Assembly: GCA_964598655.1 (NCBI GenBank) | Contig: CAZRCT010000003.1 | Span: forward strand, 49,006-113,005 | Direction of reading: 5' to 3' | DNA: 64,000 nt | DNA from: an uncultured Gemmatimonadaceae bacterium | Lineage (GTDB): Bacteria > Gemmatimonadota > Gemmatimonadetes > Gemmatimonadales > GWC2-71-9 | Shown: in pieces, positions 1 through 64,000 of the stretch | Position numbering within the stretch: the stretch's first letter is position 1 | Layout of the letters: every line of letters starts with the position of its first letter | Position numbers and translations under genes: made by a program | The notes under the pieces: model-generated | Told to the model about the DNA's origin: nothing | The model's input: only the letters and a program-made list of their open reading frames with translations | Database searches by the model: none

Positions 1-318
1 CGCCAGCACCCGGTCCTCGATCTCGCGCGTGGCCCCGAGCTCCATGGTGAGCGGGAGGGCCACGGCCGAGATGGCGGTGAACACCATGCCCACCGCCACC
101 AGCCCCGGCACCACCACGGTGGCGTACCCGAGCCCCTCCGCCCCGCCGCCCACCGCGACCCCGCTCCCGATGGTGGGGAAGACGTAGGTGAAGACGAAGA
201 CGAACAGCAGCGGGTTCATCACCGTCCGAACCATGAGCGGGACGAAGTTGCGCCGGAGCACGGTGAGGTCGCGGAGCACCATGCCCCAGAGGGGGCGGAA
301 GGCGGGCGTCTCAGTCAC
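1..318 (-). CDS. ABC-2 type transporter permease, N-terminal part (gene runs off the left edge)
   Basis: The reverse-strand frame is open from a GTG at 318-316 to the window edge, overlapping the end of the upstream ATPase gene by 8 nt. My own translation, MTETPAFRPLWGMVLRDLTVLRRNFVPLMVRTVMNPLLFVFVFTYVFP..., is hydrophobic, as in permeases that follow DrrA-type ATPases. Confidence 0.7.
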   Translation of the reverse strand, partial: MTETPAFRPLWGMVLRDLTVLRRNFVPLMVRTVMNPLLFVFVFTYVFPTIGSGVAVGGGAEGLGYATVVVPGLVAVGMVFTAISAVALPLTMELGATREIEDRVLA

Positions 319-1255
319 GCAGTTCCCGTCCGGTGAGCTGGATGAAGACCGTCTCGAGCGTGGGCTCGTGGATGCGGAGGTCGGCGAGGCCGTAGGGGAG
401 CGCAGCTTCCACGATGGGTGGGATGAGCCCGTCGCGCGCCGTGGCGAGGACGCGGAGGCCCTGCTCGCCGCGCTGGACGGCGCGCACCTGCGGCAGGGCC
501 TCGAGCTGCCGCACCAGCGGCTCGTCGAGCCGCTCCAGGGTGAGCTCTACGATGGTGGCGGCCCCCACCTGCCGCTTGAGCTCGGCCGCCGTGTCGGTGA
601 CGAGCACCCGGCCATGGTCGATGATGGCCACGCGGTCGCTCAGGCGGTCGGCTTCCTCCATGTAGTGCGTGGTGAGGAGCACGGTGATACCCTGCGCCCG
701 GAGTCCGGTGATGAGCTCCCAGAGCGCCAGGCGACTCTGCGGGTCGAGTCCCGCCGTGGGCTCGTCGAGGAACAGCATGGACGGCCGGTGGGCGATGGCG
801 CGCGCCAGCTGCACCCGCTGCGCAAGGCCGCCCGAGAGCGTCTGCGCCATGGCCCCGGCGCGGTCGCTCAGGCGGAACTGCGCCAGCAGCTCCGTCGTCC
901 GCGCCGAGGCGTCGGCGCCACCCCAGCCGTGATAGCGGCAGTGGTAGTAGAGGTTCTCGAAGACGGTGCAGGCGCGGTCGAGCGTGTTGTACTGCGTCAC
1001 CACCCCGATGCGCTGCTTGACCCGCACCGGGTCCGTGGCCACGTCGATCCCGTCGAGCCGCACGGTGCCCGCGGTGGGGCGGACGCGCGTGGTGCAGATG
1101 CCCACCGTGGTGGTCTTCCCTGCCCCGTTGGGCCCGAGGAGGGCAAAGACCTCGCCGGGGTGGACGGTGAGGTCCACCCCGGCGAGCGCCAGCACCTCCG
1201 GCGGCCCCGCATAGCGGCGCGTGAGCCCGGCGATCTCGAGCGCCGCGGCGGTCAC
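311..1255 (-). CDS. ABC transporter ATP-binding protein (ABC-2/DrrA-like)
   Basis: 314 aa ORF with Walker A GPNGAGKTTT, signature LSGGLAQRV and Walker B MLFLDEPTAGLD. GTG start. Confidence 0.9.
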   Translation of the reverse strand: MTAAALEIAGLTRRYAGPPEVLALAGVDLTVHPGEVFALLGPNGAGKTTTVGICTTRVRPTAGTVRLDGIDVATDPVRVKQRIGVVTQYNTLDRACTVFENLYYHCRYHGWGGADASARTTELLAQFRLSDRAGAMAQTLSGGLAQRVQLARAIAHRPSMLFLDEPTAGLDPQSRLALWELITGLRAQGITVLLTTHYMEEADRLSDRVAIIDHGRVLVTDTAAELKRQVGAATIVELTLERLDEPLVRQLEALPQVRAVQRGEQGLRVLATARDGLIPPIVEAALPYGLADLRIHEPTLETVFIQLTGRELRD

Positions 1256-1265
1256 GCGCCGGGCC

Positions 1266-2357
1266 TCACGCCGGCTCGAACACCCGCTGGGCGCGGGTGG
1301 CCGCGTACTCGGCGCGCGCCCGGGCGACGGCGTCGATGAGCGGGCTCGGATCGAAGCGCACCGGGTCGGTGCAGGGAAGCCCGGTCTCGCGGCTGGCGGC
1401 CTCGCAGGCGGCGCGGGCCTCGGCCTCGGTCATGTCGTAGGTGTTGAGCGAGATGCCGATGGTCTTCGTGGGGTGGACGAAGCCGGCGACGCCCTCGTAC
1501 AGCTTCACGTACTCCGAGAGCGGCGGGATCTTGAGCCAGCCGGCCTTGCGGTAGTCACCGATGTAGTCGCGCGTGGCCTGGTGGCAGAGGATGAGCGCGT
1601 CGGGGCAGGAGCCGTGCAGCAGCCCGCAGGTGACGCCCGAGTAGCCCGGGTGGTTGAGGCTCCCCTGCCCCTCCACCAGCACGATGTCGGCGTCCTTGCT
1701 CCCCTCGAGCACCAGCCACTCCGCGGCGCCGGCGATGAAGTCGGCCACCACGGCGTCCACCGCGATGCCCCACCCCTCGATCATGATGCCGGTCTGGCCG
1801 GTCGCCACGAAGCGGGTGCGCAGGCCCCGCTCATTGAGCTTCTTCGTGATCTGCAGCTGGCTCGTCATCTTGCCGACGTTGCAGTCGGTGCCCACCGTCA
1901 GGATCACGAAGGGCTCGACGTGCTTGGCCTTGCCGCTTGCCACGGGAAGGTTGGCGGGGGGGCGGCGGAAGTCGTAGATCTCGGTCCCCCGCGCCTTGGC
2001 GCGCGCGGCGATGGCCGCGTCGTCCCCGATGAAGGTGTGGAGGCCGCTCCAGATGGAGCACCCGGCGTCCACCGCCTCGAGCAGCCAGCTGCGCCACTCC
2101 TCCGGCAGCTTCCCCCCCACCGGGGCGATGCCGATGAGCACCGCATCCGGCTTGAGCGTGAGCGCCTCCGTCATGGAGCCGAGCACGGGCGTGGCCCCGC
2201 CGAAGCCGAGGACGTCCTGGACCGTCTTGCCGGCGTGCTGCCGGTCGAGGACGGCCGCGATCCGCTCGGGACGGTAGCGGATCACGGAGTTCGCGGTCTT
2301 GGAGGTGAGCGGGCCGAACTCGCCATCGGCGAGGATCAGGAAGCGGGAGCCGTGCAT
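1266..2357 (-). CDS. DUF1611 family protein (DgcN-like putative N-acetyltransferase)
   Basis: The ORF track gives 1266-2411. I prefer the internal ATG at 2357 (MHGSRFLILADGEFGPLTSKTANSVIRY), which matches the usual N-terminus of DUF1611 proteins. Family assignment is from memory of the family sequence. Confidence 0.7.
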   Translation of the reverse strand: MHGSRFLILADGEFGPLTSKTANSVIRYRPERIAAVLDRQHAGKTVQDVLGFGGATPVLGSMTEALTLKPDAVLIGIAPVGGKLPEEWRSWLLEAVDAGCSIWSGLHTFIGDDAAIAARAKARGTEIYDFRRPPANLPVASGKAKHVEPFVILTVGTDCNVGKMTSQLQITKKLNERGLRTRFVATGQTGIMIEGWGIAVDAVVADFIAGAAEWLVLEGSKDADIVLVEGQGSLNHPGYSGVTCGLLHGSCPDALILCHQATRDYIGDYRKAGWLKIPPLSEYVKLYEGVAGFVHPTKTIGISLNTYDMTEAEARAACEAASRETGLPCTDPVRFDPSPLIDAVARARAEYAATRAQRVFEPA

Positions 2358-2436
2358 GGGGCGTCGGGAAAGGGGAACAGGGGCGCGCGGAACCGGCCGG
2401 TAAGCTACCACGGGCAGCGGCGGGAGGGAACGAGAC

Positions 2437-2458
2437 GGGGGTGCCGGTTGGCACCCCC
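2437..2458 (-). terminator. GC-rich hairpin downstream of pspA
   Basis: GGGGGTGCC-ggtt-GGCACCCCC: a perfect 9-bp stem 27 nt after the pspA stop. No clear U-tract. Confidence 0.5.
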
Positions 2459-2484
2459 GTGGGCCTGCGCCGCCCGGCAGTGGG

Positions 2485-3255
2485 CTAGGCCTGCTTCCCG
2501 GGCTGGTCGTCGTCCACCAGCTCGGCGTCGATGGTGTCGCCGCGGCCGAGCTGGCGGGTCTCGCCGCCCTTGCCGCCCGGGCCGATGAGGCCCATCCGGG
2601 CCTTGAGCTCGAGCAGCTGCTGGTCGGGCGCGCCCTTGTACTCGAGGGCCTGGAACTGCTGCATCAGCTGGTCGCCCTCGAACTCGTTCTGCAGCTCGGC
2701 GGCGGCGATGGCCTTGCGCTCGTTCTGCTCAATCTTCTCGGTCATCCGCTCAAACGACTCGAAGGCCGACTTGTCGGACATCCCCGACATCGTCTCCTGG
2801 ATGCGCTGCTGCGCCTCCGCCCGCCGCGCCCGGGCAATGAGGATGTTCTTCTTGCGCTTGGCTTCCTCGATCTTGTCGTTGAGCTGGCGCAGCGAGGCCT
2901 TGAGGTTCTCGGTCTCCGCCTTGTGCTTCACCCAGGTCTCGTGGAGCTGCTGGGCGCCGGTCATGGCCTCGTTGTAGCGCATGAGCGCCTGCTTGGCCAG
3001 GTCGTCGCGGCCCTCCTGCACCGCGAGCATGGCGCGCCGCTCCCAGTCCTCGGCCTGCTTGCGCATGGCCTCGGCGTCGGCCTGGAGCTTCTTCTCGTCC
3101 GCGATGGCGCTGGCCACCTGCTGCTTGGCCTTGGCCAGCTGACCCTTCATGTCGATGATCAGCTGGTTCAGCATCTTCTCGGGATTCTCGGCGCGCGTGA
3201 TGAGGTCGTTGATGTTCGACCGGATCATCGTCGAGAGACGGTCAAAGATCCCCAT
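2485..3255 (-). CDS. pspA: PspA/IM30 family protein (phage shock protein A)
   Basis: 256 aa. The N-terminus MGIFDRLSTMIRSNINDLITRAENPEKMLNQLIIDM closely parallels E. coli PspA ([27 protein letters not shown]...). The rest is long coiled coil. Confidence 0.95.
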   Translation of the reverse strand: MGIFDRLSTMIRSNINDLITRAENPEKMLNQLIIDMKGQLAKAKQQVASAIADEKKLQADAEAMRKQAEDWERRAMLAVQEGRDDLAKQALMRYNEAMTGAQQLHETWVKHKAETENLKASLRQLNDKIEEAKRKKNILIARARRAEAQQRIQETMSGMSDKSAFESFERMTEKIEQNERKAIAAAELQNEFEGDQLMQQFQALEYKGAPDQQLLELKARMGLIGPGGKGGETRQLGRGDTIDAELVDDDQPGKQA

Positions 3256-3258
3256 GTC

Positions 3259-3651
3259 TTACTCCCGGAAGGGCGCCAGGGCGCCGAGGTGCGTGGCCAA
3301 CGCGAGCGTCAGGGAATCGAAGCTCGCCTCGAATTCGTTGAAGTCCAGGTTCTCCAGCTCCAGCGTGTCCACCAGCACCACGCGGTTGCCCTCGAGCCCG
3401 TAGGCGCCATGCACGAGGTCGCGGGCGTTGTACGCCAGGAGCGCGCGGAAGAGCGCCGCCTGCCGCTCCGCCCCCTCGGGCAGTTCCATGACGGCCACCC
3501 GCAGGATCACCACCGGCGGCGCGAAGTGTACCACCACCTCCGCCCCGGCGGTCGTCTTCACCAGCCAGAGGTTGGGCTCCACCTCGCTGACCTCGGCCGA
3601 GCCGCTGTCCAGCCGGTCGAGGAAATCCTCGATGTCTTCCTTGCCGCGCAT
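3259..3651 (-). CDS. YbjN / CesT-Tir chaperone-like protein
   Basis: The ORF track gives 3259-3681. The ATG at 3651 has GGGAGG 5 nt upstream. The alpha/beta pattern (LWLVKTTAGAEVVVHF...VVILRVAVMELPE...ALFRALLAYNARDLVHGAYGLEGNRVVLVDTLELENLD) is typical of YbjN-like folds. Assigned by resemblance only. Confidence 0.6.
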   Translation of the reverse strand: MRGKEDIEDFLDRLDSGSAEVSEVEPNLWLVKTTAGAEVVVHFAPPVVILRVAVMELPEGAERQAALFRALLAYNARDLVHGAYGLEGNRVVLVDTLELENLDFNEFEASFDSLTLALATHLGALAPFRE

Positions 3652-3698
3652 GCCTGCCTCCCGAATGGGGCCTGCCTGCAATCTAACCGGGGCCCGCG

Positions 3699-4022
3699 CT
3701 AGCGAGCCGCCGGCACCGCCTCGGGCGGGGTGTCCGCCTCGTCGTCCGCCCGGGGCGGCGCCACGAGCAGCCGCTCGGCGAACTCCAGCCGTTCCTCCAC
3801 CTCCCGCAGGCGGTGGGCCAGCGCGTCGAGCTCCTCCAGCCGCTCGGCCAGCAACTGCTCGGTCTCTTCCTTTTCCCGGATCGTCTGGTCGCTGCCGAAG
3901 GCCCCCATGATCCGCTCCGTGCCCCGCCCGATGGCCCGGCCGATGGGGCCGAGGAGCACCGCCACACTGATGGCGGCGGTCATCATCCAGAATCCGAGCG
4001 CGCCGATGCTGTCACCAAACAT
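3699..4022 (-). CDS. Array member 13: small TM + coiled-coil protein, ERLEFAERLL variant
   Basis: 107 aa with GGAGG 5 nt upstream of the ATG. Sequence: MFGDSIGALGFWMMTAAISVAVLLGPIGRAIGRG...REVEERLEFAERLLVAPPRADDEADTPPEAVPAAR. It shares the DEADTPPEA.PAAR tail with member 12. Confidence 0.8.
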   Translation of the reverse strand: MFGDSIGALGFWMMTAAISVAVLLGPIGRAIGRGTERIMGAFGSDQTIREKEETEQLLAERLEELDALAHRLREVEERLEFAERLLVAPPRADDEADTPPEAVPAAR

Positions 4023-4036
4023 GCCCGCCTCCGGGG

Positions 4037-4357
4037 TCAGCGCGCCGCCGGCAGCGCCTCGGGCGGGGTATCCGCCTCGTCGGGCAGTGCCAGCCGGTCC
4101 TGCCGTGTGAGGAGCCGCTCGGTGAAGTCGAGCCGCTCTTCCAATTCCACCAGACGGGATTCGCGGGCCTCCAGTTCCTGCATCCGGGCCCGCAGCTCCT
4201 CGAGTTCCGCCGGGGCCGCGGCGCCCGCACCGTGCTCGATCCGCCGGGCCCAGGCCACGACGAGCGGACGGACCAGGTACACCGCCGCACCGAGCATCAC
4301 GAAGCCCGCCGTCCCGGCGAGCAGCTGGTTCATCAGTTCCGGGGCAATCGCGAGCAT
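4037..4357 (-). CDS. Array member 12: small TM + coiled-coil protein, ERLDFTERLL motif
   Basis: The track ORF extends to 4396. The ATG at 4357 has GGAGG upstream and lies 1 nt after the member 11 stop. Sequence: MLAIAPELMNQLLAGTAGFVMLGAAVYLV...LVELEERLDFTERLLTRQDRLALPDEADTPPEALPAAR. Confidence 0.8.
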   Translation of the reverse strand: MLAIAPELMNQLLAGTAGFVMLGAAVYLVRPLVVAWARRIEHGAGAAAPAELEELRARMQELEARESRLVELEERLDFTERLLTRQDRLALPDEADTPPEALPAAR

Positions 4358-4358
4358 C

Positions 4359-4670
4359 TCAGCCTCCCCTCGGCAGCCGGGCCGCTTCATCGTCACGCTG
4401 GCGAGCCAGCAGGCGCTCGGTGAAATCCAGGCGTTCCTCGAGTTCGTACATCCGCGCCTGCTGGCCCTCGAGCTCCTGGACCCGGGCCCGCAGCTCTTCC
4501 ACCTCGACGCGGAGCGCGGGATCGGCGCCGCCCTCGGGCCCGCCGAGGCGCCGGCCCCAGCCCTGCATGACGGGCGTGAGCAGCCGGCTGCCGAGGAACG
4601 AGACGCCGAGCACCACCCCGATGAGGCTCATGGTCTCGCCCGGGCCCATCATGATCAGGCTCAGCAGCAT
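4359..4670 (-). CDS. Array member 11: small TM + coiled-coil protein, ERLDFTERLL motif
   Basis: 103 aa: MLLSLIMMGPGETMSLIGVVLGVSFLGSRLL...GWGRRLGG...MYELEERLDFTERLLARQRDDEAARLPRGG. Closest to member 10. Confidence 0.8.
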   Translation of the reverse strand: MLLSLIMMGPGETMSLIGVVLGVSFLGSRLLTPVMQGWGRRLGGPEGGADPALRVEVEELRARVQELEGQQARMYELEERLDFTERLLARQRDDEAARLPRGG

Positions 4671-4990
4671 CAGCCCGCCTTTCCCGGACCCAGCCGGCCC
4701 GGTTCCGCCTCACGCTGCTGCAGCAGCAGGCGCTCGGTGAAGTCCACGCGATCCTCGAGCTCGAGCAGCCGCTGCCGTTCCTCCTCGAGCTGCTGCAGGC
4801 GCGCCCGCATTTCCTCGAGATCCTCACGCAGGCGGGGGTCCGCCTCGCCGCTGTGACCCGCCAGCCGCCTGCCGATTCCCGTCATGATGGGGTGGAGCAG
4901 CTTGTAGGTCACGGTCATGGCGCCGAGGGCCATCACGGCGATGAGGATCCCCTCGCCGGGCCCCTGCAGCAGGACGAGCGCGAGCAGCAT
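4670..4990 (-). CDS. Array member 10: small TM + coiled-coil protein, DRVDFTERLL variant
   Basis: 106 aa: MLLALVLLQGPGEGILIAVMALGAMTVTYKLL...GIGRRLAG...LLELEDRVDFTERLLLQQREAEPGRLGPGKAG. Confidence 0.8.
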   Translation of the reverse strand: MLLALVLLQGPGEGILIAVMALGAMTVTYKLLHPIMTGIGRRLAGHSGEADPRLREDLEEMRARLQQLEEERQRLLELEDRVDFTERLLLQQREAEPGRLGPGKAG

Positions 4991-5361
4991 CAGTGCGGCC
5001 CTCCCGACTCAAGCCGGCTCACGTCCGCCTCCCGGTGCTGCACCAGCAGGCGCTCGGTGAAGTCCAGCCGCTCCTCGAGCTCAAGGACGCGGCCCTGCAT
5101 CTGCTCCAGCTCCGCCACGCGGGCCTGCAGGTCGGTGATCTCGTCCAGCGACGGTGGCGCCTCCCGCTGGGCGGCCAGCGCCCGGTTCCGGCGCCAGGCA
5201 AAGACGAACGTGGACAACGCGAAGATGCCGAGCACCACCTGGTCCTCGATCGCCGGGCCAGCCATCTCGGCGAGCATTCCCGCGAGGAAGCCGGTGGCCG
5301 TGAGGTGGATGATGACCTCCACGCCGTCCAGGCCCAGCGTCTGCTTGAGTCCCACGCTCAC
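4990..5361 (-). CDS. Array member 9: two hydrophobic segments + coiled coil, ERLDFTERLL motif
   Basis: 123 aa: ...VIIHLTATGFLAGMLAEMAG...VVLGIFALSTFVFAWRRNR...VLELEERLDFTERLLVQHREADVSRLESGGPH. ATGA overlap. Confidence 0.8.
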   Translation of the reverse strand: MSVGLKQTLGLDGVEVIIHLTATGFLAGMLAEMAGPAIEDQVVLGIFALSTFVFAWRRNRALAAQREAPPSLDEITDLQARVAELEQMQGRVLELEERLDFTERLLVQHREADVSRLESGGPH

Positions 5362-5717
5362 CCCTCCCCGGCTCCGAGACGTTCCGCCTCACGGTGGCGC
5401 ACCAGCATCCGCTCGGCGAAGTCCAGGCGCTCTTCGAGCTCGAGTACCCGCGCCTGCCCCTGCTCGAGCTCCGCCACCCGATCCTCGAGCTCCGCGACCC
5501 GCTGCGCCGCCACCTCCCCGGTGGTGTCGCCCCGCTCCAGGCCGGCGCGCCGGCGCCGCCACGCCAGCACCCCGAACGAGGCGAGGAACGCCACCGACAC
5601 GCCGATCTCCTCCTGCGGCTGGGTCATGGCGCTCAGCATGACGGCGGCCGCGATCGTGGCGCCCGACTGGATCAGGAAGTCGACGAAGTCGATCCCGACG
5701 TAGCGCCGGAAGCTCAC
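5358..5717 (-). CDS. Array member 8: two hydrophobic segments + coiled coil, ERLDFAERML variant
   Basis: 119 aa: ...SGATIAAAVMLSAM...IGVSVAFLASFGVLAWRRRRAG...VLELEERLDFAERMLVRHREAERLGAGEG. ATGA overlap. Confidence 0.8.
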   Translation of the reverse strand: MSFRRYVGIDFVDFLIQSGATIAAAVMLSAMTQPQEEIGVSVAFLASFGVLAWRRRRAGLERGDTTGEVAAQRVAELEDRVAELEQGQARVLELEERLDFAERMLVRHREAERLGAGEG

Positions 5718-6001
5718 GCGCCCCCCGGCCCGAGGCGCTCGGCCTCGCGCTGCTGGGCCAGGAGCCGCTCCGTGAAGTCCAGACGCTCCTCGAGCTCGGC
5801 CACGCGGCCGCGGAGGGCGTCCGAATCATCGAGGCGCGCCCGCAGGTCGGCGAGTTCCGCCTCGAGCTCGAGCGGGACGCCACCCTTGCCACGCTCCACG
5901 CGCTTGACCATGACGTTCACGAAGGCGATGACGGCATACACCGATGCCCCCGCCATGCCCATCCCGGCGAACACGCCGAACAGCTTGATGAACTCGTCCA
6001 T
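5714..6001 (-). CDS. Array member 7: small TM + coiled-coil protein, ERLDFTERLL motif
   Basis: 95 aa: MDEFIKLFGVFAGMGMAGASVYAVIAFVNVMV...VAELEERLDFTERLLAQQREAERLGPGGA. TGATG junction. Confidence 0.8.
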   Translation of the reverse strand: MDEFIKLFGVFAGMGMAGASVYAVIAFVNVMVKRVERGKGGVPLELEAELADLRARLDDSDALRGRVAELEERLDFTERLLAQQREAERLGPGGA

Positions 6002-6357
6002 CAGCCCTCCCCCGGCCGCAGGCGCTCCGGCTCCCGCTGCTGCGCCAGCAGCCGTTCGGTGAAGTCCACCCGCTCCTCCAGTTCCATGACCCGGTGCTGC
6101 AGTTGGTCCATCTCCGCGAGGCGGGCCCGCAGGTCCTCGACCTCCTGCCGCAGGGCACTATCCCCGGTGCCCTTTCCCTCGATTCGCCGCCCAAGCGCCC
6201 GCATCACGGGCCACAGGACCACCGTACACGCCGCCAGGAACCCCAGCGTGATCAGCAGGATCACGGGGGCGGGCATCACCTCCCACGGCGCCGGCGTGTG
6301 CGGGAAGTCCGGCAGCGGAGGCGGCTCCGGCACCTGGACCACAACTTGCCACATCAC
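6001..6357 (-). CDS. Array member 6: small TM + coiled-coil protein, ERVDFTERLL variant
   Basis: 118 aa with a Pro-rich N-terminal extension, then the TM helix PVILLITLGFLAACTVVLWPV, GRRIEG, and ...VMELEERVDFTERLLAQQREPERLRPGEG. ATGA overlap with the member 5 stop. Confidence 0.75.
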   Translation of the reverse strand: MMWQVVVQVPEPPPLPDFPHTPAPWEVMPAPVILLITLGFLAACTVVLWPVMRALGRRIEGKGTGDSALRQEVEDLRARLAEMDQLQHRVMELEERVDFTERLLAQQREPERLRPGEG

Positions 6358-6614
6358 GGCTCCCCTCCGGACAGCGACTCGCTCTCCCGCTTTGCGGTGA
6401 GCAGCCGCTCGGCGAAGTCCATGCGCTCGTGCAGTTCCGACACCTCGAGGCGCAGGCGCTCCACCTCCTCGAGCAGGGCCGGGTCGCCGGTCCCGGCCAC
6501 GCCCATGGGCCCGTGCCGGATCCGGTCGCTGATGGCCCGGCCGATGTCCGTCTTGGAAATGGCGATCAGCATGCCGCCACCAAAGACGATCAGGATGAAG
6601 AGGGTCCCCTCCAT
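6354..6614 (-). CDS. Array member 5: small TM + coiled-coil protein, ERMDFAERLL variant
   Basis: 86 aa: MEGTLFILIVFGGGMLIAISKTDIGRAISDRIRHG...LHERMDFAERLLTAKRESESLSGGEP. Closest to member 4. Confidence 0.8.
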   Translation of the reverse strand: MEGTLFILIVFGGGMLIAISKTDIGRAISDRIRHGPMGVAGTGDPALLEEVERLRLEVSELHERMDFAERLLTAKRESESLSGGEP

Positions 6615-6623
6615 CGGCGCCTC

Positions 6624-6875
6624 CTACTGCCCGTCGGGCAGTTGCTCGGCCTCGCGTCCGCGGGCCAGCAACCGCTCGGTGAAGTCCACCCGCTCCTGCA
6701 GCTCGGTCAGTTCCTGCCGCATCCGGTCCAGCTCCTCGTAGACCGCCGGGTCGCCCTCGGGGACCTCGCGGTGGCCGCGGATGCGGTCCGCGATCGCCTT
6801 GCCCACGGGGCTGAAGGAGATGGCGATGGCGGTGCCGCCGCCAAAGATCAGGATCAATGCGAGGATGTCTTCCAT
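6624..6875 (-). CDS. Array member 4: small TM + coiled-coil protein, ERVDFTERLL variant
   Basis: This is the C-terminal 83 aa of track ORF 6624-7154, starting at the ATG at 6875 (TGATG junction). Sequence: MEDILALILIFGGGTAIAISFSPVGKAIADRIRGH...LQERVDFTERLLARGREAEQLPDGQ. Confidence 0.8.
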   Translation of the reverse strand: MEDILALILIFGGGTAIAISFSPVGKAIADRIRGHREVPEGDPAVYEELDRMRQELTELQERVDFTERLLARGREAEQLPDGQ

Positions 6876-7147
6876 CAGGCTCCTTCTCCCGGCGTGCCGG
6901 ACCGGTCGCGGATCATCAGCCGCTCCGTGAACTCGAGCCGCTCCTGAGTTTCGGCGAGTTGCTGCTGCAGGCTCTCCATCTGCTCCCGCAGTGTCCCGAG
7001 GGCCGCCAGCACCTCGGGATCGGTCCCTGCCGCCGCCCGCCGCGCCTCGGTCTGCAGCCGAGTGATGGCCACGGCCCCCTTCATGATCAGACCGGTGATG
7101 ACCACGCCGCTCAGCATCCCGAGGATGGGAATCAGCTCGCCGGCCAT
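6875..7147 (-). CDS. Array member 3: small TM + coiled-coil protein, ERLEFTERLM variant
   Basis: 90 aa: MAGELIPILGMLSGVVITGLIM...AETQERLEFTERLMIRDRSGTPGEGA. Its start shares 1 nt with the member 2 stop (TGATG). Confidence 0.8.
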   Translation of the reverse strand: MAGELIPILGMLSGVVITGLIMKGAVAITRLQTEARRAAAGTDPEVLAALGTLREQMESLQQQLAETQERLEFTERLMIRDRSGTPGEGA

Positions 7148-7425
7148 CAGCCACCTCCCGGCAGGCGGTCGGGCGCCCTGCCTTGCGCCAGCAATCGTTC
7201 GGTGAAGTCCAGCCGCTCCTGCGTCTCCGCCACCTGGTGCTGCAGCTGATCCACCTGGTCCCGAAGCGCCTCGACGGCGGCGATCAGGTCGGGATCGGCA
7301 CCCGCCACCGCCTTCCGCCCCTCCGCCCAGCTGTGCGCGATACGGACCAGGCCGTAGGTCATGGTGCCGATCACCGCGATGCCGGTGAGCATGCCGAAGA
7401 CCGGCACGACCACCTCGGGGCCCAT
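7147..7425 (-). CDS. Array member 2: small TM + coiled-coil protein, ERLDFTERLL motif
   Basis: This is the C-terminal 92 aa of track ORF 7147-7740, starting at the ATG at 7425, 2 nt after the member 1 stop. Sequence: MGPEVVVPVFGMLTGIAVIGTMTYGLV...AETQERLDFTERLLAQGRAPDRLPGGG. Confidence 0.8.
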   Translation of the reverse strand: MGPEVVVPVFGMLTGIAVIGTMTYGLVRIAHSWAEGRKAVAGADPDLIAAVEALRDQVDQLQHQVAETQERLDFTERLLAQGRAPDRLPGGG

Positions 7426-7427
7426 CG

Positions 7428-7706
7428 TCAGCCTCGCGGCAGCTGCTCGGGCGTCCTGCCCTGCGCCAGCAGCCGCTCGGTGAAGTCGAGCCGTTCCTGC
7501 GTTTCCGCCAGCTCGTGCCGCACCCCGTCCAGCTCCTGCCGCAGGTCGGCCACCTCGCCCCGGAGGAGATCCACGTCGCCCCCGCCGCCGCCCGGGCCGG
7601 ACCGGATCCGGTGGGCGATGGCCTTCCCGATTTCCGAGCGGGAGATGAACACCGCCCCGACCGTCAGGAAGAACGTCATCGGAATCAGGACTTCGGGTCC
7701 GGACAT
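7428..7706 (-). CDS. Array member 1 of 13 (transcription order): small TM + coiled-coil protein, ERLDFTERLL motif
   Basis: The ORF track starts at a TTG (7721). The ATG at 7706 has GAGGCCGAGG upstream and aligns with member 2 (MSGPEVLIPMTFFLTVG vs MGPEVVVPVFGMLTG). C-terminus: AETQERLDFTERLLAQGRTPEQLPRG. Confidence 0.8.
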   Translation of the reverse strand: MSGPEVLIPMTFFLTVGAVFISRSEIGKAIAHRIRSGPGGGGGDVDLLRGEVADLRQELDGVRHELAETQERLDFTERLLAQGRTPEQLPRG

Positions 7707-7827
7707 CCTCGGCCTCGGCAACTTGTGGGAATCGGATCACCCGTGTGGCACCCTGCGGTCCACCAGGGTCAGGGCAGTACGGAGAGATGTTTCAGCCTGT
7801 TTCATAGGCTGACAGGCCAGTTTCCGG

Positions 7828-8715
7828 TCAGTTCTTGGACTTCCCCTTGATCTGGACCAGCCGCTCCCGGGCCAGCTTCCGGCCGGTGGGGGTGGCGGCC
7901 AGGCCGCCCCCGGCGGTCTCCCGGTAGCGGACATCCATGCTCCGGCCGATCTCCCCCATGGTGTCGATGACCTCGTCCACGGGGATGGGGAAGCGGACGC
8001 CGGCCAGTGCCATCTCGATGCCGGCGAGGGCCATCGCGGCCCCGGTGGCGTTCCGGTAGACGCACGGCACCTCGACCAGCCCGCCGAGCGGGTCACAGAC
8101 GAGCCCCAGGGTGCCCTGCATGGTGAGCGCGACGGCGTGGACCGCCTCCTCGGGTGTGCCCCCCAGCAGCTCGACCCCCGCGCCCGCCGCCATGCCAGCC
8201 GCCGCCCCGGTTTCCGCCTGACAGCCGCCTTCGGCCCCGGACAGCGAGGCCCGCACGGCCACCACGGCCCCGATGAGGCCGGCCGTCGCGAGCGCCCGCA
8301 CGAGGGCCTCGTCCGTGACCTGCCGATGACCGGCCAGCCCAAGCAGCACGCCCGGGAGCACACCGGCCCCACCCGCCGTGGGGGCGGCGACGATCACGCC
8401 CATGGCGGCGTTCACCTCCTGCACTGCCAGCGCCCGGGCGATGGCGTCGGTGAACACGGTGCCGGCGAGAGGGCCGCGGGCGTGGGTCATCCGGTTGGCG
8501 TCGCCGCCGACGAGGCCGCTGACGCTCTTGAAGTCACCGGGGAGGCCCTGGTCCACGGCGCCACGCATCACCTTGAGCGCCCGCGTGAGCGCCGCCTCCA
8601 CTTCCGCGCGGCTCCGGAGCCCGGCGTCCACCTCGGCGCGCAGGGCCACCTCGCCGAGCGAGATGCCGTCGCGCTCGGCCTCGGCGAGGGCGTCGGCCAG
8701 GGCGGTGATCCTCAT
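7828..8715 (-). CDS. sdaAA: L-serine ammonia-lyase (iron-sulfur dependent), alpha subunit
   Basis: 295 aa, Gly/Ala-rich SDH_alpha-type sequence. It follows the beta subunit directly with a 4-nt overlap. Confidence 0.9.
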   Translation of the reverse strand: MRITALADALAEAERDGISLGEVALRAEVDAGLRSRAEVEAALTRALKVMRGAVDQGLPGDFKSVSGLVGGDANRMTHARGPLAGTVFTDAIARALAVQEVNAAMGVIVAAPTAGGAGVLPGVLLGLAGHRQVTDEALVRALATAGLIGAVVAVRASLSGAEGGCQAETGAAAGMAAGAGVELLGGTPEEAVHAVALTMQGTLGLVCDPLGGLVEVPCVYRNATGAAMALAGIEMALAGVRFPIPVDEVIDTMGEIGRSMDVRYRETAGGGLAATPTGRKLARERLVQIKGKSKN

Positions 8716-9377
8716 GCGATCCTCGGGATGGAGCGGAGGAAGCGGACCGCCGAGAGGGCGCGGATGGCCTGCATGGCCTCCTCGCTGGCGGGGCGGTCCA
8801 GTTCGTAAATGTGGATGGCGTCGCCGCCCTTCTTGGCGCGGCTCACCTTGAGCGTGGCGATGTTGTCGCCCTGGCGGGCGAGGGCTCCGGTCACGGAGGC
8901 CACGATGCCCGGGGTGTCCTTGGCCACGAAGACCAGGGCCGGGAAGGCGCCGGTCACTTCCACCCCGTAGCCATCGATCTCGGTGATCTGGATGCGGCCC
9001 GCGCCGAGGGAGGCGCCCACCACCACGGCCTTCCGGCCGTCGCGCACCAGGGTGAGGCGCGCGGTGTTGGGGTGGTGCTCACCGCGGAGCTTGGTGTTCT
9101 CGAAGGTGAGCTGGACGCCGGCCTGCTCGGCCAGCTCGAGGCTCTGGCGGAGGCGCTCGTCGTCGGGATGGAAGCCGAGGAGGCCGCCGGCGATGGCGCG
9201 GTCGGTGCCGTGCCCGGTGCCGGTGCGGGCAAACGACCCGTGGAGCTCCACCAGCGCCGTCTCCGGCTGCCCGCCGGCCAGCTCGCGGGCAAAGAGCCCG
9301 ATCCGGCAGGCCCCCGCCGTGTGCGACGACGAGGGACCGACCATGACCGGGCCAATGATGTCGAGGAGGGAAACCAT
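8712..9377 (-). CDS. sdaAB: L-serine ammonia-lyase, beta subunit (with ACT-like C-terminus)
   Basis: 221 aa. The N-terminus MVSLLDIIGPVMVGPSSSHTAGACRIG is the conserved SDH_beta start. Confidence 0.9.
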   Translation of the reverse strand: MVSLLDIIGPVMVGPSSSHTAGACRIGLFARELAGGQPETALVELHGSFARTGTGHGTDRAIAGGLLGFHPDDERLRQSLELAEQAGVQLTFENTKLRGEHHPNTARLTLVRDGRKAVVVGASLGAGRIQITEIDGYGVEVTGAFPALVFVAKDTPGIVASVTGALARQGDNIATLKVSRAKKGGDAIHIYELDRPASEEAMQAIRALSAVRFLRSIPRIA

Positions 9378-9432
9378 GGGCCAAACCTATAGGGGAGCGT
9401 GGGAAAGGGAAACGCGCCCCCGCGCCCCCGCC

Positions 9433-9648
9433 TCAGATCAGCTCCACCTCGCGGATCTCCCCCAGGCTCATGGCGATCTCGGTCGCGTCGTCGTCGAGGG
9501 GGTGGAGGTAGACCTCGTGTGCGGTGATGTGGGTGTCCACGCTGGTGGGGATCCCGGTGATCTCGTGCCGGTCGGCGGTCACGATCCGCACCGCCCGCTC
9601 GTTGCTGTTGGCGTAGCCCAGGACGGCGACGATCTGCTCGTAGGTCAT
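9433..9648 (-). CDS. Hypothetical small protein
   Basis: The track ORF is 9433-9693. The probable start is the ATG at 9648 (MTYEQIVAVLGYANSNERAVRIVTADRHEITGIPTSV...). No family recognised. Codon usage fits the genome. Confidence 0.5.
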   Translation of the reverse strand: MTYEQIVAVLGYANSNERAVRIVTADRHEITGIPTSVDTHITAHEVYLHPLDDDATEIAMSLGEIREVELI

Positions 9649-9709
9649 GGCGTCCTCCGGGTTGGGGTGACCCTCCGAATGTAGGAGCCCCACCCGCCCG
9701 GGGCGAGGC

Positions 9710-11563
9710 TCACCCGATCATGGCGATGAACCCGTCCCCGGCGTCGGGGCGCGGGGGTGGCGGCGGCTCGGGCGGGGGTGCAGCCCCGAAGACCTGGGCC
9801 GACCGGATGTTGGCCTCGATCGCGGTGAGCATGCCCTCGATCTCCTCCAGCGCCTTGCGGAGGGCGAAGGGGTACGCGAGCCGGTAGCCCATCAGGCTGA
9901 GGCCCCCCAGCACGGCCGCGCCGCCCAGCGCCGGGAGGGCCGCGAGGGCCCCAAGGCCGAGGGCGGCAAACCCCACGGCCCCACCGACGGCGGCGCCCCC
10001 GGCAGCCACGCTGCCGGCGATCCAGTAATCGACGACGAGGTTCTTGCGCAGGCCGGGGCGGAGGTCGCCGTAAACGGTCACCTCGGTGCCACCGCCGCCG
10101 GCCGCGACGGGGTGCAGGGTGACGTTGAGCTGGAAAGCCTCCAGCTGGTACATGCGGTAGGTGAAGGGCGTGTACGACTCGAGGGTGCCCGCCCCGGAGA
10201 GGCCGCCCTTCATGAAGTTGGGCACCTCGAACACCAGCACCCCGCCGCTGAACGGATGCCCCCCCACCGTGTCGCGCAGCCGGAGGAGGTAGGGGCGCGC
10301 CGTGACCACGCGTCCCATGGCCTCGAGGGTGACCTTGGGGCTGGCCTTGATGCGGCGCGAAACGGAGAAGCTCCGCTGCTCGGTGCCAAGGAGCCGGGTG
10401 ATGCGCCGATCCTCGCGCGTGCCGCCGGCGGGCACCGGCCGGCCCGGGGCCCGGTCGCCCGGCTGCTCGGCGAGCGCCAGCGCCACAAACTCCGGCGCGA
10501 TGCCCACCTCGGCCGCCGCCAGCTCCACGTCCTTCAGCCGGTAACCGCCCGTCGGCAGCGAGGGCGAGATGCCGGTGAGCCCGCCTTCCTGCGAGCGGAG
10601 CTGGAGCCGGGTGGCCGCCTCCGCCTGCAATTGCGCCGCCCGGAGCCAGATGGCCTGCGCCTGGTCCTCGGCGATGACGCGGTCGGCGGACGTGACGGCG
10701 GCCAGCTGGGTGGCCGACCGCTCCAGCGCGAGCGCCAGCGCCTCGGCGAGCGCTTCGCCGGTCATGAAGCGCGCCTCCGGCTCGCGGGCCAGGCAGCGGT
10801 CGATCACCTCGACCAGCGGGCGGGGCACGGTGGTGGTCAGGCTGGCGAGGGACGGGGCCTGCCGGCTCGCCACGGCCACGAGCACCGCGGCGGCGTTGTC
10901 GCCCTCGAAGGGGAGGCGGCCGGAGAGCGCATAGAAGCCGGCGACGCCGAGCGAGTAGAGGTCGCTCCGGCCGTCGAGGGGCTGGCCGTTGGCCTGCTCG
11001 GGGCTCATGTAGTGGACCGTGCCGACGACCTCCCCCTGCTGCGTGAGAGACGAGGCCGACTGGTCCCGCGCGATGCCGAAGTCCGTGACCACCGCCCGCC
11101 CGGTGGCGCGCTCCACCATGATGTTGGCGGCCTTGATGTCGCGGTGCACCACGCCGCGCGCGTGCGCGTACGCCAGCGCCCACGCCGCCTCCCGGAGGAT
11201 CCGCACCACCTCCTGGGGCGGCAGCGGCCCGCGGTCGCGCACCCGCTCGGCCAGGTTCTGGCCGTCGATGTAGGCCATGGTGAAGTACGCGAACCCGCCC
11301 ACCTCCTCGGCCCGGTAGATCGGGACGATGTTGGGATGGGAGAGCTGGGCGGCAGTGCGGGCCTCGCGGAGGAAGCGCTCCCGCACGCCCGGCAGCGCGC
11401 CGAGGTGGGGCGGCAGCACCTTGATGGCCACGGGGCGCTCGAGGCGCGCCTCGCGGGCCAGGTACACCACGCCCATGCCGCCCCGGCCAAGCTCGCGCTC
11501 GAGGGTGTACTGGCCCGCGAGCAGCGGGGCGAGCTGTTCAAGGATCGCGTCGGGCGAGGTCAT
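9710..11563 (-). CDS. Ser/Thr protein kinase with large C-terminal extension and C-terminal membrane helices
   Basis: 617 aa with Hanks kinase motifs (GRGGMGVVYLA, AIK, HRDIKAANIMV, DFGIAR, SPEQ). Gly/Ala-rich hydrophobic segments lie near the C-terminus. Confidence 0.9.
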   Translation of the reverse strand: MTSPDAILEQLAPLLAGQYTLERELGRGGMGVVYLAREARLERPVAIKVLPPHLGALPGVRERFLREARTAAQLSHPNIVPIYRAEEVGGFAYFTMAYIDGQNLAERVRDRGPLPPQEVVRILREAAWALAYAHARGVVHRDIKAANIMVERATGRAVVTDFGIARDQSASSLTQQGEVVGTVHYMSPEQANGQPLDGRSDLYSLGVAGFYALSGRLPFEGDNAAAVLVAVASRQAPSLASLTTTVPRPLVEVIDRCLAREPEARFMTGEALAEALALALERSATQLAAVTSADRVIAEDQAQAIWLRAAQLQAEAATRLQLRSQEGGLTGISPSLPTGGYRLKDVELAAAEVGIAPEFVALALAEQPGDRAPGRPVPAGGTREDRRITRLLGTEQRSFSVSRRIKASPKVTLEAMGRVVTARPYLLRLRDTVGGHPFSGGVLVFEVPNFMKGGLSGAGTLESYTPFTYRMYQLEAFQLNVTLHPVAAGGGGTEVTVYGDLRPGLRKNLVVDYWIAGSVAAGGAAVGGAVGFAALGLGALAALPALGGAAVLGGLSLMGYRLAYPFALRKALEEIEGMLTAIEANIRSAQVFGAAPPPEPPPPPRPDAGDGFIAMIG

Positions 11564-11600
11564 GGGTCCAAGATCGGCGCGGGACGGTTACGATGGCAAG

Positions 11601-11624
11601 CGGGCCGTCCCGGAGGACGGCCCG
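11601..11624 (-). terminator. Hairpin downstream of the DPP-IV gene
   Basis: CGGGCCGTCC-cgga-GGACGGCCCG: a 10-bp perfect stem in the 119-nt gap between 11683 and 11563. Confidence 0.4.
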
Positions 11625-11682
11625 TGCGTGAGGCAGGTTTCGCCGGCGGTCCGGGGACCGGGCGGCCGCGCCGGCGCGACGC

Positions 11683-13986
11683 TCAGTTGGTGAGGGGCCG
11701 CGGCGCCGTGGCGGCCGGGGGGGTGCGCGGCGGCCCCAGGGTCTCGTCGATGAAGTTGGTGAGCAGGGTCCGCAGGTGCATCGTGGTGTTGCCTCCGAAG
11801 ATGCCGTGGTTGCGGTTCGGGTAGCTCATGAAGTCGAACTGCTTGTCGGCCTTGACCAGCGCGTTCACGAGCGCCTCGGTGTTCTGGTAGTGCACGTTGT
11901 CGTCGCCGGTGCCGTGCACCAGGAGGAGGCGGCCGCGGAGGCCGCCGACGTGGCTGAGCGGGGAGCCCGCGTCGTAGCCGGCGGGGTTGTCCCGCGGGAG
12001 GCCGTTGAAGCGCTCGGTGTAGATGTTGTCGTAGTACTTCCAGTGGGTCACGGGGGCCACGGCGATGGCCATCCGGTAGACGTCGCTCCCCTGGAACAGC
12101 GAGTTGAGGCTCATGAAGCCGCCGTAGCTCCACCCGAAGATGCCGATGCGGGTGGGGTCCACGTAGCTCCAGCGCCCCATCGCGCGGGCGGCGGCCACCT
12201 GGTCCTGCGTCTCCACCACGCCGAGCTGGCGATAGACGACCTTCCGCCAGGCGCGCCCGCGCATCCCGGTGCCGCGGTTGTCGATGCTCGCCACCAGGTA
12301 GCCCTTCTGGGTGAGCAGGGTGTACCAGAGATAGTTGGCGCCGCCCCAGGCATCGAGCACCGTCTGGGACCCGGGGCCGCCGTAGATGGAGATGAAGAGC
12401 GGGTACTTCTTCGTGGGGTCGAAGCCCGCCGGCTTCATGACCCAGCCGTTGAGCGGCACGCCGTCGGCGTCCACCTGGAAGAACTCCACCGCCCCGCGCT
12501 CCAGCGCGTTGACCCGCGCGCTGAGCTGGGCGTTGGCGGCGAGGACCCGGCGGACCCGGTGGTCCGGCAGCGCGACGAGGTCCGTCACCGGCGGCACGCC
12601 GAAGCGGGAGTAGGTGTGGATGGCCGTGCGGGCGTCCGGCGCGAGGTTGTAGCCGTGCGTCCCCGCCTGTCCCGCCGGCGAGAGCCGCTCGGCCGCGCCC
12701 TGCCCGTCGAGCCGGGCGCGGTAGAGGTAGCGTTGCGCCGCGTTGTCCGGCGAGGCGATGTAGTAGACGTATCCCCCCGGCTCATCCACCCCCGCCACGC
12801 TGGCCACGTCGAAGTCGCCCTTGGTGAGCGGGGTGACCGCCTGGCCATCGCGGGAGACGGTGTAGAGGTGGTTCCAGCCGTCCCGCTCGCTCTCCCAGAG
12901 GAGGCGGCGGCCGCCGTCGAGCCAGCGCCAGTCGGCCACGTCCACCCAGGCGCTGTCGCGCTCCACCAGGACGGGGCGCACGGCCCCGGTGCGGCGGTCG
13001 CCCAGGAAGACGGTGTTGGTGTTCTGCAGGCGGTTCAGCTGCTGGACCGCCACCTCGTCGCTCGAGCCCGCCCACTCCATGCGGGCCAGGTAGTGGTTGC
13101 GCGGGTCCCCGGGGATGGCGAGCCAGCGGGTGGGGCCGCCCCGCACACTCACGATGCCGATCCGCGCGGCCGAGTTGGATTCGCCCGCCTTGGGGTACTG
13201 CACCGCCACCGCCCGGGAGTAGAGCGAGTCGGTGTTGTTGATCATGGCGTAATCGCGGACGCTGTCGGCATTGAGCTGCCAGTACGCGATGGCGGTGCCG
13301 TCGGGGCTCCAGCGCCAGCCGTCGGCGTAGCCCATCAGCTCCTCTTCGTACACCCAGTCGAAGGTCCCGTTGATCATGGTGCGGGAGCCGTCGCGGGTGA
13401 GCTGGGTGATGCGGCCGCTGGCCAGGTCCTCGACGTAGAGGTTGTTCTCGCGCACGTACCCGACGCTCCGCCCGTCGGGGGCGTACTTGGCGAACATGAG
13501 CGTCGAGGGCCTCGCCTGCCGCCCGCCCAGCTGCTTCAGGCGCCAGGTCCGGAGGTCGAGCGACCAGTAGTCGCCCCGGGTGTTGAGGCGCCAGACGGGC
13601 TGGGTGTTGGTGAACAGGAGCAGCTGCCGCTCGTCGGCCGACCAGCTGTAGGCATCGATGGCGAGCGGCAGCGTGTCCTGCGGCGGGATGAGGCGCGTGG
13701 CGGGGACCAGCACCGTCCGCTCGCCGGTCTCCACGTCGTAGCGCACCAGGTCCTGCCCGCCCTTCCCCTCGCGGGAGGCCTCCAGCGTGGTGTAGGCCTT
13801 GCCGCCGGCCTGCCAGCGCGCGGGGCCAAAGGTCTCGGGGCGGAACTCGGGGCTGGCGTAGATGCGACGGAGGTCGAGGAGCGCGGTGTCCGCCACCTGT
13901 GCGGGCACGGAAAGCGGGCGCCAGACCAGCAGGGCGAGGAGGATGGGCGTGGCCCGGCGGGCCACGGCGCGGAAGGCGGAGTGCAT
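11683..13986 (-). CDS. Dipeptidyl-peptidase IV family serine peptidase (S9B)
   Basis: 767 aa with a signal peptide, a DPP-IV N-terminal beta-propeller region, and a C-terminal hydrolase with the nucleophile motif GWSYGGFMS. Confidence 0.9.
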   Translation of the reverse strand: MHSAFRAVARRATPILLALLVWRPLSVPAQVADTALLDLRRIYASPEFRPETFGPARWQAGGKAYTTLEASREGKGGQDLVRYDVETGERTVLVPATRLIPPQDTLPLAIDAYSWSADERQLLLFTNTQPVWRLNTRGDYWSLDLRTWRLKQLGGRQARPSTLMFAKYAPDGRSVGYVRENNLYVEDLASGRITQLTRDGSRTMINGTFDWVYEEELMGYADGWRWSPDGTAIAYWQLNADSVRDYAMINNTDSLYSRAVAVQYPKAGESNSAARIGIVSVRGGPTRWLAIPGDPRNHYLARMEWAGSSDEVAVQQLNRLQNTNTVFLGDRRTGAVRPVLVERDSAWVDVADWRWLDGGRRLLWESERDGWNHLYTVSRDGQAVTPLTKGDFDVASVAGVDEPGGYVYYIASPDNAAQRYLYRARLDGQGAAERLSPAGQAGTHGYNLAPDARTAIHTYSRFGVPPVTDLVALPDHRVRRVLAANAQLSARVNALERGAVEFFQVDADGVPLNGWVMKPAGFDPTKKYPLFISIYGGPGSQTVLDAWGGANYLWYTLLTQKGYLVASIDNRGTGMRGRAWRKVVYRQLGVVETQDQVAAARAMGRWSYVDPTRIGIFGWSYGGFMSLNSLFQGSDVYRMAIAVAPVTHWKYYDNIYTERFNGLPRDNPAGYDAGSPLSHVGGLRGRLLLVHGTGDDNVHYQNTEALVNALVKADKQFDFMSYPNRNHGIFGGNTTMHLRTLLTNFIDETLGPPRTPPAATAPRPLTN

Positions 13987-14119
13987 GCGGATCGTGGGAC
14001 AGGGTGAATCATCGAGGGGCTGGGTGGGTGCCCCGACGGCACCGCCCGCAACGAGTTTCAGCGCGGCCGGTACGGAAACCTAGCCCGGGCAGCCTGGCGT
14101 GGAGAGGGGTGCCGGCCAG

Positions 14120-16777
14120 TCAGGGCTGGCGGCGGGACGCGGTATCGGCCAGCTCGGCACGGAAGCGGTCGGCGGCAGCGAGCTCACCGAGGGAGTCGAA
14201 GGCAGCCACGAGGTCGCGCCGGGCGGCGCGGACGAAGCTGGTGGCGGGGTCGGTCTGCCGGACCAGGATGTCATAGCCGGCGCGCGTCTCGGCGATCGCC
14301 GCACGATACCGGCCCTGGCGCAGCAGGGACCGTCCCAGCTTGATGTGCCCGATGCCGGCGTTGACGTGGCCCGGCGGCAGGATGCTGTCGTAGATGGCGA
14401 GCGCCTCCCGGAAGAGCGGCTCCGCGCCGCGTGGGTCCCCCCGCTGCATCACCACGCTGGCCACGTTGGCGAGGGCCACGGCCACGAACTGGTGGTACTC
14501 GCCCAGGGTGCGGCGGTAGATCCGGAGCGCCTCACGAAAGCGTGCCTCCGCCACCGGGTAGTCGTCCACGGTCCAGGCCACATTGCCGAGCTCGTTCAGG
14601 GCCTCCGCCACCTGCGGATGCTCCGGCCCGTAGACCCGCCGCTGCACCGCGAGCGCCTGGTCGAGCGCCGCCACGGCCTCGGGGATCCGCTTCTGGTAGG
14701 TGAGCGTGCGGCCCAGGCGGGTCAGGTTGGCCGCCACCTCGGGGTGGGCCTCGCCGTACCAGCGCCGGGTGATGTCCAGCGCGCGGGCGTAGAGCGACTC
14801 GGCGGCGGCGTAGTGGCCCAGCATGAGCTGCACCTCGCCGAGCGCGGCCAGGTCGCTGGCCACGTCGGGGTGGCGCGGGCCGTGGCGCGCCGCATCGAGG
14901 TCCAGCACCGCGCGGCCCAGGGTGTCGGCGAGCGGGTAATCCCCGGCGTAGAAGTGGGCCTGGGCCAGCTCGCGCAGGTGGGTGGCGTGCTCCGGCGGCG
15001 CGCCGCCGGCGGTGGCGTCCTGCTGCACCAGCGCGGCCAGCAGGGTGATGGCCTCGGGGTAGCGACCGCGCTTCTGCAGCACCTGCGCCAGCGTCACGGT
15101 GGCCTCGGCCACCACCGGATGGTCGGCCGGCATGGTCCCGCGTCCCCGGGCGAGGGCGTCGCGCGCCAGCGAATCGGCCTCGGGGAAGCGGGCCTGCGCC
15201 AGCCGGAGCTGCGCCAGCGCCACGAGGCTCCGGACCAGCGCCGGATCCTGCGGCGCGACGCGGGCGCGCCGCTGCGCCAGCGCCCGGCCGAGCAACGTAT
15301 CCGCGCGCTCGAGCTGCCCCAGCCGCTGGAAGACGCTGCCGAGCGTCTGCAGGAGCTCCTCCTGCACCGCCGGCTCCCGGTCGAGCGCCGAGGCGTCGCG
15401 CACCCCGCCCTCGAGCAGCGACACCACCCGCAGACTCTCGGCCGGCGCCACCGCCGCCTCGCCCCCCTGAAAGAGGCCGAGCATGAATTCCTGGATGCGG
15501 GCCCCGCGCGCGGCCTCGGCGAGCGCCGCATTGCGGGCCTGGGCCAGCCGGAAGGTGTAGAAGCCCACGAGGGACACGACGACCAGCACCACGAGCGACA
15601 CCGCGGCGGTCGCGGCGGCGTGGCGGCGAAGGAACTTGCCGAGCCGGTAGCCGAGCGCATCCGGGCGCGCCTCGAGCGGCTCCCCGGTCAGGAAGCGGTC
15701 GATCTCGGCGATGAGGGCATCCACGCTGCGATAGCGCCGGGCCGGGTCGGGATGGAGGGCGGTGAGGCAGAGCACGTCGAGGTCCGCCCAGGTGGCGGAG
15801 CCGACGGCGGACCAGAGCTCGCCGGCGCGCCCGGCCACCTCGCGCGCGGCCAAGGAGGGACGCACGGGCGGGCCGCGCAGGACCAGCCCGGCCGCGGCCT
15901 CGGGCGTAAGCCCCGCGAGGTCGAACGGCAGGCGGCCGGCGAGCAGCTCGTAGAGGACCACGCCCAGCGCATAGACGTCGGTATGCACGCCGATGCGCCC
16001 GCCGAGGAGCTGCTCGGGCGCGGCGTAGCCCGGGGTGAGCGCGCGGAGCCCGGTACGGGTCTGGTCGGCCGGCAGGTCCACCGCCTCGAGCTGCTTGGCG
16101 ATGCCGAAGTCGAGCAGCTTCACCACGCCGTCGGCGCGGACCAGGATGTTGGAGGGCTTGAGGTCGCGGTGGATCACGGCGTGCTCGTGGGCGTGCCGGA
16201 CGGCCTCCGCGACGGTGCGCAGCAGCTGGAGCCGTTCGCGCACGGGGCTCCGCCGCCCTCGGCACCACTCGGTGAGGGGCAGCCCGTCCACGTACTCCAT
16301 GGCGAACCACGGGGTGCCGTCGGGCAGCATGTCCGCATCGTACAGGCGCGCGATGCCTGGATGGTTGAGCTGGGCCAGGGTGCGCTGCTCGGCCCGGAAG
16401 CGCTCGCGCCGCGCGGGGGAGAGCCAGGCGTCGGGGAGGATCTTGATCGCCGCCTGGGTGCGGAGGTCGGCGCGCTCGGCCAGGTAGACCACGCCCATGC
16501 CGCCCTCGCCGAGGATCCGGAGCAGGCGGTAGGGACCGAAGAGCTGGCGGCGGACGGGCTCGTCCACGCGGCCCACCACCACCTCCGCGGCGCCGGCGAG
16601 GCCGCGGTCCAGGAGCGAGTCGCCGCCGGCGTCGGCGGCCAGCATGCCGAGGACGAGTACCGCCAGCTCCATGTCGGCGCCGGCCCGGGCGCGGACGTGC
16701 GCCTCGCGCGCCGGGGCGTCCAGCGCCAGCGCCTCGTGGAACACGGCCTGGATCTCGTCCCAGCGGGCGCGCTCCAT
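14120..16777 (-). CDS. Ser/Thr protein kinase with one TM helix and C-terminal TPR repeats
   Basis: The track ORF runs to 17173. The real start is the ATG at 16777 (MERARWDEIQAVFHEAL...), 5 nt after the sigma factor stop. It has a kinase core (GEGGMGVVYLA, HRDLKPSNILV, DFGIAK), then a TM helix (AAVSLVVLVVVSLVGFY), then many TPR-like repeats. Confidence 0.9.
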   Translation of the reverse strand: MERARWDEIQAVFHEALALDAPAREAHVRARAGADMELAVLVLGMLAADAGGDSLLDRGLAGAAEVVVGRVDEPVRRQLFGPYRLLRILGEGGMGVVYLAERADLRTQAAIKILPDAWLSPARRERFRAEQRTLAQLNHPGIARLYDADMLPDGTPWFAMEYVDGLPLTEWCRGRRSPVRERLQLLRTVAEAVRHAHEHAVIHRDLKPSNILVRADGVVKLLDFGIAKQLEAVDLPADQTRTGLRALTPGYAAPEQLLGGRIGVHTDVYALGVVLYELLAGRLPFDLAGLTPEAAAGLVLRGPPVRPSLAAREVAGRAGELWSAVGSATWADLDVLCLTALHPDPARRYRSVDALIAEIDRFLTGEPLEARPDALGYRLGKFLRRHAAATAAVSLVVLVVVSLVGFYTFRLAQARNAALAEAARGARIQEFMLGLFQGGEAAVAPAESLRVVSLLEGGVRDASALDREPAVQEELLQTLGSVFQRLGQLERADTLLGRALAQRRARVAPQDPALVRSLVALAQLRLAQARFPEADSLARDALARGRGTMPADHPVVAEATVTLAQVLQKRGRYPEAITLLAALVQQDATAGGAPPEHATHLRELAQAHFYAGDYPLADTLGRAVLDLDAARHGPRHPDVASDLAALGEVQLMLGHYAAAESLYARALDITRRWYGEAHPEVAANLTRLGRTLTYQKRIPEAVAALDQALAVQRRVYGPEHPQVAEALNELGNVAWTVDDYPVAEARFREALRIYRRTLGEYHQFVAVALANVASVVMQRGDPRGAEPLFREALAIYDSILPPGHVNAGIGHIKLGRSLLRQGRYRAAIAETRAGYDILVRQTDPATSFVRAARRDLVAAFDSLGELAAADRFRAELADTASRRQP

Positions 16778-16782
16778 GGGGG

Positions 16783-17319
16783 TCAGGCGCCGGGGCGGAG
16801 CGCGTGGGCGAGCCAGGCGCGGGCGGCGCGCCAGTCGCGCAGCACGGTGGCCTCGGAGACGCCGAGCAGCTCGGCGATCTCCGGCACCTCGAGGCCGCCG
16901 AAGAACCGGCCTTCGACCATTGCGGCCTGCCGCGGGCTCACGCGGGCCAGCGTCTCCAGCGCCTCGTGCAGCCCCAGCACCTCGGCGGGGGTGGTGGCGG
17001 CGCCCTCCATGGCGTCGTCGAGCGTCACCGGCATGTCCCCGCCGCCGCGCTTGTCGGCCAGCCGCCGGCGCGCGGCCTCCACCAGCACCTGGCGCATGGC
17101 CCGGGCGGCCACCCGCTTGAACTCCAGCCGCGAGAGCCGCCCCACGGCCGGGGTGGCGGCCAGCTTGAGCCACGCCTCGTTGACCAGCGCGGTGGGCGTG
17201 AGCGTCACCTGCCGCTCCCCCCGGCGCACGGCGCCCGCCAGCCGCTTCAACTCCTCATAGGCGACCGCGAAGAGCCGGTCCACCGCCAGACGTTCGTCGT
17301 CCGGAACCATGGTCACCAT
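16783..17319 (-). CDS. ECF-type RNA polymerase sigma factor (TIGR02999-like, kinase-associated)
   Basis: This is the C-terminal 178 aa of track ORF 16783-18879. Sequence: ...LFAVAYEELKRLAGAVRRGERQVTLTPTALVNEAWLKL... plus a region-4 HTH (EIAELLGVSEATVLRDWRAARAWL). Confidence 0.85.
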   Translation of the reverse strand: MVTMVPDDERLAVDRLFAVAYEELKRLAGAVRRGERQVTLTPTALVNEAWLKLAATPAVGRLSRLEFKRVAARAMRQVLVEAARRRLADKRGGGDMPVTLDDAMEGAATTPAEVLGLHEALETLARVSPRQAAMVEGRFFGGLEVPEIAELLGVSEATVLRDWRAARAWLAHALRPGA

Positions 17320-17454
17320 GCGGGACCTCCGTGCTCCCCAAGGTACGCGCGGGCCCGGAATCGGCCAGCCACCGGCCCGCCGTCTCCGAGGGATGATGGT
17401 TTCTCGCCGGTTCCTGCGCATGGCGAAGGGACACCCCCACGGACGGAGGCTCGG

Positions 17455-18408
17455 ATGCGCGGACTGGCAGTGGTGGCGCTCGGGATCGGGGCGCTGGCGG
17501 CGGGACTCGGGTGCGGCAGCGGTACCGGCCCCTCCAATGGCGGCGGGGGTGGTGGGGGCGGCGGTGGAGGTGGTGGCGGGGGCGGCGGCGGGGGATCGAG
17601 TGGCTTCTCGGCCGTGATCGACGGCCAGACGTGGACCGCCACGAGCACCAGTCGCAAGGCACAGGTGGGGCCGTTCGGGGCCATCACCATCCAGGGCCTC
17701 GCCAACGGCACCACGCTGCTGCTGATCCTCTACAACATCGATTCGGTGGGCACCTACCCGCTCGGCATGGGCGGCACCGCCGTGGGCGGCCTCGGGCAGG
17801 TCAGTGACCTCACCGGGCGGGGGTGGAGCACGCCGCTTTCGGGCGCGGCCGGCAGCGTGACGATCACCACGCTCACCAGCGGCCGGATCGCCGGCACGTT
17901 CTCCTACGACGCCGACTCGATCCTCGGTGGCGCCCATGGGACCCGGGCGGTCACCGCGGGGCAGTTCGACCTGCTGCTCGGCGGCACCTTCGCCCCGCTC
18001 CCGGGCAACGCGGGAAGCCGGCTCGACGGGACGGTGGCCGGCGCCCCCTGGCTCGCCTCGACGATCGTGATGCAGTTGCAGGCGGGCACCCTCGTCATCG
18101 GCGGCAACAACACCGCCTACTCCCTCTCCGTGGGGGTGACGGGCTTCACCGGCCCCGGGACCTACACGGTGGGCTCCGCCCCCGGGGATGCCGTGGTGAC
18201 GATGATCGGCCCCGTGTCCAACCCCTTCGGCACGGTGAACTGCTGCTGGGGTGGTGGCGGCGGGACCACCGGCACCCTCACCATCACGGGCCAGAGCGCC
18301 ACGCGGCTCCAGGGCACCCTGTCCGCCACGCTCCCGCCGACGCCGGGCACCGCGGCTGCGAGCACGCTCACCGTGAGCGGCGTGACCTTCGACATCGGCA
18401 TTCCCTGA
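17455..18408 (+). CDS. Lipoprotein with poly-Gly linker, unknown function
   Basis: This is the C-terminal 317 aa of track ORF 16804-18408. The ATG has GGAGG upstream. Lipobox LAAGLGC, then 19 consecutive Gly, then Gly/Thr-rich beta-type sequence. Confidence 0.75.
   Translation: MRGLAVVALGIGALAAGLGCGSGTGPSNGGGGGGGGGGGGGGGGGGGSSGFSAVIDGQTWTATSTSRKAQVGPFGAITIQGLANGTTLLLILYNIDSVGTYPLGMGGTAVGGLGQVSDLTGRGWSTPLSGAAGSVTITTLTSGRIAGTFSYDADSILGGAHGTRAVTAGQFDLLLGGTFAPLPGNAGSRLDGTVAGAPWLASTIVMQLQAGTLVIGGNNTAYSLSVGVTGFTGPGTYTVGSAPGDAVVTMIGPVSNPFGTVNCCWGGGGGTTGTLTITGQSATRLQGTLSATLPPTPGTAAASTLTVSGVTFDIGIP
17539..17595 (+). repeat. GGN codon run (19 Gly codons)
   Basis: Read in frame from 17539: ggc ggc ggg ggt ggt ggg ggc ggc ggt gga ggt ggt ggc ggg ggc ggc ggc ggg gga. 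Confidence 0.9.
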
Positions 18409-18453
18409 CGGCCCAGCCGTCCATCCCCGACTCTCTCCCAGCGAGGTGCCGTC

Positions 18454-19338
18454 ATGTGGGGCTTCATCACGGGACTGTTCAGCCTGCTGCTCTGGATCGG
18501 CCTGCCGCTCCTGGCGTTCGCGGCGTGGACCTACAACAAGCTGCAGAAGCAGGCGCAGGAAGTGCGGGAGGCCACGTCGAACATCCAAGTGGCGGTGGCC
18601 AAGAAGCTCAACCTGGTCAACCAGCTGGGGGACATCGTGAAGAGCTTCCAGGCCAGCGAGCAGTTCACCCACCTCAAGCTGGCGCAGGACAACAACGCCG
18701 CGGCCATCGCGGTGGCCTACGCCCAGTCGGGCGCCATGCTGAGCTCGCTGCTCGGCGCGGCGGACCGCTCGCCGGAGTTCAAGGCCAGCGAGCAGTACCA
18801 CCGGCTGGTGGACAGCATCCAGCACTGCGAGCTCGACATCCAGCAGGCGCGCACCACGCTCAACACGGCGGTCAAGCACTATAACAATGCCTACCTGGCG
18901 TTCCCCACCGTGCTGCTGGCCCCGGTGCTGGGCTTCTCCAAGGCGCCCTACCTCGAGTTCGACGTGAGCGGGAACGTGGACGCCACCGCGCTCAAGAGCT
19001 TCCAGACGGACGACGGGGAGCGGCTCAAGCAGCTGCTGGCGGGCGCGGGCGGCTCGCTGGCCGGGGCCGGCCGGACGCTGGCGGGTGCGGCGGGCCAGGC
19101 GGGGAAGCTGCTGGCGGTGCAGGCGGGCAACGCGGGGAAGCTGATCGCGGCCAAGGCGGCGGAGCGCGGCGCCACCAGCTACTTCTACCTCCCGCGCGGC
19201 GGGGTGCCCCGCGGGCCGGTGCCGCTTCCCACGGTGCGCGAGCTCATCCAGCGGGGCGAGCTCGACGCCGACGTGATGGTGGCGCGCGCCGGTTCCGAGG
19301 AGTGGCAGCCGGTCTCCGCGCTGCCGCAGGACGCCTGA
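18454..19338 (+). CDS. LemA family protein fused to a C-terminal GYF_2-like domain
   Basis: 294 aa. An N-terminal TM helix plus LemA-like helices (YNKLQKQAQEVREATSNIQVAVAKKLNLVNQL...). The C-terminus YFYLPRGGVPRGPVPLPTVRELIQRGELDADVMVARAGSEEWQPVSALP resembles GYF_2/DUF4339. Confidence 0.75.
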   Translation: MWGFITGLFSLLLWIGLPLLAFAAWTYNKLQKQAQEVREATSNIQVAVAKKLNLVNQLGDIVKSFQASEQFTHLKLAQDNNAAAIAVAYAQSGAMLSSLLGAADRSPEFKASEQYHRLVDSIQHCELDIQQARTTLNTAVKHYNNAYLAFPTVLLAPVLGFSKAPYLEFDVSGNVDATALKSFQTDDGERLKQLLAGAGGSLAGAGRTLAGAAGQAGKLLAVQAGNAGKLIAAKAAERGATSYFYLPRGGVPRGPVPLPTVRELIQRGELDADVMVARAGSEEWQPVSALPQDA

Positions 19339-19359
19339 CGCAGGTCGCCCGCCGGGGCG

Positions 19360-20052
19360 TCAGCGCACCAGTTCCGCGGTGACGCCGCCGGCGGGCTGCA
19401 GCAGGACGTTGTTGAAGAAGGGGGCCGGCGCGCCCTGCAGGGCCGTGAGGAGGCCCTCGAGGCTCGTGACCTCGACGGCGAGCGTGGCCGGCGTGCCCAC
19501 CTGCGCCTGCGTCTGCTGGCGCAGCGCCAGCACCTCGCCGAACCCCAGGAAGGCGGGAATCACCTGGTGGCCGTTCACCGTGATGGTGACGTAGCCGAGC
19601 GCGTCGGAGCGCAGCAGGAACACCGGCGTACCCTGCACCGCGGGCTTCCCCTGGCGACGCAGCTCATCGTTGGCCGCCACCACCTGCTCGGGATCCGGGA
19701 CAAAGGTGATCTCGTACCCGCCGGCGGCCGGCCGCTGCCGCAGGACGTCACTGAGGGTGGGGGAGTCGAGCCGGAGCTGGGACGCCACCGCGGCGTTCTG
19801 CGCCTTCACCCCGGCCAGGAAGCTCTCCGCCTGGGCCCGCCGCAGGAACAGCACCACGGTGGGGCGGCCATTGGGCGGCGTGCTGATGAGGAGGTTGCCG
19901 CTGGCATTGATGTGCGTGAAGACGGGCAGCGCCTCCGTGGCACGGAACAGGTTGGCCGGGGAGCCGCCCTGCGCCACGAGCGCGGGCGTCCCGAGCACGA
20001 GGGCCGGCAGCAGGAGGAGGACCGAGGCAGGACGACGGGGCACGGCGGACAT
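19360..20052 (-). CDS. Secreted protein, possibly Tic22-like
   Basis: 230 aa with a signal peptide. It has two similar halves (LPVFTHINASGNLLI...VVLFLRRAQAESFL and TPVFLLRSDALGYVTITVNGHQVIPAFLGFGEVLAL). The family call is tentative. Confidence 0.45.
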   Translation of the reverse strand: MSAVPRRPASVLLLLPALVLGTPALVAQGGSPANLFRATEALPVFTHINASGNLLISTPPNGRPTVVLFLRRAQAESFLAGVKAQNAAVASQLRLDSPTLSDVLRQRPAAGGYEITFVPDPEQVVAANDELRRQGKPAVQGTPVFLLRSDALGYVTITVNGHQVIPAFLGFGEVLALRQQTQAQVGTPATLAVEVTSLEGLLTALQGAPAPFFNNVLLQPAGGVTAELVR

Positions 20053-20149
20053 CCGGGATCGAGTCGGGGGTGCGCCTCCGCCGGGATGGGGATGGGCACG
20101 CGCCTGAAAAGTAGTGGAGCCCCCCGGTGGTGGGAGGGTGCGCCCGGCC

Positions 20150-21781
20150 TCATCCGTGCCCGCCGCCCTCGCGCCAGCGCTCGAGGGACTCGACCCGCGC
20201 CTCCAGGCGGGCCAGCCGGTCGGCCTCGGCGCGCGGGGGCGCGGCTGGCGGGGACGCCGGCGTCACCCGGACCGGGCGCACGGGCGGCGGCGTGAGCGGC
20301 GAGCCGCCGGCCGGCAGCACGCCGCGCGCGGCCAGGCGCAGGAAGAGGCGCCCCGGCAGGCCCATCCACACCACGCGGAACAGCCGCTCGCCGATGCCGG
20401 GGCGGAACGGGCTCCGCATCAGGCCGATCATCGAGATGCCGATCATGATGACGGCCGACAGCAGCATCACCACGTACGGCCGGGGCACCGTGAAGTGATT
20501 GGGCCCGCTGGTCACCCGCGCCTGCAGGACCACCCAGATCATCGCCACGCCCATCGCGGTCATGCTGCCGAAGACGATCACCGTCTTCCGGCGCCGCGCC
20601 ACCACGCCCGGCAGCGCCCGGAGCCGCGACCGCTCCTCCTCACGCTCGCTGAGCACCCGCCCGAACCCGGCCAGGATCTCCCCCGGGAGGAAACCGGCCT
20701 CCACCACGCGGCGGGCCGAGCCCACGGTCATCGCCAGGCGGCCCCAGAGGACCGCGAGGAGGAAGATCCCCGGCAGCGCGATATCGATGTTGTTGGGCCG
20801 CGCCTGCGCCGTGCCCCCCTGCCACATCGTGATGATGATGAGGAGGAACACCGCCACCAGCCCGAGCTGCCCGAGGTCCTGGGCCAGCAGCCGCACCGGC
20901 AGCGCCACCTCGGGGGCCGAGAGCTGCGCCGACTCGAGCGCCTCCACCAGCGCCTCCGCGGAGGCGAAGCGACCGCCCGGCTCCTTGCGGACCAGCCGGT
21001 CGATGGCCTCGGCGAGCGCCGGCGGCAGGTCGGGGCGGCGCGTGGCGACGGACGGCACCGCCTCGGTGAGCTGGCGGACCAGGATCCTCTGCGTGGTGTC
21101 GCCGCTGATGGCCAGCTGCCCCGTCACCGCGAACCAGGCCACGAGGCCGAGCGAGTAGAGGTCGCTCCGCCCGTCCACCGTGTCGCCCGAGGCCTGCTCC
21201 GGACTCATGAACTCCGGCGTGCCCACCACCTCGCCGACCCGCGTGAGCCCGGGCGCGGCGGCCTGCCCCGGCGCGCTGATGCTGCGGGAGATGCCGAAGT
21301 CGGTGACGAGCGCGCGGCCCGTGGCGCGGTCGAGCAGGATGTTGTCCGGCTTGATGTCGCGGTGCACCACCCCGCGGCCGTGGGCGTAGGCCAGGGCCCA
21401 CGCCACGTCCTGCAGCAGCCGCACCGCCTCCTTGACGCCGAGCGGCCCGCTGCGCGCCACGCGCGCCCCGAGCGACTCGCCCTCCACGTACCCCATGGCG
21501 AAGGCGAGGAGCCCGGCGTGCTCCTCGACGCCGTAGACTGGCACGATGTTGGGATGGGAGAAGCTGGCGGCGGTGCGGGTCTCGCGCAGGAACCGCTCGC
21601 GCAGTTCCGGCTGGGTGGCGAGGTCGGGCGGCAGGACCTTGATGGCCACGGGCCGGTCGAGCCGCCGCTCGCGCGCCAGGTACACGGCGCCCATCCCGCC
21701 CCGTCCCAGCTGGCGCAGGATCTCATAGCGCTCGCCGAGGCGGGCGCGGAGGTCGGGGAGGGCGTCGGCGGGGGCGGTCAT
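20150..21781 (-). CDS. Ser/Thr protein kinase with polytopic membrane C-terminal region and coiled-coil tail
   Basis: This is the C-terminal 543 aa of track ORF 20150-24763, starting at the ATG at 21781 (MTAPADALPDLRARLGERYEILRQLGRGGMGAVYLA...). The kinase core is a paralog of 9710-11563. It has at least 4 hydrophobic helices and the tail AEADRLARLEARVESLERWREGGGHG. Confidence 0.85.
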   Translation of the reverse strand: MTAPADALPDLRARLGERYEILRQLGRGGMGAVYLARERRLDRPVAIKVLPPDLATQPELRERFLRETRTAASFSHPNIVPVYGVEEHAGLLAFAMGYVEGESLGARVARSGPLGVKEAVRLLQDVAWALAYAHGRGVVHRDIKPDNILLDRATGRALVTDFGISRSISAPGQAAAPGLTRVGEVVGTPEFMSPEQASGDTVDGRSDLYSLGLVAWFAVTGQLAISGDTTQRILVRQLTEAVPSVATRRPDLPPALAEAIDRLVRKEPGGRFASAEALVEALESAQLSAPEVALPVRLLAQDLGQLGLVAVFLLIIITMWQGGTAQARPNNIDIALPGIFLLAVLWGRLAMTVGSARRVVEAGFLPGEILAGFGRVLSEREEERSRLRALPGVVARRRKTVIVFGSMTAMGVAMIWVVLQARVTSGPNHFTVPRPYVVMLLSAVIMIGISMIGLMRSPFRPGIGERLFRVVWMGLPGRLFLRLAARGVLPAGGSPLTPPPVRPVRVTPASPPAAPPRAEADRLARLEARVESLERWREGGGHG

Positions 21782-21822
21782 GACTCGAAGGTACCCCGCC
21801 CCGCCCCGAGGCGCGAGCAGGC

Positions 21823-24687
<2,865 letters not shown>

Positions 24688-24769
24688 AAGCCGGGAAACG
24701 TACCGGCACGAGGCATCGCGCTTCAACCCCGGGCCCGCGGCGGGGCCCGGGGCATCCCCCCATCGGGGG

Positions 24770-25165
24770 TCAGCCGCCCAACAGGCGGACCAGCGCCACG
24801 AGGATGAAGAGCACCACGGGCCAGTGGCCGAGCACCCAGCGGACCGCATTCCGGACGGCGTACCCGGCCAGGTACCACGCCCCGTGCCCGAGCCCGATGC
24901 CGGCGCCGATGGCCATGAGGTAGAGGGGGATGTTGAGCGGCCCGAGGCGCTCCGTGGGCAGCGCCCGCGAAAGGACCATGAGCGCCAGCGCGATCCCGAG
25001 CGCGCTCAGCACGAAGACGATCACCCGGCCGGCGGTGAACTGGGCGCCCTTGCGGACATCGAGTTCCTGCTCCAGGCGCAGCCGGTCCTCGAGGCGCGCC
25101 AGCTCCACGTCGGAGAGCTGCTCGAGCTCGTCCTCGTTCACGTAGTAGTCGGTCAGCCCGAACAT
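24770..25165 (-). CDS. Hypothetical membrane protein
   Basis: 131 aa with an acidic N-terminal helix and then 3 hydrophobic helices. Sits 1 nt downstream of the preceding gene. Confidence 0.55.
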
Positions 25166-25166
25166 G

Positions 25167-25943
25167 TCAGCGGGCCTCCTGCACGCAGAGGACCACCTTC
25201 ACCTCGGTCTCGCGGTAGCCGCCGCCCGAGCCGACGCTGGGCGGCTGCCCGTCGCCGACCTGGATGGCGCTGCCCCCGGCGGCCCAGACCGAGACGGGAC
25301 GCTCCAGGGTGGGCCAGCTCGAGAGGGCCGGGACGTTGCCGAGGCCGCCGGGCAGCCCCCAGCCCGGGCCGAGTTCGCGGCACCACCCCTCGGCCTCGCG
25401 GTAGGTGCCCTTCACCAGCACCGAGTCCGCGATCAGGAGCTGCCAGTCGGCGCCGGAGGCGCGGGCCGGGTCCACGACAATGCCGCGGGCGCGGTTCCGC
25501 CGGTCGAGCTTCGCGTTCTGCTCCGCCAGGAACGCATTGCCGGCGCCGCGCAGGCCCCGCACCAGGGTCGAGTCGGGCCCGAGCAGGGCCACCACGGTGG
25601 CCAGCAGCAGCACGACCACGGCCACCGAGGTGGTGCCGGCCTTGATGCCGCGGTGCACCTGCCCTTGCACCCGCGCCCAGCCGCTGCCGAAGGCCATGTC
25701 CGCCGCCCCCACGGCCACGGCCGTGAGCGCGACCCCGACCAGCCCCGCCGGCAGCAGCCGCTGCAGGACCCCGGCCACCACGCCCATGAGGACCAGGCGC
25801 AGAACCACGCGAGCCAGGTTGGTGACGGAAAAGATGCCGATGCGCCGCTCGGGGTGACGGCGCTCGTCGAGCAGCACGCGGATCCGCTCGAGGCGGGCGG
25901 CGCGGTCGATCATGGGCTCGGGGTGACGGGGCTCGGGGCGCAC
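25167..25943 (-). CDS. Hypothetical membrane protein with C-terminal DUF1566/lectin-like segment
   Basis: 258 aa with three hydrophobic helices. The C-terminus [20 protein letters not shown] resembles the DUF1566 core. The start could be the internal ATG at 25913. Confidence 0.5.
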
Positions 25944-26063
25944 ACGGCGCGGTGGAGGAATTGTACACCCTTTCGCACCCCGGGCGCGCCCCCGTGGCGC
26001 CGGGCGCCGCCCTGCTATTATTCAGGGCACCCGTCGTCCCCCTGTCCTGAGCCCGCGAGGCCG

Positions 26064-26861
26064 ATGTCCACCTACCGTTCCCGCGCCACGAGCAGCGAGT
26101 CGATGCTGGACGAGCTGTTCGGGACCTCGGGGCTCGAGGGGGACCTGCCGCCCGCCGAACCGGACCCCGGCTTCCCGCTCCGCCCCTTCGCGGCGGCCAT
26201 GCCGATGGACGACCTCACCGTCACCGAGCCCCGCACCGACGAGAGCCCTGCCGAGCGGCTGTTCCGGCGCGCCATGGAGGCGGCGAGCCGCGGCCGCGCC
26301 AGCGAGGCGATCCACCGCTATCGCGAGCTGCTCCAGCTGGACCCCACCCACGTCGCCGCGCGCAACAATCTCTCGCAGCTGCTCGACACCACCGGCGACC
26401 CGGAGGAGGCGCTCGAGCAGCTGACCGCCGCGCTCCGGGTGACGCCCGACGACGTGCACCTCCTGGTGTCCCGTGGCGCCATCAACGGGCGCCTCAAGCG
26501 CTACACCGAGGCCGAGGGCGACCTGCGGAAGGCCCTTCGCCTCTCGCCCGAGAACATGAGCGCCCACCTGACCCTCGGCATGGTGCTCTGGCGGAAGGGC
26601 ATGGCGATGCCGGCGGCCGAGGCCCTCCGCCGCGCCATCACCCTGGAGCCCACCCACGCCGGCGCGCACTACTACCTCGGCGAGGCCCTGAACCAGGCCG
26701 GCGACTACCGGAACGCCCGCGCCGCGCTGGAGCGCGCCCTCGAGCTCGCCCCCGCGCAGGGGCGCACGCTCCGCCTCCTCGGGCGCGTGCTGGATCGCCT
26801 GAAGCTGCCGGACGAGGCGCAGGCCATGTATCGCCGCGCCCGCGACGCGGGCGACGCCTGA
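26064..26861 (+). CDS. TPR repeat protein
   Basis: This is the C-terminal 265 aa of track ORF 25164-26861, starting at the ATG at 26064. It has several 34-aa TPR-like repeats (AIHRYRELLQLDPTHVAARNNLSQLL... etc). Confidence 0.75.
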   Translation: MSTYRSRATSSESMLDELFGTSGLEGDLPPAEPDPGFPLRPFAAAMPMDDLTVTEPRTDESPAERLFRRAMEAASRGRASEAIHRYRELLQLDPTHVAARNNLSQLLDTTGDPEEALEQLTAALRVTPDDVHLLVSRGAINGRLKRYTEAEGDLRKALRLSPENMSAHLTLGMVLWRKGMAMPAAEALRRAITLEPTHAGAHYYLGEALNQAGDYRNARAALERALELAPAQGRTLRLLGRVLDRLKLPDEAQAMYRRARDAGDA

Positions 26862-26895
26862 CCCCCGCCACCGCCGTCGTCCCGCCCGCGCCGCG

Positions 26896-28397
26896 ATGAC
26901 CCGACGCACCCTCGCCGTGCTCATCCTCACCACCTGGGTGGGATCCCTCGGCTGGCTGGCCCAGCGCCAGCTGGCGGGCCGCACGGCCGAGGAAGCGGGG
27001 AGCCGCTGGCCGGTCCCGCCCGGCGCCGCCTTCCACGCGGTGCGCCTGGGCGAGCGGCAGGTGGGTTTTGCCTCACTGACGGTGGACACCGTGCCGGAGG
27101 GCCTCAAGGTCACCGAGCTCGTCACCCTCGACCTGCCCTCCGCCGAGGCCCGCACTCGGCGGCGGGTGAGCCGCCGCACCGAGGCGCTGTACACCCGCGG
27201 GCTCCAGCTCACCACCTGGTCCGCCGATGAACTGAGTGAGGCGGGTCGGCGCACGCTCACCGGGCGCGTCACGGCCGACACCCTGCTCACGGTGGTGGGC
27301 ACCGAGGGGGCGGCGGCCGCGGAGACGCTGGTCGTGGCCCTCCGCCGGCCGGTGGTGCTGCCGGGGGCCGTGGGGCTCGTGGCCGCCTCCCGGGGGCTGC
27401 CCCGTCCGGGCAGCCACCTGAACATCGAGGTGTACGACCCGTTCGCGGCCGAGGTGCGGCTGGAGCGCCTGACCGTGGCGCGCGACTCGCTCTTCGTGGT
27501 GCCGGACAGCGCCGAGTTCAACACCACGCTGGGGCGCTGGCGCGTGGCGCACAGCGATACCGTGCGCGCCTGGCGCCTCGAGGGGGACGACGCCGGGCTC
27601 CCGCTGGCCCGCTGGGTGGACGGCAGCGGCATGACCGTGCGGCTGGAACACGCTCTGGGCGCCACGTACGAGCGCTCGGCGTTCGAGCTCGTGAGCACCA
27701 ACTTCCGCGCTGGGCCACCGCCGGTGTGGGACACCAGCGCCACGGCCCCGAGCTACCGCCTGACGGACGCGCCGCCGGCCCAGGTGGCGCCCTTCGGCGC
27801 CGTGCTGGCGCTGGTCCCCCCGGCGGTGCTGCCGGACAGCCTCCCGGCCCTCGCGGGCGGCTGGCAGCAGCGCCGGGGCGACACGCTGCTGGTGGCGCCT
27901 CCCGCCGACAGCGCCGGCCTGGGCCCCGCCCCCGAGGACCGGGCGGCACCGCCCGTGCCGCCGCTCGATTCCGCGCTCGCGGCACCGGCGCTCGCCGTCA
28001 TCCCCCGGGCCGCCGGGGCGGATGAGGCGGCCGCCGCGCTCACGGCGTGGGTCCACACCCAGGTGGCCTCCCGCGCGGGCGCCCACACGCGGAGCCCGGC
28101 CCAGGTGCTGACCCGGCGCCAGGGCACGGACCAGGAGCAGGTGGACCTGCTCGTGGCGCTGCTCCGTGCCGCCGACCTTCCGGCGCGGCGGGTGTGGGGA
28201 CTGGTCCGCGCCGGCGGCCGCTGGGAGCTCCGCCCCTGGGCGGAGGCATGGACCGGCCGCTGGCGCCCGCTCGACCCGACCCTCGCCGCCGGCGCCCCCG
28301 TGGCCCGCGTCCGCCTCGCCACCGGCGGCGAGGCTCGCTTCCTCGACCTGGCGCTCCGCGCCGGACGGCTCCGCCTGACGGCGCTCCAGGAGACTCC

Positions 28398-28401
<4 letters not shown>
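26896..28401 (+). CDS. Transglutaminase-like domain protein (nucleophile apparently not conserved)
   Basis: 501 aa. The C-terminal segment RRQGTDQEQVDLLVALLRAADLPARRVWGLV matches the transglutaminase-core pattern G-x-C-x-x-[FH]..L..A.GIPAR.V.G, but has T-D where the Cys is expected. Confidence 0.65.
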
Positions 28402-29153
<752 letters not shown>

Positions 29154-29155
29154 CC

Positions 29156-30853
29156 ATGGACCAGCCCCGCCAGCCCTCGCTCACGACCATCACCATCCCC
29201 AAATGGCGGACGGCGGTGAACCGCTTCCGCCAGGAGCGCTCCGGCGGGAGCGGCCGCTTCCTGCTGCTCACGCTGGTGGCGCTGGGCTGCTGGCTCGGGA
29301 TCTTCGGCGTGGTGTTCCGGGTGCTCCGCTACCTGCAGTCCACGAGCGAGGTCGGCGTGCCGCTCGCGGCCAAGGGGCTGAGCATCCTGCTGCTCTCCTT
29401 CGCCTCGCTGCTGCTCCTCTCCAACCTCGTCACCGCGCTCTCGGCCTTCTTCCTGGCGAAGGACCTGGACCTGCTCGTCTCCTCGCCCGTGGACTGGCTG
29501 CACCTGTACCTGGCCAAGCTCGGCGAGACGCTGCTCCACTCCTCGTGGATGGTGGCGCTCATCGCGGTGCCGATCTTCACGGCCTACGGCCTGGTGTTCG
29601 ACGGCGGGTTCCTCTTTCCGCTCGTGGTCATCGGCGCGCTGGTGCCCTACTTCGTGCTGCCGTCGGTGGTGGGGTGCGCCGTCACGCTCATCCTGGTGAA
29701 CGTCTTCCCCGCCCGGCGCACCCGGGACCTCCTGAGCCTCATCGCCATCGGGGCGGTGGGCGGCCTCGTGCTCCTCTTCCGGCTGGTGCGGCCCGAGCGG
29801 CTGTCGCGCCCGGAGGGGATGCGCAACCTCATCGACTACCTGCAGGGCCTGCAGGCGCCCACGAGCCCGTTCCTGCCGAGCGAGTGGGCCTCGCAGATGA
29901 TCATGAACTGGCTCCAGCGCACCGCCGACCCGCTGCCCGTGCTCCTGCTCTGGAGCACCGCGGCGGCGTTCGTGGTGCTCGGGGCCATGCTGCACGGGCG
30001 GCTCTACCACGGCGGCTTCAGCAAGGCGCAGGAGGGGGCCGAGCGCTTCGTGCAGGGGAAGCACTGGTCGGGCATCGGGGCACGGCTCTTCCGCTCGATG
30101 CCGGCGGCCCGGCGCGAGTTCGTGCTGAAGGACATCCGGCTCTTCTTCCGCGACACCACGCAGTGGAGCCAGCTCATCCTGCTGGCGGTGCTGCTCGTGG
30201 TGTACGTGTTCAACATCAAGTCGCTGCCGCTGTTCAGCGGCGAGAAGGTGCCGGTGTTCCTGGTGACGCTGGTGGTGTTCCTCAACCTGGGCCTCGCCGG
30301 CTTCGTGCTCGCGGCCATCGCGGCGCGCTTCGTCTTCCCCGCGGTCTCGCTCGAAGGGAAGCAGATGTGGCTGCTCCGCTCGAGCCCGCTCGACCTGCGC
30401 GCCCTGCTCTGGAGCAAGTACTGGACGGGCACCGTGCCGCTCCTCGTCCTGGCCGTGGCCATCACCGCCGGCACCAACCTCCTGCTCCAGGCCTCGCCCT
30501 TCATGATGGTGGTGAGCCTCGGCACCATCGTCCTGTTCACCTTCGCGCTCAGCGCGCTGGCGCTCTGCTTCGGGGCGCTCTATCCGCGCTTCGACACGGA
30601 GAACGCGGCCCAGATCCCCACCAGCTTCGGCGGGCTCGTGTTCATGATGTCCGCGGTGGTGCTGCTCGGCGTGGTGCTGGTCCTCGAGGCTACCCCGGTG
30701 CTCGGCTACCTGCGCGCCCAGTTCGCCGGCGAGGACGCCACCCTGGGCCTCGGCATGATCGCCTCCCTCGGCGGCGTGGTCCTCCTCTGCGGGCTGTGCA
30801 CCGTCATCCCCCTCCGCATCGGCCTCCGCCGCATGGAGGCGATGGAGTTCTAG
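29156..30853 (+). CDS. Polytopic membrane protein, putative ABC exporter permease
   Basis: The ATG at 29156 is 2 nt after the ATPase stop. 565 aa with about 10 or more hydrophobic helices. Confidence 0.75.
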   Translation: MDQPRQPSLTTITIPKWRTAVNRFRQERSGGSGRFLLLTLVALGCWLGIFGVVFRVLRYLQSTSEVGVPLAAKGLSILLLSFASLLLLSNLVTALSAFFLAKDLDLLVSSPVDWLHLYLAKLGETLLHSSWMVALIAVPIFTAYGLVFDGGFLFPLVVIGALVPYFVLPSVVGCAVTLILVNVFPARRTRDLLSLIAIGAVGGLVLLFRLVRPERLSRPEGMRNLIDYLQGLQAPTSPFLPSEWASQMIMNWLQRTADPLPVLLLWSTAAAFVVLGAMLHGRLYHGGFSKAQEGAERFVQGKHWSGIGARLFRSMPAARREFVLKDIRLFFRDTTQWSQLILLAVLLVVYVFNIKSLPLFSGEKVPVFLVTLVVFLNLGLAGFVLAAIAARFVFPAVSLEGKQMWLLRSSPLDLRALLWSKYWTGTVPLLVLAVAITAGTNLLLQASPFMMVVSLGTIVLFTFALSALALCFGALYPRFDTENAAQIPTSFGGLVFMMSAVVLLGVVLVLEATPVLGYLRAQFAGEDATLGLGMIASLGGVVLLCGLCTVIPLRIGLRRMEAMEF

Positions 30854-30854
30854 G

Positions 30855-30877
30855 CCGGGGGCACCGCCCGCCCCCGG
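30855..30877 (+). terminator. Hairpin after the permease gene
   Basis: CCGGGGGC-accgccc-GCCCCCGG starting 2 nt after the stop codon. Confidence 0.4.
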
Positions 30878-31261
30878 GGCATCACCCCTGCAGCGCACCG
30901 ACGGCGCCCGTCCCCGGGGTCTCCCGGCAGGGGCCGTCGGCCATCGCAGTCCCCATCCGCCCGCACAGATCCCGGCCGACGACGCACCCGGCCCCGTCCT
31001 GACTGCCGCCGCGCCGCCCCGTGCGGTGGCTCGGGCGGGCCGTTGGCCCTCGCCGCGCCGCCTCCGCATCACCCGCCTCACTCCAGTTCACCCGCCTCCG
31101 TCACCACGGGGGACTCGCCTGACAGGGGCCGGGGCCCCCGGCACCGCGTGCGTGCTTTTGGTACGGCCCGCGTTGGAATGCGACCGGTCTTTCGGGGGCG
31201 CGGCCCTACTGTGGGCGCGCCGTCATGCCACGCGCTGCATCCAGTCCCCCGGAGGCTTCCC

Positions 31262-32461
31262 ATGTCGTTCCGACGCACTGCCGCCCTCGTCACCCTCCTC
31301 CTCGCCGCCACGGCCTGCGCCGAACGTGGCGAGGACGGCCCGCCCACCGCCCCGCCCACGGCGGCGCCGCCGGTGGCGCAGGCCGTCACGCCCGAGACCC
31401 GCGAGCTCGAGGGCGTGGCCCGCCGGCTGGCCCTCGCGCTGGCGGATCCCGGCTTCCGCGCCCGCCTGCGCGCCCGCCTCGAGGCCTCCCCCATCCGGGA
31501 GCACAAGCTGCACCTGCAGCGGGACCTCGCCGCGGGCGGGGGCCGGGAGCGCCGCGAGCTGGCCCGCCTCACCCGGGAGTCCGACCGGAGCGTGGACTCC
31601 CTGCTGGCCGCCACCCGCGGGCTCGAGATGTACTTCCCGGTCCCCGCGCACCGGAACGCCTGGCCGGGCGACACCAACCTGCTGGTGGCCACCGCCGCCC
31701 GTGACCACGACGTCCCGGTGGCCTTCGACGTCCGGGGCCGTCGCGTCCTCCTCGACCCCGACACGCCCCCCGCCACCCCCGTGCTCGCCGTGGTCCCGGT
31801 GGAGACCGACTTCGACCGCCCGCTGCGGAGCGCCAGCGCCACCTGCACCAACTGCGGCACCGGCGGCGGAGGGGCCTCGAGCGGGGGCCTGTACATGACC
31901 CGGGCCAAGTTCTTCTCGGATTTTGAGGGTTGGTTGAAGGGGAGCCCCGAGTTTGAGGTGCACATCATGGGGCAGAAGGGCACCAGCGATTCCCTGACCC
32001 GCTACGCCTGCGCGGGCGAGCATGAGAACGCGCTCTACAACTGGGACGGCGGCACCGACTGGAGCGGCACCGTCCTGCTCTTCAGCCGGCCCCAGATCGA
32101 CGCCTACCAGGCGGCGCACCCCAACGAGGCCTTCCGGATCGTGGCCATGGAAGACGACAACACCGCCTGCGAGCTGAAGATCAGCGACAACCTGTGGAGC
32201 GACTTCATCAGCGCGATCGGCCCGCTCTACAAGGACATGACCGGCGCCGTGGACTCGGGCGACCCCAATCGCATCCTCCGGGCCGGCAAGAGCCTCAAGA
32301 ACGTCCTCACGGCCGTCATGAACCTGATCAAGACCAATGACGACCTCATCGGCACCGCCATCGAGGCCCGGATCACCGGCGAGGCCCGCACCGGCTTCAA
32401 CTGGGTCCTCAAGGCCGACGGCGGCACCACCAACGGCTGGCTGAACCTCGTGCTCGAATAG
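31262..32461 (+). CDS. Lipoprotein, unknown function
   Basis: The ATG at 31262 begins MSFRRTAALVTLLLAATACAERG (lipobox). 399 aa. No family recognised. Confidence 0.65.
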   Translation: MSFRRTAALVTLLLAATACAERGEDGPPTAPPTAAPPVAQAVTPETRELEGVARRLALALADPGFRARLRARLEASPIREHKLHLQRDLAAGGGRERRELARLTRESDRSVDSLLAATRGLEMYFPVPAHRNAWPGDTNLLVATAARDHDVPVAFDVRGRRVLLDPDTPPATPVLAVVPVETDFDRPLRSASATCTNCGTGGGGASSGGLYMTRAKFFSDFEGWLKGSPEFEVHIMGQKGTSDSLTRYACAGEHENALYNWDGGTDWSGTVLLFSRPQIDAYQAAHPNEAFRIVAMEDDNTACELKISDNLWSDFISAIGPLYKDMTGAVDSGDPNRILRAGKSLKNVLTAVMNLIKTNDDLIGTAIEARITGEARTGFNWVLKADGGTTNGWLNLVLE

Positions 32462-32520
32462 TCCGGCGCCCCGGGCCGCGCCCGCGGCCCGGGGCCGCCC
32501 ACCCCCACCAAGGAGACTCC

Positions 32521-33150
32521 ATGCCCAGCCCGATCCGGCGGATCCTGCTGCTGACCCTCGCCCTCGCCGGCGCCGGCGTCCCCGACCGGCTCCACGCGCA
32601 GCGGCCCGGCCGCTGGTCCATCCACCTCGCCGCCAGCCATGAGAGCTTCGCCGGCGCCTCGCGCGACACCACCACCATCCCCGGGGCCCCCGTGGACGTG
32701 CATCCCGCCCCGCGCCTGGCGCTGGAGGTGGGTCTCGGGCGCCGCTTCGGCGCATGGGAGCTGACGCTGGGCGGGGCGGTTGCCCCCGGGAACCTGCGGG
32801 CCGTCACCGACGCGGTGGCGGTCGACAACCGGGACGGGGGAGTGGATCGCTACAGGGTGGCCCTCAGGGTCGGACGCGCAGTGGCCCACCTGAGCGCGGC
32901 ACGCCTGCTGGTGGAGGCGGGCCTGGCCACCGACCATTGGGCCATCTCGGACGGCTCCGGCCGCACCACGCTCGCCGGGCAAGCCGGCCTGCGGCTCCGG
33001 GTGCCGCTCGGGCGCGGCCTGGCCCTGGAACAGAGCGCGCTCTTCACGCTGGGGGGAACCCCCTTCGCGAAGAGCGCGTTGCCGCCGGAGGCGGTGCTGT
33101 CGTCCCTGAAGACGTGGAGCCTGGGCGTGGGGCTCCGGCGCGGCTGGTGA
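32521..33150 (+). CDS. Putative small outer-membrane beta-barrel protein
   Basis: 209 aa with a signal peptide (LALAGAGVPDRLHAQ), alternating beta-strand pattern, and a C-terminus ...SLGVGLRRGW ending in an aromatic residue. Confidence 0.5.
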   Translation: MPSPIRRILLLTLALAGAGVPDRLHAQRPGRWSIHLAASHESFAGASRDTTTIPGAPVDVHPAPRLALEVGLGRRFGAWELTLGGAVAPGNLRAVTDAVAVDNRDGGVDRYRVALRVGRAVAHLSAARLLVEAGLATDHWAISDGSGRTTLAGQAGLRLRVPLGRGLALEQSALFTLGGTPFAKSALPPEAVLSSLKTWSLGVGLRRGW

Positions 33151-33678
33151 TCAGGCCTGCGCCACCGCCGAGCCGCAGCTCTCGCAGAAGCGGCTGCCGG
33201 GCACCAGCGCCGCCCCGCACGAGCCGCAGCCCCCGATCGTCAGCGAGCGGCCGCAGCCCGAGCAGAACAGGGCGTCGCCCTCGGGCCGCGGGCCGCACGC
33301 CGGGCACTTCACGGCCCCCGCCACCAGCGCCCGGACCCGGTCGGCGATCAGGGCCTCCACGGCATCCCCCGAGGCGCCGGCCGCCACGGGGGCGGGCGCC
33401 GCCGCCGGAGCCGGCGCCTCGCGCCGGAGCACCTCGAGCGCCTCGGCCGTGTACTTGGCCTTGAGCGCGGCGTAGTCCTCGTCGGACAGCTTGCCGGTGG
33501 CCTTGTCGAACTCGATCTCCCGCAGCGCGGCGAGCGCCATGCCCTTCGGCGTCTCCTCGAGATCTTCCGGTTCGTCGGCGCCGATCTGGGCCGCCTGGCT
33601 GCCCCCGAGGAGCGGCCCGAGCAGCAGGGCCACGACGGCGAGCGCCACGAGCACCGCGGCAATGGCTTCGTAGATCAC
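33151..33678 (-). CDS. Membrane-anchored double zinc-ribbon protein, CcmI-N-terminal-like
   Basis: 175 aa: an N-terminal TM helix, LREIEFDKATGKLSDEDYAALKAKY, then CPACG..CSGCG and CGSCG..CESCG. 4-nt overlap with the ccmH stop. Confidence 0.55.
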   Translation of the reverse strand: MIYEAIAAVLVALAVVALLLGPLLGGSQAAQIGADEPEDLEETPKGMALAALREIEFDKATGKLSDEDYAALKAKYTAEALEVLRREAPAPAAAPAPVAAGASGDAVEALIADRVRALVAGAVKCPACGPRPEGDALFCSGCGRSLTIGGCGSCGAALVPGSRFCESCGSAVAQA

Positions 33679-34307
33679 GAGTCGAGCTCCCGGAGTTCGC
33701 GCTCGAGGCGCGCCAGCTCCTCGGGGGTGGCCGTGCCGTCGGGCAGCACGGGGACGCCCGCGTCGGTGGCTCCCGCCGCGGGGCCAGGCACCGCGCCGGC
33801 GAGGGCCGCCTGCCGGGTCAGGGCGCGGCGGCGCAGGATGGCCGTGAGCACCGCCCCGGCCGTGAGGATGGCGAGCCCGGGCACCACGTACCCGGCGATG
33901 TTGAAGCCCTCGGCCTTCGGGGCCATCAGCACGTCCTCGCCGTACTTGGCCACGAAGGCCGCCACGATCTCGTCCGCCGTCTTGCCCTCATCCTGCAGCG
34001 CCAGCACTTCCTTGTGGAGCTGCGGGCTGTAGGTGCAGGTGAAGTCGGTGGTCCGGCAGGTGTAGATGTCCAGGGTGCAGCCGCAGGTGCACTGCAACCG
34101 GTGCTCCACCGCCTTCACGAACTCGTCGTTGTCCCGGCTGGTGGCGCGCTCGCGGGAGCGGCCCGCCGAGACGGGGTCGCGGAGCAGCCCGGCCTCGCCC
34201 TGGCCCGCCAGCGGCTCCTGCTGCTGGGCGCGCGCCAGGGGCGGGACCCCGAGCAGGAGGATGCCCGCCGCGGCGCCGCGGCGAAGCAGGTCGCGACGGG
34301 TGGTCAT
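33675..34307 (-). CDS. ccmH: Cytochrome c biogenesis protein CcmH/CycL family (atypical Cys motif)
   Basis: This is the C-terminal 210 aa of track ORF 33675-36374, starting at the ATG at 34307 (ATGA overlap with ccmF). It has a twin-Arg-like signal (MTTRRDLLRRGAAAG), a CcmH-like core (GKTADEIVAAFVAKYGEDVLMAP) and a TM helix. Its Cys cluster is LQCTCGC...C...C instead of LRCxxC. Confidence 0.75.
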   Translation of the reverse strand: MTTRRDLLRRGAAAGILLLGVPPLARAQQQEPLAGQGEAGLLRDPVSAGRSRERATSRDNDEFVKAVEHRLQCTCGCTLDIYTCRTTDFTCTYSPQLHKEVLALQDEGKTADEIVAAFVAKYGEDVLMAPKAEGFNIAGYVVPGLAILTAGAVLTAILRRRALTRQAALAGAVPGPAAGATDAGVPVLPDGTATPEELARLERELRELDS

Positions 34308-36349
34308 GAGGCGCTCCCGGCACCCGCCAGCTGCACCTCGTAGCCGGCCTGCGCCCGGCGGGTGACGCCCGCACCGGCGCTCCCGGGCCACATCGTCACC
34401 AGGCCCCCGATCACCAGGATCACCCCGCCCAGCCACACCCACAGCACCAGCGGGTTGATCGTGAAGCGGTACACCGCCTCCTCGGTGCCCTGCACCGAGC
34501 CCGCGTACACGATGTAGAGATCCTCCTGCATCCCGCTCCGGATGCCCACCTCGGTGGAGGGCTCGAACGACTTCTGCCGCACCCCGGGCGCCGGCTCGGA
34601 GAAGTGCTGGCGCTTCTCCGAGTTGATCACGCCGATGGGCTTGCCGTCCTTGCTCACCTGCACCGAGGCCTGCGTCACCACCCGGTTCAGCTGCTCGAAC
34701 TGGGACACGCCGAGGTGGGTGAAGGTGTAGGTGTGGCCGTAGGGACTCTTGAGGGTGGCGGTCTCGCCCGGCTTGAGCGTGGCTTCCATCTCCGTCTTGA
34801 ACGCCATGCCGGCGAAGGCCACGAACATGACCACCATGCCCGCGTGCACGATGTACCCGCCGTAGCGCCGGCGGTTGCGCGCCACGAGCTGGCCGAAGGC
34901 CACCGGCCACGCCTCGCCGTACATCTTGTGCCGGGCCCGGGTGCCGCGCGCAAACTCCTGCACCAGCGTCCCCGCCGTGAAGGCGCCGAGGGCGATGGCC
35001 ATCACCGCGTAGAAGTCCCGGCTCCCGGTGGCCACCATCGCGACCCCCGCCACGAGCCCCGTGAGCACCGGCCAGGTGAACTGCCGCTTGAGGTTGGCCG
35101 TCGAGGCCTTCCGCCAGGCGATGAGCGGCCCGATGCCCGTCAGCATGAGCAGCAGCAGCCCCAGCGGCACGTTCACCTTGTTGAAGAAGGGGGGCCCCAC
35201 CGTGATCTTGGTGCCCCGCACCGCCTCCGACAGGATCGGGAACAGCGTCCCCCAGAGCACCGAGAAGGCGATGCCCACCAGGAGCAGGTTGTTGAACAGG
35301 AACGCCGCCTCGCGGCTCACCATGCTCTCCAGCTGCACGTCCGCCTCGAGCCGGTCCCACCGGGTGTAGAGCAGCGTGAAGCCGAGGATGCCGGCGATCA
35401 GCAGGAAGGCCAGGAAGAAGTAGCCCACGTTGGATTGCGTGAAGCTGTGCACGCTCGCGATGACGCCGCTCCGCGTGATGAACGTCCCGAAGATGCTGAG
35501 CAGGAAGGAGCCCACGATGAGCGCCATGTTCCAGCGCTTGAGCATCCCCCGCTTCTCCTGGATCATCACCGAATGCAGGAACGCGGACATGGTGAGCCAC
35601 GGCAGCAGGCTGGCGTTCTCCACCGGGTCCCACGCCCAGTAGCCGCCCCACCCCAGCTCCACGTACGCCCACCACATCCCGAGCACGATGCCGATGCTCA
35701 GGAACAGCCACGACATGATGGTCCACTTCCGGATGGCGTGGAGCCAGCCGGTGTCCACCCGCCGCGACAGCAGCGCCGCCACCGCGAAGGCGAACGGGAT
35801 GGTGATGCTGATGTAGCCCAGGTAGAGCATCGGCGGGTGGATGATCATGCCGATGTTCTGCAGCTGCGGGTTGAGCCCGTTGCCGTCCGGCGGCGTGAAG
35901 GGCAGCCGCTCGAACGGGTTCGAGGCGAAGAGCATCACCACGATGAAGAACGACACCACCCCGCTCGTGACCGCGGCCACGTACGGCAGCAGCGCCCGGT
36001 AGCGCGCCGAGGTGAGCCACTGCGCCGCCGACGAGAAGCCGGAGAGCACCACCGCCCAGAACAGCAGCGATCCCTTCTGCCCCGCCCAGAAGGCCGAGAC
36101 GATGAAGTAGTCGGGCAGGTTCCGGGAGGTGTAGCTGGCCACGTACTCGATGTTGAAGTCGTGGCTGATGAGCCCCTTCCAGAGCGCCGCGGAGGCCACC
36201 AGCATCACCGCGAAGAGGGCGTGGGTGGCGCGGGTGACGCTCACCGCGAGCGCCGGCTGGGCGTGCCAGCGGCCCGAGAAGCCCACGAGCATGGCCCAGG
36301 CCCCGAGCAGGAGCCCGGTCCAGAGCGCGAAGGTGCCGAGCAGGGTCAT
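34304..36349 (-). CDS. ccmF: Cytochrome c-type biogenesis protein CcmF (heme lyase)
   Basis: 681 aa, polytopic, with the WWD-type motif WGGYWAWDPVENASLLPWL. Confidence 0.95.
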   Translation of the reverse strand: MTLLGTFALWTGLLLGAWAMLVGFSGRWHAQPALAVSVTRATHALFAVMLVASAALWKGLISHDFNIEYVASYTSRNLPDYFIVSAFWAGQKGSLLFWAVVLSGFSSAAQWLTSARYRALLPYVAAVTSGVVSFFIVVMLFASNPFERLPFTPPDGNGLNPQLQNIGMIIHPPMLYLGYISITIPFAFAVAALLSRRVDTGWLHAIRKWTIMSWLFLSIGIVLGMWWAYVELGWGGYWAWDPVENASLLPWLTMSAFLHSVMIQEKRGMLKRWNMALIVGSFLLSIFGTFITRSGVIASVHSFTQSNVGYFFLAFLLIAGILGFTLLYTRWDRLEADVQLESMVSREAAFLFNNLLLVGIAFSVLWGTLFPILSEAVRGTKITVGPPFFNKVNVPLGLLLLMLTGIGPLIAWRKASTANLKRQFTWPVLTGLVAGVAMVATGSRDFYAVMAIALGAFTAGTLVQEFARGTRARHKMYGEAWPVAFGQLVARNRRRYGGYIVHAGMVVMFVAFAGMAFKTEMEATLKPGETATLKSPYGHTYTFTHLGVSQFEQLNRVVTQASVQVSKDGKPIGVINSEKRQHFSEPAPGVRQKSFEPSTEVGIRSGMQEDLYIVYAGSVQGTEEAVYRFTINPLVLWVWLGGVILVIGGLVTMWPGSAGAGVTRRAQAGYEVQLAGAGSAS

Positions 36350-37215
36350 GGGGCGTTGCCTCCCGTCGCTTCACGGGCGTTGGCCAGGAAGTCGGCCAGC
36401 GCCCGGGGATGTTCGGTGTACTCGACGCGACCGGCCTTCTGCTCCGCGTCGTAGTGGGCGAGGAACTGCTGGTAGGCCTGCCGCAGGCCCGCGCTGTCCT
36501 GCTGGAAGCGGGCCAGCGTCCCCTTCACGACGTACCCAAAGAGGTGTCCGGGCTGCTTCTTGAGGATGGTATCGGCAAGCGCGGACGCCTCGGCGACGCC
36601 GCCCGTGTGCAGGTAGATCAGCGCCGCGTGGTAGCGGGCATCCGCGTTCACCGAATCGAGCTCGGCGTAGGACGCCAGCGCCATCGGGGCGAACATCCCC
36701 ACCGACGCCTCATCCCCCCGTTCCGAGCTCCGCATGATCCGGTTGTACAGCGCATCGAACCGCTGCTTCGGGGCCATGGCCGCCAGGTCCGCCGCCGAGA
36801 AGCCGTCCTCGGGGGCCTGCGGCCGGGCCGCGGCGGCGCTCGGCGCCGGCGGCCCCGCGGAGGCGACCGGCGTCCGGGTGAGCAGCAGCACCAGGGCCCC
36901 CGCCACCGCCACGGTGGCCCCACCCGCGAGGAACCATCGGAGCTTCTCGGCGCCACTCGCGCCGGCGGGCCCGCCGCCGACCGTGCGCCCGCATTGATTG
37001 CAGAACCGCGCATCGGGCCGCAGGGTCGCCCCGCAGTGGGTGCATCCCGGGGTGGTGGATTCGGCGTGAACCGCGGCGCCGCAATGTCGGCAGAACTTCC
37101 CGCCGGTGGCCTGCTTGCAGGAAGGACAAATCGTGGTGGTCAAGCTGAACTCCGCAGGAGAACCTGCCAAAGAGCGTTGTATGAAGAAACCTAGGGCAGT
37201 GCGCCCCTGCCGCAA
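36346..37215 (-). CDS. Zinc-ribbon membrane protein, unknown function (first gene of the ccmF operon)
   Basis: It has CPSCK..CRHCG and CTHCG..CNQCG, a TM helix (GGATVAVAGALVLLLT) and a helical C-terminal domain. ATGA overlap with ccmF. The start is uncertain: a TTG at 37143 preceded by GGAG is an alternative. Confidence 0.6.
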   Translation of the reverse strand: MRQGRTALGFFIQRSLAGSPAEFSLTTTICPSCKQATGGKFCRHCGAAVHAESTTPGCTHCGATLRPDARFCNQCGRTVGGGPAGASGAEKLRWFLAGGATVAVAGALVLLLTRTPVASAGPPAPSAAAARPQAPEDGFSAADLAAMAPKQRFDALYNRIMRSSERGDEASVGMFAPMALASYAELDSVNADARYHAALIYLHTGGVAEASALADTILKKQPGHLFGYVVKGTLARFQQDSAGLRQAYQQFLAHYDAEQKAGRVEYTEHPRALADFLANAREATGGNAP

Positions 37216-37440
37216 GGCGGTCCGTGGCGAGCGGCCAGGTCCGCTGGAACCGTTCGATGTTCAGCGACGGCCGTCGGTTCCATGAAGCAGACGCGAATGC
37301 CGCTGCGACCGGTACGGAATGAACCCCGCTTTATGTGAGGGGAGGGTTGGGCTTTCGTGAAGTATGTTTCATTTCAATCCACCTTGCTTTCAATACTGCC
37401 CGATGTAATGTAGGCCCGACACCGGCACAACCCATTCCCA

Positions 37441-39036
37441 GTGGACCCCCGCATGCCTGCTTCCACCACAGGGCGCCGAGGGACAGGAGCATTCGTCGCG
37501 CTGCTTGCGTTGACGCTGCTCGGCGCTTGCACGGATACCGAGACCGTCTTCCGGGACCGTGATTTCAACCCGCCGCCCGACGCCGAGAGCGGGTTCCTCG
37601 GCTACTACTCCGTGGAAGCGCGCCAGACCACCTGTGGCAACTGCCACGTGGATCACCAGGCGGACTGGTCCACCCACGCCCACTCCGACGCCTGGGCCAC
37701 CCTGCAGGCCTCCGGCCACGCGCAGCCGTACTGCGAGGCCTGCCACACCGTCAGCGAGCTCGGCAACAAGGTCGATAGCGCGGCCGGCTACACCAAGGTC
37801 AAGGACCCGGCCTACTACGACGTGCAGTGCGAGAGCTGCCACGGGCCGGGCGAAGCCCACGTGACGGCGCCGGACGCGGTGGCGCCGCCGCTCGCGCGGG
37901 TCAACGCCGACACCAGCCACAACTCGGGGACCTGCGCCGAGTGCCACAACGGGACGCACCACCCGTTCGTCGAGCAGTGGCGGCAGTCGCGGCACGCCGT
38001 GGCCAACGCCGAGGTGGTCGATGAGGCCGTCACCACCCCGGCCACGTACGCCTCCTGCCTGGCCTGCCATGAGGGCCGGGGCGCGCTGAAAGCCTGGGGG
38101 GTGACCGACAATTTCGTGGAGCGCGACGAGGTGCTCACGCACAGCAACGCGCTCGGCATCACCTGCGCCGTCTGCCACGACCCCCACGGGTCGGGCAACC
38201 CCGGCCAGTTGCGCTACGCCATCACGGATCCCACGCTCGAGGGGAACCTCTGCATGAAGTGCCACGCCCGGCGCTTCGAGCCGCAGCTCACCTCGAACCG
38301 CGGCCCCCACGCGCCGCAGGGCCCCGTGTTCCTCGGCACCGGTGGCTGGTTCCCGCCGGGCGTCGACACCACGCCCCAGACCAGCACCCACGGCAACCCC
38401 ACGGCCAATCCCCGCCTCTGCGCCGGCTGCCACGTGGCCCAGTTCACCGTGACCGACAGCGCGACCGGCAACTTCCAGCTGCAGTCGGTGGGCCACCTGT
38501 TCCGCCCCATCCCGTGCCTCGACCCGCAGGGGAATCCGGTGGGCGGCAACGCCTGCGGCTACACGGCAGGGGAGCGCAGCTGGGCCAGTTGCACCGGCAG
38601 CGGGTGCCACACCGATGCCGCCGCCGTGGTGCAGGCCTTCGACGCCAACCGCGCGATCCTCGCCACGCTGGCGGACCAGATCTGGGTCGACAGTGACAAC
38701 GACGGAAGCGTGGATGCGACCGACCAGGGACTCCTGGCCCTCGTCGCGGCCGGCGCGCCGACCAACCAGTTCAGCACGGCGGACGGGGTGATCACCGTGG
38801 CCGAGGGCGCGCTGTTCAACGTCCGGATGCTCGGCGAGGGCCGCTACGCCAATGGCGACAAGTCCATGGGCGTCCACAATCCGTTCCTGTCGCAGAAACT
38901 CCTGGCCGTCTCCATCCAGGCGCTCCGCGCCCAGTATCCCTTCCTGCCCGCCCCGCCGGCCGCCGTCCAGGCCGTGGTGCGGCAGGCGCTGGCCACGGCC
39001 GCCTCGGCCGGGCACGCGACCGTCAGCCTCCGCTGA
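37441..39036 (+). CDS. Multiheme c-type cytochrome lipoprotein (8 CxxCH + 1 Cx4CH)
   Basis: 531 aa with lipobox LTLLGAC. Heme motifs: CGNCH, CEACH, CESCH, CAECH, CLACH, CAVCH, CMKCH, CAGCH, plus CTGSGCH. Confidence 0.9.
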   Translation: MDPRMPASTTGRRGTGAFVALLALTLLGACTDTETVFRDRDFNPPPDAESGFLGYYSVEARQTTCGNCHVDHQADWSTHAHSDAWATLQASGHAQPYCEACHTVSELGNKVDSAAGYTKVKDPAYYDVQCESCHGPGEAHVTAPDAVAPPLARVNADTSHNSGTCAECHNGTHHPFVEQWRQSRHAVANAEVVDEAVTTPATYASCLACHEGRGALKAWGVTDNFVERDEVLTHSNALGITCAVCHDPHGSGNPGQLRYAITDPTLEGNLCMKCHARRFEPQLTSNRGPHAPQGPVFLGTGGWFPPGVDTTPQTSTHGNPTANPRLCAGCHVAQFTVTDSATGNFQLQSVGHLFRPIPCLDPQGNPVGGNACGYTAGERSWASCTGSGCHTDAAAVVQAFDANRAILATLADQIWVDSDNDGSVDATDQGLLALVAAGAPTNQFSTADGVITVAEGALFNVRMLGEGRYANGDKSMGVHNPFLSQKLLAVSIQALRAQYPFLPAPPAAVQAVVRQALATAASAGHATVSLR

Positions 39037-39121
39037 GCCTCCCGCGGATGCGACGATTCACCCGCAGTAACGCCAGCCTGGGCGGGCTTCGGCCCGCCCG
39101 CGCCGGCGTCCTTGCAATCCG

Positions 39122-41266
39122 ATGATCCAGATCCCGCAGGACACGCTGCACATGCCGATCAACCCCGTGGACTCGGTGGTGTCGGCCCCGACGTTCGACA
39201 ACGTCACGCCCATCATCCAGTGGATCTTCCAGCAGCCGCCCTGGGTGATGTGGGGGGGCGTGGTCCTCGCCGCCCTCTGCGCGCTGATCGTCCTGTGGTG
39301 GGCCTGGCCCCGCCGCGAGGCCGGGCTGAGCTGGATCCGCACCCGGAGCACCGGGGTCAAGGCCACCCTCGTGGGCGGCGCGGCCGTGGCGGTCCTCGTG
39401 GCCCTGGGCATCGGGTACCAGGGTTTCCACTTCATGGAAACCGACCGGCGCTTCTGCAACGGCTGCCACATCTTCGTGCCGAGCGGGCAGGCCTGGGTGC
39501 TCCCCGACACCGGCAGCTACACCCTGGTGCCCCGCCTCGAGGGCAAGCACGACACCATCAACTGCCACACCTGCCACACCCTCAAGCCGCTCAAGGAAGC
39601 GGTGAAGATGTTCTTCTGGATGTCCGGCCACCGCGAGGACAAGATCCCGGAGCACGGCAAGGTGCCGACCCAGATCTGCTCCTCCTGCCATATCCAGGGG
39701 GCCGCCAAGGAGAGCTGGCAGGCCATTGCCGCCACGGCCGGGCACCGGGTGCACCTCGAGTCCGATTCGTCGGCGCTCGAGGGCAAGAAGGAATGCCTCA
39801 CCTGCCACGCCAAGACGGCCCACCGGTTCCGGCCGCCCAACGAGACCTGCGGCCAGTCCGGCTGCCACAAGGAGGACGACATCAAGATCCGGCTGGGCAA
39901 GATGTCCCAGATCGGTGACTTCCACTGTGGGGCCTGTCACAACTTCACGGCCCAGGTTCCGGCCCTCGCCACCGCCGACTCCGCGGCCGGCACGCTGCGC
40001 CCGAACCTGGACAAGTGCTTCGCCTGCCACGAAATGAAGCAGCGGCTGCCCGACTTCGACATCACCAAGGACCCGCACTCCGGCACCTGTGGCATGTGCC
40101 ACAACCCGCATGTGCAGGTGAAGGCCGGCGAGGCGGTCAAGAGCTGCGCCACCGCCCAGTGCCACGCCGACTGGCGCGAGGAGCCGTTCCACGTGGGCAT
40201 CGCGCACAAGAAGGTGGCCACCGACTGCCTCACCTGCCACATGCCGCACGCGGCCAAGGTGGATGCGAGCAACTGCGAGGGCTGCCACGAGGCGGTGAAG
40301 GCCAACAAGCGGAACGGCCGTCGTTTCAACCCGCCGATGCCCTTCGACACCACCAAGGCGCTGCGGCAGTCGGCCGCGCCGGCCGCGGGGCATCCTGACC
40401 CGGTGTTCCACGAGGTGCCCACGAAGGTGCGGGGGGATGGCCCCCCCGCGCCGGCCCCGGATCCTGTCCGGGAGAGCAAGGTGAAGGGCGACGCGCCTCC
40501 TCCCCTCGACGACCCCGGGCCGGCCCCCGCGCCCCCCGGGGCCTTCCATGCGGGAGCGCCACCCGGGGGCAACCCCGCCCCCCCGTGGCGCCAGGTGCGC
40601 GCCCTGCCCCCCCTGCCGAGCGACACCTTCTCCCACGACCAGCACAAGAAGCAGGCCTGCCTCACCTGCCACGTCGTGGCAACGGGCCGGGGCCCGCTCA
40701 CCTTCCAGCGCCCGCGCGGGTGCCAGATCTGCCACCACCAGGCCCCCGCCGAAAGCCGCTGCAGCGAGTGCCACGAGGCGCGCACCCTCGAGGTGAAGGC
40801 CGTGCCCGTCACCATCGAGGTGCGCGACAAGCCGTCGCGCACCCGGGACGTCGGCTTCCAGCACGACCTGCACACCTCGCCCGACGCCCGGCTCAGGTGC
40901 CAGGACTGCCACACCGGCCGCGTGGACCTGCCGGCCAGCGACTCCGTGAAGAGCTGCCAGGGCTGCCACGTGCAGCACCACGAGGTGGGCCGCGACTGCG
41001 CCACCTGCCACCGCACCCCGGTCATCGAGGACGCCCACGAGATCGCCGGGCCCGGCGGCGCGCACTCCGCCGAGGCGGCCCACACCCGGTGTGATGCCTG
41101 CCACGACCAGAGCCGGATCGTGAACCTGACCCCGTCGCGGACCTTCTGCCTGGCCTGCCACTCGACCGAGGTGGACCACTACAAGGCCAAGGAATGCAGT
41201 GTCTGTCACCTCCAGGCCACGCCGGCCGAGTGGAAACCGCGCCTGATCGGCGGGAGGGCGCCATGA
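39122..41266 (+). CDS. Membrane-anchored multiheme c-type cytochrome (18 CxxCH + 2 Cx4CH), NapC/NirT-like N-terminus
   Basis: 714 aa with two N-terminal hydrophobic helices followed by RRFCNGCHIF, a central Pro-rich linker, and heme motifs counted by eye. Confidence 0.9.
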   Translation: MIQIPQDTLHMPINPVDSVVSAPTFDNVTPIIQWIFQQPPWVMWGGVVLAALCALIVLWWAWPRREAGLSWIRTRSTGVKATLVGGAAVAVLVALGIGYQGFHFMETDRRFCNGCHIFVPSGQAWVLPDTGSYTLVPRLEGKHDTINCHTCHTLKPLKEAVKMFFWMSGHREDKIPEHGKVPTQICSSCHIQGAAKESWQAIAATAGHRVHLESDSSALEGKKECLTCHAKTAHRFRPPNETCGQSGCHKEDDIKIRLGKMSQIGDFHCGACHNFTAQVPALATADSAAGTLRPNLDKCFACHEMKQRLPDFDITKDPHSGTCGMCHNPHVQVKAGEAVKSCATAQCHADWREEPFHVGIAHKKVATDCLTCHMPHAAKVDASNCEGCHEAVKANKRNGRRFNPPMPFDTTKALRQSAAPAAGHPDPVFHEVPTKVRGDGPPAPAPDPVRESKVKGDAPPPLDDPGPAPAPPGAFHAGAPPGGNPAPPWRQVRALPPLPSDTFSHDQHKKQACLTCHVVATGRGPLTFQRPRGCQICHHQAPAESRCSECHEARTLEVKAVPVTIEVRDKPSRTRDVGFQHDLHTSPDARLRCQDCHTGRVDLPASDSVKSCQGCHVQHHEVGRDCATCHRTPVIEDAHEIAGPGGAHSAEAAHTRCDACHDQSRIVNLTPSRTFCLACHSTEVDHYKAKECSVCHLQATPAEWKPRLIGGRAP

Positions 41267-42753
41267 GGCCCGTCATGCGTTCCACCGTGCTCCTCGCGGC
41301 CGGCGCCCTGCTGGCGCGTCCGCTCACGGCACAGGACTACACCATCCGGGTCGACGCCGGCGCGCAAAGCGTGAGCTACCGCGGCCTCCGGCTCGACAGC
41401 ATCCCGGTGGCCCAGGTGATCCCGGCCCCCAGCGGCGGGTCCCAGACCCCGGACGGCTACGCGGCGTACTGCACGGCCGGACGCACCTACTGCGACTACT
41501 ACCGCGCCGGCGCCCGCCAGACCGGCGGCCCCTTCACGACCGCCGTGGACCTCACCGCCTGGGGCTTCGGCGTGAAGGGCCTGAGCCTGCACGCCAACGC
41601 ACGCCTCGCCGCCGACTTCGGCGACGCCAATGTCTGGCCCGGCACCGACCCGGCCCTCCAGCTCTTCGAGGGCTACGCCGAGTACGCGGCCACCCGCTAC
41701 ACGGTGCGGGTGGGCCGGCAGGTCATGCGCTGGCGCCTGGGCTACACCGGCTTCGACGGCGCCCGCGCCACCTACCGGGTGCCCACCGTCGGGCTCACCG
41801 CCGATCTGTTCGGCGGCTGGGGCCTGGCCCGGGCCACGGCGATCCCGGTGACCAGCGCCGCGCTGAACCCGCTCGACCAGTGGCAACCGCTCCAGCGCCA
41901 GCGCCTCATCGGCGCCGGCCTCGGCATCGAGCGGCAGGTGGTGGAGGCCCGCGCCGAGTACCTGCGCGAGGTGGACCCCGCCACGGACCTCTTCGTCTCC
42001 GAGCGGATCGCGCTCTCGGGCGCCGTCCGCCCCATCTCGGGGTGGAGCCTGACCGCCGGGGCAGAGTATGACCTCTCCAACGAGTGGTGGGGCACGAGCG
42101 ACGTCGCGCTCCGCCACACCAACCGGCTGTTCGGCGGCTCGGTGGGCCTCCGGCGCTACCGGCCCTACTTTGACCTGTGGACCATCTGGGGTGCCTTCTC
42201 CCCGGTGCCCTACAACGCCGTGAACGGATCGCTCTGGGTCACCCCGGTGCCGGGGCTCGAGCTCCGTGCGGCCGGCGAGAAGTACAACTACGACGACACC
42301 GAGACCTTCACCCCGCTGGTGAAGGAGGAGACCGACGGCTGGCGCTGGAGCGCCGGCGTGGGCTACGCCTTCAGCCAGGCGGTGAGCGCCGACCTCGGCA
42401 TCCACGACGAGCGCGGGCCGGGGGCCGCGGCGCAGGGCTGGGATGCGAGCGTCAGCGTCCGCCCCGTGCCGAAGCTGACGCTGACCGCCTCCGGCGGGCG
42501 GCTCGAGCGGCCGCTCGAGTTCCGCTTCTCGGACGCCACCCTGAAATACGGCGGCCTCGCCGCCGACTACCGGGCCGGCGAGCACCTGCGCTTCAACGCC
42601 GCCATCACCCGCTACAGCGAGGATCGCGACCGGCCCGACGCGGCCGCGATCGACTGGTCGCAGACCCGGCTCCGGGCCGGACTCACCTGGATGTTCGGCT
42701 CCGATGCCGACCACCTGTCGCTGCCGCCCGCCCGCCGGAGGACCGCGCGATGA
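41263..42753 (+). CDS. Putative outer-membrane beta-barrel protein (porin-like partner of the cytochromes)
   Basis: The ATG at 41263 makes an ATGA overlap. Signal peptide MRPVMRSTVLLAAGALLARPLTAQ. 496 aa of alternating Gly/aromatic beta-strand pattern. ...RAGLTWMF lies near the C-terminus. Confidence 0.65.
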   Translation: MRPVMRSTVLLAAGALLARPLTAQDYTIRVDAGAQSVSYRGLRLDSIPVAQVIPAPSGGSQTPDGYAAYCTAGRTYCDYYRAGARQTGGPFTTAVDLTAWGFGVKGLSLHANARLAADFGDANVWPGTDPALQLFEGYAEYAATRYTVRVGRQVMRWRLGYTGFDGARATYRVPTVGLTADLFGGWGLARATAIPVTSAALNPLDQWQPLQRQRLIGAGLGIERQVVEARAEYLREVDPATDLFVSERIALSGAVRPISGWSLTAGAEYDLSNEWWGTSDVALRHTNRLFGGSVGLRRYRPYFDLWTIWGAFSPVPYNAVNGSLWVTPVPGLELRAAGEKYNYDDTETFTPLVKEETDGWRWSAGVGYAFSQAVSADLGIHDERGPGAAAQGWDASVSVRPVPKLTLTASGGRLERPLEFRFSDATLKYGGLAADYRAGEHLRFNAAITRYSEDRDRPDAAAIDWSQTRLRAGLTWMFGSDADHLSLPPARRRTAR

Positions 42754-44210
42754 GCCGCCTCGATCGTTCGACCCTCGGGCGCCTCGCCCTCGCCGTGGTC
42801 ACCCTGTTGCTGGTCGGGGCCGGGGTGTCCACCGGCACCCGGCGGGACGGTTTCGACCACCCGAAGCACGCCAAGCTCTTCCCCACCTGCACCACCTGCC
42901 ACGCGGGCGTGCTCGACTCGGCGCGGAGCGTCTTCCCCACCGCCGCCAGCTGCGAGAGCTGCCACGACGGCGACGTGGAGAAGAAGGTGGACTGGCAGCC
43001 GCGCGCGGCCGGTGCCCGGCCCAATAACCTGCGCTTCACGCACGCCAGGCACCGCGAGGAATTCACGCGGAAGGTCAAGGCCGACAGTGCGGTGACCTGC
43101 AGCGAGTGCCACACCCCGAAGGGCAAGGGGTGGATGACGGTCGAGCGCGCCCTCACCGGCCAGTGCCTCGACTGCCACGGCGTGAAGGTGGCCCACTACT
43201 CGGCCCCCGACACGGCGTGCGCCTCCTGCCACCTGCCGCTCGCCCGGGCCACGGCGCTGCCCCAGGAACGGGTGGCGGCGTTCGAGAAGCCGGCCTCGCA
43301 CGACGCCCCGGACTTCATGACCCAGCGCGGGCACGGCAAGCAGGCCGAACCGCCGGCCGGCACCCGGCAACAGGTGGCCGCCAGCTGCGCCACCTGCCAC
43401 GCGCGCGACTTCTGCGCCCAGTGCCACGTCAACGCCCCGGAGCTCCGGCTCATCCAGGCGCTGGCGCCCGACCCCCGCTCCCTGGCCTTCAAGGCCGAGA
43501 TCAAGGAACCGGCGAGCCACGAGCGACGCGACTTCCTCGCGGTCCACGGCGCGCAGGCCAAGCGCCGCGCCGAGACCTGCGCCAATTGCCACACCCAGGA
43601 AAGCTGCGTGGCCTGCCACCAGGCCCAGCCGAGGGTGGCGGCGGCCCTGCCCGTCGCCGGGCCGGGCCGCGCCGCCGGCGCACGGATCGAGCGCCGCAAG
43701 CCCGTCACCCACACGCCGGACTTCGCCGACCGGCACGGTCCCGACGCCAGCGCCAACCCGCAGAGCTGCGCCACGTGCCATGCGCGCAGCGAGTGCCTCG
43801 ACTGCCACCGGCCCGATCCGGGGCGCGAGGGGAGCTATCACCCGGCAGGCTTCCTGACCCGGCACCCGTCGGCCGCGGCCAACCGGCAGTCGGACTGTGC
43901 CGAGTGCCACAACCAGCAGCAGTTCTGCGCCAGCTGCCACGTGCAGTCGGGGCTCCGCTCGACCGGCACCATCGGCCCGGGCTACCACGACGCGCAGGGC
44001 AGCTTCCTGCTCAATCACGGCACGGCCGCGCGGCAGACGCTCGAGAGCTGCGTCACCTGCCACACCGAGCGCGACTGCCTGCTCTGCCACTCGGCCACCG
44101 CGGGCCGCCACTTCAACCCGCACGGGCCCGGCTTCAACGCCGAGCGCCTCGCCAGGCGGAATCCGCAGACCTGCTCGGCCTGCCACGGGCGGACCATCCC
44201 GACCCGCTGA
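42750..44210 (+). CDS. Multiheme c-type cytochrome (16 CxxCH)
   Basis: The ATG at 42750 makes an ATGA overlap. It has an N-terminal signal/anchor helix and paired motifs such as CATCHARDFCAQCH, CANCHTQESCVACH and CATCHARSECLDCH. Confidence 0.9.
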   Translation: MSRLDRSTLGRLALAVVTLLLVGAGVSTGTRRDGFDHPKHAKLFPTCTTCHAGVLDSARSVFPTAASCESCHDGDVEKKVDWQPRAAGARPNNLRFTHARHREEFTRKVKADSAVTCSECHTPKGKGWMTVERALTGQCLDCHGVKVAHYSAPDTACASCHLPLARATALPQERVAAFEKPASHDAPDFMTQRGHGKQAEPPAGTRQQVAASCATCHARDFCAQCHVNAPELRLIQALAPDPRSLAFKAEIKEPASHERRDFLAVHGAQAKRRAETCANCHTQESCVACHQAQPRVAAALPVAGPGRAAGARIERRKPVTHTPDFADRHGPDASANPQSCATCHARSECLDCHRPDPGREGSYHPAGFLTRHPSAAANRQSDCAECHNQQQFCASCHVQSGLRSTGTIGPGYHDAQGSFLLNHGTAARQTLESCVTCHTERDCLLCHSATAGRHFNPHGPGFNAERLARRNPQTCSACHGRTIPTR

Positions 44211-44226
44211 TCCCGCCTGCCACACA

Positions 44227-44259
44227 ACAGCGCCCCCGGCCCTGCGCCGGGGGCGCTGT
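44227..44259 (+). terminator. Strong hairpin after the cytochrome operon
   Basis: ACAGCGCCCCCGG-ccctgcg-CCGGGGGCGCTGT: a 13-bp perfect stem 17 nt after the stop at 44210. Confidence 0.6.
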
Positions 44260-44329
44260 CGTGTGCCGGGGTGATGCCCCTCGGGCCCTCGCGCGGGCCG
44301 GCGCGTGCGAGCACCGCCCGCCAACGACG

Positions 44330-44361
44330 AGGGGCCGCCTCCCGGGTGGGAGGCGGCCCCT
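44330..44361 (-). terminator. Strong hairpin after ccmE
   Basis: AGGGGCCGCCTCCC-gggt-GGGAGGCGGCCCCT: a 14-bp perfect stem about 27 nt downstream of the ccmE stop (44388). Confidence 0.6.
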
Positions 44362-44387
44362 GCGTTGCGCTGGGTGTGGCGCCGGGC

Positions 44388-44813
44388 CTAGACCGGCTTG
44401 CCCTGGTTGTTGTACTGCGCCTCGTAGCGCGAGCCGCACTTAGCCAGAAGCGTGGTGGCGTGGAACACGCCGTCGCGGCCATAGCGGCCCTCGACCACGA
44501 CCTCGATTTCCATCTGGTCGGTGAAGGTATCGGGCGCGAGGCCGCGATAGGTCACCGGGATCTGCTTGGCGCCATCGGAGACCACGAAGTCGATGGTCTG
44601 GGTGGCGGCATCACGCTTGATGGTGCCGGGCACCACCTTGGCTTCCATCTTCACGCCCGTGTCGTAGAACCCCGGGTCGGCCTCGGCCCGCGCCGCGAGC
44701 TCGGTGGGCTTGAGCGAGTACTGCCCGAACTGCTTGACTCCCTGCGCCATCAGGGCGGCCACGCTCAGCACGATGATGCCGGCCCCGACCGCGAACTTGG
44801 TCCCTGCCTTCAT
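44388..44813 (-). CDS. ccmE: Cytochrome c maturation heme chaperone CcmE, CxxxY variant
   Basis: 141 aa with an N-terminal TM anchor and an OB-fold-like body. The C-terminal LLAKCGSRYE sits where canonical CcmE has LAKHDENY. The Cys codon is at 44438-44436. Confidence 0.85.
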   Translation of the reverse strand: MKAGTKFAVGAGIIVLSVAALMAQGVKQFGQYSLKPTELAARAEADPGFYDTGVKMEAKVVPGTIKRDAATQTIDFVVSDGAKQIPVTYRGLAPDTFTDQMEIEVVVEGRYGRDGVFHATTLLAKCGSRYEAQYNNQGKPV

Positions 44814-44854
44814 GCCAATTCTCCGTCAGGAGGTTGCATTTCCAATATACGGGG

Positions 44855-46180
44855 TCAGGCTACTTCGCGCGCCCCCTCCACCGCCCGGGAACCGCAAGAG
44901 AGACCGATCTTTTCCATGAAGGCCTTGGGGGGCGTTCCGCCCGCGAACACCCACACCAGGTCGTTGGGGAGTTCCCGCTGCCCGCCCTGGACGCCGAGCA
45001 CCACGGAGGCCGGCCGGATCTCGAGTGGCTGAGAGTTGAACACCACCTGCAGCTTCCCCTTCCGCATGTACTCCCGGACCCGCTTGTCGTTCCGGTCCTT
45101 GAGGCGCATGAAGACGTCCTTGCGATAGGAGAGCGTCACCTTGTTGCCGGGCTGGTTGGCCAGGCCCATGGCCGCCTCCACGGCGCTGTCGCCCCCGCCC
45201 ACCACGAGGATGCGCTTGCCCTGGTACGAGGCGGCATCGAGGAGGCTGTACATGACCTTGGGCAGTTCCTCCCCGGGCACGTCGAGCTTGCGGGGGCTCC
45301 CCCGCCGGCCGATCGCGAGGACGACGCTGAGGGCGCGGTAGCGGCCCTGCGCGGTCTCCACGGTGAACGCCCCGTCCGGTTCCTGCTGGATGTTCTCCAC
45401 GCGCTCACGGGTGCGCACCCGGAGGCCGGCCTTCTTCACCGCCTTGCCCCAGAACTCGAGCAGGTCCTCCTTGGACAGCTCGAGCTTCCTGAACGCCCCG
45501 TGGGTGGGGAATTCCACCGGACTGGTGAGCACCAGCTTCTGCCGCGGGTACTTGGCAACGGTCCCGCCCAGTTCCTCGGCCTCGAGCATCACGTAACTCA
45601 GGCCGCGTTCCACGGCGCGCAGGCCCGCACTGAGGCCCGCCGGACCAGCCCCGACGATGCAGACGTCCACGACCTCGCCGATGCGGCGCGCGCGGAGCTT
45701 GCCCACCCGCGCGGCGATCCGGTCGATGGTGTCGCGCCCCTGGTTCACGGCGTTCTTGATGAGCGCCAGCCCCGTCAGCTCGCCAACCACGAAGAGATTC
45801 GGGATGTCGGTCTCGAGATCGGGCGTGAGCGCCGGGAGATCCGCATTGATGCTGGGGGGCGCCATCACGATCTCGATGGCCCCCACGGGGCAGGCCTCGG
45901 CGCACAGCCCGTGGCCGATGCACTTCTGCGGTTGCGCCAGCGCCGCCTTCCCGCCGATCACCGCCAGCACCCCGCTCTCGGGACACGCCTCAACGCAGGA
46001 GCCGCACCCGATGCAGTGGGTCAGGTCGATGCGCGGGTGCTGGGCCATCGCCGTGGCGCCGCCATGGGCCTTGGCCGCCTGCCGCGCCGAGGCTTCCCGG
46101 CGCCGGTGGCTGGTGACCTGCAGCACAACGGCGAGCACGGTGACGAGGGCGAGGATGAGGTACATGAATCCGCCGTTCAT
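44855..46180 (-). CDS. Membrane-anchored ferredoxin-domain NAD(P)/FAD-dependent oxidoreductase
   Basis: The track ORF runs to 46303. The likely start is the ATG at 46180 or 46165 (MNGGFMYLILALVTVLAVVL). It has two 4Fe-4S motifs (CIGCGSCVEACP, CIGHGLCAEACP), a GxGxxG (CIVGAGPAGLSAG) and a second dinucleotide site (ILVVGGGDSAVEAA). Confidence 0.85.
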   Translation of the reverse strand: MNGGFMYLILALVTVLAVVLQVTSHRRREASARQAAKAHGGATAMAQHPRIDLTHCIGCGSCVEACPESGVLAVIGGKAALAQPQKCIGHGLCAEACPVGAIEIVMAPPSINADLPALTPDLETDIPNLFVVGELTGLALIKNAVNQGRDTIDRIAARVGKLRARRIGEVVDVCIVGAGPAGLSAGLRAVERGLSYVMLEAEELGGTVAKYPRQKLVLTSPVEFPTHGAFRKLELSKEDLLEFWGKAVKKAGLRVRTRERVENIQQEPDGAFTVETAQGRYRALSVVLAIGRRGSPRKLDVPGEELPKVMYSLLDAASYQGKRILVVGGGDSAVEAAMGLANQPGNKVTLSYRKDVFMRLKDRNDKRVREYMRKGKLQVVFNSQPLEIRPASVVLGVQGGQRELPNDLVWVFAGGTPPKAFMEKIGLSCGSRAVEGAREVA

Positions 46181-46408
46181 GAATGACTGACGAGGTGTGG
46201 CGAACGATTCGTTACAGCTGCAATGCGGTGTCGCAATTCGAAGGAGTGGTCCCGCGAAGACCACGCTGGATACAGCCTGCTTCCACAGGGACTTAGGGCC
46301 CAATCACACCCCGGATGGCGTGTGTGCGATTCTTGCTGTGGCAGGGTGCGTGCCCGTTCACAATCCAAGTCCTCGTCGGAACGCCCTCACCGGGCGTCGC
46401 ATCATGCC

Positions 46409-47377
46409 ATGACAACCCTTCGCGTTTTGCCCGCCTCAGAGCGTACGTCCGGCTCGATGCCCGCGCCCGGATCATCGGCGCCGGGGCCACGGCGCACCGG
46501 CAGTGCATCTGCGCAGCCCGAGCGGCGCCCGCCGATCGTGGCGCTGGTCGTGCTCCTGCTCCTGGCGGGGAGCGCCCTGGGTTCAGAGTACTACCTCGCG
46601 TCGCCGGGCGAGCGGGTCCGCTCGCCCCTGCACGCCTGGCTCCGCCCCTCCGGGTACGTGGGCCAGAGCATGGGCATCCTCGCGCTCCTGGCCTTTGCGC
46701 TGCTGTGGCTCTATCCCCTCCGCAAGAAGTACCGCTGGCTGGCCTGGACCGGGGCCATGGCGAAGTGGCTCGACGTGCACGTGGGCGTGGCGCTCGTCGT
46801 GCCGGTGCTGGTGGCGGTGCACGCCAGCTGGCGGTTCGAGGGGATCATCGGGCTCGGGTATGCCTCGATGCTGATCGTCTGCGCCAGCGGCGTGGTGGGC
46901 CGCTACCTGTACGTCCGCATCCCGCGCAGCGCCAGCGGCCTCGAGCTCACGGCGGAGGAGATGGCCAACCAGCGGCGCGAGCTGGTGGCCAAGATCGCCG
47001 ATGCCTCGCGCCTCCCGATCGCGCAGGTGGAGTCGCTGCTCCGCTCCGACCCGGCACCGTGCGAGGGCCTCGGCCTCGGCGCCACCCTGGTGCGGATGGC
47101 CAAGGACGACCTCGACCGCTGGCGCGCCGCCCGGTCCCTGCGCCGGCTCTGCGCCGGCCAGGGGGCCGCAAAGCTCGACCGGGCGACGCTCCGGAAGGTG
47201 CTCCGCCTGGCCCGGAGCGAGATGGCGCTCACCCAGCAGGCCCGCATGCTGGCCGCCACGCAGCGGGTGTTCCGCTTCTGGCACGTGGCGCACCGGCCCT
47301 TTGCCATCACGGCGCTCGTGGCGGTCGCGATCCACGTGGGGGTGGCGGTGGCCATGGGGATGACGTGGTTCTGGTGA
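46409..47377 (+). CDS. Polytopic membrane protein with conserved His in TM helices (function unknown)
   Basis: The ATG at 46409 is in frame within track ORF 46223-47377. 322 aa with about 5 hydrophobic helices (LDVHVGVALVVPVLVAVHASW; WHVAHRPFAITALVAVAIHVG) and a helical soluble insert of about 110 aa. Confidence 0.65.
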   Translation: MTTLRVLPASERTSGSMPAPGSSAPGPRRTGSASAQPERRPPIVALVVLLLLAGSALGSEYYLASPGERVRSPLHAWLRPSGYVGQSMGILALLAFALLWLYPLRKKYRWLAWTGAMAKWLDVHVGVALVVPVLVAVHASWRFEGIIGLGYASMLIVCASGVVGRYLYVRIPRSASGLELTAEEMANQRRELVAKIADASRLPIAQVESLLRSDPAPCEGLGLGATLVRMAKDDLDRWRAARSLRRLCAGQGAAKLDRATLRKVLRLARSEMALTQQARMLAATQRVFRFWHVAHRPFAITALVAVAIHVGVAVAMGMTWFW

Positions 47378-49392
47378 GTCCCCTGCGGGCGCTCGCCCTC
47401 GTCCTGCTGCTGGCGCTGGCCGGCGGGCAACGCCTCGGGGCGCAGATCTCCCCGGGGCCGCTGGCGCGGGCGCACCAGTCGGTGGAGGGGAACAGCAACT
47501 GCACCAAGTGCCACGGCGGCGGCAACGAGGGAATGGCCGCGCGCTGCCTGGGCTGCCACAAGGAGATGGGGTGGCTGGTGGCCCGGGGCCGGGGGCTGCA
47601 CGGTCGGCCGGGCGTGAAGGGGGAGCCCTGCGCCTCCTGTCATCCCGACCATGCCGGGCGCGAGTTCGCGATGGTGACGTGGAAGGCCGGGAGCGAAGAT
47701 CGCTTCGATCACCGGGAGACGGGCTGGGCCCTCAAGCAGTCGCATGCGACGGCGAAGTGCGCCGACTGCCACACGGCCAAGTTCCAGGTCTCGCCGGCGC
47801 GGACCCTCGGGCCGGCGGGCCGGCCGACCAAGTGGACCGGGCTCGAGGCCGGCTGCACGGGGTGCCACGAGGACGTCCATCGCGGGGCCCTTGGCGCGGA
47901 CTGCGGCAAGTGCCACGACCTCGGCAAGTGGGAGGTCACGCCGGGCTTCAGCCACGATTCCACCCGCTACCCGCTCACCGGCAAGCACGTCACCACCGCG
48001 TGCGACAAGTGCCACACGGCCGAGCGGCTGCACCCGACGCGGGATGCCGCGGGCCGCCTGGTGCCGGTCTACAAGCCCGTCAGCTCCACAAGCTGCGCGG
48101 ACTGCCACCAGGACGTGCACGCCGGCCGCCTGGGCCCCGACTGCGCCAAGTGCCACCAGACCACGTCCTTCCGGACCATCGACCGCGCCAACTTCGACCA
48201 CGAGAAGACCAGCTACCCGCTGCGCGGCAAGCACGCCGCCGTGCGCTGCGCCGACTGCCACGGCACCTTCGCCACGGCCCTGCAGAAGAAGCCGGCCTTC
48301 AAGCGCTGCGGTGACTGCCATGCCGACCAGCACGGCGGCACGGCCACCCTGGCCGGGAAGCCCGCCGACTGTGACGCCTGCCACGCGCTGCAGGGCTTCA
48401 CCCCGGCCACCTTCCGGGTGCAGGACCACGCCGCCACGCGGTACCCCCTCGAGGGCAAGCATGCGGCGGTGACCTGCGCCAAGTGTCACGGCAAGGACGC
48501 CACCGCCGGCGCCGCCACGCGGCTCGGGCCCTCCCGGGTGGTGATCCGGCCGGCGTTTGCCACCTGCCAGGGCTGCCACGCGGACGCGCACGGGGGCCAG
48601 CTGGCGCGCACGCCGGGCGCCGGCGCCTGCGCCGACTGCCACAAGGTGAGCGGCTGGACACCGAGCACCGTGGACGCCGCGGCCCACGCCCGGGCCGGTT
48701 TCCCGCTCGAGGGCGAGCACGCCACCGCCACCTGCCGGAGCTGCCACGGCGTGGAGCGGACGGGCCTCCCGCCCTTTGCGGCCACCCCGGCCCCGGGCAC
48801 CGCGAAGTTCCGCTTTGCGCTGGCGGAGAAGGACTGCGCGAGCTGCCATGTGGACCCGCACGCCGGCCGCTTCGCCGCCGGCGGGGCGCGCGCCAAGGCG
48901 GCGGGGTGCGCGGCGTGCCACGACGCCCGGCGGTTCCGGCCCTCGACCGCCGGCATCACGCAGCACGCCGACTACGGCTTCCCGCTGGAGGGGGCGCATG
49001 GGGCCACGCCGTGCGTGGCCTGCCACAAGGAACTGGGCGCCCCGGGCCCGCGGCCCGCCTCGAGCCTGGTGAAGGCCGGCGGCCGCTTCCCCGCGCTCAG
49101 CTTCGAGGCCAAGCGGGAGTGCGCCGCCTGCCACGAGAACGTGCACGGGACGCAGTTCGCCGACCTGCGGGACGGGGGCCGGTGCGAGAGCTGCCACGGC
49201 ACGGAGCGGTTTGTCCCGGCCTCGAGGTTCGACCACGACAAGACCACGAGCTTCCCGCTGCGCGGGGGGCACGAAGGCGTGGCCTGCAATCGCTGTCATC
49301 CGACGGACCTCGCCAGCCGGGTCCCCGGCCGCCTCATCTGGCGGCCGGTCTCCGGCAAGTGCGAGAGCTGCCACAAGGAGGTGAAGCCATGA
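47374..49392 (+). CDS. Multiheme c-type cytochrome (23 CxxCH), c7-like repeat architecture
   Basis: The GTG at 47374 overlaps the upstream stop (GTGA). Signal peptide LRALALVLLLALAGGQRLGAQ. 672 aa with repeats of F.H....[YF]PL.G.H....C..CH. Confidence 0.9.
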   Translation: MSPLRALALVLLLALAGGQRLGAQISPGPLARAHQSVEGNSNCTKCHGGGNEGMAARCLGCHKEMGWLVARGRGLHGRPGVKGEPCASCHPDHAGREFAMVTWKAGSEDRFDHRETGWALKQSHATAKCADCHTAKFQVSPARTLGPAGRPTKWTGLEAGCTGCHEDVHRGALGADCGKCHDLGKWEVTPGFSHDSTRYPLTGKHVTTACDKCHTAERLHPTRDAAGRLVPVYKPVSSTSCADCHQDVHAGRLGPDCAKCHQTTSFRTIDRANFDHEKTSYPLRGKHAAVRCADCHGTFATALQKKPAFKRCGDCHADQHGGTATLAGKPADCDACHALQGFTPATFRVQDHAATRYPLEGKHAAVTCAKCHGKDATAGAATRLGPSRVVIRPAFATCQGCHADAHGGQLARTPGAGACADCHKVSGWTPSTVDAAAHARAGFPLEGEHATATCRSCHGVERTGLPPFAATPAPGTAKFRFALAEKDCASCHVDPHAGRFAAGGARAKAAGCAACHDARRFRPSTAGITQHADYGFPLEGAHGATPCVACHKELGAPGPRPASSLVKAGGRFPALSFEAKRECAACHENVHGTQFADLRDGGRCESCHGTERFVPASRFDHDKTTSFPLRGGHEGVACNRCHPTDLASRVPGRLIWRPVSGKCESCHKEVKP

Positions 49393-50633
49393 TGCGCATC
49401 CTGACCGTCCTCAGCCTGCTCCTCCTGGCCGCGCCGCTCGCGGCGCAGGAGCGCACGGCCTCGCCCCACGGCAAGCTCAGCGTGGAATGCGCGGCCTGCC
49501 ACCGCCCGGAGGCGTGGAGCCCGCTCAAGGCGCGGCTCCAGTTCAGCCACGCGGCCACCGGCTTCCCGCTCGAGGCGGCGCACGCCACGGCGGAGTGCCG
49601 GACCTGCCACGCGGCCCTCGACTTCCAGGGCGCGCCGAACAACTGCGCCACCTGCCACCAGGACACCCACCGGGGCGAACTGGGCCCCGACTGCGGCAGC
49701 TGCCACACCGAGCGCAGCTTCCTGGACCAGGCCAAGATGCAGCGGGCGCACGACCAGACGCGCTTCACGCTCACCGGCGCGCATCGCGCCGTGGACTGCG
49801 TGGCCTGCCACCAGCCCTCGGCGCAGGGCGGGCTCCAGTTCGTGGGCCAGTCGCCCGAGTGCCTGAGCTGCCACCAGCCGCAGTACGCCGCGGCGAAGAA
49901 TCCCGACCACGTCCAGGGCGGGCTGCCCGAGAACTGCGAGCAGTGCCACTCCAGCACCGAGTGGGACCGCGGCCGCTTCAACCACGACGAGGGGCCCTTC
50001 CCGCTCACGGGCGCCCACCGCGCCGTGCGCTGCGTGGATTGCCACACCACGAGCCATTACAGTGATGCGCCCACCCAGTGCGCGGGCTGCCACCAGGCCG
50101 ACTACGACAACACCACCACGCCGAACCACGCCGGCGCGTCCTTCCCCACCACCTGCGTGGACTGCCACGGCACCACCTCGTGGGACGGCGCCGCCTTCAA
50201 CCACGACCTGAGCGGCTTCAAGCTGACCGGCGCGCACCGCAGCACGCCCTGCGACCAGTGCCACGTGAACAACCAGTACACGGGCACGCCCTCGACCTGC
50301 CTGGCCTGCCACCAGGCGGACTACGACAACACGAGCAACCCGAACCACCTCGCGGCGAACTTCCCGACCGACTGCGCCAGCTGCCACACCACGCAGCAGT
50401 GGCTCGGGGCCACGTTCGACCACGACGCGTCGTTCTTCAAGATCTACAGCGGGCACCACCGTGGTGAATGGGCCACGTGCGCCGAGTGCCACCAGACGCC
50501 CACGAACTTCGCCGACTTCACCTGCCTCAGCTGCCACGAGCACAGCCAGACCAAGATGGACAGCGAGCACCGGGGGAAGAACGGCTATTCCTACGTCAGC
50601 TCGGAGTGCCTGCGATGCCATCCGCGCGCCTGA
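49389..50633 (+). CDS. Multiheme c-type cytochrome (16 CxxCH)
   Basis: The ATG at 49389 makes an ATGA overlap. Signal peptide MMRILTVLSLLLLAAPLAAQ. 414 aa with the same F.H...F.L.G.H....C..CH repeat. Confidence 0.9.
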   Translation: MMRILTVLSLLLLAAPLAAQERTASPHGKLSVECAACHRPEAWSPLKARLQFSHAATGFPLEAAHATAECRTCHAALDFQGAPNNCATCHQDTHRGELGPDCGSCHTERSFLDQAKMQRAHDQTRFTLTGAHRAVDCVACHQPSAQGGLQFVGQSPECLSCHQPQYAAAKNPDHVQGGLPENCEQCHSSTEWDRGRFNHDEGPFPLTGAHRAVRCVDCHTTSHYSDAPTQCAGCHQADYDNTTTPNHAGASFPTTCVDCHGTTSWDGAAFNHDLSGFKLTGAHRSTPCDQCHVNNQYTGTPSTCLACHQADYDNTSNPNHLAANFPTDCASCHTTQQWLGATFDHDASFFKIYSGHHRGEWATCAECHQTPTNFADFTCLSCHEHSQTKMDSEHRGKNGYSYVSSECLRCHPRA

Positions 50634-52189
50634 TCCGCCGCGGCCTCCAGGCCGCGCTGCTCTGCCTCGGCCTCGCGGCGCCGCTGGCCGCGCAGGACTC
50701 GACCGCCACCCGAACCGCGGCGGTCACCTACCTCGCCGGGAGCTCGGTGTACGTCGGGGCCGGCCGCGAGGCCGGCGTTGCCGAGGGCTCGCTCCTCACG
50801 GTGTTCCGCGGCGCGGCGACCATCGCCACGCTCAAGGTCACCTTCCTCTCGTCCCGCCAGGCCTCGTGCGAGGTGGTCTCGGCCACGGGCGAGATCCAGG
50901 TGGGCGACAGCGTCCGCTATGTGCCCTCGGCGGCCACGGCGGTCGTCGCGGCGGGCCCCGCCGTGCGCCGGCCCCGCGCCTTCCGCGGGCCGGGCCTCCA
51001 TGGCCGCGTCGGCGCCCGCTACCTCGTGGCGAGCGAGGACCCGGGCAACGTCGGCTTCACGCAGCCCTCGGCGGACCTCCGCCTCATGGGCCAGGACCTG
51101 TGGGGCACGCCGCTCGGGCTGGCCTTCGACCTGCGCACCCGGCGCACCACGCGCGACCGGAGCACCGGCCCCGCCACCGTGGATGGCCGCACCCGCGTGT
51201 ACCAGGCCGCCCTCCTCTGGCACAGCCCGGGGGCGCCGTTCCGGATGGGGATCGGCCGCCAGTACCTCGGCGCCGTCACGTCGGTGAGCCTGTTCGACGG
51301 CGTCCTCACCGAGTTCAACGGCCGTCACGTCACCGGCGCCGTCTTCGGCGGGGTGGAGCCCGAACCGCTCAAGCTCGGCTTCTCCTCCGACGTGCGCGAC
51401 GTGGGCGGCTACGTGCAGTTCCACAGCGCCCCCATGGGCGTGAACCGCTGGCAGCTCACCACGGGCGTGGTGGGGTCCTACCAGGGCGGGCGGTCCAACC
51501 GGGAGTTCGCCTTCGGGCAGGCCAGCCTGAGCACGCGGGCCGTTTCGCTCAGCGCCCTGCAGGAGGTGGACTACTACCGCCCCTGGAAGACCGAGCAGGG
51601 GGAAAGCTCGCTCTCCCCCACCAGCACCTACCTGTCGGGCGTCCTGCGCGCGGCGTCGTGGCTCTCCTTCCGCGGCAGCTACGACACCCGCCGGCGCGTG
51701 CGGCTCTATCGCGACGCCGTGGACCCGGCCACCGCCTTCGACGACAGCTACCGCAAGGGCGGCATGGTGGGCCTCACGCTCGGCAGCCGCCGGGTCCGGC
51801 TCTCGGGGGACTACCACCGCTCCTCCGGCGTCACCAACGGCGTGGCCAATGCCTACACCACCGCGCTCGCCTTCAACCGGATGTGGCCCTTCCACTGGGA
51901 CGTGGGGCTCCGGGCCACCTGGTTCGACAACGCGCTCACCTCCGGCCACCTCGAGACCCTGCGGGTGGGGATGAACCCGACGCCGTCGCTGCACCTGGAC
52001 TGGAGTCTCGGTGGCCGCACCGACACCGATCCGCTGGCCAACCCGCAGGATCGGCGTGTAACTTGGTACGGTCTGGACGCCGACCTCGGCATCGGGCGCT
52101 CCTGGTATCTCGGCCTCTCCGGCCAGCGCGAGAGCGGCATGGGCATCACGAGCACCCTGTTCCACTCCAGCCTCACCTGGCGCTTCTAG
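50615..52189 (+). CDS. Putative outer-membrane beta-barrel protein
   Basis: The ATG at 50615 overlaps the upstream gene by 19 nt. Signal peptide ...LCLGLAAPLAAQ. 524 aa with alternating beta pattern and a C-terminus ...HSSLTWRF (terminal Phe, typical of outer-membrane proteins). Confidence 0.7.
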   Translation: MPSARLIRRGLQAALLCLGLAAPLAAQDSTATRTAAVTYLAGSSVYVGAGREAGVAEGSLLTVFRGAATIATLKVTFLSSRQASCEVVSATGEIQVGDSVRYVPSAATAVVAAGPAVRRPRAFRGPGLHGRVGARYLVASEDPGNVGFTQPSADLRLMGQDLWGTPLGLAFDLRTRRTTRDRSTGPATVDGRTRVYQAALLWHSPGAPFRMGIGRQYLGAVTSVSLFDGVLTEFNGRHVTGAVFGGVEPEPLKLGFSSDVRDVGGYVQFHSAPMGVNRWQLTTGVVGSYQGGRSNREFAFGQASLSTRAVSLSALQEVDYYRPWKTEQGESSLSPTSTYLSGVLRAASWLSFRGSYDTRRRVRLYRDAVDPATAFDDSYRKGGMVGLTLGSRRVRLSGDYHRSSGVTNGVANAYTTALAFNRMWPFHWDVGLRATWFDNALTSGHLETLRVGMNPTPSLHLDWSLGGRTDTDPLANPQDRRVTWYGLDADLGIGRSWYLGLSGQRESGMGITSTLFHSSLTWRF

Positions 52190-52200
52190 CGCGGAGCCCC

Positions 52201-52599
52201 ATGGCCGACACGCCCGAGAAGAAACCCGACGCGCTCTGGATCGAGTCGGTGTACCGGCCCGGCTACAAGGTGGCCCGGTCCACCCTCAAGACCCTGGGCC
52301 GCATCCTGAACGGCCCGGCGGCGGACGCCGCGGCGCCCCCCGTGGCCGAACCCACCGCCCCCGGCGAGAATGCCGTGGCGCTCACGCAGGTGCCGGCGCT
52401 CAATGAGGTGGGGGGCGTGGCCAAGGTGGAGACGCCGGACCACACCACGATCGGCGTGGCCCGCGTGGGGCGCACCAGCTTCGTGGGCTTCCGGCTGGAT
52501 CACGAACAGCTGGCCGAGGTGGAGGTGCAGTTCGACGAGGCCAACGGCACGCTGCGGATCAGCGGCGAGGCCACCCCGCCCGAGCCGCCCGCCGCCTGA
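52201..52599 (+). CDS. Hypothetical protein (last gene of the second cytochrome cluster)
   Basis: The ATG at 52201 is 11 nt after the barrel gene stop. 132 aa. No family recognised. Confidence 0.5.
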   Translation: MADTPEKKPDALWIESVYRPGYKVARSTLKTLGRILNGPAADAAAPPVAEPTAPGENAVALTQVPALNEVGGVAKVETPDHTTIGVARVGRTSFVGFRLDHEQLAEVEVQFDEANGTLRISGEATPPEPPAA

Positions 52600-52618
52600 C
52601 GTCCCTCCGCCGCGTCCC

Positions 52619-52650
52619 CGACGGCCCGCCCTCTCCTGGGCGGGCCGTCG
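52619..52650 (+). terminator. Hairpin after the second cytochrome cluster
   Basis: CGACGGCCCGCC-ctctcctg-GGCGGGCCGTCG: a 12-bp perfect stem between convergent genes. Confidence 0.55.
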
Positions 52651-52743
52651 CGCGTTCAGGCCACCGGGGCGCTCGCGCGCATGGCGGCAGGCGTCGCGGG
52701 CGGGCGGGGGTGGCCGGCGGGGGCGCTGGGGAGCGCGCCGGCC

Positions 52744-54228
52744 TCAGCTGCCGGGCTCACGCGCCCAGGCCAGCGCCGCGCGGATGGCGCGTCGCCAGGC
52801 CACCCAGCCCGAGTCCCGGGTGGCGGGATCCATGGCGGGGGTGAAGCGCCGGAAGCGGCGGCCGGCGAGGAACCCGGTCACGTCGGGCCAGACGCCGAGG
52901 GCGAGGCCGGCCAGGCCCGCCGCGCCGAGGGCGGTGGTCTCGACGTTGTCGGGCCGCTCCACGGGCAGGTCCAGGATGTCGGCCTGGAACTGCATCAGCC
53001 AGTCATTGGCGGCGGCGCCCCCATCCACCCGCAGCGCGGGCACGGCAAAGCCGCTGCCGGCGGTCATCACGGCCAGCAGCTCCGCGCTCGAGTAGGCCAT
53101 GGCCTCGAGCGCGGCCCGGACCAGGTGGGCCCGGGTGGTGCCGCGGGTGAGGCCGACGATCGTGCCCCGCGCCTCGCTTTCCCAGTAGGGCGAGCCGAGC
53201 CCCACGAACGCGGGCACGAAGGCCACGCCGCCCGTGTCGGGGACGCTGCGCGCCAGGGCCTCCGAGTCGGCGGCCTGGGCCAGGATGCCGAGGCCGTCGC
53301 GCAGCCACTGCATCACCGCCCCCGCGATGAATACGCTGCCCTCGAGCGCATACGCCGGTTCGCCCCGGGGGCCCGCCGCGGCGGTGGCGAGGAGGCCGGG
53401 CCGGGGAGCCACCAGTTGCTGGCCGGTGTGGGTGAGGAGGAAGGCGCCGGTGCCGTAGGTGTTCTTGGCCTGGCCCGCCGTCACGCACCCCTGCCCGAAG
53501 AGCGCCGCCTGCTGGTCCCCGGCGACGCCGGCGATCGGCAGGCTCGCGCCCAGGTGCTCGCGGTCCGTGAGCGCCACCACGCCGCTCGAAGGCACGATGG
53601 CCGGCAGCACTTCCCGGGGCACGCCGAACAGCTCGAGCAGCGCCGGATCCCACTCGCGCCGCTCCAGGTTGTAGAGCAGGGTCCGGGACGCGTTGGTGTG
53701 GTCGGTCACGTGCGCGCGCCCGCCGGTGAGGCGCGCGATGATCCAGCTGTCCACCGTCCCCGCCGCGAGCTCCCCGCGCCCCGCACGAGCGCGGAGCCCG
53801 GCGTCCCGCAGGAGCCACTCGAGCTTGGTGGCGGAGAAATAGGGATCGAGCAGGAGGCCGGTGGCGGCGCGGACCTGGCGCAGGTGGCCCGCCGCCTCGA
53901 GCGCCCGGCAGCGCTCGGCGGTGCGCCGGTCCTGCCACACGAGGGCCCGCGCCACCGGCGCCAGGGTGCGCCGGTCCCACAGGACGATGGTCTCGCGCTG
54001 GTTGGTGAGGCCGATGCCCTGCGGCAGCTCGCCGGCCTGGCGGATCGCATCGGCGGCGGCCTCGACCGTGAGAAGGAACAGCTCGTCGGGATCGTGCTCC
54101 ACCCACCCGGGCGCGGGGAAGTGCTGGGTGATCTCGCGATAGCCCCGGCCCAGCACCCGGCCGTCGGCGTGGACGACGAGCGCGGTGGACCCGGTAGTGC
54201 CCTGGTCGAGCGCGAGGATCGACGACAT
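52744..54228 (-). CDS. glpK: Glycerol kinase
   Basis: 494 aa of the FGGY family. Motifs: ILALDQGTTGSTALV, HFPAPGWVEHDP, NQRETIVLWD. Confidence 0.93.
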   Translation of the reverse strand: MSSILALDQGTTGSTALVVHADGRVLGRGYREITQHFPAPGWVEHDPDELFLLTVEAAADAIRQAGELPQGIGLTNQRETIVLWDRRTLAPVARALVWQDRRTAERCRALEAAGHLRQVRAATGLLLDPYFSATKLEWLLRDAGLRARAGRGELAAGTVDSWIIARLTGGRAHVTDHTNASRTLLYNLERREWDPALLELFGVPREVLPAIVPSSGVVALTDREHLGASLPIAGVAGDQQAALFGQGCVTAGQAKNTYGTGAFLLTHTGQQLVAPRPGLLATAAAGPRGEPAYALEGSVFIAGAVMQWLRDGLGILAQAADSEALARSVPDTGGVAFVPAFVGLGSPYWESEARGTIVGLTRGTTRAHLVRAALEAMAYSSAELLAVMTAGSGFAVPALRVDGGAAANDWLMQFQADILDLPVERPDNVETTALGAAGLAGLALGVWPDVTGFLAGRRFRRFTPAMDPATRDSGWVAWRRAIRAALAWAREPGS

Positions 54229-54235
54229 GGGCCGC

Positions 54236-55249
54236 CTACATGGCGAGGCGTGGCAGGTCGCCGGCGCGGAGCAGGCCGGCGTCGGTGATGTAGCCAGTGA
54301 TCAGGTGGTGCGGGGTCACGTCGAAGGCCGGGTTCCAGACCGCCGCGGCCGGGGCGGCCACCGGCGTCCCGCCGATCCGCCGCACCTCCTCCGCCCGCCG
54401 CTCCTCGATGGGGATCGCGGGCCCGTCGGGCGTGGCGGGGTCGAAGGTGGAGCGCGGCGCCGCCACGTAGAAGGGGACGCCATGCGCGTGCGCGGCGAGC
54501 GCCACGGCGTAGGTGCCGATCTTGTTGGCCGTATCCCCGTTCAGGGCGATGCGGTCCGCCCCGACGATCACGCAGGTCACCCCGCCCCGCCGCAGCCGGC
54601 TCGCCGCCATGCCGTCGGTGATGACGGTGACCGGCACGCCGCCGCGGGTGAGTTCCCACGCCGTGAGCCGGCTCCCCTGCAGGAGCGGCCGGGTCTCGCA
54701 GGCCACCACGCTCACCGCCTGGTGCCGCGCGTGGGCCACGTACACCGGCGCGAGCGCCGTCCCCATGCCGCCGGTGGCGAGCGCGCCCGCGTTGCAGATG
54801 GTCATCACCGTGGCACCGGGGGGTAGCAGGCCGGCGCCCGCGGCCCCGATTGCCTCGCACATGGCCCGGTCCTCGGCCCAGATGGCCTCCGCCTCGGCGC
54901 GGACGGCGGCGGCCACGTCGCGGCGCTGCTGCGCGGCGGCGTGCACGGCGGCGCGCATGCGGCCCATGGCCCAGGGGAGGTTCACCGCGGTGGGGCGCGT
55001 GGCCTCGAGCTGGTCGCACGCCGCGAGCAGGCGGGCGGGGTCCGCCACCCCGTCCCGCAGGGCGAGGGTGACGCCGTAGGCCGCCGCCACCCCGATGAGG
55101 GGCGCGCCCCGCACGCGGAGCACCGAGATGGCCTCGGCCACCTCGTCCACCGTGGTGAGGGTCAGGTAGCGCTCCTCGCCGGGCAGGAGCGTCTGGTCGA
55201 GGATGCGGAGGGCGCCGTCGGGGGTGACGCCGAAGTGGGTGGGAAGCAT
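54236..55249 (-). CDS. mtnA: S-methyl-5-thioribose-1-phosphate isomerase
   Basis: 337 aa of the eIF-2B alpha/beta/delta-like family. Motifs: LRILDQTLLPGEERYL, VRGAPLIGVAAAYG, VGADRIALNGDTANKIGTY. Confidence 0.9.
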   Translation of the reverse strand: MLPTHFGVTPDGALRILDQTLLPGEERYLTLTTVDEVAEAISVLRVRGAPLIGVAAAYGVTLALRDGVADPARLLAACDQLEATRPTAVNLPWAMGRMRAAVHAAAQQRRDVAAAVRAEAEAIWAEDRAMCEAIGAAGAGLLPPGATVMTICNAGALATGGMGTALAPVYVAHARHQAVSVVACETRPLLQGSRLTAWELTRGGVPVTVITDGMAASRLRRGGVTCVIVGADRIALNGDTANKIGTYAVALAAHAHGVPFYVAAPRSTFDPATPDGPAIPIEERRAEEVRRIGGTPVAAPAAAVWNPAFDVTPHHLITGYITDAGLLRAGDLPRLAM

Positions 55250-55397
55250 GTGGGGAACTTAGCCCCCGCCCTGCCCGGCGTGAATGTGCCGCGCCCGGCG
55301 GGGCCGCCCGGCGCCACGCGCACCCCGCAGGCGGGCGGTGGCCCGATGGCTTAGCTTTCCGGCGCCCCAGCGTCCGTCCACCGAACCCCACCGGCCC

Positions 55398-56180
55398 ATG
55401 TCCTTCCAGACACTCGCCCTCGACCTGAACGATGGCCTGGCGGTCCTGACCGTGAACCGCCCCGACAAGCTCAACGCCCTCAACGACCAGGTGATTGGTG
55501 AACTCGGCCAGGCCGCGGCGGTGCTGGGGGACGACCCGGCGGTGCGGGGCGTGATCCTGACGGGCGCCGGCAGCAAGGCGTTCGTGGCCGGGGCGGACAT
55601 CAGCGAACTGGCCTCCCAGGGTCCGGCGGAGGGCAAGGCGCGCTCACTCCGCGGGCAGGCGGTGTTCCGGCGCTTCGAGGCCCTCCGCAAGCCCGTGGTG
55701 GCGGCCGTCAACGGCTTCTGCCTGGGCGGCGGGTGCGAGCTGGCCATGGCGTGCCACCTGCGCCTCGCCAGCGCGGACGCTCGGTTCGGCCAGCCCGAGG
55801 TGAAGCTCGGGATCGGCCCCGGGTATGGCGGGACGGTGCGGCTGCCCCGGCTGGTGGGCCGGGGCCGGGCGCTCGAGCTGCTCCTGACGGGGGCCATGAT
55901 CGATGCCGAGGAAGCGTGGCGGATCGGGCTCGTGAACCGGGTCGTGCCGGCCGAGGAGCTGCTGCCGGAGGCGGTGAAGCTGCTCCGGGGGATCCTCGCC
56001 CAGGGGCCCCTCGCGGTGGCCGCCGTGCTGGAGGCCGTGGATGCCGGGCTCGAGATGCCACAGGATGAGGCACTGCTCCTCGAGGCCAACCACTTCGGGC
56101 TCCTCTCCGCCACGGAGGACATGCGGGAGGGGATGGCGGCGTTCCTGGCCAAGCGGCCGGCCGCGTTCCGGTCGCGATGA
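55398..56180 (+). CDS. Enoyl-CoA hydratase/isomerase family protein
   Basis: The ATG at 55398 gives 260 aa. Motifs: LTVNRPDKLNALN, ILTGAGSKAFVAGADI, AAVNGFCLGGGCELAMACH. Confidence 0.9.
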   Translation: MSFQTLALDLNDGLAVLTVNRPDKLNALNDQVIGELGQAAAVLGDDPAVRGVILTGAGSKAFVAGADISELASQGPAEGKARSLRGQAVFRRFEALRKPVVAAVNGFCLGGGCELAMACHLRLASADARFGQPEVKLGIGPGYGGTVRLPRLVGRGRALELLLTGAMIDAEEAWRIGLVNRVVPAEELLPEAVKLLRGILAQGPLAVAAVLEAVDAGLEMPQDEALLLEANHFGLLSATEDMREGMAAFLAKRPAAFRSR

Positions 56181-56217
56181 GCTGCAATTTTCCCTCGGCA
56201 ACGGGTATTTTTCGGTG

Positions 56218-56673
56218 ATGTTTTGGGGGCCTCGCCGTTTCGCGTCCCGGACCGTGGGGTGGGTGCTTGCCGCCCTCTCCCTCGGCGCGTGCAACGACCG
56301 GGAGCGGCTCACCTTCAACGAGCCGGGCCCTCCCCCGGGCGGCGAGGGGCCGGTGATCACGATCGAGCGGCCCGGCCGGGACACCTCGGTGGTCGAGGGC
56401 CCGGCGGTGGTGGTGAGCGGGACGGTCCGGGATCCCGAGGGCGTGGACACGTTCTACGCCGAGGTGCTGGGCGGGGTCACCACCTTCCCGCCGTTTCCGG
56501 GCGACGATTCCCTGTTCGTCTTCGCGCTGCCGATCACCACGGCGGCGCAGGGCGGGGAGATCATCCAGGTGCGGCTCTACGCCACCGACGTGGCGGGGAA
56601 CCACAGCGATTCGGTGAGCCGGGTGATCATCGTGCTCCGGGACACCACGACGCCGCCGGCCGTGGAGCCGTAG
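56218..56673 (+). CDS. Lipoprotein with Ig-like beta domain
   Basis: The ATG at 56218 gives lipobox ALSLGAC. 151 aa with a beta-sandwich-like sequence (VVVSGTVRDPEGVDTFYAEV...YATDVAGNHSDSVSRVIIV). Confidence 0.6.
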   Translation: MFWGPRRFASRTVGWVLAALSLGACNDRERLTFNEPGPPPGGEGPVITIERPGRDTSVVEGPAVVVSGTVRDPEGVDTFYAEVLGGVTTFPPFPGDDSLFVFALPITTAAQGGEIIQVRLYATDVAGNHSDSVSRVIIVLRDTTTPPAVEP

Positions 56674-57761
56674 TGCGGCTGGCGCGCCTCACCGTCCGCG
56701 GATTCCGGAACCTGGCCGACGCCGACCTCGGGCTGCCCCCGGAGGGCCTGGCGCTGCTGGGGCGGAACGGCCAGGGCAAGACGAGCCTCCTCGAGGCCAT
56801 CGCGTACCCGGTGCTGTTCCGTTCCTTCCGCACCGCGCGCGACGGTGAGCTCGTCACCTTCGGGGGGACGGGCTTCCATGCCGGGCTCGGCTTCGAGCGT
56901 GGCGGCGCGTCGCGGCAGGTGGCGGTGACGTTCCGCGTCCTCGGGCGGCGGAAACAGCTCGAGCTCGATGGGGCCCCGGCCACCCGGGTGGTGGAAGCGG
57001 CGGGCGCGTGGCTCGGCGTGGTGTTCGCGCCCGAGGATGTCCGGCTGGCCTCGGGCCCCGCGGCGGGGAGGCGACTCTACCTCGACCGGACGCTGTCGCT
57101 GGCCGACCGCGGCTACCTCACCGCGCTGTCCCGCTACCGGGCGGCGCTGGCCCAGCGGAATGCGGCCCTGCGGCAGGGCCGGGGCGACCTGGCCCAGGCC
57201 TTCGACCGTCCGCTCGCCGAGGCGGGCGCCACCGTGGTGGCGGGCCGGCTGGCGTGGGTGGCGCGGCAGGCGGAACCGTTTGCCCGGGCCCTGGTGGCGC
57301 TGGGCGAGCAGGGCGGCGAGCCGGCGCTGGCGTACGAGGGCGACATGGAGCTGTCGGACCCGACGGCGTGGGCGCCGCGGCTCGAGCAGGCGCTGGCGCG
57401 GGACCTGGGCCGCGGCGTCACCACCGTCGGCCCGCACCGGGACGACCTGGTGCTCCGGCTCGACACCCGCCTGCTCCGCGACTACGGCTCCACGGGCCAG
57501 GTGCGGAGCGCGGCGATCGCGCTCAAGTTGCTCGAGCTCGAGACGCTGGAGGCGGCCACCGGCGAGGCCCCGGCGCTCCTGCTGGACGACGTGTTCGCCG
57601 AGCTGGACGCCGAGCGGCAGCGGCGGCTCGCGGCGCGGCTCTTCGGGGCGGCCCGCCGCTCGCAGGTGTTCATCACCGCGCCCCGGCCGGACGAGCTTCC
57701 GGAGGGCCTGGCCCTCCCCCGCTGGCAGGTCGAGGCGGGGCGCGTGGTGGCCCAGGACTGA
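56673..57761 (+). CDS. recF: DNA replication and repair protein RecF
   Basis: GTG at 56673 (TAGTG junction). Sequence RLARLTVRGFRNL..., Walker A GRNGQGKTSLLEAI and the C-terminal LLLDDVFAELD signature. Confidence 0.88.
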   Translation: MRLARLTVRGFRNLADADLGLPPEGLALLGRNGQGKTSLLEAIAYPVLFRSFRTARDGELVTFGGTGFHAGLGFERGGASRQVAVTFRVLGRRKQLELDGAPATRVVEAAGAWLGVVFAPEDVRLASGPAAGRRLYLDRTLSLADRGYLTALSRYRAALAQRNAALRQGRGDLAQAFDRPLAEAGATVVAGRLAWVARQAEPFARALVALGEQGGEPALAYEGDMELSDPTAWAPRLEQALARDLGRGVTTVGPHRDDLVLRLDTRLLRDYGSTGQVRSAAIALKLLELETLEAATGEAPALLLDDVFAELDAERQRRLAARLFGAARRSQVFITAPRPDELPEGLALPRWQVEAGRVVAQD

Positions 57762-57772
57762 CGGGGGTCGGG

Positions 57773-58099
57773 ATGTCGGATACACCCAGGCCGGTGCCGC
57801 TCGCCGAGGCGTTGCAGGCGTGGCTCAAGCGGAGCGGCATCGCCAAGCGCCTGGGCCAGGCAGGGGTGCTGGACGAGTGGGCCGAGCTGGTGGGCCCGCA
57901 GATTGCGCGGGTGACCGAGCCCGAATCGGTGAGCGCCGAGGGCGTCCTGCGGGTGCGGGTGCAGACGGCGGCGTGGGCCTCGGAGCTCTCCCTCATGACG
58001 CCGCAGATCCTGGCCCGCCTCAACAAGGGCCGGACGGGGCGGATCAAGGGGATCCGCTGGGTGGCAGGGAGCAGCGCCCCACCGGGCGAGGATCGGTAG
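57773..58099 (+). CDS. DUF721 (DciA-like) protein
   Basis: 108 aa in the typical position between recF and gyrB. Its sequence ...WAELVGPQIARVTEPESVSAEGVLRVRVQTAAWASELSLMTPQILARLN matches the DUF721 pattern. Confidence 0.8.
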   Translation: MSDTPRPVPLAEALQAWLKRSGIAKRLGQAGVLDEWAELVGPQIARVTEPESVSAEGVLRVRVQTAAWASELSLMTPQILARLNKGRTGRIKGIRWVAGSSAPPGEDR

Positions 58100-58120
58100 G
58101 CGGCGGCGTCCGCGCCGTGA

Positions 58121-60226
<2,106 letters not shown>

Positions 60227-60247
60227 GCGCCGGCCGGGCCAATGCGC

Positions 60248-60279
60248 GCGGGCCGCGTCCCTCCGGGGACGCGGCCCGC
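60248..60279 (+). terminator. Hairpin after gyrB
   Basis: GCGGGCCGCGTCCC-tccg-GGGACGCGGCCCGC: a 14-bp perfect stem between convergent genes. Confidence 0.55.
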
Positions 60280-60299
60280 GGTGCTTCCGGGGGCCGGGC

Positions 60300-61160
60300 T
60301 CAGGCCCGCACGGCGATCACCTCGAGGTACTCCGCCGCCACCCGCGTGGCACGGTCCCCGGCGGTGTTGCCCCGCGCCCAGAGGGCCGCCAGGTCGGCGG
60401 CGAACGCGGCCCGGGCATCCGGGTCGATCGCCGCGAAGGTGCGCACGGTGGGGCCGTAGCACTCGCGGAAGAGCTCGGCCACGCCGGCCGGAGTGTGCGG
60501 GTAGTCGAAGTGGAGCACCCGGCGGGTCTGGCCCAGGGCCGAGACCGCGGTGCCGAAGCGCTCGCGCACGGTGGCCTCGTCGCCCCAGAGCAGGGTGCTC
60601 GGGACGCCGGGGGGCGCCGGCACGCGGGCCACGTGGAGCCGGAGCATCTCGCCGATCAGCCCCTCGCGCGTCCAGTTGGCGAGGGCGATCCGGCCCCCGG
60701 GCCGGGTGACGCGGAGCAGCTCCGCCATGGCCCGCTCGGGCCGCGCCGCGAACATGACGCCGAACATGGAGACCACGGTGTCGAACGTCCCGTCGGCATA
60801 GGGGAGGGCCTCGGCATTCCCCTCGTCCAGCGCCACGCGCGTGCCCTCGGCGTCGGCGCGCTCGCGCAGGGTGGCCAGCAGGTTGGGCGCGATGTCGAGG
60901 CCGGTCACCCGCGCGCCGGCGCGCGCGGCGGGCAGCGTGAGGTTCCCGGTGCCGCAGGCCACGTCCAGCACCCGCTCGCCCCGGCGGAGCGCCAGGCGGC
61001 CGATGAACGCCTCCGCCTCGGCCTCGAAGCCCCGGGCGATCTGGTGAAAGTCGCCCGCGGTCCAGGTGAGGCGGGCGCGGGTGGTCAGCGGATCGTCGCC
61101 GGTCCCCGGGGGCGTGCTGGTGGCGGATGGGCGCCGGGGCGCGGTGGGCTGGGCGGTCAT
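60300..61160 (-). CDS. Class I SAM-dependent methyltransferase
   Basis: SAM-binding motif VLDVACGTGNLTL and DTVVSMFGVMF. The start is taken at the ATG at 61160 (MTAQPTAP...); the track ORF starts at 61181. Confidence 0.85.
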   Translation of the reverse strand: MTAQPTAPRRPSATSTPPGTGDDPLTTRARLTWTAGDFHQIARGFEAEAEAFIGRLALRRGERVLDVACGTGNLTLPAARAGARVTGLDIAPNLLATLRERADAEGTRVALDEGNAEALPYADGTFDTVVSMFGVMFAARPERAMAELLRVTRPGGRIALANWTREGLIGEMLRLHVARVPAPPGVPSTLLWGDEATVRERFGTAVSALGQTRRVLHFDYPHTPAGVAELFRECYGPTVRTFAAIDPDARAAFAADLAALWARGNTAGDRATRVAAEYLEVIAVRA

Positions 61161-61327
61161 GGGGCCGGACTCCAGGGGCAAGAGGGAACAGGCAGCACCA
61201 GGTCACAGTGGTCCTGCCTGGGAGAGCGCGGAACCGGCCCCGCGCACGACTTCTTGCCCCCGCCGCCCCCGATCCGTACACTGCTCCGATCCGTCCCCCT
61301 CCTGCCCCCAGGCCCCGCGGAGGCGCC

Positions 61328-62269
61328 GTGGACCCGCTCTCCGACGTGCTGCGCGCGGTGCGCCTGAACGGCGCCTTCTTCTACGCGGTCGAGGCCACGG
61401 CGCCCTGGAGCGTCGAGTCGCCGGCGGCGCGCCGGCTCGAGCCCCCGATCCTGCCGGGGTCGGACCACCTGATTGCCTATCACATCCTCACGGAGGGCCG
61501 CTGCTGGGCCGGGCTGCGCGACGGGCCGCCGGTCGAGCTCCAGGCCGGGGACGTGATCGTCTTCCCGCAGGGGGATGGGCACGTGCTGTCGCACGCGGCC
61601 GGGCAGCGGCTGCCGGGCGACACCCACGCGGCGAGCCCCGACTGCTTCCCCCACGTGGTGCGCGTCGGGGCGTCCGGGCCGCCGTCGGCCCGCTTTGTCT
61701 GCGGATTCCTCGGGTGTGACCGGCGCCCCTTCAACCCGGTGCTCGGCACCCTGCCCCGGATGCTGCACCAGCCGGGGCCGGCCGGGGGCTGGCTGGCCAC
61801 CTTCGCGCGCCAGTTGGTGGAGGAAACGCAGGCGCGGCGTGCCGGCGCCAGCGAGGTGCTCACGCGCCTGGCGGAGCTGATGTTCATCGAGGTGGTGCGC
61901 GAGCACCTGGCCCGGCTGCCGGAGGGCCAGACGGGCTGGCTGGCCGGCCTCCGGGACCCGGTGGTGGGCGCGGCCCTGGGCCGCCTGCATGCGGAGCCGG
62001 CCCGGGCGTGGACCCTGGACGCACTCGCGCAGGAGGTGGCGGCGTCGCGCTCCCGGCTGGCGGAGCGATTCACGGCGCTGGTGGGCCAGCCGCCGATGCA
62101 GTACCTGGCGCAGTGGCGGATGCAGCTGGCCGCGGCGCGGCTGGCGGAGGGCACCGCGAAGGTCGCGGCGATCGCCGCCGAGGTGGGCTACGACTCGGAG
62201 GCGGCGTTCAGCCGCGCGTTCAAGAAGATGGTGGGCGTACCCCCGGGGGCGTGGCGGCGGCGCGCCTGA
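61328..62269 (+). CDS. AraC family transcriptional regulator with N-terminal cupin domain
   Basis: GTG at 61328 (VDPLSDVLRAVRLNGAFFYAVEA...). C-terminal HTH: IAAIAAEVGYDSEAAFSRAFKKMVGVPPGAWRR. Confidence 0.88.
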   Translation: MDPLSDVLRAVRLNGAFFYAVEATAPWSVESPAARRLEPPILPGSDHLIAYHILTEGRCWAGLRDGPPVELQAGDVIVFPQGDGHVLSHAAGQRLPGDTHAASPDCFPHVVRVGASGPPSARFVCGFLGCDRRPFNPVLGTLPRMLHQPGPAGGWLATFARQLVEETQARRAGASEVLTRLAELMFIEVVREHLARLPEGQTGWLAGLRDPVVGAALGRLHAEPARAWTLDALAQEVAASRSRLAERFTALVGQPPMQYLAQWRMQLAAARLAEGTAKVAAIAAEVGYDSEAAFSRAFKKMVGVPPGAWRRRA

Positions 62270-62308
62270 GCCGGCCGGCCGAACTCCGGGAGGGAACGGC
62301 GGCCCGGG

Positions 62309-62530
62309 TCATTGCGGGGCGCCGGGCCCCCAGTCGCGCTCGTCCGCCTCGTTCGGGGGATGGGAGCCGAACTCCGGGTCCTGCACTTCCCGTTCGGCGG
62401 CCTCGAGCTCGTCCCGGTCGGGCGGCTCCACCGGGTCGAAGGGATCCTGGGCGCTCCCCCGGCGGGTGGGACCGATGAGCCAGACGAGCAGCATGGCGAC
62501 GAGGAAGGAGACGAACACCAGGCTCCACAT
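62309..62530 (-). CDS. Hypothetical small membrane protein
   Basis: 73 aa with an N-terminal TM helix (MWSLVFVSFLVAMLLVWLI) and an acidic tail. Lies 3 nt downstream of the phosphorylase gene. Confidence 0.5.
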   Translation of the reverse strand: MWSLVFVSFLVAMLLVWLIGPTRRGSAQDPFDPVEPPDRDELEAAEREVQDPEFGSHPPNEADERDWGPGAPQ

Positions 62531-62533
62531 GCC

Positions 62534-63928
62534 TCACCCCCCCGTCGGCTCCACGCCGGCGGCGGTGACCCGGCCCAGCACCAGCGGGAGCGGCGGCTCC
62601 GGCACCGCCTCCCCGATCACGATGGCGCGCTCGAGCGCGGCGAGCCCCTCGCTGATCCCGGCCGGGTCCCGCGCAAAGACGGACGCGAGCGGCTCCCCCT
62701 GCTGCACCCGCTGTCCCGGACGCACCGAGACGACGAAGCCCACGCTGTGGTCAATGGCGTCCCCGAGGGCGCGGCGGCCGCCGCCGAGCGCCACCACCGC
62801 CTCGCCGAGCCCGCGGGGCTCCACCCGCGCCACCACGCCGGCGCGCGGGGCCTCGAAGAGCTCCACCTCGCGCGCCTGGGGCAGCGCCGCGGGATCGTCC
62901 ACCAGGGCGGGGCTGCCGCCCTGCGCCTCGATGAGTTGCGCAAAGCGCTCCAGGGCCGCCCCGCTCGCCAGCGCCTCCTCGGCCCGTTCCCGCGCCGCCT
63001 CGAGGCCCCGGGCCACGCCGGCCGCCACCAGCATCTCCGCCGTCAGCTGGACCGCCAGCTCGCGCACGTCGGCCGGGCCCTCGCCGTCGAGCACCAGCAG
63101 CGCCTCCTCCACCTCGAGCGCGTTGCCGATGGCCCGGCCGAGCGGGCGGTCCATGGCGGTCACGAGCGCGGTGGTGCGGCAGCCGTGCGCCGCGCCGAGG
63201 CGGCACATCACGCGCGCCAGCTCGGTGGCCTGCGCCGGGTCGGGGAGGAAGGCGCCGGCGCCGGCCTTCACGTCGAGCACCAGCGCCGCGAGGCCCTCGG
63301 CCAGCTTCTTGGACATGATGCTGGCGGCAATGAGCGGGAGCGAGGGGACCGTGCCGGTCACGTCGCGGAGGGCGTAGAGCCGCCGGTCGGCGGGGGCGAT
63401 GGTCTCCGTCTGGCCGAACATCGCCACCCCGATCCGCGCCAGCTGCGCCTCCACCTCGGGGAGCGTGAGGTCGGTGCGGAAGCCGGGGATGGCCTCGAGC
63501 TTGTCGGTGGTGCCGCCCGTGTGGCCGAGGCCGCGGCCCGACATCATGGGCACGAGGAGGCCGCAGGCGGCGGCGAGGGGCGCCAGCACCAGCGAGACCT
63601 TGTCGCCGACGCCGCCGGTGGAGTGCTTGTCGGCGCGCGGCACGCCACCCGGGGCGGGCGTCGCGCGCTCCCCGGACTCGAGCATGGCGAGGGTGAGTTC
63701 CGCCAGCTCCTCGTCGGTGAGCCCCCGCCAGACCACGGCCATGAGCATGGCGGCCATCTGGTACTCGGGGATCCCGCCGTCGAGGTAGGCGGCGAGGCTG
63801 GCGCGCCATGCGCCCGGCGGGAGCGGCTGCCCGTCCCGCTTGCGGGCGATGAGCGTGGGGAAGTGCACGGGGACCGGGGAGGGCAAGGGAAGCCGGCGTA
63901 CCGGGAGCCTTGCGCGGCCCTCGGCCAT
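62534..63928 (-). CDS. deoA: Thymidine (pyrimidine-nucleoside) phosphorylase
   Basis: Motifs: LIARKRDG, AMLMAVVWRGLTDEE, DKHSTGGVGDK, SGRGLGHTGGTTDKLE. The exact start is uncertain (the N-terminal ~20 aa of the track ORF may not be translated). Confidence 0.9.
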   Translation of the reverse strand: MAEGRARLPVRRLPLPSPVPVHFPTLIARKRDGQPLPPGAWRASLAAYLDGGIPEYQMAAMLMAVVWRGLTDEELAELTLAMLESGERATPAPGGVPRADKHSTGGVGDKVSLVLAPLAAACGLLVPMMSGRGLGHTGGTTDKLEAIPGFRTDLTLPEVEAQLARIGVAMFGQTETIAPADRRLYALRDVTGTVPSLPLIAASIMSKKLAEGLAALVLDVKAGAGAFLPDPAQATELARVMCRLGAAHGCRTTALVTAMDRPLGRAIGNALEVEEALLVLDGEGPADVRELAVQLTAEMLVAAGVARGLEAARERAEEALASGAALERFAQLIEAQGGSPALVDDPAALPQAREVELFEAPRAGVVARVEPRGLGEAVVALGGGRRALGDAIDHSVGFVVSVRPGQRVQQGEPLASVFARDPAGISEGLAALERAIVIGEAVPEPPLPLVLGRVTAAGVEPTGG

Positions 63929-64000
63929 GGCCAGAGTTTTCCCCTTCCCGCGTGCCCGCGCAAGGGTGCGCGATCCCCCACGACCGGACCGGGCCTCATG

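Follow-up and report, generated by a model that had tools for sequence, protein, structure and literature searches.

Why should a gene for PspA/IM30, a bacterial ESCRT-III protein, be preceded by a long array of genes for small, mutually related membrane proteins, and what might these proteins do? The question arises from the window analysed here, a stretch of 64,000 nt (64 kb) in which the minus strand carries 13 intact paralogs (83-123 aa) and, after them, a gene for a CesT/Tir-like (YbjN-like) chaperone-fold protein (3259-3651, 130 aa), pspA (2485-3255, 256 aa) and a GC-rich hairpin, with order, strand and coordinates as given in the initial annotation. The names it had given to the last two proteins also hold: the first matches PF22550 (CesT_Tir_1) at 1.7e-28, and YbjN PF10722 only at 0.0017, below that model's cut-off, while the second matches PF04012 (PspA_IM30) at 2.1e-48 and shares 29% identity with E. 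coli PspA (2e-21), YjfJ being less close.

The unit opens with paralog 13 (7428-7706, 92 aa from an ATG with GAGG just 5′ of it; an alternative upstream TTG start at 7721 is possible). Paralogs 12 (7147-7425, 92 aa) and 11 (6875-7147, 90 aa) come next, then the two type A copies, paralogs 10 (6624-6875, 83 aa; FGGG...PVGKAIADRIRG) and 9 (6354-6614, 86 aa). Paralog 8 (6001-6357) is of type B (WPVMRALGRRIEGKG) and measures 118 aa from a GTG, although its true start may be later. After paralog 7 (5714-6001, 95 aa) stand paralogs 6 (5358-5717, 119 aa) and 5 (4990-5361, 123 aa), both with a GTG start and an extra N-terminal hydrophobic segment, then paralogs 4 (4670-4990, 106 aa) and 3 (4359-4670, 103 aa). 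Paralog 2 (4037-4357, 106 aa) has the tail DEADTPPEALPAAR in common with paralog 1 (3699-4022, 107 aa), a type C protein (LLGPIGRAIGRG) whose gene closes the array, next to the CesT-like gene. The gene for paralog 2 is also called on short ENA contigs encoding an identical PspA, where independent calls agree on products of 107, 130 and 256 aa.

Several features indicate that these 15 genes form one unit. Gaps between them range from -4 to +14 nt, except for the one between paralog 1 and the CesT-like gene, which is 47 nt, in agreement with the earlier estimate; the CesT-like gene and pspA are 3 nt apart. Overlaps of 1 or 4 nt occur at eight of the 14 junctions, and GGAGG-like Shine-Dalgarno sequences sit within codons for the Gly-rich C-terminus encoded by the upstream gene. 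Searches inside the unit for sigma70-like or sigma54-like promoters, and for terminators on the coding strand, found none.

To this picture our analysis adds a candidate promoter of the sigmaW (ECF) type ahead of the array (7778-7804, minus strand), with a -35 element TGAAAC (7804-7799), a 17-nt spacer and a -10 element CGTA (7781-7778), situated 24 nt past the sdaAA stop codon and 71 nt ahead of the paralog 13 ATG. The pattern GAAAC-N15-18-CGTA has no other match in the 64 kb, where 0.12 would be expected by chance. Across 2.43 Mb of related loci it occurs 64 times, in 58 cases at a distance of 8-147 nt ahead of the leading array gene and invariably past small86/sdaAA. About 8% of loci have the motif between array and CesT-like gene (L060, L077) or ahead of no more than the final one or two copies (L056, L068, L075), so that most array genes there are not behind this promoter. 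At the other end, the 9-bp GC hairpin described earlier (2458-2437) proves to be the GC core of an 11-bp, terminator-like hairpin (2460-2435, minus strand) 3′ of the pspA stop; its T tail is weak, and the 90 nt past the stop fold with -50 kcal/mol (z = -3.3). Most related loci have strong, often T-tailed hairpins after pspA (median dG -40 kcal/mol over 90 nt), conserved in position and not in sequence. The single tight unit ending in CesT-like gene and pspA is thus upheld, and it now has defined limits, an ECF-type promoter that is conserved and a terminator.

Since TGAAAC...CGTA is the consensus of B. subtilis sigmaW promoters (PMC5758882), and sigmaW also controls B. subtilis pspA (PMC8581546), a sigmaW-like factor may transcribe the unit and envelope stress may induce it. 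An ECF-type promoter might also be read as a sign that the array proteins are not partners of PspA and instead regulate the ECF sigma factor, as anti-sigma- or anti-anti-sigma-like membrane proteins, all the more because a single-pass membrane protein with a cytoplasmic helix is a typical anti-sigma design and the motif region of the family matches the anti-sigma factor NepR very weakly (E 0.5-0.7), which is a lead only. We regard this as very improbable: the NepR match does not rise above noise, the window has no ECF sigma gene and related loci do not carry one consistently, a set of 3 to 14 diverged anti-sigma paralogs for one promoter class would be unprecedented, and the cytoplasmic domain is C-terminal here, whereas the classical anti-sigma domain is N-terminal.

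The co-occurrence with pspA in other genomes, on which the initial annotation had made its hypothesis chiefly depend, is indeed found. Of 80 related loci, 72 have pspA after an array on a common strand; in 66 the CesT-like gene stands in between, while in the other six the array abuts pspA directly. Operons of this type occur throughout Gemmatimonadales, an order of soil bacteria, with 1-14 array copies per locus; the expansion is therefore not peculiar to this genome, its 13 copies lying near the top of the range. All 80 loci, however, come from a single phylum and most share 10-20 kb of common synteny (DPP, small86, array, CesT, PspA, DUF1611, ABC), so that adjacency is weaker evidence than the counts imply. 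As the DPP, small86, DUF1611 and ABC flanks are likewise conserved in most loci, the association might reflect within-order synteny without any functional coupling. Such an explanation is disfavoured, to the point of being hardly credible, by the overlapping start and stop codons, by the one promoter and one terminator serving the unit, and by the distribution of insertions, which are confined to its outside: a subset of loci has sdaAB-sdaAA inserted upstream of the promoter, but the interval from array to CesT-like gene and pspA is uninterrupted in every related locus. In addition, a divergent metagenome-assembled genome (L055) keeps the trio, with one array copy, amid unrelated flanks (uvrA, a permease and cysS) in place of the usual neighbours.

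The paralogs of the array are evidently old. Positional orthologs from different species are up to 79% identical, a value reached by paralog 10, the copy best conserved between species, compared with 27-60% among the paralogs of this genome, and the type order A...B...C is conserved across species, which argues that selection maintains the individual copies.

The family to which they belong is large, comprising 3,147 clusters at 50% identity (E<=1e-3), and is unannotated, Pfam and NCBIfam having no model for it. In the alignment of the 13 paralogs E..R..F.ER is invariant, and among 614 members the R within ELEERLDFAERLL is conserved in 100%, the F in 99% and the following E and R in 99.7%, figures that are partly circular because the motif served as the pattern by which the loci were found and is also weighted by the HMM. 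Lysine and arginine average 0.3 residues ahead of the transmembrane (TM) helix and 3.2 behind it, which predicts an N-out/C-in topology, and an AF2 model of paralog 10 (pLDDT 88) has helices at residues 2-33 and 44-77. The predicted array protein accordingly has a short N-terminus outside, one TM helix, a conserved juxtamembrane segment (P-[ILV]-G-x-A-x-A-R-R-x-x-G) on the cytoplasmic side and a cytoplasmic helix of about 35 residues bearing the near-invariant ELEERLDFAERLL.

This architecture resembles that of PspB, encoded in the enterobacterial pspABC(DE) operon (PF06667/TIGR02976), as the initial annotation had noticed. The E. coli sequence it quoted is correct (74 aa, ending ...RMRERIQALESILDAEHPNWRDR), and PspB is of similar length, is likewise encoded in a pspA operon, has an N-terminal TM helix, an N-out/C-in topology and a cytoplasmic C-terminal helix, and has the pattern R.R[IV]..LE..LD in common with the family. 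The array proteins may even be true, very divergent PspB homologs, acting in the Psp response as PspB does, as signal-transducing regulators or as effectors, though multiplied and without PspC. Among 146 diverse members, TIGR02976 is the NCBIfam model most often matched (83 members, best E 1.1e-6; 0/146 for block-shuffled controls), the matches being near-global and colinear (profile positions 4-68 of 75); Pfam PspB matches 17/146, some members align with PspB without gaps from the TM helix through the LE..LD motif, and the family HMM gives real PspB a median of 11.3 bits compared with 3.2 for shuffled and 2.1 for reversed sequences. Yet every score remains below curated cut-offs (at best 26 bits versus 51.7, and E 0.0034 for Pfam), and hhalign reports a probability of 32% over 15 columns, with a PspB profile built from enterobacteria only. 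GspM N-termini are matched almost as often (68/146, up to 1.5e-5), followed by CcmI (45) and MtrG (30), implying that a TM helix joined to an amphipathic helix yields comparable signals without homology; one shuffled member reached 4e-6 against GspM, and one shuffled PspB scored 15 bits against the family HMM. The register proposed earlier, ERIQALESIL opposite ERLDFTERLL, gives way to the one that aligners prefer, RIQALESILD opposite RVAELEERLD, which leaves the invariant F and second E-R of the family (...F.ERLL) as an extension that PspB lacks. Gene organization differs as well: the array lies upstream of pspA and the single-copy pspB downstream, enterobacteria have PspC as partner and a PspF/sigma54 promoter where an ECF-type one is seen here, and phmmer searches of the window with E. 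coli PspC, PspF and PspD gave no match at E<=1, in line with the earlier remark that the first two are missing. Membership of PspB is thus unsupported as an assignment, and descent from it is a tentative idea that we hold to be doubtful; because of the sub-cut-off scores, the near-equal GspM matches and the lack of pspC, we call the family PspB-like in architecture, its homology being unproven.

We most likely see here a variant of the Psp system with membrane proteins of its own. With a probability of roughly one half, the locus is a Gemmatimonadales envelope-stress operon whose array proteins would most likely serve as membrane-integral receptors or sensors for PspA. An ECF (sigmaW-like) promoter would drive one translationally coupled transcript through array, CesT/Tir-like gene and pspA to the hairpin terminator; the common motif helix would be physically linked to a shared cytoplasmic partner, PspA, either directly or through the CesT-like protein as adaptor, and the diverged TM and N-terminal parts could provide different membrane specificities or permit hetero-oligomer assembly. 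Because loci devoid of the CesT-like gene still keep the motif, the more plausible common partner is PspA, or the array proteins themselves through self-association. The role envisaged would be analogous to that of enterobacterial PspB/PspC, where in Yersinia PspA is contacted by the C-terminus of PspC, of Bacillus LiaI, and of YdjG/H, encoded in the B. subtilis pspA operon under sigmaW control. The operon points to a set of membrane partners of a bacterial ESCRT-III protein that is undescribed and expanded to an unusual degree.

The small proteins might instead share with PspA nothing more than the same ECF sigma factor, as stress-induced clients of the CesT-like chaperone or as coiled-coil scaffolds that stabilize or alter the membrane. 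CesT/Tir-fold proteins do chaperone specific partners, and one is encoded right after the array; solitary family members exist away from pspA (L065, L071, L078), a minority of loci have most array genes upstream of the ECF motif, and a PDB search returns generic coiled coils only. We nevertheless find this rather unlikely, given that the six CesT-less loci retain arrays with intact motif adjoining pspA, that the trio persists in a different genomic context (L055), and that the charged motif (E, E, R, D, F, E, R) hardly varies among thousands of otherwise diverged paralogs, which suggests one common specific partner over generic membrane action.

The unit also has parallels in other pspA neighbourhoods. 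A CesT/Tir-fold gene directly upstream of pspA, the same PF22550-PF04012 pair as here, is a published, conserved gene neighbourhood (Ravi et al. 2024, mSystems, PMC11237479), but there the dyad is tied to yjfJ-type pspA, whereas the PspA of our unit resembles the E. coli protein more than YjfJ. The published contexts are band-7/flotillin, AAA+ ATPase, YqiJ/YuaF or spermidine-synthase-like genes; that paper describes no array of small TM and coiled-coil proteins, and Gemmatimonadota are absent from its main text. In B. subtilis pspA-ydjGHI, the PspA gene is under a TGAAAC...CGTA ECF promoter (PMC5758882), as appears to be the case here, and PspA requires small integral membrane proteins encoded alongside it in order to reach the membrane (PMC8581546); unlike YdjGHI and Lia, the membrane proteins of our unit precede pspA and all belong to one expanded family, among whose family-library matches no homology to YdjG/H/I or LiaI was seen, and we identified no SPFH protein adjoining the unit. 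Finally, GspM/PilO-type N-termini likewise combine a TM helix with a helix prone to form coiled coils, in keeping with sub-threshold matches to NF040576 (GspM), but array proteins of 83-123 aa are too short for a globular C-terminal domain, and none of the characterised neighbours was recognised as a secretion or pilus gene. GspM has the opposite topology to that predicted for the family. JGI labels some members 'PilO' or 'PilN', names that look like mis-annotations.

The minus-strand genes between 2435 and 7804 make up a genuine, conserved operon with clear limits, in which a known gene pair encoding a CesT-like protein and PspA is joined to an undescribed family of small membrane proteins and an ECF-type promoter. 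The 15 genes listed in the initial annotation were confirmed, with all ORFs, domain matches and the closing hairpin present, and gene prediction carried out independently on short ENA contigs with an identical PspA yielded the same genes. The array itself comprises 13 intact ORFs of 83–123 aa (p13 first in the unit, p1 last), which are alignable over their whole length and share invariant E, R, F, E and R residues within ...ELEERLDFTERLL.... It is followed by the gene for a 130-aa CesT-like protein (3259–3651, minus strand; PF22550 CesT_Tir_1, 1.7e-28, above the 27-bit cut-off), which matched the YbjN model at 0.0017, below that model's cut-off, and by pspA (2485–3255, minus strand). The 256-aa PspA/IM30 protein matches PF04012 (2.1e-48) over its full length, with residues 2–220 aligned to profile positions 1–217 of 220, and shares 29% identity with the E. 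coli protein across 225 residues. Since the CesT-like gene lies directly upstream of pspA, at a distance of 3 nt, the two constitute the CesT/Tir–PspA dyad, whose conservation as a gene neighbourhood has been published (Ravi et al. 2024, PMC11237479).

The genes of the unit are tightly packed, with junctions of −4 to +14 nt except for the 47 nt before the CesT-like gene, and with overlaps of 1 or 4 nt at 8 of the 14 junctions. A GGAGG-like Shine–Dalgarno sequence, embedded in the codons for the Gly-rich C-terminus of the gene before, lies ahead of nearly all start codons. The paralog tails (..PGEG, ..GGG, ..GGEP; 3699–7706, minus strand) are encoded by GGGAGG or GGAGG, which is also the Shine–Dalgarno site of the next gene; because these codons do double duty, the constraint on part of the conserved 'RL..G..' tail may act on the RNA and not on the protein. 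Downstream of pspA, the series is closed by an 11-bp GC-rich hairpin (2460–2435, minus strand), and the 90 nt past the pspA stop codon fold at −50 kcal/mol (z = −3.3). Strong GC hairpins, often T-tailed, follow pspA in most related loci, their position being conserved and their sequence not. Rfam returned no match over 2000–10000, and PADLOC assigned neither the paralogs, nor the CesT-like protein, nor the small upstream gene small86 to a defence system.

At the other end of the unit, an ECF-type motif, consisting of TGAAAC (7804–7799), a 17-nt spacer and CGTA (7781–7778, minus strand), begins 24 nt past the stop codon of the gene for serine dehydratase alpha and is separated by 71 nt from the ATG of the first paralog. 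It corresponds to the σW-type ECF consensus with a −35 TGAAAC and a −10 CGTA (PMC5758882), and GAAAC-N15-18-CGTA has a single match in the 64-kb window, against a chance expectation of 0.12. The motif recurs in the array upstream regions of related loci; a consensus σ70 scan had missed it, and the scan for σ70 promoters and terminators yielded no promoter and a sole hairpin, on the plus strand and at chance level. Across 80 related loci recovered by a genome scan (2.43 Mb, both strands counted), TGAAAC-N16-18-CGTA occurs 64 times, and 58 of these occurrences precede the first array gene by 8–147 nt and invariably follow the gene before it. The (T)GAAAC and CGTA elements, 16–17 nt apart, are therefore conserved in position upstream of orthologous operons, and together with the hairpin downstream they delimit a predicted transcription unit of promoter, array, CesT-like gene, pspA and terminator. 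B. subtilis pspA is itself under a σW promoter (PMC8581546). No σ54 motif was found near the unit, overall matches being fewer than expected by chance, and phmmer searches of all window ORFs with the E. coli queries detected no PspC, PspF or PspD. Nor did jackhmmer with RpoE reveal an ECF sigma gene in the window, and regulation of an ECF sigma factor by the array proteins themselves appears very improbable.

In loci with sdaAA upstream (19 loci, including L001, L002, L003, L005 and L024), the promoter (in the window at 7787–7804, minus strand) has another (T)GAAAC within its spacer, giving GAAACA-N4-TGAAAC-N7/8-CGTA; the extra copy could act as a further −35 element that overlaps the first, or as a binding site. 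In two of the related loci (L060 at 10530, L077 at 10268), the ECF motif separates the array from the CesT-like gene, and in three others (L056 at 10048, L068 at 11049, L075 at 2744) it precedes no more than the final one or two copies, which leaves the greater part of the array upstream of this promoter. This suggests that the position of the promoter relative to the array shifted during evolution. The five loci form a minority clade; the CesT-like gene is missing in three of them (L056, L068 and L075), and a large ABC gene lies upstream in L060, L077, L056 and L068, with L075 having no ABC match.

The position of the promoter also settles the upstream boundary. Both small86 (9433–9693, minus strand), a conserved 86-aa gene with no Pfam match that is present in 55 of the 80 loci, and the L-serine dehydratase genes sdaAB (beta, 8712–9377, minus strand) and sdaAA (alpha, 7828–8715, minus strand) were excluded from the unit, since they invariably precede the motif. 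In loci devoid of sdaAB–sdaAA, small86 is typically directly upstream of the array promoter, and the pair, which is inserted between small86 and the promoter in about a quarter of the related loci and absent from the rest, is a clean indel marking the upstream boundary of the Psp unit. Further upstream, Ser/Thr protein kinase genes are clustered on the minus strand (9710–11563, about 14100–17250 and about 20150–24770), the first combining a Pkinase domain (1e-45) with a weak, sub-threshold C-terminal match to a Polyketide_cyc2-like domain (E = 0.0023); one kinase gene belongs to the conserved neighbourhood in 15 of the 80 loci.

All 80 loci belong to Gemmatimonadota, mostly to Gemmatimonadales MAGs. 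The co-occurrence with pspA in other genomes, which the initial annotation had named as a check, is extensive: in 66 loci, an array of 1–14 copies on one strand runs straight into the CesT-like gene and pspA, and in another 6 it abuts pspA with no CesT-like gene. Contig ends interrupt 4 of the remaining loci, and 4 have solitary copies without a nearby pspA. Copy numbers of 3, 4 and 7 are the commonest among complete arrays, which places the 13 copies described here near the maximum. Most loci also share a wider neighbourhood of a dipeptidyl peptidase, a small conserved gene, the array, CesT, PspA, DUF1611 and an ABC ATPase, and since this neighbourhood is itself conserved, the raw co-occurrence count overstates independent support. 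Some of that support is restored by three observations. Insertions such as sdaAB–sdaAA occur only upstream of the promoter and never within the unit, the junction with pspA survives the loss of the CesT-like gene, and locus L055, from a lower-GC, divergent MAG, retains a single family member followed by the CesT-like gene and then pspA although its flanks (uvrA, permease, cysS) are different. Set against the conserved surroundings, this linkage makes mere synteny with no functional coupling a most unlikely explanation; that the array encodes stress-induced membrane proteins or chaperone clients acting independently of PspA is somewhat less so, but still improbable.

The array is not the product of a recent tandem amplification, an explanation we rejected because the window copies are only 27–60% identical to one another, whereas positional orthologs of several of them in other species, arranged in colinear order, reach 55–79% identity. 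Three types recur across loci. Type A (FGGG...P[IV]GKAIADRIRG), usually found at the head of the array, is represented in the window by p9 and p10 and accounts for the single copy in L055; the type B copy of the window (WP.MRA..RR.EGKG) is p8; and type C (LFGPIG.A..RR), the last copy before the CesT-like gene, corresponds to p1. Copies 2–4 of the window look like lineage-specific duplicates. Judged by these sequence comparisons, the array is a set of individually maintained genes rather than a recently amplified repeat.

The family is far larger than the array. A profile of the 13 paralogs matched >7,600 proteins in a 90%-clustered collection, none of them with a Pfam domain, and at 50% identity at least 3,147 clusters were retained at E ≤ 1e-3 (797 at E ≤ 1e-10). 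All named members are from Gemmatimonadota. There is no Pfam or NCBIfam model for the family, whose members NCBI names 'hypothetical'; the JGI names 'PilO' or 'PilN' given to some appear to be mislabels. The consensus of 614 members reads TM, P-[ILV]-G-x-A-x-A-R-R-x-x-G, a linker and ...LR.R[VL]..LE....R[VL].ELEERLDFAERLLAQ.R...RL..G, with the motif R conserved in 100%, F in 99% and the next E and R in 99.7%, figures that are partly circular because the motif served as the search pattern and is weighted by the HMM. Basic residues are concentrated after the hydrophobic segment (3.2 K+R per 12 residues versus 0.3 before it, about 10-fold), so the N-terminus is predicted to be outside and the helix cytoplasmic, and AlphaFold2 with 146 homologs modelled two helices, at residues 2–33 and 44–77, with a mean pLDDT of 88. 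Each paralog has one hydrophobic segment except p5 and p6 (4990–5717, minus strand), whose N-terminal extensions bring a second one; these two may span the membrane twice, with an altered orientation of the N-terminus. The copies nearest to the CesT-like gene, p1 and p2 (3699–4357, minus strand), have a common acidic, Pro-rich tail, DEADTPPEA[VL]PAAR, in place of RL..G... Searched against PDB sequences, the family profile found generic coiled coils only (MukB, SYNZIP, GCN4), and a NepR match at E ~0.5 was dismissed as noise.

The initial annotation had compared the array proteins with PspB. Its description of PspB was accurate and the architectural likeness is real, comprising a length of 83–123 aa against about 75 aa for PspB, an N-terminal TM segment, a predicted N-out/C-in topology and a predicted C-terminal cytoplasmic helix; the register it proposed (ERIQALESIL versus ERLDFTERLL) has to be abandoned, as hhalign and most HMM alignments prefer RIQALESILD versus RVAELEERLD, a register that is itself weakly supported. 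With a set of 146 diverse members, the NCBIfam model matched by most was TIGR02976 (PspB; 83 of 146 at E ≤ 10, best 1.1e-6), in near-global, colinear alignments spanning profile positions 4–68 of 75, and Pfam PspB (PF06667) was matched by 17 (best E = 0.0034), whereas no PspB match (0 of 146) was left once the TM segment and the remainder had been shuffled separately. In the reverse direction, the family HMM gave real PspB a median of 11.3 bits, versus 3.2 after block shuffling and 2.1 after reversal, and for some members the alignment to PspB is gap-free from the TM segment to the LE..LD motif.

However, the best score among the 146 members is about 26 bits, compared to a curated cut-off of 51.7, and the window paralogs contributed a lone match to TIGR02976, by one copy (E = 0.22, 11.8 bits). 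The N-terminus of GspM was matched by 68 of the 146 members (up to 1.5e-5), CcmI by 45 and MtrG by 30. The membrane orientation of GspM is opposite to that predicted for the family, making homology to GspM unlikely. In the controls, one shuffled sequence reached 4e-6 against GspM and one shuffled PspB sequence 15 bits against the family HMM. Aligning the family (468 sequences) with hhalign to a PspB profile, enterobacterial and of low diversity, gave a probability of 32% (P = 4.7e-4) over 15 columns, a comparison underpowered by that lack of diversity. Indeed, searches for PspB homologues with the E. coli query, by plasmid tblastn and in a metagenome scan retrieved almost only enterobacterial PspB (72–100% identity in the homologue search and the metagenome scan, and one Aeromonas sequence at 50% by plasmid tblastn). 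Furthermore, the invariant F and the second E-R lie beyond the end of the PspB helix, and gene order, partner set and promoter type are all unlike pspABC, the family genes being upstream of pspA, without pspC or PspF in the window, and behind an ECF-type instead of a σ54 promoter. No score reached a curated cut-off. The family is PspB-like in architecture and falls outside PspB as curated; distant homology to PspB is conceivable but doubtful, and equally doubtful is the view, which overlaps with our preferred reading, that the paralogs are true PspB homologs acting as signal transducers. Should the relationship be real, PspB would extend well beyond Proteobacteria and could work without PspC. 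Ravi et al. describe PspB as rare outside Proteobacteria and note duplicates of it (PMC11237479). The same survey describes no array of small TM and coiled-coil proteins and does not include Gemmatimonadota in its main text, and Popp et al. 2022 (PMC9239133) mention neither Gemmatimonadota nor ECF promoters; as both surveys are domain-based, a family without a model would escape them.

In the reading that we consider best supported, with a probability of roughly 0.5, the unit is ECF-driven and the motif helix of the array proteins engages PspA, either directly or via the CesT-like protein. PspA/Vipp1 proteins are the bacterial ESCRT-III. An ECF sigma factor switched on by envelope stress would transcribe the whole unit, and the array proteins would insert into the membrane as single-pass, N-out/C-in proteins. 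Engagement of PspA by their common cytoplasmic helix would then let the ESCRT-III-like polymer assemble at the membrane, and the diverged TM and N-terminal parts might differ in what they sense or target, or might form hetero-oligomers. In function, the nearest parallel is the σW-controlled pspA-ydjGHI operon of B. subtilis, in which PspA depends on small integral membrane proteins to reach the membrane, and the published view assigns each PspA/Vipp1 system studied an integral membrane receptor of its own (PMC8581546). Operon structure, promoter, terminator, family, predicted topology and conservation are documented directly by our analyses; functional coupling of the array to PspA is strongly suggested, and a role of the array proteins as receptors or anchors is a more tentative proposal, as are the presumed sigma factor and its stimulus. 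More speculatively, and with low probability, Gemmatimonadales might possess up to 14 anciently diverged, individually conserved single-pass receptors that share one cytoplasmic docking helix (ELEERLDFAERLL) for PspA with its CesT-like adaptor, and whose TM and N-terminal ends direct repair to different membrane damage or lipid states, a combinatorial ESCRT-III targeting unrelated to PspB/PspC.

The locus thus puts forward a testable candidate for the way in which bacterial ESCRT-III might be directed to the membrane in a little-studied phylum. The candidate receptors are small membrane proteins of a hitherto undescribed family, very large and expanded to an unusual degree, which has no Pfam or NCBIfam model and is therefore invisible to domain-based surveys. 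Its short, near-invariant motif can be mutated or used as bait, the arrays form a natural series of 1 to 14 copies, and the assignment of a σW-like ECF promoter to a Psp operon in Gemmatimonadota supplies a concrete motif for regulon searches. The family occurs outside Psp operons too, as indicated by a solitary, type A-like member of 82 aa in locus L065 (9995–10243), which lies away from any pspA, convergent with a gene for an FHA-domain/trypsin-like protease and near a PP2C phosphatase.

Follow-up and report, generated by a model that had tools for sequence, protein, structure and literature searches.

The thirteen small genes on the reverse strand at positions 7706-3699 of the window (the whole 64,000-nucleotide stretch analysed here) encode small inner-membrane proteins of a large family that is found in Gemmatimonadota and has no name, and they belong to a tightly packed operon with a conserved layout: several small-protein genes, an optional CesT/Tir-like gene, and pspA. 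This context makes the array part of a Psp operon and not an orphan curiosity. We consider it somewhat probable that the array proteins serve as adaptor or sensor subunits, anchored in the membrane, which form oligomers and engage PspA, the link to PspA being drawn from the gene neighbourhood only.

All thirteen same-strand ORFs described in the earlier note were found at 7706-3699, and its motif counts and its numbers of hydrophobic segments proved exact. The encoded proteins, 83-123 aa in length, have a membrane helix at the N-terminal end; a basic segment and a coiled coil follow, with the motif ER[LVM][DE]F[TA]ER[LM][LM]. The form ERLDFTERLL occurs in copies 1, 2, 7, 9, 11 and 12, and variants of it occur in the other seven; two hydrophobic segments are present in copies 8 and 9 and one in each remaining copy. 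The array, with all of its genes on the reverse strand, begins with copy 1 (7428..7706, 92 aa, one TM segment, ERLDFTERLL), whose subfamily has orthologs in 33 loci, mostly at the first position. It is followed by copy 2 (7147..7425, 92 aa, ERLDFTERLL) and copy 3 (6875..7147, 90 aa, ERLEFTERLM); the latter has a reciprocal best hit in only one locus and is a duplicate of the copy 1/2 type that is restricted to its lineage. No subfamily is more widely conserved than that of copy 4 (6624..6875, 83 aa, ERVDFTERLL), which has orthologs in 44 loci; copy 5 (6354..6614, 86 aa, ERMDFAERLL) is the sister of copy 4. Copy 6 (6001..6357, 117-118 aa, ERVDFTERLL), with orthologs in 43 loci, has a proline-rich N-terminal extension ahead of the TM segment; its start is more likely the ATG one codon past the GTG at 6357 (first base 6354), which gives 117 aa. 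Then follow copy 7 (5714..6001, 95 aa, ERLDFTERLL), the two copies with two hydrophobic segments, copy 8 (5358..5717, 119 aa, ERLDFAERML) and copy 9 (4990..5361, 123 aa, ERLDFTERLL), and copy 10 (4670..4990, 106 aa, DRVDFTERLL), which is identical to a database protein (P0002). The array is completed by copy 11 (4359..4670, 103 aa, ERLDFTERLL), copy 12 (4037..4357, 106 aa, ERLDFTERLL) and the last gene, copy 13 (3699..4022, 107 aa, ERLEFAERLL); copies 12 and 13 have the tail DEADTPPEALPAAR in common.

The 13 array ORFs are real genes. Each of them shows a frame-specific composition, with GC3 of 0.86-0.93 vs GC2 of 0.40-0.48, and the motif is invariant at the protein level although the DNA identity between window copies is only 61-76%. 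Junctions within the window array are -4, -1 or at most 14 nt; the start and stop codons overlap as in coupled genes, and most starts have a purine-rich GGAGG-like sequence ahead of them. Homologs of equal length number in the thousands, gene order is kept, and orthologs occur in dozens of genomes. All of this contradicts the notion that the ORFs arose spuriously in a GC-rich repeat region, or that they are pseudogenes in decay without a functional protein, for which one could cite the GC content of the genome (about 72%) and the frequency of long spurious ORFs here on both strands; this notion is effectively refuted, and we regard it as already ruled out. In addition, the same gene calls were present in independent assemblies with 99.9-100% DNA identity, where the lengths are 92, 92, 90, 83, 86, 117, 95, 119, 123, 106, 103, 106 and 107 aa.

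The array runs directly into a gene for a CesT/Tir-like (YbjN-like) chaperone-fold protein and then into pspA, both on the same strand and both absent from the earlier note. The CesT-like gene (3259..3681, reverse strand; PF22550 CesT_Tir_1, E=2.1e-28) starts 17 nt downstream of copy 13, and its true start may be an internal ATG near 3651. The pspA gene (2485..3255, reverse strand), located 3 nt further downstream, encodes a PspA/IM30 protein of 256 aa (PF04012, E=2.1e-48; TIGR02977, E=3e-41) and is the last gene of the putative operon. On the other side, an intergenic region of 121 nt (7707..7827, reverse strand) separates copy 1 from a serine dehydratase alpha gene and is likely the promoter region of the array. 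A search of this region revealed no sigma-70 consensus site, and sigma-54-like matches were not enriched over controls; neither a promoter nor a regulator for the array was found. Neither the operon nor those flanking genes that were scanned contained a PspC domain.

The same layout was recovered in a survey of 57 complete arrays (56 Gemmatimonadota loci and the window), a sample biased towards arrays of this kind as the loci were chosen by similarity to copy 1. In all 57, pspA follows the array on its downstream side within about 600 nt; the loci without pspA are either truncated by a contig end or contain only 1-2 solitary copies. In about half of the related loci the CesT-like gene stands between the small genes and pspA; about half of the arrays lack it, and therefore it cannot be an obligatory bridge between the two. 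The number of copies ranges from 2 to 14 with a median of 7. Thus, the thirteen copies that had been described as far beyond ordinary paralogy are indeed at the upper end of the range, but within what occurs across the phylum, and do not constitute a unique expansion. Packing is tight in general: of 394 junctions, 169 are overlaps of 1 or 4 nt and another 165 measure 0-20 nt. The order of paralogs was concordant between genomes in 352 of 396 ortholog pairs (~89%), and copies 1, 4 and 6 had reciprocal best hits in 33-44 loci. Since copy order is largely conserved between genomes, the copies are old and non-redundant; the array is an old ordered gene set and not a recent amplification. Solitary family members away from pspA also exist, for example beside an M24 peptidase gene (L045, L059), so the association of the family with PspA is not a strict one.

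In each array protein, a single TM helix (some paralogs have two) is predicted to lead through a basic juxtamembrane stretch into a cytoplasmic helix of ~45 residues. One hydrophobic segment was found in 384 family members and two in 50. The mean number of K+R is 0.28 before the TM segment vs 3.04 after it, and the positive-inside rule is obeyed by 95% of the 384 members with one TM segment; the predicted topology is N-out/C-in, with the short N-terminus outside. In the AlphaFold2 model of copy 11 (mean pLDDT 85.9), a helix at residues 10-42 is followed by a loop (43-50) and a single long helix (51-98), and both the TM helix and the long helix have pLDDT of 97-98. Relative to the F of the motif, hydrophobic residues occupy positions -23, -20, -16, -13, -9, -6, -2, +1 and +5, and complementary g/e' pairs are formed by E-17/R-12, R-10/E-5 and R-3/E+2. 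Regular heptads together with three successive charge-complementary g/e' positions are the signature of a parallel in-register coiled coil, and this is the structure and orientation that the heptad assignment predicts for the C-terminal helix. The motif E..ER[LV]DF[AT]ER[LM]L would close the coiled coil, with the invariant E, E, D, F and R predicted to face outward by the same assignment; the near-invariant exposed residues are E-7, E-4, D-1, F0 and R+3.

The motif residues E, R, F, E and R show no variation, either among the window copies (13/13) or among the family members (93/93). The observation that the membrane part is more diverged than this C-terminal motif was borne out: among the window paralogs, mean pairwise identity is 0.50 in the C-terminal helix vs 0.32 in the N-terminal part. 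The further idea of diversified membrane ends holds among paralogs, but these ends do not diversify freely, being paralog-specific and conserved between orthologs: the N-terminal/TM part of copy 4 (IFGGG...GKAIADRIRG) is 71% identical across 44 loci. The suggestion of one shared cytoplasmic partner stands in part. The helix is predicted to be cytoplasmic, and invariant outward-facing heptad residues fit such a partner, but the motif also lies in the parallel coiled-coil register in which the copies would bind each other, and its conservation would be due in part to such copy-copy binding. The obvious candidate for the shared partner is PspA, with or without the CesT-like protein, encoded directly downstream.

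The family is large. At least 7085 matches were obtained among 8000 scored candidates (90% clusters), and clustering at 50% identity gave at least 3131 clusters with E<=1e-3 and 778 with E<=1e-10. The members with a named source and the top 79 genome loci all belong to Gemmatimonadota, save one locus labelled 'uncultured bacterium'. The array proteins had no significant match in Pfam, NCBIfam, PADLOC, PHROG or PDB, and our literature search found no published account of the family. The earlier note had recognised no named family in the motif, and indeed no Pfam/NCBIfam model reaches its cutoff for any of the 93 members. A SHOCT or SHOCT-like (PF09851) identity, raised at that time for comparison, was rejected: no match to the model appeared at E<=10 in 8 window copies or among the 25 families listed, of 87, for the 93 members. 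TatA/TatB (PF02416, MttA_Hcf106), whose likeness to the array proteins is confined to overall layout, was likewise rejected, with no match at E<=10 in the 8 window copies and none among the 25 families listed. Given the sub-threshold HMM matches, the topology, the tail length and the gene context, the name 'Tfp pilus assembly protein PilO' assigned by JGI should be regarded as a misannotation. Like PilO and GspM, the array proteins are bitopic with a coiled-coil segment after the TM helix, and sub-threshold matches to GspM (63/93 members, best E 8.4e-5) and PilO (3/93) were obtained. However, the array proteins end about 15-20 residues past the coiled coil; so short a tail leaves no room for a C-terminal globular domain, and the GspM matches cover about positions 4-77 of a 180-position model, most of which is that globular domain. 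Moreover, the topology predicted from charge bias is opposite to that of PilO and GspM and puts the helix on the cytoplasmic side, and no pilus or type II secretion genes were found near the array in the neighbourhoods examined.

If the array proteins act as partners of PspA, the paralogs would pair or bundle via the common coiled coil, each contributing a distinct TM segment, and a common cytoplasmic patch would dock PspA, directly or via the CesT-like protein. The array may thereby act on the ESCRT-III-like PspA polymer, recruiting or regulating it as its membrane anchor or as a stress sensor, the role played by PspB/PspC in enterobacteria and by LiaI in Bacillus. Several of the same features could also be read as those of a hetero-oligomeric membrane complex with its own function (a scaffold, a channel or a membrane-organising assembly), in which PspA and the CesT-like chaperone would be co-expressed so as to assemble the complex or to shield the membrane from it, and the small proteins would be clients of PspA, not regulators. 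Tight junctions are typical of fixed-ratio subunits, paralog order and paralog-specific TM segments are conserved, the coiled-coil register suits self-assembly, solitary members without pspA exist, and CesT-family proteins are chaperones for which help in assembling membrane-linked complexes has been proposed (Ravi et al., PMC11237479). Nevertheless, a copy number that varies from 2 to 14 between related genomes fits a fixed-stoichiometry machine poorly, no enzymatic, transport or periplasmic domain is attached, and the invariant exposed patch suggests an outside partner, with pspA as the sole constant neighbour. We therefore regard such a complex as rather unlikely.

It is more doubtful still that the array proteins are true, very divergent PspB homologs and the array an amplified pspB acting exactly like PspB. 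Both are small proteins with one TM helix, a predicted N-out/C-in topology and a cytoplasmic helical or leucine-zipper-like domain, encoded in an operon with pspA, and PspB duplicates are present in some operons (Ravi et al.). There is weak but non-random sequence similarity over the TM, basic and coiled-coil layout: TIGR02976 is matched by 53/93 members at E<=1 (best E 2.3e-4) and PF06667 by 13/93 (best E 0.0028), and with the family HMM E. coli PspB obtains 14.2 bits, a score that 3/2000 segment-wise shuffles reach. Every one of these PspB matches, however, is below the curated cutoff (the best window copy has 15.3 bits vs 51.7). Since GspM (63/93) and CcmI (48/93) are matched about equally often, the signal may be ascribed to a generic TM helix plus a second helix. 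The aligned register is shifted by one heptad between copies 4 and 6, and hhalign gives 11.8% probability over 16 columns (with an enterobacterial PspB alignment only). The HMM alignment to E. coli PspB ends ahead of the signature motif E..ER[LV]DF[AT]ER[LM]L, which is invariant in the family and not found in PspB; this alignment does not take in the C-terminal end of the E. coli protein (SILDAEHPNWRDR). In the proteobacterial pspABC operon, PspB is a bitopic protein that partners PspC and PspA, whereas no pspC was seen in or beside the array operon, the array genes lie upstream of pspA, not downstream, and they number 2-14 ordered paralogs vs one or two. The likeness to PspB is probably architectural only, and the register of the matches is inconsistent.

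Among known pspA neighbourhoods, the CesT/Tir-PspA dyad is an established class (Ravi et al., 2024, PMC11237479). The window carries such a dyad, a PF22550 gene and a PF04012 gene 3 nt apart on the same strand, and the order small genes, CesT_Tir_1, PspA_IM30 was observed in four further contexts (L080, L085-L087), chosen by profile score and read from precomputed Pfam matches. In the published variants the dyad is accompanied by band-7/flotillin, AAA+ ATPase, YqiJ/YuaF, polyamine-metabolism or DUF350 genes, and in none of them by an array of small TM and coiled-coil paralogs (PMC11237479); the word Gemmatimonad is absent from the main text of PMC11237479 and PMC9239133. The array operon also resembles liaIH of Bacillus subtilis, in which the gene of a small membrane protein, LiaI, lies immediately 5' of a pspA-family gene in one operon (LiaH is a PspA homolog). 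No LiaI/LiaF Pfam match was obtained in the window-copy scan or among the 25 families listed, and no sequence relationship was detected. Membership in the LiaI-LiaF-TM family, to which LiaI belongs, was rejected, as the multi-TM domain of that family is absent from the array proteins; LiaI, in contrast, lacks their long cytoplasmic coiled coil and is encoded by a single gene, not by an array of paralogs. The role of LiaI is that of a membrane anchor or recruiter for the PspA-family polymer (PMC11237479), and the same is proposed here for the array.

The thirteen reverse-strand genes that the earlier note had described were recovered in the window exactly where it had placed them (3699–7706, minus strand; copies 1–13 are numbered from 7706 downward). 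They encode proteins of 83–123 aa, and the motif census also proved exact, with six copies carrying ERLDFTERLL and each of the other seven carrying a listed variant. In the alignment of the window copies, the motif residues E, R, F, E, and R were invariant in 13 of 13. Each ORF carries a high-GC coding signature (GC3 0.86–0.93, GC2 0.40–0.48), the junctions between copies are −4, −1 or at most 14 nt, and most of the starts are preceded by purine-rich GGAGG-like sequences. An identical gene set was called by other pipelines in three independent assemblies with 99.9–100% identical DNA, where copy 6 starts from an ATG one codon 3′ of the GTG (117 aa). The probability that the array ORFs are an artefact is therefore negligible in our estimation. 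Opposite copies 8–9 lies a 236-aa antisense ORF (4993–5703, plus strand) with a GC3 of 0.85, high enough for a simple GC3 filter; the ORF is spurious, an example of the long opposite-strand ORFs found in 72% GC sequence, and not a gene.

In the conserved C-terminal part, the DNA identity between copies reaches only 61–76%, and the motif has therefore been kept by protein-level selection rather than by recent duplication or gene conversion. One stretch departs from this, 44 nt that are 93% identical between copies 12 and 13 (3701–3744 and 4039–4082) and code for their common tail DEADTPPEA[LV]PAAR. Such similarity suggests that the tail alone underwent local duplication or gene conversion in the recent past.

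On the same strand, a gene for a CesT_Tir_1 protein (3259–3681; PF22550, E = 2e-28) follows 17 nt 3′ of copy 13, and a PspA/IM30 gene (2485–3255; PF04012, E = 2e-48) follows 3 nt beyond it. The flanks consist of housekeeping genes, namely those for serine dehydratase subunits, a Ser/Thr kinase and a DPP-IV peptidase upstream, and for DUF1611 and an ABC ATPase downstream. Related loci were scanned with an HMM of the 13 window copies, and tandem same-strand arrays were found wherever the contig permits. Among the 57 complete arrays, a sample biased by the ranking of loci on similarity to copy 1, the number of copies ranged from 2 to 14 (median 7), and pspA was located downstream, within about 600 nt, in all 57, either directly adjoining or separated by a CesT-like gene, which is present in about half. 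Loci lacking pspA were either truncated by the contig end or contained only one or two solitary copies. Of 394 junctions within arrays, 169 overlap by 1 or 4 nt and a further 165 measure 0–20 nt. According to this comparison, a conserved, tightly packed putative operon joins 2–14 ordered paralogs, predicted to be bitopic, to pspA.

Independent gene calls and Pfam marks in four further contexts chosen by profile score (loci L080 and L085–L087) gave the same arrangement of four to five small genes, then CesT_Tir_1, then PspA_IM30, in some cases an AI-2E transporter, and finally DUF1611. The wider synteny of the psp locus is also kept in L080, L085, L086, L087 and the window, with a DPP-IV/S9 peptidase upstream and DUF1611 downstream. 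In this comparison the AI-2E family transporter often stands between pspA and DUF1611; the window has no AI-2E gene, and extra genes (kinase, serine dehydratase) separate its peptidase from the array.

The psp operon of E. coli is transcribed from a sigma-54 promoter. A promoter of this kind was rejected for the arrays: GG-N10-GC sites within 250 nt 5′ of 66 arrays, scored against TGGCACG-N4-TTGCW, reached the same scores as random same-strand controls, and their positions were not conserved. No sigma-70 consensus site or terminator was found within 2200–8000 of the window, and an Rfam scan of the whole window returned zero matches.

Reciprocal best matches between the window copies and other arrays were collinear, with the order kept in 352 of 396 ortholog pairs, and the closest genomes show the order 1-2-(3)-4-5-6-7-8-...-13. 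Orthologs of copies 1, 4 and 6 were present in 33–44 loci. Adjacent copies resemble each other (1–3, 4–5, 8–9, 10–11 and 12–13), which fits growth of the array via local duplication, and we regard the array as old and ordered. Among the orthologs of copy 4, the N-terminal and TM part is better conserved (71% identity) than the C-terminal part (58%); the membrane segments are therefore paralog-specific and conserved. This bears on the earlier note's interpretation, in which diversified membrane-embedded ends share one cytoplasmic partner. This interpretation finds partial support, and the PspA context, which the note had missed, makes it sharper; the diversity of the membrane ends is not free-running.

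Two arrays are split: in L007 (3277–3573 vs. 7899–11491) and L010 (3305–3571 vs. 7236–10381), the ortholog of copy 1 stands apart from the remaining array, with approximately 3.7–4.3 kb of other sequence in between. A distinct subfamily of solitary members (N-terminus MDRQSLALLIPI...) was located away from any pspA in the related loci L045 (9842–10243 and 13099–13434), L059 (9959–10243), L039, L041, L050, L051, L069 and L071, and the family is therefore not exclusively bound to psp operons. In L045 and L059, the solitary member is directly downstream of an M24 Xaa-Pro peptidase gene, and in L045 and L051 a second, two-TM member was found 2–3 kb further along.

One hydrophobic segment was found in 384 members and two in 50, including window copies 8 and 9. 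The mean number of K and R residues was 0.28 ahead of the TM segment vs. 3.04 in the 15 residues behind it, and 95% of members obey the positive-inside rule, predicting an N-out/C-in topology. The AlphaFold2 model of copy 11 (93-sequence alignment, mean pLDDT 85.9) comprises a helix at residues 10–42, a loop at 43–50 and an unbroken helix at 51–98 that includes the motif, with a pLDDT of 97–98 in the latter. Column statistics of 438 sequences anchored on the invariant F of the motif (position 0) revealed a regular a/d heptad at −23, −20, −16, −13, −9, −6, −2, +1 and +5, together with three successive charge-complementary g/e′ pairs (E−17/R−12, R−10/E−5 and R−3/E+2), a textbook hallmark of coiled coils that are parallel and in register. 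The coiled coil predicted from this heptad reading would suit proteins that all enter the membrane in the same orientation. The near-invariant E−7, E−4, D−1, F0 and R+3 occupy b, c and f positions and are predicted to face outward, forming an invariant exposed patch. The coiled coil itself does not require these residues to be conserved, and their conservation thus points to a shared external partner or higher-order packing. Behind the motif, the tail is conserved at R+9, E+10, L+14 and P+15, followed by G.

The profile of the 13 copies gave at least 7085 family matches among 8000 candidates scored (90% clusters), and an exhaustive HMMER search of 1.84 billion representatives gave 3131 clusters at E ≤ 1e-3 and 778 at E ≤ 1e-10. 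In a species-level genome collection, 78 of the best 79 loci were titled Gemmatimonadota, mostly Gemmatimonadales, and the remaining one was an unclassified “uncultured bacterium” MAG; the named NCBI family members agree with Gemmatimonadota. None of the 120 matches listed from the 90% clusters had a precomputed Pfam domain, and they were named “hypothetical protein” or, from JGI, “Tfp pilus assembly protein PilO.” In metagenomes, several “proteins” that match the motif two to four times (P0001, P0245, P0298 and P0241) contain out-of-frame translations of neighboring family genes, e.g., WLNWKSAWTSPSACC. They are frameshift or read-through artefacts, which inflate apparent fusion counts in searches; P0001, P0245 and P0298 were rejected as informative multi-stretch fusions and attributed to assembly or frameshift errors.

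The PilO name, which many members bear in JGI/IMG, looks like a propagated annotation error. Among the families listed in the Pfam scan of a 93-member set, PilO gave three weak matches only (E ≥ 0.048); unlike PilO, the array proteins have no periplasmic domain, are predicted to have the reverse topology and are not encoded near pilus genes. No family member scanned reached the cutoff of a Pfam or NCBIfam model. SHOCT, TatA and LiaI were matched neither in the Pfam scan of eight window copies nor among the 25 families listed for the 93 members, and SlyX, DUF5798, DUF6611, DUF6752 and WD40_alt were rejected as scattered sub-threshold matches of coiled-coil type. Mimicry of the PspA alpha-4 “FESFERM” by the motif was likewise discarded (hhalign probability of 0.1% against 58 PspA sequences), and the best PDB sequence match, the MukB coiled coil (E = 0.067), does not qualify as a solved-structure relative. 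PADLOC returned no matches, and PHROGs nothing significant (one match, E = 0.005).

The array proteins were also compared with PspB. Sub-threshold matches to PspB were obtained for 53 of 93 members with TIGR02976 (best E = 2.3e-4) and for 13 of 93 with PF06667, and E. coli PspB scored 14.2 bits against the family HMM, a score reached by 3 of 2000 segment-wise shuffles, in an alignment that stops short of the motif. However, GspM (63 of 93) and CcmI (48 of 93) were matched as often, so that the PspB signal largely reflects a TM helix plus a helix. The register of the PspB match shifts by one heptad between copies 4 and 6, and hhalign gave 11.8% probability against a PspB alignment that was enterobacterial only; a broader set sought from plasmids again consisted nearly entirely of enterobacterial PspB, which makes this profile-profile comparison narrow. 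We conclude from these profiles that the array proteins appear PspB-like in plan and perhaps distantly related to PspB, and that they lie outside its family as defined; that they are divergent PspB proper we consider quite improbable.

Based on neighborhood and sequence, we favor, with moderate confidence, oligomerizing, PspA-docking anchor or sensor paralogs. Having oligomerized via their shared coiled coil, the paralogs would dock PspA either directly or with the CesT-like protein as intermediary, and the array would serve its Psp system as membrane anchor or sensor, like PspB/PspC or LiaI elsewhere. The main alternative is that the array forms a membrane complex in its own right, served by PspA and the chaperone. 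We consider this alternative unlikely. A more specific version of the anchor or sensor reading, which we put forward tentatively, is a previously unrecognized PspA recruitment module, in which single-pass paralogs would read different membrane states, each with its own TM segment, the shared parallel coiled coil would join them, and the invariant docking patch (E, E, D, F, R) would either nucleate the PspA polymer or set its position where the membrane is damaged. If true, this would amount to a combinatorial membrane-sensor array feeding one effector and would provide a concrete answer to PspA targeting in many bacteria without PspBC or LiaI.

The CesT/Tir-PspA dyad is a published neighborhood class, and none of its described variants includes a small-protein array (PMC11237479). 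Gemmatimonadota are not mentioned in the main text of two large comparative surveys of Psp systems (PMC11237479; PMC9239133), and a full-text literature search found the motif strings in no paper, nor Gemmatimonadota and PspA together in any. The protein family is thus undescribed, while the system itself falls into a familiar class, that of PspA operons with small membrane partners.

PspA, Vipp1 and IM30 are now recognized as bacterial ESCRT-III proteins; to our knowledge, their membrane recruitment and regulation are largely open beyond a few models (PspBC/PspF, LiaI/LiaF and PspM), and multi-paralog arrays this large are unusual among bacterial membrane proteins. The locus reveals a phylum-wide pairing of pspA with small membrane proteins, encoded in ordered sets of up to 14, from a family of at least 3131 sequence clusters, a layout that is surprising for Psp systems. 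The 10-residue invariant motif and the paralog-specific membrane helices offer testable handles on PspA recruitment and the anchoring of a membrane-repair polymer. Even if the link to PspA is incidental, a large new family has come to light whose structural plan is clear and which merits a database entry.

Two other genes in the window deserve mention. One encodes a 294-aa protein (18454–19338, plus strand) in which a LemA domain (PF04011, E = 1e-20) is joined to a GYF_2 domain at the C-terminus (PF14237, E = 4e-9), a fusion that we do not recognize; the function of LemA, a family of membrane proteins, is unclear. The other is the Ser/Thr kinase gene (9710–11563, minus strand), which shares the strand of the array and lies approximately 2 kb upstream of it. 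Its product has the Pkinase domain at residues 19–273, followed by approximately 340 residues without a Pfam match, with a hydrophobic Gly/Ala-rich region and a proline-rich tail at their end.

Follow-up and report, generated by a model that had tools for sequence, protein, structure and literature searches.

A tandem array upstream of pspA

In the window, the 64,000-nt stretch of a Gemmatimonadales genome that was analysed, 13 related open reading frames (m1 to m13) lie head to tail on the minus strand, exactly fill positions 3699–7706 and stand upstream of pspA. The operon runs from a putative ECF-type promoter through the 13 genes and a CesT/Tir-like gene to pspA:

7778–7804, minus strand: promoter-like element of the ECF-sigma type, TGAAACAGGCTGAAACATCTCTCCGTA; -35 TGAAAC, 17-nt spacer, -10 CGTA
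7428–7706, minus strand: m1, 92 aa, MSGPEVLIPM...; array front; juxtamembrane segment like that of m4/m5, C-terminal half like that of m2
7147–7425, minus strand: m2, 92 aa, MGPEVVVPVF...; reciprocal best pair with m3
6875–7147, minus strand: m3, 90 aa, MAGELIPILGML...; 1-nt overlap between its start and the m2 stop; a younger copy
6624–6875, minus strand: m4, 83 aa, MEDILALILIFGGGTAIAIS...; the family's most widely conserved type
6354–6614, minus strand: m5, 86 aa, MEGTLFILIVFGGGMLIAIS...; orthologue group (90%) sister to that of m4
6001–6354, minus strand: m6, 117 aa; proline-rich N-terminal extension, predicted to be extracytoplasmic, ahead of the transmembrane helix
5714–6001, minus strand: m7, 95 aa, MDEFIKLFGVFAGMG...; only the C-terminal half in common with m6
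5358–5717, minus strand: m8, 119 aa; two-helix hairpin version, ...LAWRRRR
4990–5361, minus strand: m9, 123 aa; two-helix hairpin version, ...FAWRRNR
4670–4990, minus strand: m10, 106 aa, MLLALVLLQGPGEG...; lineage-specific pair with m11
4359–4670, minus strand: m11, 103 aa, MLLSLIMMGPGET...
4037–4357, minus strand: m12, 106 aa; tail DEADTPPEALPAAR
3699–4022, minus strand: m13, 107 aa; tail DEADTPPEAVPAAR; terminal member type
3259–3681, minus strand: CesT/Tir-like (YbjN-like) chaperone-fold protein, 140 aa (Pfam CesT_Tir_1, 2.1e-28)
2485–3255, minus strand: PspA/IM30 (bacterial ESCRT-III), 256 aa (Pfam PspA_IM30, 2.1e-48; NCBIfam PspA, 3e-41)

The 13 genes are translationally coupled, with intergenic gaps in the window, from m1 to m13, of 2, -1, -1, 9, -4, -1, -4, -4, -1, -1, 1 and 14 nt. 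Over all loci -4 and -1 are the most frequent gaps, 204 of 326 coupled junctions carry a Shine-Dalgarno sequence of the GGAG type, and the Shine-Dalgarno of each gene is often encoded by Gly/Glu codons in the tail of the preceding one. The ATG of m6, at 6354, overlaps the m5 stop, and public gene calls also give this protein 117 aa. Four independent public assemblies of this organism were given identical ORF lengths by gene callers, so neither assembly nor ORF calling can have produced the array as an artefact.

The layout is conserved well beyond this genome. All 79 related loci (79/79) come from Gemmatimonadota genomes, and PspA lies downstream in every multi-copy locus with enough flank, at a distance of at most 1.5 kb in 52 complete arrays, or 56 with the few in which the PspA ORF and the last member overlap. 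Copies per array range from 2 to 14 across the Gemmatimonadales (2–13, median 6, in complete arrays with PspA). In the window the CesT_Tir_1 gene lies on the same strand as pspA, directly upstream and 3 nt from it; about half of these loci have such a gene, which thus cannot be an obligatory link. Single copies of the family also occur away from pspA, beside unrelated genes.

The promoter-like element lies in the 121-nt gap between a serine dehydratase alpha gene and m1, with a second TGAAAC 10 nt downstream. The pattern TGAAAC-N16/17-CGTA is unique in the 64 kb (0.02 expected), and in the upstream regions of six relatives TGAAACA, TGxAAC and CCGTA are invariant. Among 63 arrays, counting the window's own, 38 have TGAAAC-N15-18-CGT[AC] no more than 260 nt ahead of their first gene; in the other 25 of 63 the motif was not found. 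A -35 (T)GAAAC and a -10 CGT(A/C) set 16–17 nt apart and conserved upstream of orthologous operons are the hallmarks of a sigma-W-like promoter, and the element matches the ECF/sigma-W consensus of B. subtilis (-35 tgaAAC, -10 CGTA; PMC5758882). The operon would thus be turned on by an envelope-stress ECF sigma factor; no gene for one was found in the window, nor beside the operon in related loci.

Architecture and predicted topology of the products

All members are built alike. A short, acidic N-terminus leads into one transmembrane helix (m8/m9 have two), after which come a basic juxtamembrane segment of the P-I-G-x-A-I-A-R-R-I-x-G type, a glycine-rich linker and a heptad helix of ~45 residues, or about 4–5 heptads, with the near-invariant end E-L-E-E-R-[LV]-D-F-[AT]-E-R-L-L. 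Hydrophobic residues recur around this motif at 3–4 spacing (positions -19, -16/-15, -12, -9, -5, -2, +2, +5 and +9), and an AlphaFold2 model of m11 has helices at 10–42 and 51–98 joined by a linker (pLDDT 84). With one hydrophobic 17-mer the products are predicted to be bitopic, and their charge distribution points to an N-out/C-in orientation: among 409 members, K+R averages 0.30 before the transmembrane helix versus 3.01 after it, and 90% obey this rule. The conserved helix would accordingly be cytoplasmic, on the same side as PspA. Pfam and NCBIfam hold no model for the family, no structure of any relative has been solved, and no mention of it was found in the searchable literature; the array proteins make up a hitherto undescribed family, present in many copies, of putative partners for the known stress system of PspA.

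Relatedness and age of the copies

First, the order of the array is informative. The earlier note had arranged the members as six pairs of neighbours plus one, and all six of its pair motifs are present in the 13 products: AETQERL[DE]FTERL and M(S)GPEV or MAGE in m1–m3; ME..L..LI.FGGG..IAIS....G.AI.DRIR in m4/m5; ERLLAQQRE.ERL in m6/m7; two hydrophobic helices followed by AWRRRR or AWRRNR in m8/m9; MLL.L....GPGE and G.GRRL.G in m10/m11; and tails of the form DEADTPPEA.PAAR in m12/m13. Its contention that this order is not random is borne out by global pairwise alignments, in which an immediate neighbour is the best match for 12 of the 13 members, the sole exception being m6 (best match m10); 200,000 random orders gave a mean of 2.0 such members and a maximum of 11 (P<5e-6), and members that stand further apart in the array are less alike (Spearman -0.47, p=2e-5). 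The pairing itself stands only in part: although motifs support all of it, whole-length reciprocal best pairs are confined to 2/3, 4/5, 8/9 and 10/11. Pairs 1/2, 6/7 and 12/13 hold in the C-terminal half only, pair 10/11, when compared by halves, holds in the N-terminal half only, and in its N-terminal half m1 most resembles m5, of the m4/m5 type. Altogether, the N- and C-terminal halves of 9 of the 13 members have different nearest relatives, which suggests chimeric copies formed by unequal crossing-over, or domain-specific constraint, in the history of the array.

Second, the copies differ greatly in age. As same-strand, head-to-tail homologues whose neighbours are their nearest relatives, the genes constitute a tandem family, and the stepwise tandem duplication proposed earlier explains both their order and the neighbour-nearest pattern, but not as a single recent series. 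In a neighbour-joining tree of the window members and seven other genomes, neighbours come out as sisters, either as copies or as orthologue groups, and no branching contrary to that proposal was seen. Separate eight-genome orthologue groups comprise m4 (bootstrap 92%) and m5 (90%), joined at 76%, and m6 (77%), m1 (73%) and the two-helix clade (67%) are also older than the species splits; all these types are matched by orthologues at corresponding positions in other genomes of the Gemmatimonadales (bootstrap 67–92%). Orthologues of m1 open the array in loci L001, L003, L004, L008 and L002, the m4 type occurs in 49 and the m6 type in 42 of 56 complete arrays, m7 clusters with orthologues from L001, L003 and L037 at 82%, and the DTPPE tail of m13 is kept in other species, with a mean relative position of 0.94 in other arrays. 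Within the window, m10/m11 alone are sister copies (72%). For m3, m10, m11 and m12 the closest relative is a paralogue in the window rather than anything in 56 other arrays, and by this measure they are younger copies. Judged from these comparisons, most copies are old and have been kept across species, and the array is not a recent duplication burst.

There is likewise no sign of ongoing gene conversion among the 13 copies, in keeping with the earlier note: synonymous differences in every adjacent pair (pS 0.38–0.58) lie at the plateau expected at 91% GC3, and no long identical DNA tract was found. Because synonymous sites are saturated, dN/dS between copies, a check that the earlier note had proposed, is uninformative.

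How far have these copies diverged in function? One answer is that they have not, and that the array, a device for dosage or the outcome of neutral unequal crossing-over, supplies equivalent, redundant PspA anchors with no division of labour. This would suit the variable copy number between related genomes, a cytoplasmic half that is alike in all copies, and the lineage-specific addition of m3, m10, m11 and m12. Redundant copies, however, should be lost or homogenised; homogenisation is not seen, and the m1, m4, m5, m6, two-helix and DTPPE-tailed types stay separate orthologue groups in conserved order across species. The N-terminal (transmembrane) halves, moreover, are paralogue-specific, with identities of 69% (m1), 82% (m4) and 70% (m5) among orthologues versus 28% on average between paralogues, and we regard redundancy as unlikely. 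Sub-functionalisation, as proposed in the earlier note, may lie behind this long-term retention in a conserved order. The array may have grown over a long period by single-gene unequal crossing-over, with some copies arising as chimeras and the differentiated copies then being kept.

PspA and its membrane partners

Known membrane partners of PspA include PspB/C, LiaI and PspM, and a CesT/Tir-PspA dyad has been described (PMC11237479). A close parallel in form is PspB, which acts with PspC in the proteobacterial pspABC operon (PF06667, TIGR02976) as a sensor or anchor engaging PspA: it is a small bitopic inner-membrane protein (~75 aa) with its N-terminus out and a charged cytoplasmic C-terminal helix, the topology predicted for the array proteins, and it too is encoded in a pspA operon, where duplicated PspB genes are on record (PMC11237479). 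However, PspB lacks the E-R-L-D-F-x-E-R-L-L motif; the array lies upstream of pspA and pspBC downstream; there are 13 copies here versus 1–2 there; and a putative ECF-type promoter takes the place of sigma-54/PspF control. Although the genes stand in a pspA operon, PspC and PspF had no match among its products, and this is not a PspB operon under PspF control. Homology to PspB could not be demonstrated by sequence or profile, the best match of a window member reaching E=0.018 and 15 bits against a cut-off of 51.7. Across 118 members, Pfam PspB matches 19, none below E=0.0028, and TIGR02976 gives sub-threshold matches to 80 (best E 2.3e-4), as GspM (82) and CcmI (71) do alike, which is what any protein with a transmembrane helix and a charged helix would give. 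An hhalign comparison of the array family with a PspB alignment returned 6% probability, a weak test given the low diversity of the latter (Neff 1.35).

Other systems resemble the array in regulation or gene order. The B. subtilis pspA-ydjGHI operon is driven by the envelope-stress ECF factor sigma-W, whose promoter consensus the array's element shares, and its co-encoded small membrane proteins YdjG/H anchor PspA, bringing it to the membrane (PMC8581546). YdjG, YdjH and LiaI nevertheless have unrelated folds (zinc ribbons, TPM domain, multi-helix), are single-copy and lie downstream of pspA, and the operon described here has no SPFH/band-7 protein. The CesT/Tir-PspA dyad (Ravi et al. 2024, mSystems, PMC11237479) likewise has a CesT_Tir_1-domain gene immediately upstream of pspA, but its described contexts (band-7/flotillin with an AAA+ ATPase, spermine-synthase-type operons, and polyamine/ATP-grasp operons) are without a small bitopic coiled-coil array, and Gemmatimonadota are not mentioned. 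PspM (Rv2743c, of the actinobacterial clgR-pspA-pspM-pspN operon) is likewise a lineage-restricted PspA membrane partner and has two transmembrane helices, as do m8/m9; it differs in its size (~220 aa), single copy and lack of the array motif, and the match of m9 to NF047839 (PspM; E=0.0039, 17 bits) falls far below the cut-off of 80.

On the strength of gene order, topology and analogy, the likeliest role of the array proteins is that of membrane anchors or sensors for PspA comparable to PspB, LiaI or YdjG/H. Embedded in the membrane as PspB/PspC, LiaI, PspM or YdjG/YdjH are, they would recruit or regulate PspA through the common cytoplasmic coiled coil, possibly via, or guarded by, the CesT/Tir-like protein, while the transmembrane and periplasmic parts, which are diversified between copies yet conserved among orthologues, would endow each copy with a specificity of its own on the membrane side. 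The upstream position, opposite to that of pspBC, and the single copies apart from pspA were counted against such a role.

Alternatively, the array might be merely co-transcribed with pspA and have a function of its own, either as a hetero-oligomeric coiled-coil scaffold resembling FtsB/FtsL, PilO or GspM, or as small membrane-perturbing peptides whose damage PspA counters. Many members are labelled "Tfp pilus assembly protein PilO" by JGI, sub-threshold matches extend to GspM, CcmI, MtrG and FtsL-like models, and single copies exist without pspA. Yet every multi-copy array is followed by PspA, the operon has no pilus, secretion or division genes, PADLOC gave no match, and PilO and GspM have their bulk in the periplasm, whereas the charges of the array proteins place the conserved helix on the cytoplasmic side; we consider this alternative doubtful, more so than redundancy. 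PilO/GspM identity (PF04350 / PF04612) was itself rejected, with Pfam PilO matching just 5 of 118 members (none better than E=0.048) and T2SSM 4 of 118; a periplasmic ferredoxin-like domain would not fit into proteins of this length, and pilus/T2SS genes are absent nearby.

The 72% GC DNA does hold long ORFs in several frames (e.g. 3813–4856 and 4853–5641, plus strand), but the idea that the array ORFs are a high-GC artefact or repeat, with the true frame among overlapping 230–350 aa ORFs on the opposite strand, deserves practically no credence and is refuted by conservation: a profile of the 13 minus-strand products matches 3131 representative proteins at E<=1e-3 (778 at <=1e-10), nearly all of 85–135 aa, the arrays are syntenic in 79 loci with frame and orientation relative to pspA always the same, and the coupling of starts and stops, the Shine-Dalgarno sites, the identical independent gene calls and the confident AlphaFold2 model all fit.

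The explanation that we favour overall, and judge reasonably probable, is that these 13 genes encode small inner-membrane proteins of an old family, which expanded in tandem and shares one operon with PspA. The 2–14 copy range means that many copies are dispensable in some lineages, which was counted against this explanation. We tentatively suggest, as a possibility with perhaps slightly more to commend it than redundancy, that in the Gemmatimonadales the one or two membrane partners that PspA has elsewhere have been replaced by a combinatorial set of up to 13–14 different transmembrane "heads", all on the same cytoplasmic coiled-coil "handle". Joined through the heptad helix that they share, the copies would form mixed platforms in the membrane that either nucleate the ESCRT-III-like polymer of PspA or hold it back, each head reporting a different membrane or envelope defect or client. 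If this is so, the array would be a multi-input sensor feeding a single membrane-repair effector and switched by an ECF sigma factor.

Array layout and operon surroundings

Thirteen head-to-tail open reading frames of 83–123 aa, m1 to m13 in the direction of transcription, occupy the minus strand between bounds of exactly 7706 and 3699, in a window whose G+C content is about 72%. In four public assemblies, independent of one another and with identical proteins, gene callers arrived at these same 13 lengths, and the long plus-strand reading frames over the array can be set aside as high-GC noise, conservation being limited to the minus-strand products. The intergenic gaps from m1 to m13 measure 2, −1, −1, 9, −4, −1, −4, −4, −1, −1, 1 and 14 nt, such that most starts overlap the preceding stop (by 1 or 4 nt), and a GGAGG-type ribosome-binding site usually falls within the Gly/Glu-rich tail codons (LPGGG, PGEG, GGG, GGEP) of the gene before. 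Across all related arrays, 204 of 326 coupled junctions carry the Shine–Dalgarno sequence in the preceding gene's tail; given this embedding, the conserved protein tail may in part reflect a constraint at the nucleotide level. The principal features of the locus are as follows.

Features of the array and its surroundings (window positions)
311–2411, minus strand: DUF1611 P-loop protein and ABC-transporter ATPase, beyond pspA
2485–3255, minus strand: PspA/IM30 (2.1e-48), downstream of the CesT/Tir-like gene
3259–3681, minus strand: CesT_Tir_1/YbjN-like protein (Pfam 2.1e-28), directly downstream of the array
3699–4022, minus strand: m13, last array gene
7428–7706, minus strand: m1, first array gene in the direction of transcription
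7804–7778, minus strand: ECF-type promoter-like element TGAAACAGGCTGAAACATCTCTCCGTA (TGAAAC-N17-CGTA), in the 121-nt gap before m1
7828–9377, minus strand: serine dehydratase beta (ACT-domain) and alpha subunits, upstream of the array

The TGAAAC-N17-CGTA element before m1 is the only such site in the 64 kb (0.02 expected) and matches the B. subtilis sigma-W promoter consensus, an ECF −35/−10 pattern (PMC5758882). An upstream alignment of six relatives retains TGAAACA, TGxAAC and CCGTA as invariant blocks. The first array gene has TGAAAC-N15-18-CGT[AC] no more than 260 nt upstream in 38 of the 63 arrays (the window's included), where a rough estimate from base composition predicts by chance fewer than one match per thousand loci. 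No ECF sigma gene was found within the window or beside the operon in the other loci, scans of the sequence for an E. coli-type sigma-70 promoter and a terminator yielded nothing useful, and no Rfam RNA family is present anywhere in the 64-kb window. A second TGAAAC follows the first at a distance of exactly 10 nt downstream (TGAAACAnnnTGAAAC), forming a direct repeat that is conserved in closer relatives; it might also bind a response regulator, at a site that overlaps the promoter.

Pairing of neighbours and age of the copies

The earlier note had read the adjacent members as six sequence pairs plus one, and hence as the product of stepwise tandem duplication and sub-functionalisation. Every motif that it quoted is present in array members, and its premise that nearest relatives adjoin is borne out by global pairwise alignments, in which the best-scoring match is an immediate neighbour for 12 of the 13 members, the sole exception being m6 (best match m10). 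Among 200,000 random orders, the number of neighbour-best members averaged 2.0 and never exceeded 11 (P<5e-6), and array distance correlates negatively with similarity (Spearman −0.47). The neighbour pattern is real and far from chance. Nearest relatives standing side by side are textbook for tandem gene families, and unsurprising by themselves.

The scheme of six pairs plus one stands only in part: 2/3, 4/5, 8/9 and 10/11 are reciprocal best pairs over their whole length, and the other pairs are incomplete. When the transmembrane and coiled-coil halves are scored separately, 1/2, 6/7 and 12/13 pair in the C-terminal half only and 10/11 in the N-terminal half only; in its own N-terminal half (ISRSEIGKAIAHRIR), m1 is nearest to m5, of the m4/m5 type.

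Array members elsewhere, assigned to their best window match, keep a colinear order, with mean relative positions of 0.16 for m1-like, 0.45 for m4-like, 0.58 for m6-like, 0.77 for m8-like two-helix and 0.94 for DTPPE-tailed m13-like proteins. Neighbour joining of 88 members drawn from eight genomes, with 300 bootstraps, recovers an m4 group and an m5 group that each span eight genomes, at 92% and 90% bootstrap respectively, and that join at 76%; further support goes to the m6 orthologue group (77%), to m1 (73%) and to the two-helix clade (67%), and the only sisters within the window are m10/m11 (72%). Comparison was extended to the 56 arrays with PspA, a figure that counts the few whose PspA reading frame overlaps the last member: 43 of them hold a protein nearer to m4 than m5 is, and none holds a relative of m3, m10, m11 or m12 that is closer than the window paralogue. 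Colinearity, tree and array comparisons therefore indicate tandem duplications that took place over a long period; on these comparisons, the old copies are m4/m5, m1, m6 and the two-helix type, and the lineage-specific ones are m2/m3, m10/m11 and m12. Tandem duplication was thus rightly proposed, and it is the timing that needs amendment, most of the steps being ancient and a few recent. We regard this evolutionary part of the account as very probable.

In every adjacent pair pS lies between 0.38 and 0.58 at 91% GC3, a plateau at which orthologue pairs also sit (0.35–0.58 overall); because synonymous sites are saturated, dN/dS of the N- versus C-terminal halves is unusable, and no pair has a pS low enough to point to recent duplication or conversion. 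Gene conversion was considered for the single conspicuous DNA tract, in the m12/m13 tails (3701–3744 and 4039–4082; DEADTPPEA[LV]PAAR), where 44 nt of DNA are 93% identical versus about 65% elsewhere in the genes. Since other species conserve the D-T-P-P-E peptide where their last array members end, and since the core DNA of the tails recurs in another species, at locus L001, whose own two tails differ to a similar degree, the tract is explained instead by protein constraint together with codon bias. The conservation of the peptide suggests a separate short functional motif.

Protein plan and relatives in other genomes

All 13 members follow a common plan. A short N-terminus of acidic character (MED, MEG, MSGPE and the like) leads into a single hydrophobic helix, or into two such helices in m8/m9; then come a basic juxtamembrane stretch, of the type P-[IV]-G-x-A-I-A-x-R-I-R-G, a linker rich in Gly, and a long C-terminal helix with hydrophobic positions in 3–4 heptad spacing and the near-invariant ending E-L-E-E-R-[LV]-D-F-[AT]-E-R-[LM]-L. 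To this plan m6 adds a proline-rich N-terminal extension of about 30 residues. An AlphaFold2 model of m11 (118 homologues, mean pLDDT 84) comprises a helix at 10–42, the linker and a helix at 51–98. Across 409 family members, the flanks of the transmembrane helix contain on average 0.30 K+R before it and 3.01 after it; from this charge bias and the positive-inside rule we infer an N-out/C-in topology, with the conserved helix in the cytoplasm. None of the 13 members has an above-threshold match among the Pfam, NCBIfam and PADLOC models, a sequence-profile search of the PDB returned nothing below E=0.04, and Foldseek found no PDB match for the AlphaFold2 two-helix model. Mimicry of a PspA helix by the cytoplasmic helix can be discarded (hhalign against a 55-sequence PspA alignment, 0.07% probability).

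The two halves of these proteins have diverged to different degrees. Window paralogues share on average 28% identity in the N-terminal, membrane half and 49% in the C-terminal half, whereas orthologues share 69% (m1), 82% (m4) and 70% (m5) in the membrane half and less, 58–66%, in the C-terminal half. The pattern is one of membrane segments that are specific to each paralogue and conserved among orthologues, set on a cytoplasmic module that all copies share. Such a pattern would be expected from differentiated function; it is no proof, strictly taken, of the sub-functionalisation that the earlier note had proposed.

Searches with a profile built from the 13 proteins yield over 7,000 clusters when sequences are grouped at 90% identity; grouped at 50% identity, they yield 3,131 representatives, of which 778 score E≤1e-10, and nearly all are 85–135 aa long. 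Where the sources give labels, these are "hypothetical protein" (Gemmatimonadales MAGs) or JGI's "Tfp pilus assembly protein PilO", the latter unsupported by a Pfam model scan of members. A scan of species-representative genomes yielded 79 loci, all in Gemmatimonadota or Gemmatimonadales, with same-strand arrays of 2–14 copies, and the window's 13 copies stand at the top of this range. PspA lies within 1.5 kb downstream in 52 arrays with sequence on both sides (2–13 copies, median 6); PspA follows each multi-copy array for which the flank is long enough, and about half of the arrays place a CesT/Tir-like gene in between.

Several relatives depart from this arrangement. Isolated single copies occur away from pspA at three loci, L044, L059 and L071 (about 9960–10330 in each), which have no common neighbour and differ in carrying M24 peptidase, GH43/F5_F8, beta-lactamase-fold or DoxX genes; at L044, an ECF sigma gene lies 1.3 kb upstream on the opposite strand. 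Some arrays end in an extra, degenerate member (13948–14187 in L001 and 12388–12645 in a further locus, L020; ...GPIGRAVARWIEARTPQAHGQLMAELAELEGRVNRLERLL...) that keeps the juxtamembrane motif but no longer has the D-F-x-E-R core; in the window, m13 and the CesT/Tir-like gene lie too close together to leave space for such a member. In yet another locus (L004, 10837–11451), an m5-type and an m6-type protein are joined in one 204-aa reading frame with two family domains, and the database proteins P0263 (262 aa, four matched stretches) and P0001 (196 aa) are likewise longer family members. Each of these long proteins reflects either a natural fusion or an error, by frameshift or in assembly.

A candidate family of PspA partners

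PspA and Vipp1 are bacterial ESCRT-III proteins, and to our knowledge their targeting to damaged membrane is understood in only a few model organisms, each with a different small membrane partner. [quoted passage not shown] The CesT/Tir–PspA dyad has itself been described, in band-7/flotillin/AAA+, spermine-synthase-type and polyamine operon contexts that lack an array of small bitopic proteins, in an account that never mentions Gemmatimonadota (PMC11237479). The motif strings are absent from the searchable literature, and searches of it for Gemmatimonas with PspA, envelope stress or ESCRT-III brought up no description.

PspB resembles m1–m13 in size class, predicted topology and association with a pspA operon, but no member has a significant match to the PspB model. 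Sub-threshold PspB matches in 80 of 118 members reflect architecture, since GspM and CcmI matches are equally common and E. coli PspB itself matches GspM; hhalign of the family against PspB, for which the alignment was of low diversity, gives 6% probability, so that remote homology may still exist.

The shared architecture, the joint operon with the CesT/Tir-like gene and pspA, the ECF-type promoter sequence and the conservation throughout the order are shown by the sequences. Beyond these we infer that the operon is an envelope-stress unit, in which the small proteins would partner PspA from within the membrane. Their cytoplasmic coiled coil, through its ERLDF(T/A)ERLL face, would recruit, hold or release PspA, the CesT/Tir-like protein might serve as a chaperone, and differing inputs would come in through the membrane and periplasmic parts, which have diversified. 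We consider this mechanism as a whole rather likely, and the adaptor role of the small proteins at least an even prospect.

Pairing of this kind is nothing unusual in a tandem family. What deserves notice is the family itself: unnamed, present in multi-copy form throughout Gemmatimonadales, made up of candidate membrane partners for PspA and placed behind a candidate ECF-type promoter. First, the locus adds to the record a large unnamed family (about 3,100 clusters at 50% identity), called "hypothetical protein" or wrongly "PilO", that is tied to pspA across a widespread soil and water order; a new family model would be justified and would end the mis-annotation of thousands of proteins. Second, its unusual feature is the many differentiated copies with one common cytoplasmic motif. 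Finally, should the copies act as PspA adaptors, the invariant ERLDF(T/A)ERLL helix would be a candidate PspA- or chaperone-binding peptide, and the variation in copy number from 2 to 14 would amount to a natural experiment on the number of inputs that a membrane-repair system needs.
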